Source: Fibrobacter succinogenes subsp. succinogenes S85 (GTDB lineage: Bacteria > Fibrobacterota > Fibrobacteria > Fibrobacterales > Fibrobacteraceae). From it: a DNA stretch of 32,000 bases. The number at the start of each line of letters is the position of its first letter. Positions within the stretch are counted from its first letter, which is position 1. Of this stretch, positions 1 through 32,000 are shown one piece after another. The notes under the pieces are model-generated. The model ran no database searches and was not told the origin of the DNA. It was given only the letters and a program-made list of their open reading frames with translations. Location of the stretch: the NCBI RefSeq assembly GCF_000146505.1, contig NC_017448.1:1500001-1532000 (forward strand), given 5' to 3'. The position numbers and the translations under genes were made by a program.

Positions 1-456
1 TTCAACCGTCACGCCAAGGATGTCCAGCAGGTCATCGGCGGAACGTTCACCATCAATACTCAGTCGCTTGAAGGCCTTTCCAAGTACAAGGCAAGCGAAA
101 TTGAAAAGATCCTGATGATGGGCAATTCCACCTCCTCGCTCGACGCTCCAGTCAACGAAGATGGCGATGCAACGCTTGGCGATACGATTTCTGATTCCCA
201 GAGCCGTACCGATGAACTTGCCGACAACAATAACCGTGCAGAAGTTTTTGACAAGGTCTTGGACAAGAATCTCTCCAATCAGGAAAAGGAAATCATCAAG
301 CTCTATTACGGCTTCAAGATGGATTCCGACCTCAACCTCAAGGAAATCGCCCCGATGGTCGGTCTTTCCAAGGAACGCGTGCGCCAGCTCAAGGAAAACG
401 CCTTAAACAAGCTCCGCGACGCCGAAGTCGAACGACTCCTCTGCGAAGCTGCATAA
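1..456 (+). CDS. RNA polymerase sigma-70 family factor, C-terminal part (5' end lies outside the window)
   Basis: Frame 1 is open from base 1 to TAA 454-456. The translation shows sigma region 3/4 signatures (SSLDAPV, LSNQEKEIIKLYYGF) and a helix-turn-helix (LKEIAPMVGLSKERVRQLKENALNKLR). The ORF-track entry 115..456 is only the part after an internal Met. Confidence 0.8.
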   Translation, partial: FNRHAKDVQQVIGGTFTINTQSLEGLSKYKASEIEKILMMGNSTSSLDAPVNEDGDATLGDTISDSQSRTDELADNNNRAEVFDKVLDKNLSNQEKEIIKLYYGFKMDSDLNLKEIAPMVGLSKERVRQLKENALNKLRDAEVERLLCEAA

Positions 457-500
457 CACCTTTATTGCTCCTAACAAGTTTCATACTCTCTCCTTTCGTA

Positions 501-530
501 AAAAAACCGGCTATTCATAGCCGGTTTTTC
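501..530 (+). terminator. Rho-independent terminator after the sigma factor gene
   Basis: Stem AACCGGCTA / TAGCCGGTT with loop TTCA, followed by a T-run, about 45 nt after the stop codon. Confidence 0.75.
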
Positions 531-574
531 CTTATAAGGTGGTGATTTTTTATAGGAAATTGTATTTTTAGAGC

Positions 575-2359
575 ATGATGTTTAAACCTTTTAGTTTCCG
601 CTCTGTATTTATGGCAACGCTGTCCGCGCTTTGCATCGCGAACGCCGCTACCGACAAGAAAACTCCTCCTGGAGATTTTTACGACGAAGTTTCACGATTG
701 AACAAGGTGCTTTCCGAAGTCAACCGCAAATACGTTGAAAACGTAAACCCGACTGAACTCACGGACGCAGCCATCAATGGCATCAGAAACATTCTAGACC
801 CGCACACAACGGTGTTCGCCCCCAAGGACTACGAAAGCCTCCGCGTTTCCATGGAAGGTAAGTTCGGTGGCGTGGGCATTACCATCAGCCTCCGCGACAA
901 CATCCTCACCGTTATTTCGCCGCTCTCCGGCACGCCGGCATTCAAGCTCGGCATCCGCGCTGGCGACCGCATCCGCAAAATTGACGGCAAAGAAACAAAG
1001 GGCATGTCGCTTGACGATGCCGTTAACAAGCTCCGCGGCAAGATCGGCACGGACGTGACGGTTGCGATTGAACGTGAAGGCGTTCCCGACCTCATGGACT
1101 ACACCATTACCAGAGCAGAAATTATCGTCCACGCCGTTCCGTACTATGGTATGGTCACACCGGACATCGGTTACATCAAGCTTGCCACCTTTAGCGACAA
1201 GACTACAAGCGATGTCGAAAATGCAATCCGTAGCCTCCAGAAGCAGGGCATGAAGAAGCTCATCCTCGACATGCGCTACAATCCGGGTGGACTTTTGAAC
1301 CAGGCTATTGAAATCAGTGAACTTTTCCTCAAGCCGGGTAACGTCATTGTCAGCACCCGCGGCCGCACCCAGAAGACTGAAAGTGCCGCCCGCAGAACTC
1401 CGCTTGTCAAGCCCGAAGTTCCGATGGTCGTTCTCGTAAACCAGGGTTCCGCCAGTGCAGCAGAAATTGTCTCTGGCGCACTACAAGACTGGGACCGCGC
1501 CTTGATCGTCGGTAAGACCTCGTTCGGTAAGGGTTCCGTGCAGACAATCTTCCCGCTCGACAACCAGGGCAACGCCCTCAAGCTCACAACCGCTTTCTAC
1601 TACCTCCCCTTCGGTCGTTGCATCAACAAGCCTGAAAACGGCATCAAGGGACTCACCCTGCAAGACGAAGAATACGAAGATGAAGAAAAAGATGTCGCCA
1701 AGACCGACTCCGTGAAGGCAGACACAGCCAAGCGCGACACGTTCTACACGAACAACGGCCGTATGATGTTTGGCGGTGGTGGCATTAAGCCGGACGTCGA
1801 CGTGGAACTTGACCCGATGCCTTGGGTTGTCCAGGTGCAGGAACGCATGGCCATGTACTTCAAGTTCGCAGTCAAGATTCGCCCGAGCCTTGAAAAGGCT
1901 CAAGTCAAGGTGAACTCCGAATGGGTCGTTCCGGATTCCCTCTTTACACAGTTCAAGGCCTTCTGCAAGAAGGACTCGAACTTCATGAAGGTCAAGAGCA
2001 ACGCACTCGTTGGCGTAGACCAGCTTGAAAAGAGCATCATCCGCGAACAGAATTACATGGGCGACAGTGCTAAGACTATTTCTGATTCCACGCTCGTGAA
2101 GCGTATCAACGAAATGCGCAAGGCTCTTGAAGACAACCGCGATGCCCAGTTCGAAGCCAACAAGGACTACATCAAGGACGGCATCAAGCGTGAACTCCTG
2201 ACGGCATTCGTGAACGACTCCGTCAGCACGGCATTTTCTCTCAAGCGCGACAAGCAGCTAAACGAAGCCATCAAGTACCTGAGCGACACTCAGCTTTACA
2301 AGAAGGCCATCAGCGCTCCGCCGAAGCAGAAGAAAAACGCAGCAAAGCCTAAGAAATAA
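575..2359 (+). CDS. S41 family C-terminal processing peptidase (Ctp/Prc-like) with PDZ domain
   Basis: 594-aa ORF with a signal-like N-terminus. It has a PDZ segment (GVGITISLRDNILTVISPLSGTPAFKLGIRAGDRIRKIDG) and S41 blocks (LDMRYNPGGLL; VLVNQGSASAAEIVSGAL; GKTSFGKGSVQ). The tail is Lys-rich. Confidence 0.9.
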   Translation: MMFKPFSFRSVFMATLSALCIANAATDKKTPPGDFYDEVSRLNKVLSEVNRKYVENVNPTELTDAAINGIRNILDPHTTVFAPKDYESLRVSMEGKFGGVGITISLRDNILTVISPLSGTPAFKLGIRAGDRIRKIDGKETKGMSLDDAVNKLRGKIGTDVTVAIEREGVPDLMDYTITRAEIIVHAVPYYGMVTPDIGYIKLATFSDKTTSDVENAIRSLQKQGMKKLILDMRYNPGGLLNQAIEISELFLKPGNVIVSTRGRTQKTESAARRTPLVKPEVPMVVLVNQGSASAAEIVSGALQDWDRALIVGKTSFGKGSVQTIFPLDNQGNALKLTTAFYYLPFGRCINKPENGIKGLTLQDEEYEDEEKDVAKTDSVKADTAKRDTFYTNNGRMMFGGGGIKPDVDVELDPMPWVVQVQERMAMYFKFAVKIRPSLEKAQVKVNSEWVVPDSLFTQFKAFCKKDSNFMKVKSNALVGVDQLEKSIIREQNYMGDSAKTISDSTLVKRINEMRKALEDNRDAQFEANKDYIKDGIKRELLTAFVNDSVSTAFSLKRDKQLNEAIKYLSDTQLYKKAISAPPKQKKNAAKPKK

Positions 2360-2368
2360 CGGTTCAAA

Positions 2369-3154
2369 TTGATTTTGCTAATAAACAAGATTGCCGAAGG
2401 ACTTGGACGAGCCGTAAGACGCTTCCTCAATAAGGTAGTGGGTTACGTGCTGTTCATCTGGGAACTGTTCAAGAACATTCCCGGAGCCTTCACCAACTTG
2501 CACACGACTGTTGAGCAGATGCACCACGTAGGTATCACAAGTATCCCCGTGGTGTTCGCCGCCTCGCTTGCTACAGGCGCCATCATGTCTTGGCAGCTCG
2601 CCTACCAGTTTGGCGACATGATTCCCATGATGTTTGTCGGTATGGCTGTCGGCAAATCCGTGATGGTGGAACTCTGTCCGATCCTTACGGCGATGGTTCT
2701 TGCAGGCCGTATCGGCGCTTCGATGTGTTCGGAACTTGGCACAATGGCAGTCACGGAACAGCTCGATGCATATAAAGTATTAGGACTTAACCCTTACAAA
2801 TACTTGCTTGCGCCAAGACTGATTGCAACCGTCATCATGCTTCCGGTTTTGACCATTTTGAGCATCTTTATCGGCATTGTCGGCGGTTACGAAGTCGCCC
2901 ACCTCTACAAGGAAGTTTCGTGGTCCGTGTTCTTTTACGGTGTGCGCATGTTCTACCAGAACTGGGACTTGGTCGTGGGCCTTATCAAGGCTACACTTTA
3001 TGGATTCTTCATTTCGAGTTACGCTTGCTTCTTCGGTTTCTTTACCCATAGCGGTGCAGAAGGCGTGGGCAAGAGCACCAAGGCAACCGTGGTTGCCGGC
3101 ATGACAAGCATCCTTATTGGCGGGTTCACCCTCTCCAAATTGCTGCTTGTTTAA
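2369..3154 (+). CDS. mlaE: MlaE/Ttg2B-type ABC transporter permease
   Basis: 261 codons from TTG 2369, 9 nt after the ctp stop, with no in-frame ATG for about 50 codons. It is a polytopic membrane protein with the MlaE-type block ELCPILTAMVLAGRIGASMCSELGTMAVTEQLDAYKVLGLNPYKYLLAPRLIA. Confidence 0.8.
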   Translation: MILLINKIAEGLGRAVRRFLNKVVGYVLFIWELFKNIPGAFTNLHTTVEQMHHVGITSIPVVFAASLATGAIMSWQLAYQFGDMIPMMFVGMAVGKSVMVELCPILTAMVLAGRIGASMCSELGTMAVTEQLDAYKVLGLNPYKYLLAPRLIATVIMLPVLTILSIFIGIVGGYEVAHLYKEVSWSVFFYGVRMFYQNWDLVVGLIKATLYGFFISSYACFFGFFTHSGAEGVGKSTKATVVAGMTSILIGGFTLSKLLLV

Positions 3155-3172
3155 CGCGATACATTTGTACAA

Positions 3173-3496
3173 ATGTTCGAAACAAAACGCACGAGCAACA
3201 AGAGCTATACGGGGAACAAAGTTCAGGACATTCAAGTCCTTTTAGAGCGTGTTCTCCAGAAGAACCATATCACCGAAGATATCAACTTTAAGACCATTTC
3301 GGAGCGGTTTTCAGAGGTAGTAGGCCCCCTCCTGGTAGGCCATGTAAAGCCTGAGAAAATTGACAAAAATATATTGGTACTCAAGGTCGCTAATTCGGCG
3401 TTAAAGTTCGAAATGAATCTCCAAAAAAAAGCTATTATTGGTAAGTGTAATACCCTCTTAGGGAAGCCTTTTATTCAAGGAATACGATTCGTCTAA
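3173..3496 (+). CDS. Small DUF721/DciA-like protein (typical gyrB-upstream gene)
   Basis: 107-aa ORF directly upstream of gyrB. The C-terminal pattern (LVLKVANSALKFEMNLQKKAIIGKCNTLLGKPFIQGIRF) resembles the DUF721 fold pattern, and the position matches the usual recF/DUF721/gyrB neighbourhood. No clear SD. Confidence 0.5.
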   Translation: MFETKRTSNKSYTGNKVQDIQVLLERVLQKNHITEDINFKTISERFSEVVGPLLVGHVKPEKIDKNILVLKVANSALKFEMNLQKKAIIGKCNTLLGKPFIQGIRFV

Positions 3497-5458
<1,962 letters not shown>

Positions 5459-6463
5459 ATGAGTCCGACGAAAGCCGACTTCAAAGCTGTTCTATCACAG
5501 GCTCGCGATTTGGTAAAAGTCGAGCTTGACAAGACGGAACAAGTCATTATGCAGGTGGCAAAGAACGCCCCCGCAGGGATTAGCGATCGCCTTGTAACGC
5601 TCTTTAGCCGCAAAGGCAAGCGCATCCGTTCAACACTCCTTTGCCTGCTCGCAAATTGCGGTGCTCAGAAACCGGACATTGACCGTGTTGCGCACGCCTG
5701 CGCAGCCGTAGAACTTTTGCATCTTGCAAGCCTCGTCCACGACGACATCATTGATGGTACAGACGTCCGCCGCGGCCAAAAGACGGCCCACCGCGAATGG
5801 GGTACGCAAGTAGCCGTGTTGATCGGTGACTATGTGCTTTCGCAGTCCATGCGCTGCGTCATTGACGAACAAGCTCGCAACATTCCTGTCATCATCTCTG
5901 ATGCCGCTGACAAGCTCATCATTGGTGAAATTATGGAACTAGACCATTGCGGTGACATGAGTCTTTCCCGCAAGTCTTACAACGAAATCATTGACGGAAA
6001 GACCGCCGCGCTCATTGACGCCGCAGCACGCATTGGCGGCATTTTGGCAGGATTCGATCAGCCCATGGTTGATGAATGTGCCAAGATGGGAACGCACTTT
6101 GGCATCGCATTCCAGATTATTGATGACCTGCTGGACTACGGCTATGGCTCCGTGAACATGGACAAGGCTAAGTTCACCGATCTTTCGAACGGACTCATCA
6201 CGTTGCCACTCCTCTATTACTTTGAGGACTGCACGGCTGAAGAACGCCGCGAAATGGAAGGCTTTATCGCAAAGGCTTCAGCAGAAGGTATTCCTGAAAA
6301 GATTCAGGATCGCCTATTTGCAAAGAAAAGCTTTGCGAAGGCAAAGGCCGAAGCCCAGGAACACTTGGAACAAGCGCTCGCCATTGCTGACAAGTTCCCG
6401 AAGAGCAACTTCACCGAAGAAATCACCGCCATGTTTGCAAGCATGAGCGACCGAGGGAACTAA
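5459..6463 (+). CDS. trans-Polyprenyl diphosphate synthase (IspB/HepT-like long-chain type)
   Basis: 334 aa. Two Asp-rich motifs are present (LVHDDIIDGTDVRRG and FQIIDDLLDY). The ATG abuts the gyrB TAA with a 0-nt gap. Confidence 0.85.
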   Translation: MSPTKADFKAVLSQARDLVKVELDKTEQVIMQVAKNAPAGISDRLVTLFSRKGKRIRSTLLCLLANCGAQKPDIDRVAHACAAVELLHLASLVHDDIIDGTDVRRGQKTAHREWGTQVAVLIGDYVLSQSMRCVIDEQARNIPVIISDAADKLIIGEIMELDHCGDMSLSRKSYNEIIDGKTAALIDAAARIGGILAGFDQPMVDECAKMGTHFGIAFQIIDDLLDYGYGSVNMDKAKFTDLSNGLITLPLLYYFEDCTAEERREMEGFIAKASAEGIPEKIQDRLFAKKSFAKAKAEAQEHLEQALAIADKFPKSNFTEEITAMFASMSDRGN

Positions 6464-6514
6464 GGCAGCATCTCCGCAGTAGACTGTAATTCGCTTTTTA
6501 CAACGCTTTCTAAT

Positions 6515-6543
6515 AAAGACAACGTGCCAAACGTTGTCTTTTA
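6515..6543 (+). terminator. Rho-independent terminator ending the ctp-mlaE-DUF721-gyrB-polyprenyl synthase string
   Basis: AAAGACAACGT / ACGTTGTCTTT stem with a 5-nt loop, followed by TTTTAT. Confidence 0.75.
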
Positions 6544-6588
6544 TATTATTTTCTTTACAAGTGTTATGGGGCTAAAGAAGGAGACCAC

Positions 6589-7281
6589 ATGAAAAACAAG
6601 CTTTGGGGGCTTGCCGTTTTGGCGTTGTTTTCAGCTTTATTCTTTATAGGCTGCGCACAAAACAATCCAACAGTTTCTATAAACCCAACCTGGACAGAAA
6701 AACCTACAAAAATTACCATAGTCTTCACGGAACCTTTTGTTGACAACATAGATGACCTTGAGGACGACTTAAAAGAATACTCCGAAAAATTCACGGACTG
6801 GTACAAAGCGGAGCTTCAAAAAAATTACGACAGCCTCACCCACAATTCTATTAATTTGGATTTTAAGCAAGTCAACATTGCAGGCATGAGCATTGAGCAC
6901 GATTCGGTCGGAACAACGGAATTCAACATTCCAAAGCCGTCAACGATCAACATGAATGAAGGCTACTACATCGCCATTTCAAATGCAGGCTTCAGCCGCA
7001 AAGAAGAAACATACGTCTACCAGGCTTATAGCAATTCAAATTATTTATTCGGTAGCGCACTTGATTCTAGCTACATTAAAAATTCAGGAAACGTCATCAT
7101 CGATAGAGGCCTCTGGTTCTTTGCCGATTACGCCATCTACAACCAGTCCGGTGAACGAGTCGCCTTTGGGCATGAGGCGTTCCGAAACAAGTTCCCATAC
7201 GCCATGCACCGTAAGCACTGGGAAAAATGCGTTGCTGAATTTGTGAAAAAGAGTCTCGAAGAGACTCCAATTCTGAATTAA
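6589..7281 (+). CDS. Hypothetical lipoprotein
   Basis: AAGGAG lies 5 nt before the ATG. A signal peptide ends in the lipobox LFFIGC. I recognise no family. The gene is visibly AT-richer than its neighbours. Confidence 0.7.
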   Translation: MKNKLWGLAVLALFSALFFIGCAQNNPTVSINPTWTEKPTKITIVFTEPFVDNIDDLEDDLKEYSEKFTDWYKAELQKNYDSLTHNSINLDFKQVNIAGMSIEHDSVGTTEFNIPKPSTINMNEGYYIAISNAGFSRKEETYVYQAYSNSNYLFGSALDSSYIKNSGNVIIDRGLWFFADYAIYNQSGERVAFGHEAFRNKFPYAMHRKHWEKCVAEFVKKSLEETPILN

Positions 7282-7289
7282 ACCATCAA

Positions 7290-7316
7290 AAAACGCGACC
7301 ACAACGGTCGCGTTTT
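7290..7316. terminator. Bidirectional terminator between the convergent lipoprotein and corA genes
   Basis: AAAACGCGACC-acaac-GGTCGCGTTTT. The stem is flanked by an A-run on one side and a T-run on the other, so it can terminate both strands. Confidence 0.75.
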
Positions 7317-7357
7317 CTTGTAACTAGTAATTCCGGGGACATGCGCCAAGCGCAAAA

Positions 7358-8290
7358 TTATTTCTTGCGCATCCAAACGGCCAAGAAGACAAACACAGAA
7401 AGGAAGCAGATTGCGATAATAATCCAGAACGCCACCGGGGAGCCGACAGTCGCATCGCCGTTCATGCCAAACGGGAGCTTCACGTTCATACCGAACAAGC
7501 TTGCGAAGAACGTCGGGAGCGAAATAGAAATCGTCACGATAGTGAGGTTCTTCATCAACTGGTTCACGTTATTGTTGATTACGCTTGCGCGCGCATCCAT
7601 CATGGATGTCAAAATGTTGGCGTAGATGTTTGCCTGTTGCAGGCTCTGCCCGTTTTCAATCTGGATATCTTCCAGGAGTTCGCGTTCAGCTTCGGTCCAG
7701 TTGAGGCTGCGGCCAAGCTGCAACTTGCGCAACAGCGTATCGTTACTGTTCAAGGCGCTCACGTAGTAAATCAAGCCCTTGTTCAAGCTGAACATCGAGA
7801 GCAAATACTTGTTTTCCATCGACGTATTGAGGCGGAGTTCCAAGTCGTCGTTGATGCGGTTGATAATCTTCAAGTGTTCATTGAAGTGTGCAATCGCAAA
7901 GCTCAGCACGCGGAGCACAAACGTATTCAGGCTATCGATTTTCGAGAACTTGCGTTCATCCATCACCGGGATGTCGCTGTCCGTAAGGAGCAAGACCCAG
8001 TCCTTGAAAATGAAAATGCCAAAAGATTCCACGCGGAACTGGAAATTATCTTCGGCAGAATAATTCTTGGGCTTCTTAAACACGATGGTCGTAAAATCAT
8101 CGTCGTATTCGATACGGGAAAGTTCGTCCGAGTCAAATGCGGAGGCAATCGTATGTTCCGTTATCTCATATTCCTTAACAAGGATGCTGCGCTGTTCCTG
8201 GCTTAAAGAACCCATCATAACGATGTCAGCAGCTTCTTCGTTCGGAGCTACTGAGAGACGACCGGATTCGATTTTGTAATACTTGAGCAT
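7358..8290 (-). CDS. corA: CorA-family magnesium/cobalt transporter
   Basis: The C-terminus has two TM helices and the GMN motif (SLFGMNVKLPFGMNG), and the N-terminal domain is typical. I place the start at ATG 8290 (MLKYYKIE), preceded by AAAGGGGG. The 43-codon extension in the ORF track runs into the upstream terminator. Confidence 0.85.
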   Translation of the reverse strand: MLKYYKIESGRLSVAPNEEAADIVMMGSLSQEQRSILVKEYEITEHTIASAFDSDELSRIEYDDDFTTIVFKKPKNYSAEDNFQFRVESFGIFIFKDWVLLLTDSDIPVMDERKFSKIDSLNTFVLRVLSFAIAHFNEHLKIINRINDDLELRLNTSMENKYLLSMFSLNKGLIYYVSALNSNDTLLRKLQLGRSLNWTEAERELLEDIQIENGQSLQQANIYANILTSMMDARASVINNNVNQLMKNLTIVTISISLPTFFASLFGMNVKLPFGMNGDATVGSPVAFWIIIAICFLSVFVFLAVWMRKK

Positions 8291-8391
8291 ACCGCCCCCT
8301 TTATCGAACATGGGCAATATAGTAAAAAAGACCACGTGCGAAAACCCGAAGAAGAAAGAAAAGCTATTAAAAACAGCAGATAATAGCAACA

Positions 8392-8417
8392 GAAAAGCCC
8401 CGGCACTAAGCCGGGGC
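8392..8417 (-). terminator. Rho-independent terminator of secDF
   Basis: The minus strand reads GCCCCGGCTTAGTGCCGGGGC followed by TTTTCTGTT. Confidence 0.8.
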
Positions 8418-8426
8418 AAATCTCTA

Positions 8427-8455
8427 GTCTTTCGTCTGTAGCCGCGTGGTTCGGC
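8427..8455 (-). repeat. Hairpin-TAC-AGACGAAAGAC element in the secDF 3' UTR
   Basis: The minus strand reads GCCGAACCACGCGGC TAC AGACGAAAGAC. It lies between the secDF stop (8491) and its terminator. The same architecture occurs at 30895-30921. Confidence 0.7.
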
Positions 8456-8490
8456 AGGCTCACCAACCTAAGCGGCGTACTCTCGCCTAA

Positions 8491-11103
8491 TTACACACCC
8501 TTCTTGAACTTCTTGCTCCACCAGAGAACGATCGGAGAGCAGACGCACACAGAAGAGTAAGTACCGATGAGGATACCGAAGCACTGAACGAGACCGAAGT
8601 CGCGGATGGAAGAGCCACCCTTAACAGCGAGAACCACGCAAACGAAGAGCGTCGTGAGAGAGGTAATCACCGTACGGCTGAAGCACTGGTTCAAAGAGCT
8701 ATTGATGGTCTGTTCGTACTTAGCAGAACCGAAGAGAGCGGTATTTTCACGGATACGGTCGAAGTTCACGATGGTATCGTTGACAGAGTAACCAATCATC
8801 GTGAGGAGCGAAGCGATCAAGGCGCCATCGAAAGAAAGGCTGAATGCCGAGATGAAGCCGAGCGTGATGATGGTATCGTGAATAAGGCCAAGCACAGCGG
8901 CAACACCGAAGCCAAGGCCGAGCTTACCGAATCGGAACCAAACGTAGAGGGCAATGCAGAGCCATGCGATAATCACAGACAAAATAGCATTGAAGCGGAG
9001 TTCCTTACCGATGGTCGGACCGACAGCGTCCTTAGCAACGATCTGGCACTTCTGATTTGCGGCTTCGAAAGCCTTTGCCATAGCGAGTTCAAAGCTTGTG
9101 TCATCGCCGCGAACGCTAATCTGGTAAGAGTTAGCAGACGTACCGCCGAGAGAGCGGACGCGAGCACCCTGGATGCCAGCCTTGCTCAAAGCCTTATTCA
9201 AGTCGGTTTCATGCTTGACGTCATCCTGATACTGGATCGTATAGACCTGACCACCCGTGAAGTCGATGCTGAAGTCAAAGCCCTTCACTGCGATGCAAGC
9301 GATACTTGCAATAATGAGGATCCAGGAGAGAACCTTGAACTTGCCACGATTCTTCATAAGCGGGAGGTTAGCATTGTTCAAAGCCTTGAAGCCAGAACCG
9401 ATAGAGAGCGTCGTTCTGTCGCGCTTTGCAAGTCTCCAATCGAGAACTGCACGAGAAACCGTGATAGCGCAGAAGAGAGAAGTGAGGATACCGATCGTAA
9501 GTGTAAGACCGAAACCCTTGACAGAACCCGTACCAATCTTGTACAAAATAAGACCCGTCAAAACAGTCGTCAAGTTGGAGTCCAAGATGGCGCTGAAAGC
9601 ACGTTCGTAACCCTTGGCCACAGCAGCGCGAGCAGTGAGGCCGTTCTTGAGTTCTTCACGGATACGTTCGTAAATAATCACGTTTGCGTCGAGAGACATA
9701 CCGACGACGAGAATGAAGCCTGCGATACCCGGGAGAGTAAGCGTAGCGTTGAACACGGACATCACAGCGGCAGTCACGAGGGCGTTGATCATCACACCGA
9801 TACTTGCGATGAAACCACCGAGACGGTAGTAGGCCACCATGAACACCAAGCAGAGCAAGAGGCCGATAGCACCGGAACCGAAGCCCTGGACAATGTTTTC
9901 TTCACCGAGAGTTGCACCAACGCTACGGCTTTCGATGATCTGCATCGGAGCCTTGAGAGCGCCAGCCTTCAAAACGACAGCGAGGCGGTTAGCTTCGGCC
10001 ATGTCGTCGAGACCTGTAATCTGAGCTTCACCATTCGGGATACGGTCGCGAATGACCGGAGCGCTGATGACCTGGTTATCGAGAACGATGGCCATCTGCT
10101 TGCCGACGTTAGCAGCAGTAACAGCAGAGAACTTCTTAGGACCGATGCCGCCGAACTTGAGGTTCACGGCAACTTCACCGGCGCTCATACCATCGCTGAC
10201 GCGGTACGGACGAGCATCCGTGATATCGTCACCGCCCATTTCTGCACGGCGCTTGAGGAGGTAAAGACGCTTGGCCTTGATGTTGGCATCGCGGCGGAGC
10301 TTTTCAAGACCGCTACCGAAAGCAAAAGCAACATCGCGCGGAATGAGCTTCTGGACACCTTCAGTGGCGAGGAGCTTCTTGACCTTTTCGACGCTTTCTT
10401 CAGCAATGAAACCGCCATTGCCGTAAGAGATGAAGAAAGAGGAAAGGGACTGGCCGACCACGTCTGCCGGAGCGGCTTCAGCAACAGCGGAATCCTTCTT
10501 TTCAGCGGTTTCAGCCTTTGCAACGCCACCAGCAAGGAGTTCTTCATCAGACAAGGCTTCCTTCTTCACAGAATCAGTCTTGACGGAATCCGTCTTAGCG
10601 GAATCAGCAATGATGTCGGTCGTCTGGCGAGTGAGGTACTGGTCGATGAGGCCAACAACCTGCGTAAACTTTTCAGATTCAGCGAGAATCTTGAATTCGA
10701 GCTTTGCCGTGGAACCCACGAGAGCCTTAGCCGTGGAGTCATCCACGCCAGCTAGTTCAACGACAATGCGGTCGTCACCGGTCGGAGAGATCTGCGGTTC
10801 AGAAAGACCGTACTGGTCAACACGGTTACGAATAATTTCAAGAGACTGTGCCTGGATATCCTTGATATCGTCGCCATCCTTGAGGCCAGACTGATCAATC
10901 TGGAGCGTAATGCTGGTACCACCGGCAAGATCCAAACCGAAGTTGACAGAACGAGAGCTCAGTTTCGGATTTTCCTTAAGGAAAGCCTGCTTGGCTTCAC
11001 CCTTCTTGGAGTGAACCTGGATAGACGGCCATACAGAGATGGCTGAAAGAATGATGACTAGGAGAATGATAATTTCTCGGAAGCCGAATTTATGTTTATT
11101 CAT
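8491..11103 (-). CDS. secDF: Fused protein translocase subunit SecDF
   Basis: 871 aa from ATG 11103 (MNKHKFGFREIIILLVIIL, the first TM helix). It has the SecD block FGLDLAGG, 12 TM segments in two RND-like halves, and a SecF half at the C-terminus. The upstream 44 codons of the track ORF have no support. Confidence 0.9.
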   Translation of the reverse strand: MNKHKFGFREIIILLVIILSAISVWPSIQVHSKKGEAKQAFLKENPKLSSRSVNFGLDLAGGTSITLQIDQSGLKDGDDIKDIQAQSLEIIRNRVDQYGLSEPQISPTGDDRIVVELAGVDDSTAKALVGSTAKLEFKILAESEKFTQVVGLIDQYLTRQTTDIIADSAKTDSVKTDSVKKEALSDEELLAGGVAKAETAEKKDSAVAEAAPADVVGQSLSSFFISYGNGGFIAEESVEKVKKLLATEGVQKLIPRDVAFAFGSGLEKLRRDANIKAKRLYLLKRRAEMGGDDITDARPYRVSDGMSAGEVAVNLKFGGIGPKKFSAVTAANVGKQMAIVLDNQVISAPVIRDRIPNGEAQITGLDDMAEANRLAVVLKAGALKAPMQIIESRSVGATLGEENIVQGFGSGAIGLLLCLVFMVAYYRLGGFIASIGVMINALVTAAVMSVFNATLTLPGIAGFILVVGMSLDANVIIYERIREELKNGLTARAAVAKGYERAFSAILDSNLTTVLTGLILYKIGTGSVKGFGLTLTIGILTSLFCAITVSRAVLDWRLAKRDRTTLSIGSGFKALNNANLPLMKNRGKFKVLSWILIIASIACIAVKGFDFSIDFTGGQVYTIQYQDDVKHETDLNKALSKAGIQGARVRSLGGTSANSYQISVRGDDTSFELAMAKAFEAANQKCQIVAKDAVGPTIGKELRFNAILSVIIAWLCIALYVWFRFGKLGLGFGVAAVLGLIHDTIITLGFISAFSLSFDGALIASLLTMIGYSVNDTIVNFDRIRENTALFGSAKYEQTINSSLNQCFSRTVITSLTTLFVCVVLAVKGGSSIRDFGLVQCFGILIGTYSSVCVCSPIVLWWSKKFKKGV

Positions 11104-11160
11104 TTGTAATCCCTTAAAAGGCATTAAACATACTAGTTGCGGGGTCAAATTTAGAAATTT

Positions 11161-11171
11161 AGACGAAAGAC
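11161..11171 (+). repeat. AGACGAAAGAC motif copy preceded by the AAATTT-aga-AAATTT palindrome
   Basis: Exact 11-mer shared with 11251-11261 and, inverted, with 8427-8437. Confidence 0.7.
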
Positions 11172-11238
11172 GATAAATGCGTAAAGCGAATATCGCGGCA
11201 AAAAACTTGTTTTTTGACATGATTGAGCCTAGCATTTA

Positions 11239-11267
11239 GCACATGTGCAAAGACGAAAGACGAAAGA
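11239..11267 (+). repeat. GCACATGTGC palindrome followed by heptamer repeats AGACGAA AGACGAA AGA
   Basis: Read directly from the sequence. It lies in the secDF upstream region, just after the GH13 terminator. Confidence 0.7.
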
Positions 11268-11287
11268 TTAGCACCTTGAAAGCCTCG

Positions 11288-11316
11288 TATTATTATAAAA
11301 GGGGGAAGAATCCCCC
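11288..11316 (-). terminator. Rho-independent terminator of the GH13 gene
   Basis: The minus strand reads GGGGGATTCTTCCCCC followed by TTTTATAATAAT. Confidence 0.75.
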
Positions 11317-11388
11317 TGATTGCAGCCCCTACGGGTCTTCCATCACCCCTTCACTACGGGCTTCAAACGCCAGCCCGTAACGCCCGGC

Positions 11389-12648
11389 TTATTTTATCTC
11401 AAACGTAGGGTCCGGCGTCGCCGGCGAAACCGCAAGCGTCAATTTCTTCTTGCCGAGGGTACGGACAATTTCTAGGCGGCCTGAACTATAAGCAATCTTG
11501 AGCGAGCCATCGCGCAGCACACGCTCCTTATTGCGGAGCGCAATCAAACCCTTTAAATAATCATAGACAGGCGCCTTCTGCATTTCCGGGAATTTATCCC
11601 ACGGGAATGCTCTGCGATTATCAGGATCCTTACCGCCCAACATGCCGATTTCTTCACCATAATATATACAGGGAGCACCCGGCAAAAAGAATAACAGCGC
11701 AAGCGCAAGCTTCACCCGCTGCAAATTTGAGCATGGAAGTGACGCCAAGCGAATCGTATCATGGCTCCCGAGCAAGTTCATCGGCACGCCAAAACGACCG
11801 TCCGGGAATGCATCTTGCAAGCGCCTTGCAAACTCGGCAAGTGCAATCGACTTTTCATCAAAGAGGTACGCAAGCACCGCCTTACGCAAGGGGTAATTCA
11901 TCACGCCGTCAAACTGGTCCCCCTGCAACCAGCGCGAAGGCTCGTCCCAAATTTCACCGACAATATACGCCTCCGGGTTAATTGCCTTGATGCGGCGGCG
12001 GAATTCCTGCCAAAAGCTATCGTCATCAATTTCGTTCGGAACATCGAGGCGCCAGCCGTCAATGCCGCGCTTCATCCAGTACTCGCCCACCGAGAAAAGG
12101 TAATCACGAACATCGGGATTGTCGGTATTAAACTTCGGGAGTGCAGGATACCCCCACCAGCAATCGTAATTGGGCTTGCCCGAATATGCATGGAGCGGCC
12201 AGCCATGCACATGGAACCAGTCCACGTACGGGGAATTCTTGCCGAGTTCCATCAAGCTGTTGAACTGGAAAAATCCGCGCGAGCAATGGTTGAACACGCC
12301 ATCCAGAATCACACGAAGTCCAAGCTTGTGCGCTTTCTTGACAAGCTTGTCAAAATCCTTGAGCGTCCCTAAAACCGGGTCAATTTCAAAATAGTCAACC
12401 GTATGGTAGCGGTGATTCGAGTTGCTCTTGAAAATCGGGCAAAGGTAAATGGCATTCACGCCAAGCGATGCAATGTATTCAAGCTTTTCGCTAATGCCCG
12501 CAAGATTTCCGCCAAACATGTTTTCACGGGTTGGGAGCGAATCCCAATCCACAAACTTTCCGACCGCCTTGTACTTTGCACTACGGCAAAAGCGGTCCGG
12601 AAAAATCTGATAGAAAACAGCGTCCTTGGTCCAATTGGGAAATGTCAT
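11389..12648 (-). CDS. Glycoside hydrolase family 13 alpha-glucan hydrolase (neopullulanase/alpha-amylase-like catalytic core)
   Basis: 419 aa with the GH13 conserved regions: DAVFYQIFPDRF, LRVILDGVFNH, GWRLDVPNEI, YIVGEIW, LLGSHDT. No signal peptide. Confidence 0.9.
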   Translation of the reverse strand: MTFPNWTKDAVFYQIFPDRFCRSAKYKAVGKFVDWDSLPTRENMFGGNLAGISEKLEYIASLGVNAIYLCPIFKSNSNHRYHTVDYFEIDPVLGTLKDFDKLVKKAHKLGLRVILDGVFNHCSRGFFQFNSLMELGKNSPYVDWFHVHGWPLHAYSGKPNYDCWWGYPALPKFNTDNPDVRDYLFSVGEYWMKRGIDGWRLDVPNEIDDDSFWQEFRRRIKAINPEAYIVGEIWDEPSRWLQGDQFDGVMNYPLRKAVLAYLFDEKSIALAEFARRLQDAFPDGRFGVPMNLLGSHDTIRLASLPCSNLQRVKLALALLFFLPGAPCIYYGEEIGMLGGKDPDNRRAFPWDKFPEMQKAPVYDYLKGLIALRNKERVLRDGSLKIAYSSGRLEIVRTLGKKKLTLAVSPATPDPTFEIK

Positions 12649-12658
12649 AGGAATTGTA

Positions 12659-12710
12659 AGAACTTAGAACTTAGTTGGCAGAACTTAGAATACTGCATTT
12701 TCTAAGTTCT
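12659..12710. repeat. AGAACTT heptamer array containing an 11-bp perfect inverted repeat
   Basis: AGAACTT AGAACTT AGTTGGC AGAACTT AGAATAC. The inverted repeat is AGAACTTAGAA (12680-12690) / TTCTAAGTTCT (12700-12710) with a 9-nt spacer. It sits in the 90-nt gap between the malQ stop and the GH13 start. Confidence 0.75.
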
Positions 12711-12738
12711 AAGAGCGAAGCGGTCTAAGATCTACCAA

Positions 12739-14712
12739 CTATATTTTCCAGAGAGCACGGGACTTACGTTCTTCGACAAGTTTGCTAATCTCCGAAATCA
12801 AGCCCGCATTGGCAAGCAAGTCCTCGACACTGCACGGTGTGCGATATGTCCAGTTCTTGCCACCGACCGTTCCCGGAATGTTGACGCGTTCTTCCTTCGG
12901 GTCGCAATCAGAAAGCGAAGCCGAAAGTGCAAAGTAGTCCTGGATTGGCGGTATGCAGAACAAACTATTTGCAGTAAACACATGCGACAAGATATCGTGC
13001 ACCACCGGCGGCGTAAGCTTTTCAGGGGCAACACCCGGCAAACCGGCGTGAGACCAGTAGAAGCCCTTGTCAAAGTCAGGTTCTTCCCACATACCGCGGA
13101 GCGTCGAAGTATCGTGGCAGCTCGTCGTGCAAACGGAAAGACGCGGGTATTCGTCCATGCTGTAGTACGGAGAATACGGAACATTCCAGTTGCGGGCCCA
13201 GCGTTCAATGCGCAGCGACATGATATCGAGCTTCTTGAGCACAGTCGGCACGCACGGCGGCACGGCGCCAAGGTCTTCGGCACAAACGAGCATATCCGTT
13301 TCGTTGGCGAGTACAGACAAAAGCTTCATGGCATTCTGTTCCCAGAGAGCATTCTGAGCCTGTTCGTTCTGGCCAATCAAATCGTGGAGTTTATCTTGTT
13401 CATTCTGCGGAAGCGTAAAGAGCACCGGCTGGTTGTACCAGTACCAGTACGGGTAGAACGTATTTTCGTCACCCGTCGGGATAAATACGCGGTTCCAGTA
13501 AACGCGGAGCATGGAATCCTTGACTTCTTGCGGTTCGTCAAGCGAAAGAATTGCGCGTTCCGACAAGTATTCCGGCTTAATGACAAAGCGGTCGAACTTT
13601 CCCGGCAAATTTTCAAAATACAGAGAGATAAGCCTGTCCGTTTCGCTGCCGAGGAATTCGCGCAACTGGTCCACAGAGAAGTTCGGACGACGCAAATATT
13701 CAAGCGTTTCACGGTAGAACCCCGCATTGCGGAGCACATCCCATGTAAGCGGAATGGACGGCTGGAAGCGGCCCAAGATACCCGTTGATTCAGATTCAGG
13801 AATTGCCCAAATGCGGAAGAATCCGAGCACGTGGTCAATGCGGTAGGCGTGATAGAACTTGCTAGCCTGAGCCAAACGGCGGCGCCACCAGCCGAAGTCA
13901 TCGGCTTCAAGTACGTCCCAACGGTAAGTCGGGAAACCCCAGTTCTGGCCACCGTAGCTAAACATGTCAGGAGGCGCACCAGCGCGGTCGGCAAGCGAGA
14001 AGTACTTGCGGTCAAACCACACGTCGGCACTGTCTTCGTTGATGAGGATAGGCACGTCGCCCTTCAAGCGGAGCCCGAGTTTGGAGACTTCGTTCACGGC
14101 GGCGGTAAACTGGCCTTCGGCAGTGTACTGCATCCAAGCCTGGAACAGCACGTCCCTGTAGTTCTTCATCCAAAGCTTGTCGACATCGGCAGCGGAGGGG
14201 TTCTGGAACTTTTTCCAGTCCTTCCAGCTAGCTTCGTTGTTCTGAGCCTTGAGCGTGCAGTAGACGCAATAGGACTTGACCCAGGAGTTTTTGTCAATCC
14301 AGGCCAGGAGCTTCTTTGAAGATTTCAGGACATCATACTGGTTATCAAAAATCTTGCGGAGGATGGCGCGCTTCCACGTGGTAATGCGGTAATAATCAAC
14401 TCGTTCAATACCAGCAAACTGCGCACGAGCCTTTTCGATTTCATGTTCGAGGACGGTAGCGCCTTCGACGGACTGCACGTTGATGAACACCGGGTTCAAG
14501 GCAAATGCGCTGCGGGCACTGTAAGGACTCGGCTCGGAGCCGGTATCGTTTACAGGCAAAAGCTGAATGATATTGAATCCGCAGAACTTGGCCCACTGGG
14601 CGAACGGAATCAAGTCCAGGAATTCGCCAATGCCAATGCTGTGCTTGCTGTGAAGACTGAAAAGGGGAACGGCTACGCCGGTTTGAAAGGAAGTTAAATC
14701 ACCATATCGCAT
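12739..14712 (-). CDS. malQ: 4-alpha-glucanotransferase (amylomaltase, GH77)
   Basis: 657 aa with GH77 signatures: GVAVPLFSLHS, LLPVNDTG, YRIDHVLGFFRIW, CAEDLGAVP, TSCHDTSTLRGMW. Confidence 0.92.
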   Translation of the reverse strand: MRYGDLTSFQTGVAVPLFSLHSKHSIGIGEFLDLIPFAQWAKFCGFNIIQLLPVNDTGSEPSPYSARSAFALNPVFINVQSVEGATVLEHEIEKARAQFAGIERVDYYRITTWKRAILRKIFDNQYDVLKSSKKLLAWIDKNSWVKSYCVYCTLKAQNNEASWKDWKKFQNPSAADVDKLWMKNYRDVLFQAWMQYTAEGQFTAAVNEVSKLGLRLKGDVPILINEDSADVWFDRKYFSLADRAGAPPDMFSYGGQNWGFPTYRWDVLEADDFGWWRRRLAQASKFYHAYRIDHVLGFFRIWAIPESESTGILGRFQPSIPLTWDVLRNAGFYRETLEYLRRPNFSVDQLREFLGSETDRLISLYFENLPGKFDRFVIKPEYLSERAILSLDEPQEVKDSMLRVYWNRVFIPTGDENTFYPYWYWYNQPVLFTLPQNEQDKLHDLIGQNEQAQNALWEQNAMKLLSVLANETDMLVCAEDLGAVPPCVPTVLKKLDIMSLRIERWARNWNVPYSPYYSMDEYPRLSVCTTSCHDTSTLRGMWEEPDFDKGFYWSHAGLPGVAPEKLTPPVVHDILSHVFTANSLFCIPPIQDYFALSASLSDCDPKEERVNIPGTVGGKNWTYRTPCSVEDLLANAGLISEISKLVEERKSRALWKI

Positions 14713-14764
14713 GCTTCAAATATAACTCTAATTTTGTAAAAGAATCTTTTAAATTGCTAGCAAA

Positions 14765-14790
14765 TAAAAAAAGGCTCGGAAACCCGAGAC
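14765..14790 (-). terminator. Terminator of micro-gene unit 1
   Basis: The minus strand reads GGTCTCGGGTTTCCGAGCC (an imperfect stem) followed by TTTTTTTATTTG. Confidence 0.55.
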
Positions 14791-14821
14791 CAATTCTTAT
14801 TCTTAATCGTTCTTTATAGAA

Positions 14822-14885
14822 TTAGGCACGCTTAGCGTACTTCTTAAAGCTCTTTAATCAAGAGGGCGGCGAGAATGCAGTACAT
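14822..14885 (-). pseudogene. Micro-ORF unit 1: a frameshifted paralogue of the 20-aa peptide gene, reading MYCILAALLIKEL* as sequenced
   Basis: ATG at 14885 with AAGGAG 8 nt upstream. One extra T in the run 14853-14855 relative to unit 2 gives a stop at 14844-14846. Removing it restores ...KSFKKYAKRA* ending at 14822. Confidence 0.45.
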
Positions 14886-14915
14886 TATTTTGACTCCTTG
14901 TTTTTGACGGCGCCA

Positions 14916-14944
14916 ATATTAACAAAGTTTTACTAACACGTCAA
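14916..14944 (-). promoter_or_regulatory. Promoter of micro-gene unit 1
   Basis: The minus strand reads TTGACG, a 17-nt spacer, then TAATAT. The latter can also be read as TAATATTGG, an FCB-type -7 box. Confidence 0.5.
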
Positions 14945-15030
14945 GGTATTTTAGTATATATTTCGGCAACTTTTTTGGACATTTCGTCCATAACAAAATT
15001 CGGCGCCGACCTTGAACGATTTAAGCCCCT

Positions 15031-15061
15031 AAAAAAAGCAAAGCCACGGAAATTCCGTGGC
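15031..15061 (-). terminator. Terminator of micro-gene unit 2
   Basis: The minus strand reads GCCACGGAATTTCCGTGGC followed by TTTGCTTTTTTT. Confidence 0.75.
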
Positions 15062-15100
15062 GTCGCGTTCGTTAGTTGGAGAGAGAAAAATCTTTTTCGA

Positions 15101-15163
15101 TTAAGCACGCTTTGCGTATTTCTTAAAGCTCTTAATCAAGAGGGCGGCGAGAATGCAGTACAT
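15101..15163 (-). CDS. Micro-ORF unit 2: 20-aa hydrophobic-cationic peptide MYCILAALLIKSFKKYAKRA
   Basis: ATG at 15163 with AAGGAG 8 nt upstream. It has its own promoter and terminator. It is paralogous to unit 1, and only synonymous differences occur in the tail codons. It is absent from the ORF track because of its size. Confidence 0.55.
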   Translation of the reverse strand: MYCILAALLIKSFKKYAKRA

Positions 15164-15193
15164 TGTTTAGACTCCTTGTTTTTGACGGCGCCA

Positions 15194-15222
15194 ATGATAA
15201 TAATTTTTTACTAACGTTTCAA
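15194..15222 (-). promoter_or_regulatory. Promoter of micro-gene unit 2
   Basis: The minus strand reads TTGAAA, a 17-nt spacer, then TATCAT. It sits in the same register relative to the conserved leader GGCGCCGTCAAAAAC as in unit 1. Confidence 0.5.
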
Positions 15223-15381
15223 GGGTGAAAAATATAGATTTCGCGAAAATTTTTCGAAACCGTTTTTAGGACTGTTACACCCGCAAAATTGGGCCTCGCC
15301 CTGCACCCAAATAACACAATTCTTGCGATTGTTCTATATATATTGCAATCTCCGGGGTGGAAATTTGGTAAATTATGGGCT

Positions 15382-17205
15382 ATGAAACGATTTTTGCTTT
15401 TATGTCTCGGTTTAACAGCATTTGTAAACGCAAAGCCATCTCTTCAAGTCGATAGCGACCGCATCGAAGCGGGTCAGACATTCAATTTGCAGTTCATCGT
15501 TCCGATTCAGGAACTGCCGCAGAACAGAGGCGCGCTCCGCCTCGAAACACGCAATAACTTTAAGTTCCTCGGGCTCGACAGTGCCGACCAGGTGATGCGC
15601 CCGGACATGGACGATATTTTCAACTCGTTTTTCGGCGGTGGCGGAAGAGCCTACAAAGCCCGCGTCTATTCTTTCAAGATTAAAGCCCCGAAAAAGACCG
15701 GTACACAAGACCTCGGAACGCTTACCTGGATGATTGGCGGCGAAGCCAACACCATCAGTAGCAAAATCCCGGTCAGCGTGCAGCGTTCCTATAACGACGA
15801 CGCACTCGCCGTAAGCCTTACCCCGAGCAAAAAGTCCATTTACGAAGGTGAACAGTTCAGCGTCACCCTCAGCCTCCACACTTTTGAGCATTTCCAGGGC
15901 GGCCTCCAGGCTACCGACATGAGCACCGGCAACGATTTCATCGTCCACCGTAATGACCTCTCAAATCTGGATTTCAAGCCAGTCGAAGGCGCCCGTCGCG
16001 AAATGAAGGCATCCGCCAAATACGCTTGGCTCAGCCCGACCAAGAGCGGAACACTCCAAATTCCGTCTTTCAAGTTCAAGTACACCAAGCTCGGTGAACC
16101 CAAAGTCGTCGAAGAAAAGAAGCAAATGGGCGGCATGTCATTCTCCAGCCGTAGCGTAAAGCAGGAATCCATCGAAACGGAAACCTCCACCGCTCCGCTT
16201 TCCATTACCGTTCTCCCACTCCCGACCGAAGGCAAGCCTGCCGATTTCTCGGGAATGGTCGGTAACTACAGCTTTAGTGCCAACTTTGACCGCACAAATC
16301 TCAAGGTCGGCGAAGCATTGACTCTTGCGATTAGCATCAAGGGCGATGGCACTCCAGGAACCATCACGGACCCGAAACTCCCCGACTTTAGTGAATTCCG
16401 CTCCGTCCCGCCCGAAAACAGCATCAACAAGAAGGTCAAGGGCAACAAGGTCATTACCTCAAAGGATATCAAGGTTTTCCTCTACCCGAAGAAAAAGGGA
16501 ACTTTCGAAATCCCGGCCATTACCTATTCCTGGTTCAACCCGGCTAAAAAGAAGTACGAAACCGCTTCGGCAGGCCCGTGGACTATTGAAGTTGAAAAGA
16601 GCGATGCCCCCGCAGAACCCGTTTACCAAGCTCCGGTTTCCGCAGGCACTGGCACCTCGGCTCCTGTCGTTCAAAAGCAAGAAATTGAATTCCTAGGCAG
16701 CGACATCCGCTTTATCCACCCGATTACAGACAAGTCCGAAACGGCAGCCCCGCACAGGAGCGTATTGTTCTGGATTCTCTTTGCTGCGGCAATTCCGTTC
16801 TACCTGATTGTGAACTTCGCCATCACACGCAAGCGTAAGCGCAACAGCAACACAGCTCTCGTCCGCAAGGGCAAGGCAAACAAGCTCCTCAAGGAAAAAT
16901 TCGCAAACGCCCGCACAGCCCTCAAGAACGGTGACGGCAAGGCTTTCTTTGCAGCACTAGAAAATGGACTTATCGATTACCTCAGCAATTTGACGAACGT
17001 CGAATTCAAGGGCATGACCCGCCCGCAAATGAAGCAGGAACTTTCAAAGCGCGGCGTCAAGGAAGAAACGATTGAAGCCATCAACAGTTGGCTTGAAAAA
17101 TGCTCGTTTGTGCGTTTTGCTCCGGTCACTGCATCGACCGAAGAACAGTCCCAAATGCTCGCAGATGTCGAAAAGCTCTGCGAAAGCCTCGAAAAACTCA
17201 AGTAG
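15382..17205 (+). CDS. batD: BatD-family (oxygen-tolerance) protein
   Basis: 607 aa from ATG 15382 (MKRFLLLCLGLTAFVNA, a signal peptide). It has repeated Ig-like modules, the hallmark LPLPTEGKPADFSGMVGNYSF...GEALTLAISIKGDGTPG, and a C-terminal TM helix plus cytoplasmic tail. Confidence 0.75.
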   Translation: MKRFLLLCLGLTAFVNAKPSLQVDSDRIEAGQTFNLQFIVPIQELPQNRGALRLETRNNFKFLGLDSADQVMRPDMDDIFNSFFGGGGRAYKARVYSFKIKAPKKTGTQDLGTLTWMIGGEANTISSKIPVSVQRSYNDDALAVSLTPSKKSIYEGEQFSVTLSLHTFEHFQGGLQATDMSTGNDFIVHRNDLSNLDFKPVEGARREMKASAKYAWLSPTKSGTLQIPSFKFKYTKLGEPKVVEEKKQMGGMSFSSRSVKQESIETETSTAPLSITVLPLPTEGKPADFSGMVGNYSFSANFDRTNLKVGEALTLAISIKGDGTPGTITDPKLPDFSEFRSVPPENSINKKVKGNKVITSKDIKVFLYPKKKGTFEIPAITYSWFNPAKKKYETASAGPWTIEVEKSDAPAEPVYQAPVSAGTGTSAPVVQKQEIEFLGSDIRFIHPITDKSETAAPHRSVLFWILFAAAIPFYLIVNFAITRKRKRNSNTALVRKGKANKLLKEKFANARTALKNGDGKAFFAALENGLIDYLSNLTNVEFKGMTRPQMKQELSKRGVKEETIEAINSWLEKCSFVRFAPVTASTEEQSQMLADVEKLCESLEKLK

Positions 17206-17218
17206 CGTCGGTAAAAAC

Positions 17219-17989
17219 ATGAAGAACTTTAAGCAGATTATTTTGACAATCGCCGCAGCGCTCATCCTCACCTCCGCAGCAAGCGCTGCCGACAAATGCA
17301 ACGGTCTCGATGCCGGCACAAAGGCATATAACGAAAACGATTTTGAACGTGCCATTGACGAATGGCGCACATGCGTTGACGAAGGCATCGTCAATGCGGA
17401 CCTCTATTACAACCTGGGTAACGCCTATTACCGCAGCGGGAAACTCGGCTTTGCTATTTTCTACTACAAGTCAGCACTCCGTTTGCACCCAAGCGATGAC
17501 GACATCCAGCACAACCTGAATTTCGCGCAGACTAAGACCCGCGACAAGGAAGGCGACGAAGAAGAGAACCCGATTCTCGAAGGTTTGATGGACTTGCACC
17601 ACGCGCTTTCGCTCAAGAGCCAGATGAACATTTCGCTCGTACTCTTCTGGGCAATTGCACTCGTGATTCTCGCCCGCCGTTTCGTGAACGGCAGCCGAGG
17701 CAAGAACGTCTGCACAGGAGTCGTATTCGGCATGAGCGTTATCCTCTGCACAATTGGCGCAAGCGCTCTCTACAAGATGTACACGCTCGAAACGGACATC
17801 ACGGGCGTCGTGACAGCCTCAAGCGCCGACGTGACAAGCGCCCCGAGCGACAAATCTCAAACGCTCAACACGCTCTCCGAAGGCACAAGCTTTGAAGTCA
17901 TCGGTGAACAAGGCAACTTTGCAGAAATCCGCCTCGGCGAAAAAATCCGCGGATTCGTCAAACTCAGCGAAGTCGGGATTGTGAAGTAA
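17219..17989 (+). CDS. BatE-like TPR plus SH3b-domain membrane protein
   Basis: 256 aa from ATG 17219 (MKNFKQIILTIAAALILTSAASA), 13 nt after batD. It has TPR repeats (YYNLGNAYYRSGKLGFAIFYYKSALRL), a TM segment and a C-terminal SH3b-like segment (FEVIGEQGNFAEIRLGEKIRGFVKLSEV). Confidence 0.7.
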   Translation: MKNFKQIILTIAAALILTSAASAADKCNGLDAGTKAYNENDFERAIDEWRTCVDEGIVNADLYYNLGNAYYRSGKLGFAIFYYKSALRLHPSDDDIQHNLNFAQTKTRDKEGDEEENPILEGLMDLHHALSLKSQMNISLVLFWAIALVILARRFVNGSRGKNVCTGVVFGMSVILCTIGASALYKMYTLETDITGVVTASSADVTSAPSDKSQTLNTLSEGTSFEVIGEQGNFAEIRLGEKIRGFVKLSEVGIVK

Positions 17990-17990
17990 T
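17885..17990 (+). repeat. Direct repeat A (the last 34 codons plus stop of the batE-like gene)
   Basis: 97/106 nt are identical, without gaps, to 18875-18980. The offset is exactly 990 bp. Confidence 0.9.
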
Positions 17991-18020
17991 GCGGCTCAGC
18001 CGCAGTAGGCAGAACTTAGA

Positions 18021-18821
18021 TTACAGCAAAGAATCGCTATACCATTCTCCAAAGTTTTTTACGGAAGGAATGCGACGTCCTTCATCTTCACATTTCCATA
18101 TTTCACTTCGGAAAAGCTTGCCTGTATAAGGAGGCATTTTTCCATCTTTTATAATTCCATCCGAATCTGCAATCAAAAAAATCGTTTCTATCACCCATGT
18201 GGACAAAATGCAGCCATTGCCACCTGGGTGTACTTCAACAAAGCTCATTTCATCATTTGTTAATTTATTCAGTATAACAAACAAAGGATCAGCCCCAACC
18301 TCAACAAGAACGGCATAGAATTTCACATTAGACGAAAACTTATTTTTTAAAAGTGGCGCAGTCTTGGGAAAACATTCTGCAATGCTCTCTTCAGAAATAG
18401 AGTTCAAAAAAATCATATCATCTTCTTCATCTAACCGAACCATAACATCGGCACATTTACTAGAAATACTATATGCATTTACCGCCAACACATGACTATC
18501 AAAACTTACGGAACTTTCGCCAGGCGCGGCAAACTGAGATATGTATTTTGAAAATGTTGGTTGATCAGTTCCCGCAGATGAAGAAATTGCACTTTCTGAT
18601 GATGACGAAGCCGTTTCAACAGACGATGAGGAAACATCATTTGTTGACGAACTAACAGGATTATCGGTTTCAGAATACGCAACATCCGAGGACGAACTTA
18701 TCAGCGAACTGGACGAAGTGCTCGTGAGAGTCGGAGCAAAATTTACGCTAGAATCTCCGTCATCGGAGCATGCGCAAAACATCAATGAAGTAATCAAAGA
18801 GACTATAGATAATCTTTTCAT
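18021..18821 (-). CDS. Hypothetical lipoprotein with a long Ser-rich linker (the cargo of the 990-bp insertion)
   Basis: 266 aa from ATG 18821. It has the lipobox LMFCAC and about 70 residues of Ser/Thr-rich low complexity, followed by a globular C-terminal domain of unknown family. It is AT-richer than its surroundings. Confidence 0.65.
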   Translation of the reverse strand: MKRLSIVSLITSLMFCACSDDGDSSVNFAPTLTSTSSSSLISSSSDVAYSETDNPVSSSTNDVSSSSVETASSSSESAISSSAGTDQPTFSKYISQFAAPGESSVSFDSHVLAVNAYSISSKCADVMVRLDEEDDMIFLNSISEESIAECFPKTAPLLKNKFSSNVKFYAVLVEVGADPLFVILNKLTNDEMSFVEVHPGGNGCILSTWVIETIFLIADSDGIIKDGKMPPYTGKLFRSEIWKCEDEGRRIPSVKNFGEWYSDSLL

Positions 18822-18874
18822 AAACACACTTCTCTCTCAAAAAAATGTTTATAACCTTTTATAAATATAAATAA

Positions 18875-18979
18875 ACAAGCTTCGAAGTCATCGGTGAACA
18901 AGGCAACTTTGCAGAAATCCGCCTCAGCGAAAAAAAACGCGGTTTTGTAAAGCTCAGCGAAGTCGGGATTGTAAAGTAA
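18875..18979 (+). pseudogene. Orphan 3' fragment of a batE-like gene (direct repeat B)
   Basis: It translates in frame to TSFEVIGEQGNFAEIRLSEKKRGFVKLSEVGIVK*, with a TAA stop immediately upstream and no start codon. It has 9 nt differences from copy A: 6 synonymous, and 3 that cause the 2 replacements. Confidence 0.8.
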
Positions 18980-19468
18980 TTACTTGAAGGGTTTGTCCCA
19001 GGGACTAACCCATGTAGAATCATTTCGCGTTATAGGAATGGTTACTTCCGTAGGGAATTTTCCATATTCTTTTGTGGGGACGACAGCTGTAACGACAGCT
19101 ACGGGAAGCATAATCATGTCGAAAAAGAACAACGTCGTTACAACACCACCGCTCCCCCTACCATCCGAAAAGAACGGCCAATAGCGCAACAAGCCGGCAT
19201 TAAAATGATATGAGGACTCGCCGCGACTTACCCACAAATTGCCGTAAACTATTTCATTTTTTCGTGCTTCCAGATAAATCGCATCTTCACTTGTTGAAGA
19301 TTTAAATCGGCAATAATCGCTTGTCGGACAAACCTGTTTTCCATCGCAATAAATGGAATAGTCCCCTTTGCCATCGGATACGGAAACCCACATCTCGTAA
19401 CTAGAAGCACATCCGACAAAAAGTAGAGATATTGCAAATATTAAAGCAATAACAACATATCGGTTCAT
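18980..19468 (-). CDS. Hypothetical lipoprotein
   Basis: 162 aa from ATG 19468 (MNRYVVIALIFAISLLFVGC, a lipobox). It has a hydrophobic segment near the C-terminus. It is AT-rich, and its stop abuts repeat B. Confidence 0.6.
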   Translation of the reverse strand: MNRYVVIALIFAISLLFVGCASSYEMWVSVSDGKGDYSIYCDGKQVCPTSDYCRFKSSTSEDAIYLEARKNEIVYGNLWVSRGESSYHFNAGLLRYWPFFSDGRGSGGVVTTLFFFDMIMLPVAVVTAVVPTKEYGKFPTEVTIPITRNDSTWVSPWDKPFK

Positions 19469-19488
19469 ATTGCATCTAAAAACAAAGA

Positions 19489-20556
19489 TTACACAATCTG
19501 GCCGCCGCCGAGCACCATATCGCCATCGTAAAAGACGGCACATTGGCCAGGAGTCACGGCAAAGAGTGGTTCGTCAAAGACGGCGACCGCCTTATTCGTA
19601 TCAACAATGGTAACTTCGCAGCCGACCGCCCGCTGGCGGTAACGCACCATGCCTTCGGCGCGGAACGTCGTCCCGACCTCCCGCACACCGCCGTGCCATT
19701 CGCAGTTCACCATTTCCACGCGGTCAAAGCAAACCGACGACTTGTCGCCTGTCACCAGAATGTCGCCCGTTTCCGGGTCTACATGCTTCACAAACGCAGG
19801 CACACCAATGGCCACGCCCAGACCTTTGCGCTGACCGACCGTGTACTTATGGAACCCATCGTGCGTATTCCACACCTTGCCCTTTTCATCCACGAAGCGG
19901 CCCGGCCGCGTCATCTCGCCAAAGCGATCCTTCAAAAATTCAGTGTACTGCGAACCGTAAATGTCAAAGCAAATGTCCTGGCTGTCGCCCGTCTTGGCAT
20001 TCACAAAACCGTTCTGCGCGGCGATTTCGCGCACTTCGCTTTTCACGTACGTTCCAAGCGGCGTGAGCACATGATTGCGGCGTTCATCGGGAACCCAGAA
20101 CAAAAAGTAACTCTGGTCCTTGCCCGGATCGCGACCGCGCAAAAGCCTGCGCACACCATTCACTTCTTCGATGCGCACGTAATGCCCTGTCGCCAAGAAT
20201 TCGGCGCCGAGCGATTTGGCATAATCCATCATCCAGCCGAACTTGATAAAGCGATTGCAATAGCAGCAAGGGTTCGGCGTACGTGCATGCGAAAAGTCCG
20301 CATGGCAGCGCTTTAGGACTTCACCCGTAAAAGCGTCGGAGCAATTCGCCACGTGATGCTCTATGCCAAGCTTTTCGGCAATCATCTTCGCACGGACCAC
20401 ACTAGGGTCGTTTTCAACATCAAAGGCGCTATCGACATCAGGCAAAACGCGGAGCGTCACGCCCACAACTTCATAACCCTGCTGTTGCAAAAGAAGAGCG
20501 GCAACGGACGAATCCACGCCACCGCTCATGCCGACTGCGACTCTCGTTTTAGACAT
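19489..20556 (-). CDS. mnmA: tRNA 2-thiouridine(34) synthase MnmA
   Basis: It has the PP-loop VAVGMSGGVDSSVAALLL, the conserved Cys residues (NPCCYCN) and the usual C-terminal barrel. I place the start at ATG 20556, with AGGAG 10 nt upstream. The TTG at 20577 would overlap sprA. Confidence 0.93.
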   Translation of the reverse strand: MSKTRVAVGMSGGVDSSVAALLLQQQGYEVVGVTLRVLPDVDSAFDVENDPSVVRAKMIAEKLGIEHHVANCSDAFTGEVLKRCHADFSHARTPNPCCYCNRFIKFGWMMDYAKSLGAEFLATGHYVRIEEVNGVRRLLRGRDPGKDQSYFLFWVPDERRNHVLTPLGTYVKSEVREIAAQNGFVNAKTGDSQDICFDIYGSQYTEFLKDRFGEMTRPGRFVDEKGKVWNTHDGFHKYTVGQRKGLGVAIGVPAFVKHVDPETGDILVTGDKSSVCFDRVEMVNCEWHGGVREVGTTFRAEGMVRYRQRAVGCEVTIVDTNKAVAVFDEPLFAVTPGQCAVFYDGDMVLGGGQIV

Positions 20557-20569
20557 GTCGCGATCGCTC

Positions 20570-23500
20570 CTAATCAAATCTCAGCATCAGAGCAAGTTCA
20601 AACTGGAGAATCTGGCGGATATGAGCCGTTTCGTCGTCCAGCTTTTCATGAATCTGCCTGTACTCGATGTACGAACTGAGCGAAGCCATCTTGTTGAACG
20701 TGTAAGAAGCACTCGGGCGGATGAACCATTCGTGCGTTCTTGACGGAACCGTGCGGTAGTTCAATTCGAGCTTCGGCTTGTAAGCTACAAAAGGCTTCAC
20801 GCCGGAATCATACTGATAACGCACAAATACGCCATCCGTACCCGATTCCTCGTTCATCATGTCATAACCTTCCACCGGTTTGTATTCCTTACGGATAGTC
20901 TTCCTGTAATCGTAACCGGCAGTAAGCTTCAAGTCAATATCGTTCTTGAGCTTAAAGAACCACTTCCAAATCTGGAAGCCCTTGTCAAGCTTGAGCGGGT
21001 ACGAAATTGAGAAGTCATCACCGACATTAATGGCAAAGTCATTATAAAGCCAAGTCGGGATCCACGGCGTTTCAAGGAAGTACTTTGTGGTATCCGTGCA
21101 GATTTCCTCGGACTCATCCGGCCAGCAAGGATTCGAAATCACTTCTTCCTTCGGGCGGCGGTCGGTAGATTCAATCTTCATACGCACGCTGTTTTCAATG
21201 CGCAAGTTGTTCTGCGTAAGGACAGAAACGCGGATAAGCGGGTTAAAGTTCCAGACTCTAGCCCAGGAATCTTCGGCGCTCTGGAACGGACGGCTTGTCA
21301 CCGTACGGGAATAGTCAAAGCGGCTATTCAGGCTTACGCTACGGAAACGATTCAAGAACGAAACCTTCTGGGAAATGTTCGGAATCGATATCCCGATGCC
21401 AAACTTCGGGAAGGTGGTTGTCGTATCGATGTACAGCGGATATTCACGAGACTGCGAGAAGTCTTCTTTCCACTGGAAGTCTGTCGACAAAGAAATATCC
21501 CAGAACGGCAAAGTGAGGCCTGTAGAAATCTGCAAAGAACGAGACACAGAATTGCGGAAGCTACCCTGATAGACAAGCGTATCCACATTTTTGTTCCTGT
21601 ACTGGGCAAAACCGGTAAAGTCATCGCGGCTAGTCATGCCCATATTACCCGTCATGATATTCCAGAGACCACGACCACCGTGACCATCGCCAAGACCAAG
21701 ACCATAGAGGTAATACTGGAACGGAGTCACGCCCTGTTCTTCGTACAGCTGAGAAAGAGTAAAGTTTTCACCGACCGTATTCGTACTTGCATTCCAGTTG
21801 AACTTGACTTCACGCCACTTGAGCTTGTTGAAGAATCCGGCAACAGCGTTATCCTTGCCGAACAAATTGGCAAGATCAATGATTCTGAGAGCCGGAGTAA
21901 ATTCAAAGCGGTTCGTCTGCGAAATCGTCCAGTAATTCTTTTCGACGTTAGACGGATCTTCAAAATTGAAATCGTCCGGAATACTCTTCTGCTGGTTAAA
22001 GTCCGAAGAGAACTGCATATTGAACGGCAAGAACGGAATCAGCTTGGGATTGAAGTTAATCCTGAACTGCTGATTTCTGGAACGTTCGTTACGGAGAATG
22101 CCGTAAGCACGTCCATATTCGCGATGTCCAACGCTATCGACCTTGTAGAACGAAGTCGTATCATAGCGGATTTCGTACGAATCCGGATTTTGCAAGTCAA
22201 TCGGGAGCTGCTTGCCGTTGGCATCCGTCTTTGCAATCGTATCCAGCGGGATAACTACGAGACTGTCGCGAGAGACGTAGACCTTTCTGTCAGAATGATC
22301 GTGGTCAAAGATGTAACCGCTCGCAAAAAGACCGCCCTTGTCAAACGTAAAGAAGTTTTCCTTCACGAAAGCTTCACGGTCTCCACCGCCAAACATGTCA
22401 CGCTTGATATTGACAGAATAGCTCGTCGAGAGGAACGAAAGGATGTTCCAGCGCATGTTCAACTTGTGGTTGAGCTCGGCAGTATAAGTCACGACCTTAT
22501 CGACCTGCGGTTCCACAAAGTCCGGATCGCGAGTCTGGTTCACATAGCGCACGTAGTTGAAATCGAACAATGTCAAATCGAAAGTCTGCGGCCACGGTTC
22601 AAATTCCGTCTTCGAGAAGTCCTTGAGCCAGGAATACTTTGAAAGGCTTTCGAACGGCTTGAACTTGAACATGCTAAACGTACCCAGCTTATACTCGAAC
22701 ATCGCATGGTACGAATACGTGGAGTCCGCCGATGTCGTAGAACGGCCTTCGGACTGGTGGTAAGAATAGCTTAACGCCGGACGTTCCAAGAAAGCCTGCG
22801 AGAAGAATTCACCTAGCTTGGTTTCGCTAGCCTTGTAATCCTTATGGTAGCTGATGCTAAAGCCCAAATCCTGTTCATAGGATTCATAGCCCTTGGATTC
22901 AGCGTTATCCCTCAACCTGTTTTCTTCTTCTTCGGATTCTACGGCAAGGTCGCCCTGGAACATATCACCCGTCAAATCGACAAAGCTGCTCTTGTTGAGG
23001 ATCATGTCGTCTGTGGGCTTCATGTAGGGGCGTTTCGTAGAGCTGTGGTAGCTAAACGACATCGGGATGTGGAATCCAAGAGAATCGTTCAAGAACTTGT
23101 TGAGCGCAATGGAAATGTCGGCAGAAATATCAAGCTGAGATGCAGCGGAAGCAAGGTCCGGCTTCGGAGAGCGTCCCGAATTGGAGAGCGTTGCAAAGTC
23201 GCCGTCCTGATAACGCACAGCACCCGAAAGCGAGATAAAGTCTGCAAAATTCACCTGACCGTTCACGCGGGCGGCATAACCCCATTCCGTATCCATGTCA
23301 GAAAGGCGGAGGTCATTAATCCAGAATGTACCCTTGAGGTCATTGCGAGAAGCCGAAGAATCCGCGATAATCACAAAACGAATCCAGTCCACCTTCGTAA
23401 TGGAGGGGTTACCGACCAAGCGAAGCACTTCTTCCCTATCACCGTCAAGTTTCTTGACAACCGGGTCCAAATAAGGCGGATGGCGGCCACGCTTGAGGTC

Positions 23501-26500
23501 CGAGAAGTCGGACAAGTTCATAGCAAAGGCGTTATCAATCCAGTTCTGCTCATGGCAATCCTGCACGCGGTCCGGAGTGCAACCCGACATGTCCAAATCC
23601 TTCGGGCGGAAACTCCATTCATAATAGTCCTTGGAGCCTTCAATAGAGCCTTCGCCAAACTGCAATGCAAATCGCACAGGAACAGAGGACTTCGTTTCGG
23701 CACCGTTTTCGTAATGGATTTCCATCTTCAGGGACTTATACGCCGAGAAGTTCTTCGTATCGACATCAAACACGCGCGTCACACCGACTTCCTGGCCAGG
23801 ACTCATGTTGTGGTAATCCAAGACAAGAGCCGTTTCCTTGAGCGGGGCATTCGAATCCGCATCGCGTTCCGTCACCGTATTCGGGGACTTGAAATACGTC
23901 TTCGCATTTTCGCGGTTGTTGATGGTTGAAACATTGATGTAGGTCGTATCAGAAGAGACCGTTTCCGTGACCGTGTTTTCAACGCCGTTCACTTCGACAA
24001 TCTGCGAATTTTCGTTCGTAGAAGTGCGATACAAGCTTGCAACAGTCGTTTCTTCCCAGGCATTGCCCAAAACGCCGAGGCTTACCACCTGCACCTTCGC
24101 TTCGGAAACACCAGGACCAAGACGGCCCAGCCACATACGGGTGAAATGGGATTCCGCAAGGATTTCGCGATAGCCGCTACCCGTCGAAGAAACAATCGTA
24201 TCGTACTGGCTCAGCGGAATACGCCATCTGCGCCAGCCGTTTTTCAGTTCTTCAAATTCAAGCTTATCCGTGCTAGAAAGGTCGATGCGGTAACGGACAA
24301 AGCTGATATCCGTATCAAAGGAACCGTTCCTATTGATATCTTCGGTATCATAAGCACGTTCGCCCAAGTTACCTTCAGTACCGTTAATGCTCTTCGGCGG
24401 ATCGCTTTCTTCATCCAGGTCCTTGAAGTCATCACCGGCAATATCTCTCGTCGATAGATCAATATTACCCCTAGAGGCACTCAAGGTATCCGAACGACAG
24501 ACGGAATAGCGGCAATCCCAAGCGACCCTGCTTTCATCTTGACCAGTAAGCTCGTCAAGACCTCTATCGTGCCTTGCGGTCGTCATGCCGAGCTGGTTTT
24601 CACCGTTGTAAATACCGTTAGGTGCATAACCATTAATCGAGATGTCTTCGCTGACAAGACCCAAGTCAATAAAGATAGAACCGGAATTACCACGAGCAAC
24701 CACTTCAAGGTACTTCATCTCGCTCAAGTCCTGGTAATACGAGCTGTTTGCGCGCATGATACCGCCCCAAGAATTACCCATGAGGTTATCATTCGGGCGC
24801 AACGTCATCTTGAGCACCGTCAAGTGCTGGTTATCGACATCAGAGTTGCCAACGTTATCGTAAATGTACTTGTAGAGTTCCGTATTGTTGCTATGCCAGA
24901 TAAACTCACCCTGATGACGATAGTCCAAGTCCTCGATGTAAGTTGATCTGAACGGAAGAGAGTCAATACCGCCCGGAGGAGATGCCGGATACCAGGATTG
25001 CCTAGAAAGCGGATACACAAGGCCAGTCGAGGTTGATTCAAAGTCTTCGACAAGAGCGGTCTGCGTGCTGCTCGTGTTCGCATTATGCCTACTACCGGCA
25101 AATTCAGCTTCAACGCGCCAGTTAGAAGATGCGGTTGTCTGGATACCCGGAATGGCATTGACCAAGTCCGTGAGAGCCTGCACAGAATCCTGCAAGCGGA
25201 GGTTGAAGCCCCAAAGGAAGCTGGAGTACGGTTCGTTACCAAGAGTCGGAACTTCGGCGGTTGTGCTCTGGCTCTTGTAAAGGGCGGTAATGCCAAAGAC
25301 AGAACCAGCACCAAAGCCATAGAGGTCAAGAGGCAATTCTGCACGAGCACCCAAAAGCAACTTGTTGTCCACTTCAAACATGGGCTCGCATTCAAACTTG
25401 ACCTTGATTTCCTTGTTCGGGTCAAGAGCGCGTTCACTCAAAAGTTCAATCTGGCCAAGTTCATAATTGACTTCGTAGTCAGTCCCACGGATAAGCGTTG
25501 TCGAACCGGCAGTCACCTTTTCAGAACCCGGAGAAATATCCATGCAGCTACCGCTATTCACAGAATAGCTCGAATTCGGATCACGCACGCTAAGCGTAGA
25601 GTTACGGCGCTTGCCCACAGATTCAAAGTAGAACAGGCTCGTGTAACGGTTCAGGTTGTAAACCGGGAGCGTGTAAAGCTGTTCCATCGCCGAGGTAGTA
25701 TCCAGGTTACGCAAAGGTTCCAAGCAGTTCTGCTTAGCCAGTTCCAGAGCGTTAGAACGTCCTGAATAAATTGTATCGGTAAACGGCTTACAGGGCAACC
25801 ACATTTCACCGGTATAGCTACCTAGGGAATCCTTCTTGAATATGGTAGCGTCGTTCACCAGCGGAGTTCCGTTTGACTCATCCGCAAGTCCGAGCTGTTT
25901 CAAGTAATTTCCGGAAACGCCCGACTTGTTTTTCATGCGGAGCACAAAGTTGTTTGCACTCGCATCAGAAATGCCGATGGAATACACATTGCGCAACATC
26001 AACTTGTCAATGTCCTTGAGTTCGCTCAGCGTTGCATCCCACTGGATAAGGACCGCTTCGCCACCATTGCGCAAATCCTTGCCCTTGCGTTGTTCGTTCT
26101 CGCTACTGTAGTTCGCCGCAATGAGTGTGTTTCGGTTGACACCGTTAATCTTCAAGATACCCGTCTTAGGATCGTACTTGTAATCCGATCGCGGAATTTC
26201 TTCCATGCGGTTTACAACCTTTCTAATTTCCTTTCCTTGCTGGGTCGTATAAACAACGGTGACATCCTTGATGACATTGTCCGTTTCATTCAGCGAGCTT
26301 CTCTTGTACAGCTTCAGGTCAGACAACGGATAGTTGATGTTGCCTTTCTTGATGGCTGCATTGACGTAGTCAGTCCTCACCTTGTGGTTCAAGAAGTAAT
26401 AGCGGTACGCAAGGAACTGCTTATCGGTAATCTGGAACTCGGTCGTTGATTCACTCGCCTTGATGGAATACTCTTCCTGCTGACCGCCATCCTGAGAGGC

Positions 26501-27859
26501 AATCGTCGTCAACTTCCAGTCGCCCAGCTTCCAGTCGGCCTTGATACCAAAAAGACCCTGATGGTTTTCGGAATACCCCGTAAACTCCGTACCCGCAAGC
26601 GAGAGGTTTGTCGTACCCGCTTCAACACGCTGCAAGATGTAATCTTCAAATTCACCCTTGAACGATTCTTCGTAGACCACGCGGACTTCGTTCTGCGAAC
26701 CGAGACCTTCATCCACGTTCTTGATTTCGACGGTGATGTACGGGCCAATCTTACCTTCGACCATGAAGCTCGGATTGTAGTCCAAGGACGGCGACGGCCA
26801 GAGACTCGTCTTGGTGCTGCCTTCGGCATCATCCTTTTCACCATAGCCCTTGAAGCGTACGTCCATCGTACCCTTGAGCATGAGTTTCGGCTTGTTGAAG
26901 CCAAAGTCCTTCATCCATGCAGGCATGTTCACAGGAATCGTGATATCAAAGACAGAACCCGTTTCAGGCGCTTCGTATCCACCATCGTTCTGGCCGACAA
27001 GGCCATTGAGCCAAAGGCGTTTGCGCCCAACATCGTACATGTCCGAAACGTAATCTGCAAGTTCCGGATAATGCGATGTCCAAAGCACCGTCGTATCCGT
27101 ACGGGAAAGCGAGTTCACACGCTTTTCTGTCACGTCAATTTCACGGGTCGCGACATCAATATCGTGCGAGAACACCTGACCTTTCGACGTATTCATCAAG
27201 CCCGCACGCATGCCGATACCACCCATCGGGAGGAGGCCGTCGAGCGGGGATGTAGACTTAGGCACAGGGATATACTTGATAGACGGAGTCCAGACGTCCG
27301 CAGATTCATCGGAAACCGATTCCGCAGAAGTTTCTGCACTTGCGACCGTACGCGGAGGTGCTGTAACTTCGGGCTTTTGCGATTTTGTTACAGACGACGA
27401 AGATTTTGCAGCTGCAGAAGACGAAGACACCTTGACTGCAGAAGAGGAAACCGAAGCGCTAGAGGCAGGAGCCGAAACACTAGAAGCAGGCTTTGCATCG
27501 CTTGAAACAGGCTTCGATGCACTTGAAACGGAAGCAGACGAAACTGGTGCCGACGATTTAGGCGCCACTGCACTTGATGCAGGCATTGCCGCAGACGAAA
27601 CCGCCACAGAAGGTTGAGACGGCTTGGATGGAGCAGCACTAGATGTAGGAGCTGCCGCACTTGAAGCAGGCGGAGCGCTCGAAGACGAAGCTACAGAAGC
27701 TGTAGACTTAGGCGCCGGAACATCCTGAAAAAGTTCATCGTCAAAAAGTGATTCGTACGAGCTAAGCGTTCCATCTTGAGACCAGACGGAACCCACAGCG
27801 ACAAAGCTGCATGCAGCAAAACCCCAAAGGGCGGATTTTAAAAACTTTCTAAAACGCAA
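20570..27859 (-). CDS. sprA: Giant SprA/Sov-like type IX secretion outer-membrane translocon protein
   Basis: 2429 aa. It has a signal peptide (ALWGFAACSFVAVGSVWSQ) reachable only from TTG 27859. It is beta-strand-rich throughout. The segment RVEAGTTNLSLAGTEFTGYSENHQGLFGIKADWKLGDWKLTTIASQDGGQ matches my memory of the SprA/Sov block (IEAGNVSLPL...SLFGIK...QFG.L..T.V.SQQ). The size fits the roughly 2400-aa family. Confidence 0.7.
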   Translation of the reverse strand: MRFRKFLKSALWGFAACSFVAVGSVWSQDGTLSSYESLFDDELFQDVPAPKSTASVASSSSAPPASSAAAPTSSAAPSKPSQPSVAVSSAAMPASSAVAPKSSAPVSSASVSSASKPVSSDAKPASSVSAPASSASVSSSAVKVSSSSAAAKSSSSVTKSQKPEVTAPPRTVASAETSAESVSDESADVWTPSIKYIPVPKSTSPLDGLLPMGGIGMRAGLMNTSKGQVFSHDIDVATREIDVTEKRVNSLSRTDTTVLWTSHYPELADYVSDMYDVGRKRLWLNGLVGQNDGGYEAPETGSVFDITIPVNMPAWMKDFGFNKPKLMLKGTMDVRFKGYGEKDDAEGSTKTSLWPSPSLDYNPSFMVEGKIGPYITVEIKNVDEGLGSQNEVRVVYEESFKGEFEDYILQRVEAGTTNLSLAGTEFTGYSENHQGLFGIKADWKLGDWKLTTIASQDGGQQEEYSIKASESTTEFQITDKQFLAYRYYFLNHKVRTDYVNAAIKKGNINYPLSDLKLYKRSSLNETDNVIKDVTVVYTTQQGKEIRKVVNRMEEIPRSDYKYDPKTGILKINGVNRNTLIAANYSSENEQRKGKDLRNGGEAVLIQWDATLSELKDIDKLMLRNVYSIGISDASANNFVLRMKNKSGVSGNYLKQLGLADESNGTPLVNDATIFKKDSLGSYTGEMWLPCKPFTDTIYSGRSNALELAKQNCLEPLRNLDTTSAMEQLYTLPVYNLNRYTSLFYFESVGKRRNSTLSVRDPNSSYSVNSGSCMDISPGSEKVTAGSTTLIRGTDYEVNYELGQIELLSERALDPNKEIKVKFECEPMFEVDNKLLLGARAELPLDLYGFGAGSVFGITALYKSQSTTAEVPTLGNEPYSSFLWGFNLRLQDSVQALTDLVNAIPGIQTTASSNWRVEAEFAGSRHNANTSSTQTALVEDFESTSTGLVYPLSRQSWYPASPPGGIDSLPFRSTYIEDLDYRHQGEFIWHSNNTELYKYIYDNVGNSDVDNQHLTVLKMTLRPNDNLMGNSWGGIMRANSSYYQDLSEMKYLEVVARGNSGSIFIDLGLVSEDISINGYAPNGIYNGENQLGMTTARHDRGLDELTGQDESRVAWDCRYSVCRSDTLSASRGNIDLSTRDIAGDDFKDLDEESDPPKSINGTEGNLGERAYDTEDINRNGSFDTDISFVRYRIDLSSTDKLEFEELKNGWRRWRIPLSQYDTIVSSTGSGYREILAESHFTRMWLGRLGPGVSEAKVQVVSLGVLGNAWEETTVASLYRTSTNENSQIVEVNGVENTVTETVSSDTTYINVSTINNRENAKTYFKSPNTVTERDADSNAPLKETALVLDYHNMSPGQEVGVTRVFDVDTKNFSAYKSLKMEIHYENGAETKSSVPVRFALQFGEGSIEGSKDYYEWSFRPKDLDMSGCTPDRVQDCHEQNWIDNAFAMNLSDFSDLKRGRHPPYLDPVVKKLDGDREEVLRLVGNPSITKVDWIRFVIIADSSASRNDLKGTFWINDLRLSDMDTEWGYAARVNGQVNFADFISLSGAVRYQDGDFATLSNSGRSPKPDLASAASQLDISADISIALNKFLNDSLGFHIPMSFSYHSSTKRPYMKPTDDMILNKSSFVDLTGDMFQGDLAVESEEEENRLRDNAESKGYESYEQDLGFSISYHKDYKASETKLGEFFSQAFLERPALSYSYHQSEGRSTTSADSTYSYHAMFEYKLGTFSMFKFKPFESLSKYSWLKDFSKTEFEPWPQTFDLTLFDFNYVRYVNQTRDPDFVEPQVDKVVTYTAELNHKLNMRWNILSFLSTSYSVNIKRDMFGGGDREAFVKENFFTFDKGGLFASGYIFDHDHSDRKVYVSRDSLVVIPLDTIAKTDANGKQLPIDLQNPDSYEIRYDTTSFYKVDSVGHREYGRAYGILRNERSRNQQFRINFNPKLIPFLPFNMQFSSDFNQQKSIPDDFNFEDPSNVEKNYWTISQTNRFEFTPALRIIDLANLFGKDNAVAGFFNKLKWREVKFNWNASTNTVGENFTLSQLYEEQGVTPFQYYLYGLGLGDGHGGRGLWNIMTGNMGMTSRDDFTGFAQYRNKNVDTLVYQGSFRNSVSRSLQISTGLTLPFWDISLSTDFQWKEDFSQSREYPLYIDTTTTFPKFGIGISIPNISQKVSFLNRFRSVSLNSRFDYSRTVTSRPFQSAEDSWARVWNFNPLIRVSVLTQNNLRIENSVRMKIESTDRRPKEEVISNPCWPDESEEICTDTTKYFLETPWIPTWLYNDFAINVGDDFSISYPLKLDKGFQIWKWFFKLKNDIDLKLTAGYDYRKTIRKEYKPVEGYDMMNEESGTDGVFVRYQYDSGVKPFVAYKPKLELNYRTVPSRTHEWFIRPSASYTFNKMASLSSYIEYRQIHEKLDDETAHIRQILQFELALMLRFD

Positions 27860-27909
27860 CGGTAAAAAAATACAAAAACGGGACTTACAAAATTAGCACC
27901 GATAACATA

Positions 27910-27944
27910 GAAAAAAAGAAACGCACCCATTTTACGGGTGCGCT
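27910..27944 (-). terminator. Rho-independent terminator of the AIPR-like gene
   Basis: The minus strand reads GCGCACCCGTAAAATGGGTGCGT followed by TTCTTTTTTT. Confidence 0.8.
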
Positions 27945-27980
27945 TCAAAACCGGATTCTAGACCCTAATTAAAGGATAAA

Positions 27981-29873
27981 CTAGAGGAACATTTCAATGC
28001 CGCCACGACACTTTTCCCAAGCCGGGTTCTTTTTGCACAAGAGGTCGATCATCTTGTCGTAAGTAGCCGTATTGGAGAAGCCCTTCCACAAGCGACGTTC
28101 CACGGATTCACCGGAATCCTTGTCAATCGTCGTGATGGTGTCGTAGTAGGCCGTGTTGTCCTTGAATTCAGAAATCAAGATGTTCTTCAAGTCATCCGTG
28201 TAAATGCGGGAGGCGTACTTGAGGATGGAATCGTTGAAGTTGAGTTCGTTTTCGACGAGCCATTCGAAGTCCTGGATCGGGTTACCATAAACAAGCCAGT
28301 GCTTAAGGGCGAGAGCGACCACGAGATCCCTAACGGCGCTGCGGAAGATGAACTTGTCTTCGAGACGGCCATTCCACGTGATGCGGGTCAGCGGGTTATC
28401 ATCGTTAGCTTCAATAGACACACCCTTACCCGGAGTGACCTTGCGGATCTTAATCGGGAGACGGCTAAGGAGCTGCCATGCCTTCGTGAAGGCGATAGTC
28501 TTACGGACGAAGTCCTTTTCCTTTTCGGGGGCAACGCGCACAAAAGCACCGAAGCAGCGCTGGTAGAGAGTTTCCTTGTCGAAGATGCAGTCGCTGGAAC
28601 GGCATTCGCTGAGCTTTCCGTCCATGAGGAACAAGGTCTTTGCAAGTTCCGGACGCATACGGACTTCGAGCTTACGGGTACGGGCCTTGAGGCGGACACC
28701 GTCCTTGTAAACGTAGGTAAAGCCTTCTTCCTGGTAACGCTGCCAAATGAAGAACTGCAGGTCGTCAGCGGCACGCAGATGGTAGCTGAACACCGGGTTC
28801 TGGCGGTTGTTAGCCATAGTCACCTGATTCAGGAAGTTGTCGGCACCCTGGTACGGCACAACGACCTTCACGAGCACCTGCGGGTTCACCGGATGCTTGC
28901 TTTTCTTGGCATACTGTTCGTACGTGAAGAGGGACTGAGCACCGTTGATGATCTTCGGGCGTTCAATGAAGAGGACCTTCTTGCCGTCACGTTCCTTGAG
29001 ACGCAGGTCATCGCCCGTAAGGGTCATACCGTTGTGGAGGAACGGGAAGTCGTCGACATTCACATTCTGGTCATCGTTACGTTCCATCGTCTGGAAAGCA
29101 TCGATGAGGGCTGCGTTCGTGTGAGTGAGGTTACCGAGGTAAGTACGGATGTTGGAACTGACGATAGCCATGTTGTGCTTGGTCTTGAGGCGCTTACCAA
29201 GGGCAACGTGGTAGTCAAAAATCGTGCGGATCGGGCAGAAGCCGAGGAAAAGCTCGCCGTGATCAGAAGTGAGGTGGAGCGGTTCAGAGTCCATCTCGAT
29301 TTCAAGCTTGTCGTCTGCGCTGCGGAAGTCGCGGGTAAGGTCGTCATGTTCGGCAATGATTTCAAGCTTTGCCTTGACGTCAGCCTTCCAGAGCATGAGC
29401 TTTCTGCGCATGTCCTTGAGAGTACGTTCAAGTTCGGAGTCCGTGATGTCGCGGCTTGCGCGAGTGCGGAGCACCGTGATTTCGAGCGTTTCCATGTACG
29501 GACGGCTTGCAGGCGTGTCGGAATCTTCTTCGGATTCGTCGTCAGAAATCTTGTTGACTGCCCACGGGTCGGCTTCTTCGCGAAGTGAGAGGAAGAACGG
29601 ATTGGTCGGGTCGCTAGTACGGAACACCGCAATCTGGAGCTGCTTCAAGTCAGCGTTCAGGTGTGCGACAACCTTTTCAAGCGGAGTATCTTCGTCCAAG
29701 AAGATGAAGAATTCCATAAAGCCCTGTGAATACTGGAAGCCGTGGAAGCATCCATTTTCATCTAGGTTCAGATGCCGGAGTGCCTTGATTCTATCGTTCG
29801 GGTCGTTAGGGTTCAAGCTCAAGAGGCTAGCGACAAATGCTAAGCGGCGTTCCTGCGATTTTGTTAGTTCCAT
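27981..29873 (-). CDS. AIPR-like (abortive infection phage resistance family) protein with an unassigned N-terminal region
   Basis: 630 aa from ATG 29873 (GAGG SD 5 nt upstream). The central block NIRTYLGNLTHTNAALIDAF...FPFLHNGMTLTGDD...IINGAQSLFT matches my recollection of the AIPR core (NvR.fLG...N..I..T...NNGITI...IVNG.QT). I recognise nothing in the N-terminal roughly 230 aa or in the acidic linker DDESEEDSD. Confidence 0.45.
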   Translation of the reverse strand: MELTKSQERRLAFVASLLSLNPNDPNDRIKALRHLNLDENGCFHGFQYSQGFMEFFIFLDEDTPLEKVVAHLNADLKQLQIAVFRTSDPTNPFFLSLREEADPWAVNKISDDESEEDSDTPASRPYMETLEITVLRTRASRDITDSELERTLKDMRRKLMLWKADVKAKLEIIAEHDDLTRDFRSADDKLEIEMDSEPLHLTSDHGELFLGFCPIRTIFDYHVALGKRLKTKHNMAIVSSNIRTYLGNLTHTNAALIDAFQTMERNDDQNVNVDDFPFLHNGMTLTGDDLRLKERDGKKVLFIERPKIINGAQSLFTYEQYAKKSKHPVNPQVLVKVVVPYQGADNFLNQVTMANNRQNPVFSYHLRAADDLQFFIWQRYQEEGFTYVYKDGVRLKARTRKLEVRMRPELAKTLFLMDGKLSECRSSDCIFDKETLYQRCFGAFVRVAPEKEKDFVRKTIAFTKAWQLLSRLPIKIRKVTPGKGVSIEANDDNPLTRITWNGRLEDKFIFRSAVRDLVVALALKHWLVYGNPIQDFEWLVENELNFNDSILKYASRIYTDDLKNILISEFKDNTAYYDTITTIDKDSGESVERRLWKGFSNTATYDKMIDLLCKKNPAWEKCRGGIEMFL

Positions 29874-29899
29874 TTTTTCCTCAATAATTACACTGAAAA

Positions 29900-29926
29900 C
29901 CAATATACAATATTATTATATATTGG
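29900..29926. promoter_or_regulatory. 27-bp near-perfect palindrome in the AIPR/LRR divergent region (candidate operator)
   Basis: CCAATATACAATATTATTATATATTGG. 12 of 13 arm positions pair. It lies 27-53 nt upstream of the AIPR-like ATG. Confidence 0.5.
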
Positions 29927-30125
29927 AATATTCGTAATTTGCACCTTAAAAATAGTTTCAAATCATAATATTTGCGTGCAAAAAAGATAAAACATTCAAT
30001 TTTTTTTAGAAAAATACAAAATTTCAGTGCTCAAATGTGTAAAAATCTCATTTTTTACATTTTTTTTGTGGACTTTACGTTTTTTTGAACAAAAAAGCTA
30101 TGATTTAAATATTAGGAGTTTTTTT

Positions 30126-30878
30126 ATGAATTTACTAGACGTTATTGCCAAAGCAAAAAAAGAAAAAGCAAAGACGCTCGACCTTTCCCAGAAAGGCCTG
30201 CGCCTCCTCCCCCCGGAACTTTTTGAAATTGAGTCCCTTGAGGAACTGAACCTCGACCGGAACATGCTTGTCGAAATTCCCGACGACATCGGCCTCCTCA
30301 AGAACCTGAAGAGCCTCTCCGTGAGCGAAAACGACCTCATGGAACTGCCGGAATCCATCGGTGAGCTCACCAAGCTTGAAAACCTCTATCTCGGCTACAA
30401 CAGCCTTTCGGACCTTCCGGAATCTGTCGGCAAGCTCGTGAACCTCCAGACGGTGAACATTGCCAAAAACCAGCTTCTGGACCTGCCGCTCGAAATCGGC
30501 AACTGGCAGAAGGTCGTGAAGCTCTCGCTCCACGACAACATGCTCTCCGAAATTCCGCCGACCATCGGCAAGATGAAGAGCCTCGTGAAGCTCTACCTCG
30601 ACAACAATGAACTTTCAACCATCCCGGCAACGCTCTCGCACCTCGAGAACCTCGAAATCCTCATGATTTCCGGAAACCGCCTGGGAGCCATTCCGTCTGA
30701 ATTCGGCAACCTGAAGAACCTCCGTGAACAGGTACTCGACGCAAACCAGCTCGCCACGCTCCCGGAAAGCCTCGCCGAATGCGAAAACCTCAAGACCATC
30801 TCCATCATCGAAAACCCGATGGAAGAAGGAGTTCCTCGCGTGCTCCTCGACAAGAAGGGCCTGAGCATCGACCAGTAG
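30126..30878 (+). CDS. Leucine-rich repeat (LRR) protein with no other domain
   Basis: 250 aa from ATG 30126 (AGGAG 7 nt upstream). It has nine to ten 23-residue repeats of the form LxxLxLxxNxLxxLPxxIGxLxx. No signal peptide. The GTG extension to 30027 lies in an AT-rich promoter-like sequence. Confidence 0.85.
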   Translation: MNLLDVIAKAKKEKAKTLDLSQKGLRLLPPELFEIESLEELNLDRNMLVEIPDDIGLLKNLKSLSVSENDLMELPESIGELTKLENLYLGYNSLSDLPESVGKLVNLQTVNIAKNQLLDLPLEIGNWQKVVKLSLHDNMLSEIPPTIGKMKSLVKLYLDNNELSTIPATLSHLENLEILMISGNRLGAIPSEFGNLKNLREQVLDANQLATLPESLAECENLKTISIIENPMEEGVPRVLLDKKGLSIDQ

Positions 30879-30894
30879 TATTTGGCGAAAGAAC

Positions 30895-30921
30895 GCCACT
30901 CCGTGGCTACAGACGAGAGAC
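30895..30921 (+). repeat. Hairpin-TAC-AGACGAGAGAC element between the LRR and S41 genes
   Basis: GCCACTCCGTGGC TAC AGACGAGAGAC. GGCTACAGACGAnAGAC is shared with the secDF 3' UTR element (one mismatch in 18 nt). Confidence 0.7.
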
Positions 30922-30946
30922 AAAAAAATTAAGGAGGAAATAGAGG

Positions 30947-32000
30947 ATGAATTCACAAACAAAATTCGTTCGTCACTTCTTTAAATTTTTTTCTCCCGCC
31001 TCTCGTCTGGCATCACTCGTCTTTATTCTCCTATTAGCCGCTTGCTCGGATTTTTTCCATCCAGTCAAGAGCACTCCGAAGCCCAAGTCCGAATACGCAT
31101 TCAATTACTGGCTCCTGCAAAACGTCTACATGTATGAGGACGAACTCCCCAACCTGCAAGAAGACGGGGATTCCGTCCAAATTTTATATACAACGCTCAA
31201 AGACCCCTACACGCGGTACATTCCCCCAGCCAATAGCAACCAAGCCATCACCCAACTCAACACAAGCCTTGTTGAAGGCGATGTCGGAATGCGCTACTTA
31301 TACAACTGGAGCAATGAGTACCCTATCTCCATCGATCGCGTTTATCCCAAAGGCCCAGCCGGCAGGGCCGGAGTTCCGAGACATGGCAACATCCTTAAAG
31401 CAAACGACATAGAGCTCTCTGGAGAAACCGCTGCTACGGTCTACGACTCCATTCTAAATTACAGCAAAAACATCGACATTCTCGTAGCGCATAACGGCGA
31501 TACAACGGCCTACAAACTGGAAAAGGAAACTGTCTACGCACCGACAGTCTTTGTTGATACTCTCTTCGAAAATTCTGACGAAGGATATCCGGGGCTTATA
31601 TTCATTGCCATCGAAGGATTCAAGCTCAATACTGCGGACCAGAAAAAAGGCACTTACGGAGAACTCAAGGCCTACCTGGATTCCACCACTTCGGACAAGC
31701 GAGTCCGCGTCCTGGACCTGAGGGGTAACCCCGGCGGGCATGTAAGCCAGTGCATTTCCATGGCAGATCTCTTTGTTAGCAAAGGAACTCTTTCGACAAA
31801 GCGCTCACGCACGCTGGATGCCGACGGAAAATCAGTCATTCACACCTCAAGTGAAAAAGCCAAAGCCGGAGACATCGGAGAATCAGGGAAATACATCATC
31901 CTAGCCAACCGAGGTTCCGCTAGCGCTTCTGAGATTTTCATATCGGCAGTCACCGAACTGACAGACATCCCTCTCGTCGGCACAAGGACTTACGGCAAAG
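30947..32000 (+). CDS. S41 family peptidase lipoprotein (3' end lies outside the window)
   Basis: AGGAGG/AGAGG precedes ATG 30947. My own translation of frame 2 is open to the window end. It has the lipobox LLLAAC, a PDZ-like segment and S41 blocks (LDLRGNPGGHV; ILANRGSASASEIFISA; GTRTYGK). It is not in the ORF track because it has no stop inside the window. Confidence 0.85.
   Translation, partial: MNSQTKFVRHFFKFFSPASRLASLVFILLLAACSDFFHPVKSTPKPKSEYAFNYWLLQNVYMYEDELPNLQEDGDSVQILYTTLKDPYTRYIPPANSNQAITQLNTSLVEGDVGMRYLYNWSNEYPISIDRVYPKGPAGRAGVPRHGNILKANDIELSGETAATVYDSILNYSKNIDILVAHNGDTTAYKLEKETVYAPTVFVDTLFENSDEGYPGLIFIAIEGFKLNTADQKKGTYGELKAYLDSTTSDKRVRVLDLRGNPGGHVSQCISMADLFVSKGTLSTKRSRTLDADGKSVIHTSSEKAKAGDIGESGKYIILANRGSASASEIFISAVTELTDIPLVGTRTYGK

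Follow-up and report, generated by a model that had tools for sequence, protein, structure and literature searches.

What do two short, similar stretches of DNA between the divergent genes malQ and batD of Fibrobacter succinogenes subsp. succinogenes S85 encode: a peptide, and if so of what kind, or only an RNA? The question bears on a principal rumen cellulose degrader whose way of working centres on the cell envelope, and for which we know of no small proteins described to date. Analysis of the window (the whole stretch of 32,000 nt examined here) and of related genomes and metagenomes points to a new and real micro-protein gene and away from a toxin or a leader peptide. The two copies of this gene, their component parts, and the flanking genes are located as follows, in window coordinates.

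12739–14712, minus strand: malQ, context (Pfam GH77, NCBIfam malQ).
14766–14788, minus strand: intrinsic terminator of unit 1, CTCGG-gttt-CCGAG followed by a T-run, with the hairpin at 14788–14775 (terminator scan, fold).
14822–14885, minus strand: ORF region of unit 1 (alignment, translation, other S85 assemblies).
14886–14915, minus strand: GC-rich block and 5′ UTR of unit 1 with AAGGAG (sequence, 25-mer common to both units).
14916–14979, minus strand: AT-rich upstream region and promoter of unit 1 (promoter scan, repeat D1).
14939–14944 and 14916–14921, minus strand: −35 element TTGACG of unit 1 and, after a 17-nt spacer, its −10 element TAATAT, which a TG precedes (promoter scan).
15031–15061, minus strand: intrinsic terminator of unit 2, GCCACGG-aattt-CCGTGGC followed by a T-run, with the hairpin at 15061–15043 (terminator scan, fold).
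15078–15085, minus strand: CU-rich motif in the 3′ UTR of unit 2, CTCTCTCC (conservation in related copies).
15101–15163, minus strand: ORF of unit 2, 20 codons plus TAA, MYCILAALLIKSFKKYAKRA (translation, homologues, pN/pS).
15164–15193, minus strand: GC-rich block TGGCGCC after the −10 element of unit 2, short A-rich 5′ UTR, and AAGGAG (sequence).
15194–15257, minus strand: AT-rich upstream region and promoter of unit 2 (promoter scan, repeat D1).
15217–15222 and 15194–15199, minus strand: −35 element TTGAAA and −10 element TATCAT of unit 2, separated by a 17-nt spacer (promoter scan).
15382–17205, plus strand: batD, context (Pfam BatD, hydropathy).

Unit 1 and unit 2 are direct repeats on the minus strand (14821–14979 and 15100–15257), spaced by 278–279 nt and 82–91% identical, in agreement with the initial annotation of this DNA, which had recognized two similar units about 279 bp apart. 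The units it delineated are real, but the length of about 123 bp that it gave them is too short: the repeat spans about 159 nt and includes the AT-rich region upstream of the −35 element. The sigma70-like promoters with 17-nt spacers and the hairpin-plus-T-run terminators that had been proposed for each unit were located by promoter and terminator scans, respectively, and the two terminators share no homology with one another. The conserved leader with AAGGAG 8 nt 5′ of the ATG was likewise recovered as an identical 25-mer in both units. Both this 25-nt leader with its Shine-Dalgarno string and a degenerate pattern of the peptide matched exactly twice in the window and had no match in shuffles. 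Unit 1 and unit 2 are tandem paralogues, each of them a self-contained transcription unit.

Translation of unit 2 returned MYCILAALLIKSFKKYAKRA followed by a stop codon, the same peptide that had been read from it before. The earlier claim of a tiny ORF in each unit was correct for unit 2, with its 20 aa, but had overlooked a frameshift in unit 1. As written in the window, the unit 1 ORF (14844–14885) encodes only 13 aa, MYCILAALLIKEL and a stop, because of one extra A revealed by alignment (AAA at 14853–14855, where unit 2 has AA), which leaves the tail KSFKKYAKRA and its stop out of frame. Without the extra A, unit 1 contains the same 20-aa ORF, ending in TAA at 14822–14824, and this identical, intact ORF was found in CP001792.1 and in five independent Logan assemblies of S85, all of which lack the extra base. 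We take the 13-aa reading for an error of assembly or a variant that arose in the laboratory; it would not represent the gene in its normal state. In the 20-aa frame, the three substitutions between the tails of the two units are all third-position changes and synonymous, as had been claimed.

Pattern scanning identified 66 copies of the micro-gene in the genomes of 54 Fibrobacter species (63 of 20 aa, two of 21 aa, and one of 18 aa), and 81 further copies in rumen metagenomes, all reading MYCILA[AV]LL[IV]K. Almost all copies have exactly 20 codons, with the consensus MYCILAALL[IV]KS[FL][KR]KxxKxA. The genome scan held M, Y, C, A6, A7, and K11 fixed; the invariance at these residues rests on the complementary metagenome scan, in which codons 2, 3, 6, and 7 were left free, and on four loci chosen only through BatD, all four of which carried the micro-gene. 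Across the genus, variation followed the codon periodicity that the initial annotation had put forward as a check, with 18 of the 19 codons variable at the third position but only 4 at the second. The ratio pN/pS was 0.15 in frame (pS 0.49), whereas the remaining two frames gave 1.69 and 2.17. The peptide was 75–100% identical (median 90%) where its 600-aa neighbour BatD was 67–98% identical (median 74%), and is thus the better conserved of the two. An ORF interrupted at random positions in homologues had been named as the sign that conservation follows RNA structure; instead, the stop codon sits at a fixed position in about 150 copies. A Shine-Dalgarno sequence lies 7–9 nt 5′ of the ATG across copies. 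RNAalifold applied to 30 transcripts found no conserved pairing, ORF included, except for a 2-bp artefact, a weak negative given the rough alignment of the UTRs.

Because of the codon periodicity, the pN/pS of 0.15 in a single frame, the fixed length, and the lack of conserved RNA structure over the ORF, both the sequence and the length of the peptide are evidently under strong purifying selection, and the earlier suggestion that the peptide itself is selected, and not only an RNA, is borne out genus-wide. The same observations bear on the idea of a non-coding small RNA in which the ORF is incidental. Short discrete units with their own promoter and terminator and a conserved nucleotide sequence are what such an RNA would look like, but codon-periodic variation confined to one frame, the fixed stop codon, and the want of any Rfam match or conserved structure are not; the substitution pattern effectively refutes this reading, to which we assign a negligible probability. 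Purifying selection at the protein level and translation signals, the combination by which a short ORF can be recognized as a small protein, are both present. About 150 copies that agree in length and carry a clean codon signature provide, from comparative data alone, near-certain evidence of translation, for what is among the shortest ORFs so supported.

The micro-gene is evidently a core gene of the genus Fibrobacter, present at a single syntenic locus in each of 54 species genomes, and so far it is known from this genus only. The BatD homologues recovered by the search all came from relatives of 68% identity or more. Rfam searches of the whole window at gathering thresholds, and of 14600–15500 at permissive ones, gave chance-level matches only, and searches of Pfam, NCBIfam, and PDB sequences with the peptide gave none. 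Eight peptide variants, looked up exactly in a collection of 15 billion predicted proteins, were all absent, in line with the prediction that automated annotation would skip both units; a genus-wide core gene was missed even by a catalogue of this size. Literature searches found the string MYCILAALL in no paper of the library searched, and nothing relevant on small RNAs or small proteins of Fibrobacter.

It is batD-batE, a divergent pair, and not malQ that forms the conserved neighbourhood of the micro-gene. BatD lies divergently upstream at 63 of 64 copies in genomes, at 60 of 70 in metagenomes, and at 4 of 4 BatD-anchored loci, a relationship that had gone unnoticed in the initial annotation; at about 10 of the 70 metagenomic copies BatD was not seen immediately upstream. 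Either synteny by descent or a control region shared with batD could account for the linkage with no functional tie. On the other side, the gene that follows differs between copies (malQ, a convergent radical-SAM gene of the MqnC/E-like type, a GT2 glycosyltransferase, and an integrase). The first downstream gene is malQ in 19 copies, a convergent gene in 33, and another gene in the same direction in 10. Placement of malQ downstream of unit 1 is a feature of the S85 clade only: in malQ-anchored comparisons, a unit 5′ of malQ occurred only in close relatives (94% MalQ identity) and was absent in Fibrobacter with 73–75% MalQ identity and in Hallerella. As a functional neighbour, malQ was dropped, the unit lying upstream of it only in close relatives.

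These comparisons also decide whether the unit might be a cis-acting leader peptide or attenuator that controls read-through of the terminator into malQ. In S85 the arrangement invites the idea: malQ runs in the same direction as unit 1, its start lying 110 nt beyond the stop codon of that unit, with the terminator in between. It had been stated that no gene is attached downstream, which is wrong; the verdict built on that statement, that the unit is not a leader peptide, nevertheless stands on different grounds. We regard such a function as excluded, and its probability as very slight, because the downstream gene varies from copy to copy and is often convergent. In addition, the unit is missing 5′ of malQ in relatives with 73–75% MalQ identity, and the consensus fold of 30 roughly aligned transcripts showed neither alternative nor conserved structures. 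A TAnnTTTG box 6 nt ahead of the ATG belongs to malQ itself, and conservation extends over the whole peptide rather than a set of regulatory codons.

The same promoter architecture, with a spacer of exactly 17 nt, was found in every related copy in which it could be read (58/58), and the GC-rich block after the −10 element was kept in all clades. Leaders of the copies are 25–69 nt long and A-rich, with AAGGAG or AAGGA, and the mean unpaired probability of the Shine-Dalgarno sequence was 0.41, compared with 0.46 for transcript positions. An AT-rich upstream region, a TTGnnn-17-TAnnnT promoter, and a GC-rich block after the −10 element would together support strong, independent transcription, and the short A-rich leader with its Shine-Dalgarno sequence, the 20-codon ORF, and the intrinsic terminator would lead to translation of a 20-residue micro-protein. 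These expression signals point to high constitutive synthesis, and the micro-gene is probably abundantly expressed.

The two halves of the peptide differ sharply, as had been described earlier for ten apolar residues followed by a basic tail. Residues 1–10 (MYCILAALLI) are uniformly apolar, with a mean hydrophobicity of 0.84 and a hydrophobic moment of 0.09, and residues 11–20 (KSFKKYAKRA), which would form an amphipathic helix, carry a charge of +5 and have a hydrophobic moment of 0.79. No signal peptide is present in the 20 aa. The longest apolar run, 10 residues, falls short of what a normal membrane-spanning helix requires. The peptide is most likely a small protein, made in abundance, that associates with the inner membrane; this association is suggested by its composition together with the linkage to batD and batE. 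The apolar half may be embedded in the cytoplasmic membrane or packed against a partner's transmembrane helices, and the basic half would then lie on the cytoplasmic face, following the positive-inside rule. So placed, the peptide could be a small membrane protein with an accessory or regulatory role. Its obvious candidate partners would be BatD and BatE, for both of which hydropathy predicts transmembrane helices (one in BatD). Taken as a whole, tandem paralogues of a core gene that encodes a translated, membrane-associated 20-aa micro-protein with a small accessory or regulatory role are the best explanation of the locus, with a probability of roughly 60%.

The same composition had earlier suggested a very small type I toxin of the Ibs/ShoB class, that is, a membrane-depolarising peptide restrained by an antisense RNA. 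A tiny, hydrophobic, cationic, and unannotated peptide whose gene is tandemly duplicated in S85 fits this description, and a weak promoter-like site lies on the plus strand at 14933–14962 in S85. However, the apolar run of 10 residues compares with roughly 18 or more in the membrane-spanning stretch of such toxins. An antisense RNA on the plus strand, which the initial annotation had proposed to look for, found no counterpart in the promoter scan: none of the 66 copies had an antisense TTGnnn-N16–18-TAnnnT site with at least 9 of 12 matches between −130 and +260, for promoters of the sigma-70-like consensus only. Nor does the intergenic space of single-copy species leave room for a separate antitoxin gene. 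Each of the 54 species genomes has the micro-gene at a single syntenic core locus, rather than as a patchy accessory element. Its promoter is near-consensus, its leader short and A-rich, and its strong Shine-Dalgarno sequence about as accessible as the transcript on average. The long occluding 5′ UTR typical of such toxins seems to be lacking; in the S85 clade, the Shine-Dalgarno sequence is predicted to pair with a CU-rich motif of the 3′ UTR. A toxin of this class is, on this evidence, quite improbable.

Nor did the likeness to phenol-soluble modulins, also raised at the outset, hold up, only the C-terminal half being amphipathic and no exporter gene being linked. A secreted or surface-active peptide might more broadly be a surfactant of this kind, a leaderless bacteriocin, or a signal divergent from its receptor gene. 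Its cationic and hydrophobic character, the lack of a signal peptide with a formyl-Met start probably retained, and the strong expression signals would suit such a product, as would the position divergent from a membrane-protein gene, by loose analogy to Rgg/SHP systems, where peptide and receptor genes are divergently arranged. Against this, residues 1–10 have a hydrophobic moment of only 0.09; the neighbour survey found no conserved ABC exporter, immunity, or processing gene nearby; a Gram-negative cell would need to export the peptide across two membranes; and the sequence is nearly invariant, whereas signalling peptides and bacteriocins usually diversify between species. We consider export unlikely, with only a small share of the probability.

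A further conserved element lies outside the ORF. CTCTCT or TCTCTC was found 10–28 nt 3′ of the stop codon in 43 of the 66 copies, forming the only columns with at least 90% conservation in an otherwise diverged 3′ UTR (alignment A3). A purely protein-coding role does not explain the conservation of this CU-rich motif. It could reflect a dual-function RNA, both mRNA for the peptide and regulatory RNA, whose motif pairs with purine-rich sites in mRNAs or with its own Shine-Dalgarno sequence. The motif is rare elsewhere, in 1.4% of 60-nt windows and at none of 19 other terminator-like sites, and is mostly unpaired (mean unpaired probability 0.65 versus 0.46 for all transcript positions); in the minimum-free-energy fold of S85 unit 2, GGAG pairs with CUCC. 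This pairing was, however, predicted only in the short-leader S85 clade and not genus-wide, the malQ-proximal paralogues, unit 1 included, keep the ORF without the motif, and no covariation was found by RNAalifold in 30 transcripts. Self-pairing of the Shine-Dalgarno sequence with the motif was rejected as a general autoregulatory fold, being predicted in the short-leader clade only. A regulatory function of the RNA is compatible with the membrane micro-protein as best explanation and not exclusive of it, and we hold it to be a possibility worth keeping, although the less expected outcome. More doubtful is a bolder proposal that joins the two: a growth-rate-coupled, Fibrobacter-specific bifunctional transcript that would supply a BatD/BatE-linked membrane micro-protein and, through the CU-rich motif, regulate mRNAs that have Shine-Dalgarno sequences, in an organism whose neighbouring genes at this locus look leaderless.

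The membrane micro-protein offers a candidate partner for the poorly understood BatD and BatE proteins and a defined target for tagging and mass spectrometry. Its diagnostic tryptic peptide, MYCILAALLIK, has a calculated monoisotopic mass of 1250.713 Da, with [M+2H]2+ at 626.364, or at 668.872 when N-formyl and carbamidomethyl-Cys are present. Should the function prove ordinary, a solid correction to the annotation would remain. Among known systems, Ibs/Sib and ShoB/OhsC resemble it in size, hydrophobicity, and lack of annotation, and the S85 gene is in addition a tandem duplicate, but the micro-gene differs in having no antisense partner found, too short a hydrophobic run, a single syntenic core locus, and signals for high constitutive synthesis. 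Staphylococcal phenol-soluble modulins are likewise peptides of about 20 aa without a signal peptide that form a cationic amphipathic helix; here, in contrast, amphipathicity is limited to residues 11–20, no Pmt-like exporter is linked, the host is Gram-negative, and the sequence is nearly invariant. RNAIII/delta-haemolysin and SgrS/SgrT share with it a small transcript in which a tiny ORF is accompanied by a conserved, unpaired stretch rich in pyrimidines, able in principle to pair with ribosome-binding sites, whereas the micro-gene has no conserved stem-loops shown, an ORF that takes up about 40% of the transcript, and one type of paralogue without the motif. The remaining comparison is with the enterobacterial and Bacillus small membrane proteins AcrZ, MgtS, KdpF, CydX, and SpoVM, the last of which is a short amphipathic helix on the membrane surface. 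The micro-protein has no detectable sequence similarity to these, is shorter than a spanning helix (20 aa, 10 of them apolar), is encoded monocistronically behind a very strong promoter of its own rather than within the operon of its partner, and is so far known from Fibrobacter only. Like them, it has fewer than 50 aa, was missed by annotation, and combines an apolar segment with basic residues expected on the cytoplasmic side, and its probable mode of action, as with them, would be to bind to a larger membrane protein or to the surface of the membrane.

The pair of micro-gene copies sits within the 670-bp spacer between malQ and batD; the genes elsewhere in the window (gyrB, secDF, an amylase gene, mnmA, and a SprA-like giant gene) are ordinary chromosomal ones.

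12739-14712, minus strand: malQ (GH77)
15382-17205, plus strand: batD (Pfam BatD), with a batE-like TPR/SH3 gene after it

The two minus-strand tandem units described in the initial annotation were recovered as direct repeats (14821-14979 and 15100-15257) of 82 to 91% identity, 278-279 nt apart; the malQ-proximal copy is unit 1 and the batD-proximal copy unit 2. The 25-mer common to both (TTGGCGCCGTCAAAAACAAGGAGTC) and a back-translated peptide pattern each had exactly 2 matches in the window and 0 in shuffled sequence. Consensus scans also found the promoter and terminator ascribed to each unit: on the minus strand, TTGACG-17-TAATAT for unit 1 and TTGAAA-17-TATCAT for unit 2, and a hairpin plus T-run 3' of each ORF. 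The claimed 20-aa ORF held for unit 2, which translates as MYCILAALLIKSFKKYAKRA followed by a stop codon, but not for unit 1 as it stands in the window: an extra A (AAA, 14853-14855, minus strand), overlooked at first, shortens the ORF to 13 aa (MYCILAALLIKEL, then a stop) and puts the basic tail out of frame. The Fibrobacter succinogenes subsp. succinogenes S85 record CP001792.1, whose MalQ is identical to that of the window and which differs from the window by 2 mismatches and 1 gap over 7,975 aligned bases, has one A fewer at this site, as do five independent Logan assemblies of S85; in these sequences both units encode the identical 20-aa peptide, and the extra A is taken here to be either an assembly error or a laboratory variant. 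Separately, the Logan short-read assemblies of S85 runs (L002-L010) break 55-225 nt ahead of malQ, within the micro-gene or right next to it, likely because a 33-nt stretch is identical in both copies; such breaks may be one reason for the region's poor representation in assemblies.

When one genome per species was scanned with a degenerate pattern covering the N-terminal 11 residues, 55 loci matched: 54 in Fibrobacter or Fibrobacterales and one in Akkermansiaceae; the latter, where the ORF is 73 aa long, was rejected as a chance match. The 54 genomes held 66 copies (63 with exactly 20 codons, two with 21, and one with 18) at one locus per genome, with two tandem copies in 12 of the 54. Because this pattern allowed no variation at M, Y, C, A6, A7, or K11, metagenomes were scanned with a complementary pattern in which the tail was fixed and codons 2, 3, 6, and 7 were free; all 81 copies so obtained read MYCILA[AV]LL[IV]K. 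All four loci chosen via the BatD protein alone contained the micro-gene as well, two new tail variants among them (...KGFKKYAKQYK and ...KSIKKYNKKHA).

Across 49 distinct 63-nt ORF sequences, the third position varied in 18 of 19 codons, the first in 8, and the second in 4, and pN/pS was 0.15 in the ORF frame versus 1.69 and 2.17 in the two alternative frames. With pS at 0.49, peptide conservation does not stem from too little divergence time; identity to the S85 form was 75 to 100% (median, 90%), compared with 67 to 98% (median, 74%) for BatD of the same genomes. RNAalifold, applied to 30 whole transcripts, found no conserved pairing over the ORF. Together with the substitution pattern, this means that conservation tracks the reading frame and not RNA structure, the distinction by which the initial annotation had proposed to judge its view that the peptide itself is under selection, and that view is borne out. 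A pure noncoding RNA is refuted by the substitution pattern, leaving it a negligible probability. The comparative evidence is unusually clean for such a short ORF and shows a predicted 20-residue product under strong purifying selection; we place the probability that the micro-gene is a translated gene at roughly 0.93. The peptide and its sequence had no match in Pfam, NCBIfam, PDB, or Rfam, no related family was found in the libraries searched, and none of eight peptide variants occurred among 15 billion predicted proteins, in line with the expectation that automated annotation would skip the units. The peptide string appeared in no paper of the literature searched, where queries on Fibrobacter small RNAs and small proteins likewise turned up nothing relevant. 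The micro-gene is a new family among bacterial micro-proteins, from an important rumen genus, its function remaining a matter of inference.

The promoter was the same in all 58 readable copies: TTGnnn, exactly 17 nt, TAnnnT, and then TGG, with an AT-rich stretch on its 5' side and, after the -10 element, a GC-rich block (GGCGCC, GGCGCG, GGGCCG, and similar) that had earlier been described as a conserved leader. In Escherichia coli, the stringently controlled rRNA and tRNA promoters combine AT-rich upstream sequence, near-consensus hexamers, and a GC-rich block past the -10 element; if the analogy carries over to Fibrobacter, this layout suggests high, growth-linked expression. The 5'UTR is A-rich, about 25-30 nt long in the S85 clade and about 50-70 nt in the remaining copies, with AAGGAG or AAGGA 7-9 nt upstream of the ATG, and every copy ends in a hairpin and T-run, the terminators being nonhomologous between clades. 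Unlike the micro-gene, malQ and batD have no Shine-Dalgarno sequence ahead of the ATG; both (14713-14730 and 15360-15381, respectively) carry a TAnnTTTG-like box ending 5-6 nt before it, which reads TATATTTGaagcATG at malQ and, at batD, TAAATTATGggctATG in S85 and TAAATTTGGggcATG in most relatives (batD starts, L018-L072). These look like the Bacteroidetes-type -7 promoter box of leaderless or nearly leaderless mRNAs, and the micro-gene -10 elements (TAATATTG and TAAATTTG) are likewise similar to the box.

Between stop codon and terminator, 43 of the 66 copies carry CTCTCT or TCTCTC 10-28 nt past the stop (CTCTCTC at 15078-15085, minus strand, in S85 unit 2), against a background of 1.4% of random 60-nt windows from the same loci and 0 of 19 other terminator-like sites. 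The columns of this motif are the only well-conserved part of the 3'UTR, and its predicted unpaired probability is 0.65 versus 0.46 over all transcript positions; the malQ-proximal paralogues, unit 1 included, are without it. In the minimum-free-energy fold of S85 unit 2 the motif pairs with the Shine-Dalgarno GGAG, a pairing that the predictions confine to the short-leader clade. Possible roles for the motif are autoregulation, seeding of trans-regulation, and protein binding. So conserved and mostly unpaired an element would fit a dual-function RNA, a reading that is compatible with a translated gene and that we consider unlikely, if worth keeping in mind.

A divergent BatD homologue lies upstream of 63 of the 64 copies with readable flanks, usually with a BatE-like TPR gene next, and the same arrangement was seen for 60 of 70 metagenome copies on contigs with enough flank; this is the true conserved neighbor, which the initial annotation missed. 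The downstream gene varies: 19 copies are followed by malQ, 33 by a convergent gene (most commonly radical-SAM MqnC/MqnE-like), and 10 by another codirectional gene (GT2 glycosyltransferase, integrase, or large surface protein), and the junction downstream of the micro-gene is a rearrangement site. In S85 the units are codirectional with malQ, which starts 110 nt past the unit 1 stop codon, so the earlier statement that no gene follows is untrue there. Its corollary, that the micro-gene is not a leader peptide, stands in general, since the downstream gene is variable and no unit precedes malQ in relatives with 73 to 75% MalQ identity; on the same two grounds, an attenuator acting on malQ is very improbable. 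Context conservation leaves no candidate functional partner other than batD/batE. For BatD, a single transmembrane helix (residues 458-483) is predicted, along with about 120 residues of cytoplasmic tail, and BatE has three hydrophobic segments.

Several other features of these loci were recorded. Most single-copy species have a convergent radical-SAM gene 50-300 nt downstream (L019, L028, L033, L139-L141, and others), whose 344-aa product carries a CofH/MqnC domain at its C terminus and is probably a futalosine-pathway menaquinone enzyme; in relative L072 a phage-type integrase gene takes its place. In some close S85 relatives about 800 bp, not 279 bp, separates the two copies (L012:290-787, L020, L048, and L061), and between them lies an opposite-strand gene whose 163-165-aa product weakly matches DUF7139/CdpA_N and has predicted membrane segments, so the duplication interval has been remodelled. 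Convergent to batD-batE in S85 is a 2,429-aa, type IX secretion translocon-like ORF with an SprA_N domain (20570-27859, minus strand), and an SprA_N gene is similarly placed in two relatives (L140 and L142). A 640-aa ORF (27981-29903, minus strand) is possibly a defense gene because of its AIPR (abortive-infection phage-resistance) domain; an LRR protein gene (30027-30878) comes after it.

The peptide has two distinct halves. The first (MYCILAALLI, residues 1-10) is apolar throughout (mean Eisenberg hydrophobicity, 0.84; hydrophobic moment, 0.09) and is alone too short to span a bilayer; the second (KSFKKYAKRA, residues 11-20) has a charge of +5 and a helical hydrophobic moment of 0.79. As a helix, the second half would gather K11, K14, K15, K18, and R19 along one side, opposite S12, F13, Y16, A17, and A20. 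Y2, C3, I4, A6, L8, L9, K11, K15, K18, and A20 show little or no variation, and positions 14, 16, 17, and 19 vary yet stay basic or small. Of the two labels first proposed, a type I toxin is highly unlikely: the hydrophobic run is too short, a sigma-70-like antisense promoter was found in 0 of 66 copies, an antitoxin gene would not fit into the intergenic space of the single-copy species, and the gene is core and syntenic, with expression signals that are strong and apparently unoccluded. A phenol-soluble-modulin-like peptide, or equally a bacteriocin or pheromone, is improbable, given that amphipathicity covers just half of the peptide, that no linked exporter is present, and that the sequence has not diversified between species.

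What the comparisons show is a stand-alone, single-locus core gene linked to batD-batE, and we favor a small accessory or regulatory membrane protein as its product. The peptide would be made in large amounts, with its apolar half embedded in the inner leaflet or packed against a partner's transmembrane helices and its basic amphipathic half at the cytoplasmic membrane surface. Membrane association we rate at about even odds; BatD/BatE as the partner is a tentative proposal. AcrZ, MgtS, KdpF, and SpoVM, all small accessory or regulatory membrane proteins, offer a functional analogy for this proposed role, not homology.

Follow-up and report, generated by a model that had tools for sequence, protein, structure and literature searches.

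How does a chromosome come to carry two nearly identical copies of the last 106 nt of a gene, with a lipoprotein gene lying between them in the opposite orientation? The question is raised by a locus of Fibrobacter succinogenes S85, which serves as the reference for one of the major cellulose degraders of the rumen and is genetically hard to manipulate. The locus lies within a window of 32,000 nt (contig NC_017448.1, positions 1,500,001 to 1,532,000; all coordinates below are counted from the first nucleotide of this window), for which an initial annotation, made from the DNA letters alone, had proposed the homology-facilitated capture of foreign cargo at the 3' end of a batE-like gene. Here, we compare it with about 60 related Fibrobacter loci and weigh the histories that could have produced its structure.

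Results

Anatomy of the locus

The features that our argument needs are the following, copy A and copy B being the two repeats, and lipo1 and lipo2 the two lipoprotein genes.

15289..17205, plus strand: batD-like gene (Pfam BatD, E = 5.5e-24), the left conserved flank and a possible homology anchor
17219..17989, plus strand: batE-like gene, intact, 256 aa (Pfam TPR_1/TPR_2 and SH3_3; exact protein in CP001792.1)
17885..17990, plus strand: copy A, the functional batE 3' end (codons 223-256, stop and 1 nt)
17990..18020, no strand: spacer of 31 nt that separates the stop codons of batE and lipo1; contains a small hairpin, GCGGC-tca-GCCGC
18021..18821, minus strand: lipo1, a Ser-rich lipoprotein of 266 aa, lipobox FCAC/S
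18822..18874, minus strand: upstream (predicted promoter) region of lipo1, truncated at the junction; 96% identical in the lineages L059 and L068
18872..18877, no strand: non-homologous junction 18874/18875, reading ..AAATAAAC/AAGCTT.., with TAA upstream in the frame of copy B
18875..18980, plus strand: copy B, an orphan batE 3' end of 34 codons and stop, untranslatable and collinear with lipo2
18980..19468, minus strand: lipo2, a lipoprotein of 162 aa, lipobox FVGC/A; second cargo gene of the hotspot
19489..20577, minus strand: mnmA (tRNA 2-thiouridylase; Pfam tRNA_Me_trans with its M and C domains), the right conserved flank and a possible anchor

Alignment of 17885-17990 with 18875-18980 reveals a single family of 106-nt direct repeats, in which 97 of the 106 nucleotides match without gaps at a spacing of 990 nt (an identity of 91.5%, or about 92%), and whose homology ends abruptly on both sides. 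Within the surrounding 7 kb, the runners-up among direct repeats measure only 20-34 nt at 66-91% identity, and the 106-nt repeat is therefore far above chance. Copy A runs on from upstream batE with no junction to its left, and is thus the genuine end of this gene, in whose product a TPR region and a membrane segment are combined with an SH3_3 domain at the C-terminus. Copy B is an orphan: it begins on a codon boundary, has no start codon, directly follows an in-frame TAA (18872-18874), and shares its last base (18980) with the stop codon of the convergent lipo2, of which it is the first base. The two copies differ at nine positions, six of them synonymous and the remaining three falling in two altered codons (G240S and I243K).

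The repeats border both ends of an insert of 884 nt, which carries the oppositely oriented, AT-richer lipo1 (GC 0.39). In fact, both lipoprotein genes are compositionally atypical, with a GC3 of 0.31 in lipo1 and 0.39 in lipo2, as against 0.62-0.67 in the core genes on either side. Among the large ORFs of the whole window, none has a transposase or integrase Pfam domain, and neither terminal inverted repeats at the insert boundaries nor a tRNA target at the insert were found. In all these respects, from the geometry of the repeat and the nature of its two copies to the orientation of the cargo and the absence of integrase or transposase, the initial description of the locus is accurate.

The same annotation had named an assembly artefact as a way in which the repeat could be spurious. 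This is excluded, as both junctions are recovered by independent short-read assemblies. Namely, Logan contigs from many independent runs match exactly window positions 17906-18925 (copy A, lipo1 and copy B) as well as 18896-25468 (copy B, lipo2, mnmA and sprA), and the repeat is real. Logan contigs that encode exact S85 proteins are all S85-like and end inside the repeat, with no alternative arrangement among them.

The lipo1 protein comprises a signal peptide, a lipobox, a Ser-rich linker and a domain of about 175 aa, and its C-terminal domain has four conserved Cys. Its annotated 266-aa form has exact-protein matches, and the 268-aa ORF that starts at a GTG has none. Neither lipo1 nor lipo2 matches any family in Pfam or NCBIfam. 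The AlphaFold2 model of lipo1, based on 29 homologues, has a mean pLDDT of 61 (70-86 in the C-domain), and a Foldseek search of the PDB with this model returned no fold match, i.e. nothing with E below 0.6. Among the 50 homologues of lipo1, those named by source are solely Fibrobacter MAG proteins, and every context examined is Fibrobacter. Homologues of lipo2, at 35-99% aa identity, sit at the same site in 16 other loci.

Gene turnover between batE and mnmA

Across the approximately 60 loci, the gap between batE and mnmA measures 13-1617 nt and contains nothing, lipo1 only, lipo2 only or other small genes, the cargo falling into at least five families. The gap is empty in nine loci, where batE and mnmA lie 13-50 nt from each other. 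In the lipo2-only loci L002, L007 and L062, batE leads straight into convergent lipo2, which is the very empty site that had been predicted, and 18875-19486 (batE 3' end plus lipo2) matches both L002 and L007 in a single alignment block. The lipo1-only loci (L001, L072, L122, L125, L127, L130 and others) hold lipo1 alleles of 78-91% aa identity and have no duplicated batE end; one of them, L001, aligns as one block with 15032-18566 (batD, batE and lipo1). In other words, donor-type and recipient-type arrangements occur as separate haplotypes. Cargo swaps at this site are mostly scarless, as in L074, where a DUF285-like gene is joined to lipo2 with the stop codons 5 nt apart, and a visible duplicated gene end occurs here only in the S85-type arrangement. 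Judged from these sequences, batE and mnmA, two convergent core genes, enclose a hotspot of gene turnover in the F. succinogenes clade.

The 31-nt spacer is itself an indel polymorphism, present in S85, L068, L072, L120 and L067 and missing in L059, L001 and L081, where the batE and lipo1 stop codons adjoin directly; its hairpin is seen in the folds of both strands. The flanking genes are well conserved among close relatives, with 82-98% aa identity for the batD-like protein and 91-99% for mnmA. That said, identity to relatives varies from 80% to 99% by segment, and the best partner changes gene by gene. In particular, L074 is 99% identical to S85 in lipo2 and sprA and 93-95% in batD and batE, and L059 and L122 are 95-96% identical to it in lipo1 and 87-88% in sprA. 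Identities being mosaic along the locus, homologous recombination is therefore frequent in the clade, and the segment identities against 24 relatives are too mosaic to assign the incoming half.

A junction shared by three lineages

Two metagenome lineages, L059 and L068, have the two-copy structure with a junction identical to that of S85, which therefore points to a single origin. Their copies of lipo1 are 94% and 77% identical to that of S85, respectively, and lipo2 of L059 is 83% identical; the L068 contig stops within the orphan and does not cover the gene downstream of it. The metagenome contigs could in principle be strain chimeras, which is argued against by their having the junction in common with the finished S85 genome. 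Consequently, the event is old and shared, and the insertion postulated in the initial annotation is neither private to S85 nor recent. No further orphan batE ends were found in the other 60 or so loci (blastn, word size 7), most relatives lack a second copy of the batE end, and the repeated unit is the 106 nt alone.

At the junction itself, homology to the upstream region of the lipo1-only loci stops at 18874, and homology to batE starts at 18875. In the lipo1-only loci L072, L120 and L001, the homologous upstream region extends to about 18874 and is followed by 90-160 nt more up to the mnmA stop. The parental-type sequences at the join, ..AAAACACAGCC.. in lipo1-only loci and ..GGCACAAGCTT.. 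in batE, share ACA/CACA only. This overlap of 2-4 nt, read off diverged proxies (L072, L120 and L001) rather than off the parents and possibly due to chance, may hint at a microhomology at 18874/18875. Left of copy A and right of lipo2 there is no discontinuity, the flanks being mosaic with respect to the relatives.

Substitutions in the orphan

In L059, copies A and B differ at eight positions, all eight synonymous. The orphans of L059 and L068 differ from each other at six positions, again all synonymous (P about 1e-4 under neutrality), and neither orphan has amino-acid changes. As orphans of different lineages differ only synonymously, they have evidently continued to recombine with functional alleles. 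In S85, five of the nine differences, including both replacements, are unique among about 40 close-clade batE ends, although two variants of this orphan, TTT246 and GTA255, are also seen in a small number of other sequences, most of them distant. Since these five changes include all of the non-synonymous ones, the S85 orphan, and only this one, looks to be decaying. The initial annotation held that the two copies had diverged while both were functional coding sequence; this stands for the four of nine differences that are synonymous and of allele type, but not for the five that look like decay of the S85 orphan.

S85 copy A, L074, the L059 orphan, L065, L079 and L120 are all equally distant from the S85 orphan, at 9-10 differences, and the 106 nt, with their few sites and heavy recombination, do not lend themselves to a phylogeny. 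Within a genome, the two copies are alike in L068 (3 differences) and in the first 51 nt in S85 (1 difference; Fisher P = 0.03), a likeness that has more than one explanation.

Discussion

Origin of the S85 locus

The S85 locus is probably a join, at one non-homologous junction, of a left half of lipo1 type with a right half of lipo2 type, and it is clearly a natural example of a known process rather than a new kind of element. Namely, in a single event in an ancestor or donor, a lipo1-type chromosome (batE, lipo1, mnmA) would have recombined with a lipo2-type one (batE, lipo2, mnmA). On one side, the exchange would have been ordinary homologous recombination in a conserved flank, leaving no scar; on the other, an illegitimate join, perhaps over 2-4 nt of microhomology, would have connected the lipo1 upstream region to batE at a position 106 nt short of its end. 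The outcome would be a locus with lipo1, lipo2 and an undamaged batE, in which lipo2 has kept a defunct batE end of 106 nt, copy B, linked to it. Later, this structure may have been inherited by several lineages, or spread into them by homologous recombination. In S85 the orphan would have begun to decay; elsewhere, gene conversion or allelic recombination would have kept it in exchange with functional batE ends.

Three versions of such an event would all yield the identical sequence. In the first, incoming batE-lipo1 DNA anchored on the left would push the resident batE end and lipo2 downstream, i.e. a 3'-end displacement. In the second, the classical form of homology-facilitated illegitimate recombination (HFIR), DNA anchored in mnmA and reaching from 106 nt inside batE through lipo2 would replace some 100-150 nt of resident spacer, and it could equally be that copy B and lipo2 came in this way, with lipo1 being resident. 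In the third, a circularised 990-bp fragment with the batE end and lipo1 would integrate by a single crossover (Campbell type). What the sequences show directly is how the locus is built, that the site is a hotspot, that the parental arrangements exist, that three lineages have one junction in common and how the substitutions are distributed; the recombination pathway, the route of DNA uptake and the direction of exchange are what we infer from these observations. A search for literature on recombination or competence in Fibrobacter found nothing relevant. Of the original proposal, then, homology-facilitated capture at a gene's 3' end survives in that a lipo1-type and a lipo2-type arrangement are joined with one seamless side, one non-homologous junction and no recombinase gene, and the cargo counts as foreign only insofar as it stems from other lineages of the same Fibrobacter clade.

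Relation to known processes

HFIR, the combination of a one-sided homology anchor with an illegitimate join, is known in naturally transformable Acinetobacter, Pseudomonas stutzeri and Streptococcus pneumoniae. The S85 locus resembles its products in having one seamless homologous side and one non-homologous junction, possibly at a few shared nucleotides, as well as DNA gained without a recipient homologue and no recombinase gene, and HFIR has been given as the likely route for similar scars (PMC5361080). However, the S85 locus is known from natural sequence alone, and either side may have held the anchor and either half may have been the incoming one. What is more, classical HFIR deletes recipient DNA (PMC3240628), whereas in the left-anchored version the join would fall inside the region homologous to the anchor and give a duplication.

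In E. coli, single crossovers of circles mainly produce 109-950 bp duplications of the homologous segment (PMC3240628), and the S85 locus, with direct repeats of a homologous segment of 106 bp flanking its insert, fits this picture. Unlike in Campbell-type insertion, only lipo1 and its promoter lie between the repeats, with no replicon or plasmid backbone, and the 990-bp circle would need end-joining to form. As in the Rhs, CDI and T6SS effector-immunity arrays, for which the same mechanism of 3'-end displacement has been proposed (PMC5361080), an orphan 3' end remains linked to the small gene formerly downstream and would have been displaced distally by a new 3' end together with its partner gene. 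That said, the batE orphan and the functional end encode the same 34 SH3_3 residues (0-2 changes) and no variable toxin, each end is followed by a convergent lipoprotein gene instead of an immunity gene in the same orientation, and nine relatives have nothing at the site; a polymorphic toxin system is rejected for want of both a variable toxin end and a co-oriented immunity gene. Finally, the locus shares with core-gene recombination hotspots its two conserved flanks, many small cargos or none, low-GC cargo and mosaic flanks, and the S85 type differs from the mostly scarless swaps at this site in its visible duplicated batE end.

Alternative explanations

One alternative, which we consider unlikely, is that the batE end, lipo1 and the 106-nt stub form a self-propagating cassette that moves by double homologous recombination. 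Its left homology arm would be batE and its right one the stub, so that it would land behind any batE regardless of what follows there, and the recipient's functional batE end would become the new orphan. This would account for S85 and L059 having the same junction next to lipo2 genes that differ by 13-17%, with lipo1 and its promoter 94-96% identical, for orphan variation of solely synonymous type, and for the five lineage-specific variants that the L068 orphan has in common with its own copy A. However, these patterns are also explained if copy A converts the orphan, or if lipo2 alleles are swapped in the interval from the stub to mnmA. In addition, there are just three two-copy loci, the resolved ones all with lipo2 downstream and none in another landing context, and 106 nt at 90-95% identity make a poor recombination arm. 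The GTA-AAG signature of codons 247-248 is kept in all three orphans, for which common descent of the orphan is a better fit than repeated re-creation. A related and somewhat more doubtful idea is that the stub would serve as a portable homology arm, which together with batE brackets lipo1 for copying behind the batE of other strains, or for excision, by the host's homologous recombination. One would then expect a single junction across lineages and yet synonymous-type variation only, and, if true, the stub would amount to a recombinase-free cassette exchange system.

Could the last 106 nt of batE simply have been duplicated in place, for instance as a long analogue of a target-site duplication made by an element inserting lipo1, with copy B decaying thereafter? 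Copy B is indeed closest, jointly with L074, to copy A of its own genome (9 differences), both S85 copies carry the rare combination GGT229/GGC232, and the five close-clade-unique changes of copy B, both amino-acid changes among them, are what decay would leave. Nonetheless, we regard this as very improbable, and the comparative data largely refute it, in agreement with the initial annotation. Namely, copy B and lipo2 are collinear with the intact batE-lipo2 of L002, L007 and L062, the orphans of L059 and L068 show no amino-acid changes, with that of L059 eight synonymous differences from its own copy A, and lipo1-only loci have no duplication. Transposase and inverted repeats are both absent, and 106 nt is far longer than known target-site duplications, none of which, to our knowledge, approaches this length. 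A local tandem duplication fares no better, with only 106 nt repeated, most relatives lacking a second copy and the L059 copies eight synonymous differences apart.

We give equally little credence to the view that the orphan is retained for a function in cis or in trans, whether it serves lipo2 as 3' UTR or terminator, contributes to the lipo1 promoter or acts as an antisense RNA on the end of the batE mRNA. A minus-strand sigma-70-like match does have its -35 within the orphan and its -10 in the region upstream of lipo1, a lipo2 transcript reading through copy B would run antisense to batE and match it perfectly over 42 nt, and four of the nine A/B differences fall within or beside the palindrome AATCCGCGGATT (17944-17955). 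However, promoter-like sites are fewer than the shuffled expectation (2 vs 3.7), the orphan has no terminator-like site, folding z-scores are -0.6 to +0.2 on both strands, and no Rfam match was found; with z-scores near 0 and these Rfam, terminator and promoter scans, the orphan is rejected as a structured RNA or terminator. Moreover, selection on RNA or promoter would not give variation that is purely synonymous in the batE frame. A transposable element or integrase island, finally, is rejected, as there is no short exact target-site duplication and the repeat of 106 nt at 91.5% identity carries allele-type differences.

Significance

Beyond the points that follow, the locus illustrates known processes, and its mechanism is not new. 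As a join of two locus types, it is a natural scar that can be dated, left by an event that would have combined homologous with illegitimate recombination. It also indicates that the batE-mnmA site tolerates insertions of 0-1.6 kb, and that 106-nt repeats of approximately 90-97% identity persist in this genome while exchanging sequence. The S85 lineage appears to swap small surface-lipoprotein genes between batE and mnmA by means of host recombination, with no mobile-element genes nearby.

Results

A repeat search returned one 106-nt family in the window, at 17885-17990 (copy A) and 18875-18980 (copy B, an orphan), spaced 990 nt apart. In pairwise alignment, the copies are identical at 97 of 106 positions with no gaps, and the similarity stops sharply on both sides. 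The surrounding features are as follows.

Features of the S85 locus (window positions)
15289-17205, +, batD-like gene
17219-17989, +, batE-like gene: TPR repeats, a membrane segment and a C-terminal SH3_3 domain
17990-18020, 31-nt spacer separating the stop codons of batE and lipo1
18021-18821, -, lipo1, small lipoprotein gene
18822-18874, lipo1 upstream region
18875-18980, copy B
18980-19468, -, lipo2, small lipoprotein gene
19489-20577, -, mnmA
after mnmA in the gene map, SprA-like gene (2429 aa)

Copy A consists of batE codons 223-256 plus the stop; copy B starts on a codon boundary, has an in-frame TAA directly upstream and lacks a start codon. The nine differences between them comprise six synonymous changes and three nucleotides within two codons, yielding G240S and I243K. 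As a side observation, copy A contains a perfect 12-nt palindrome, AATCCGCGGATT, at 17944-17955, preceded by an A-run; copy B reads AAAACGCGGTTT there (18934-18945), with four of the nine differences in or beside the palindrome, and neither a terminator-like site nor a significant fold was detected. More generally, folding, Rfam, promoter-site and terminator-site searches gave no support for a structured-RNA, terminator or promoter role of the orphan.

The GC content of lipo1 is 0.39 and its GC3 0.31; GC3 is 0.39 in lipo2 and 0.62-0.67 in the flanking core genes. In the lipo1 lipoprotein, seen in Fibrobacter only, the lipobox is followed by ~70 aa of disordered Ser-rich linker and by an alpha/beta domain (~175 aa) in which four cysteines are conserved (alignment and predicted structure). 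It matched no protein family or fold; nor did the 162-aa lipo2 lipoprotein match any protein family. Separately, since alternative blocks such as CEESMFSYVGEYELLVP versus CADVMVRLDEEDDMIF, and likewise residues ~180-235, are shuffled between alleles in the lipo1-family alignment, these mosaic alleles indicate recombination inside the gene.

Other window genes are housekeeping ones (S41 peptidase, MlaE, GyrB, polyprenyl synthase, CorA, SecDF, alpha-amylase, GH77), plus two more just past the SprA-like gene, encoding an AIPR (abortive infection phage resistance) domain protein (27981-29903, -) and a leucine-rich-repeat protein (30027-30878, +), which may form another accessory patch. Between GH77 and batD lies an AT-rich intergenic stretch that includes a direct repeat of ~160 nt (14821-14979 and 15100-15257; 82-91% identical, 278-279 nt apart) with no Rfam family or tRNA; each copy cross-matches the corresponding region in relatives, so this repeat pair is conserved across the clade.

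The arrangement is not an assembly artefact. Namely, Logan contigs from many independent runs match exactly over 17906-18925, a stretch that begins within copy A, spans lipo1 and ends in copy B, and others match exactly over 18896-25468, covering copy-B-specific bases, lipo2, mnmA and sprA, so that both junction spans are reproduced; one more spans 15205-18145. The contigs stop within a 42-nt run common to both copies, as a true repeat predicts. An identical BatE lies at ~1.07 Mb in CP001792.1 (Fibrobacter succinogenes S85).

We compared the window with related Fibrobacter loci from genomes and metagenome contigs (L numbers): 37 from a species-representative genome scan, 64 more from a metagenome scan and a further 11 from lipo1-homologue look-ups. 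Among close-clade loci (BatE identity of 85% or more), batE and mnmA are 13 to 1617 nt apart, with the following contents in between.

Contents of the batE-mnmA interval in relatives
Empty (nine loci): L003, L005, L033, L063, L070, L071, L075-77
lipo1-family gene alone: L001, L061, L067, L072, L079, L122, L125, L126-132 and others
lipo2-family gene alone: L002, L004, L006, L011, L062, L066, L073
lipo2-like genes and a 115-aa secreted protein: L007, L008, L012, L078, L085, L113
DUF285/BspA-like repeat protein: L058, L060, and L074, which has lipo2 too
Another lipoprotein: L065

The empty site predicted by the initial annotation thus exists: in L002, L007 and L062, batE lies directly against convergent lipo2. 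Every lipo1 homologue whose context was looked up (78-91% identical) lies in a lipo1-only locus.

Several side observations concern these loci. The DUF285/BspA-like proteins (+ strand; L058 5783-6607, L060, L074 2537-3217; 226-274 aa) carry repeats of the form NWDVSNVTDM..MF..FNGD, in numbers varying between loci; in L074, 5 nt with no batE remnant separate the stop codons of this gene and of lipo2, whose allele is 99% identical to that of S85. One or two diverged batD paralogues (46-54% aa) stand in tandem upstream of batD in L007 (1655-4116) and L011 (231-1394). In lipo1-only loci L126-L128 (~7585-8150), a BrnA-antitoxin-like gene with a small partner gene occupies the space between GH77 and batD, hinting at a second variable site on the opposite side of batD-batE.

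A second batE end was found in just two relatives, both metagenome contigs: L059 (BatE 98%, lipo1 94%, orphan at 6321-6426, then lipo2 83%) and L068 (lipo1 77%, orphan at 5184-5282, where the contig terminates); a blastn search of some 60 further loci gave no other case. The orphan start base and the junction sequence are the same in S85, L059 and L068, and the economical reading is that this junction would have a single origin. The founding event is therefore old and common to several lineages, and not recent.

Discussion

Since window 15032-18566 (batD, batE, lipo1) aligns with L001 in one block, and 18875-19486 (batE 3' end, lipo2) with L002 and L007 likewise, the S85 locus is a lipo1-type left half fused to a lipo2-type right half. 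The S85 lipo1 upstream region is homologous to lipo1-only loci as far as ..AATATAAAT(A)AAA.., beyond which those loci have another 90-160 nt before the mnmA stop and S85 enters batE sequence at 18875. At the switch point, parental-type sequences, which are diverged proxies of the parents, share just ACA/CACA, and from these proxies we infer a putative microhomology join. The 31-nt spacer, containing a small hairpin (GCGGC-tca-GCCGC), is a separate indel polymorphism, independent of the two-copy arrangement: it is present in S85, L068, L072, L120 and L067 and absent from L059, L001 and L081.

One homologous exchange and one illegitimate join would account for all observations. In one version, batE-lipo1 DNA would have come in, left-anchored, displacing the resident batE end and lipo2; in a second, which would be classical homology-facilitated illegitimate recombination, incoming DNA starting 106 nt inside batE, bearing lipo2 and anchored in mnmA, would have replaced the resident spacer; in a third, a circularised fragment of the batE end and lipo1 would have integrated via a single crossover. 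All three yield the same product. At T6SS and Rhs loci of V. cholerae, the illegitimate route has been proposed to underlie orphan 3' ends and the displacement of downstream genes (PMC5361080); in E. coli, single crossovers of circles made up most events with one-sided homology, and the homologous segment was duplicated over 109-950 bp (PMC3240628). Segment-wise identities between S85 and 24 relatives are strongly mosaic (L074: lipo2 and sprA 99%, batD and batE 93-95%; L059 and L122: lipo1 95-96%, sprA ~88%); frequent homologous recombination is evident from them in this clade, and they do not reveal which way the founding event went.

Among other explanations, in-place duplication would place the origin of copy B within the locus itself; three observations contradict it, namely that copy B is collinear with lipo2, that the L059 and L068 orphans are clean, and that lipo1-only loci exist. 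A polymorphic toxin array is rejected as well: orphan and functional end encode the same SH3-domain peptide, and the neighbours are convergent lipoproteins. A transposon or integrase island can be dismissed, as the relevant genes (no integrase or transposase domain occurs among the large ORFs of the window), inverted repeats and a tRNA target are all absent.

How, then, do the copies evolve? Copy A and orphan differ at eight positions in L059 and at three in L068, all synonymous in both cases, and the L068 copies have five lineage-specific variants in common. The two orphans differ from each other at six positions, again all synonymous, a pattern with P ~1e-4 under neutral decay (22% synonymous sites). 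The orphan is untranslatable and hence free of protein-level selection; therefore, functional batE ends must be the source of its variation, through either gene conversion from copy A or recombination with alleles of other strains. GTA-AAG at codons 247-248 in all three orphans, with AAA at codon 248 in all three A copies, fits common descent of the orphan. In S85 alone, the orphan has five changes, both amino-acid replacements included, that are unique among ~40 close-clade batE ends (two also occur in a small number of other sequences, most of them distant); these are ordinary pseudogene decay. What is more, the final 55 nt hold eight of the nine S85 differences (Fisher P = 0.03), a distribution that a partly homogenised 5' half could produce. 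The proposed divergence of the copies as functional alleles is thus sound in general, and for S85 covers just four of the nine differences.

Taken as a whole, the initial annotation was right about recombinational capture at a gene end, and needs correcting on how recent the event was, on its direction and on how the substitutions are explained. The continued exchange of the orphan with functional alleles is the sole mildly unusual feature of the locus, which is a well-resolved natural case of a known type of recombination scar at an accessory-gene hotspot.
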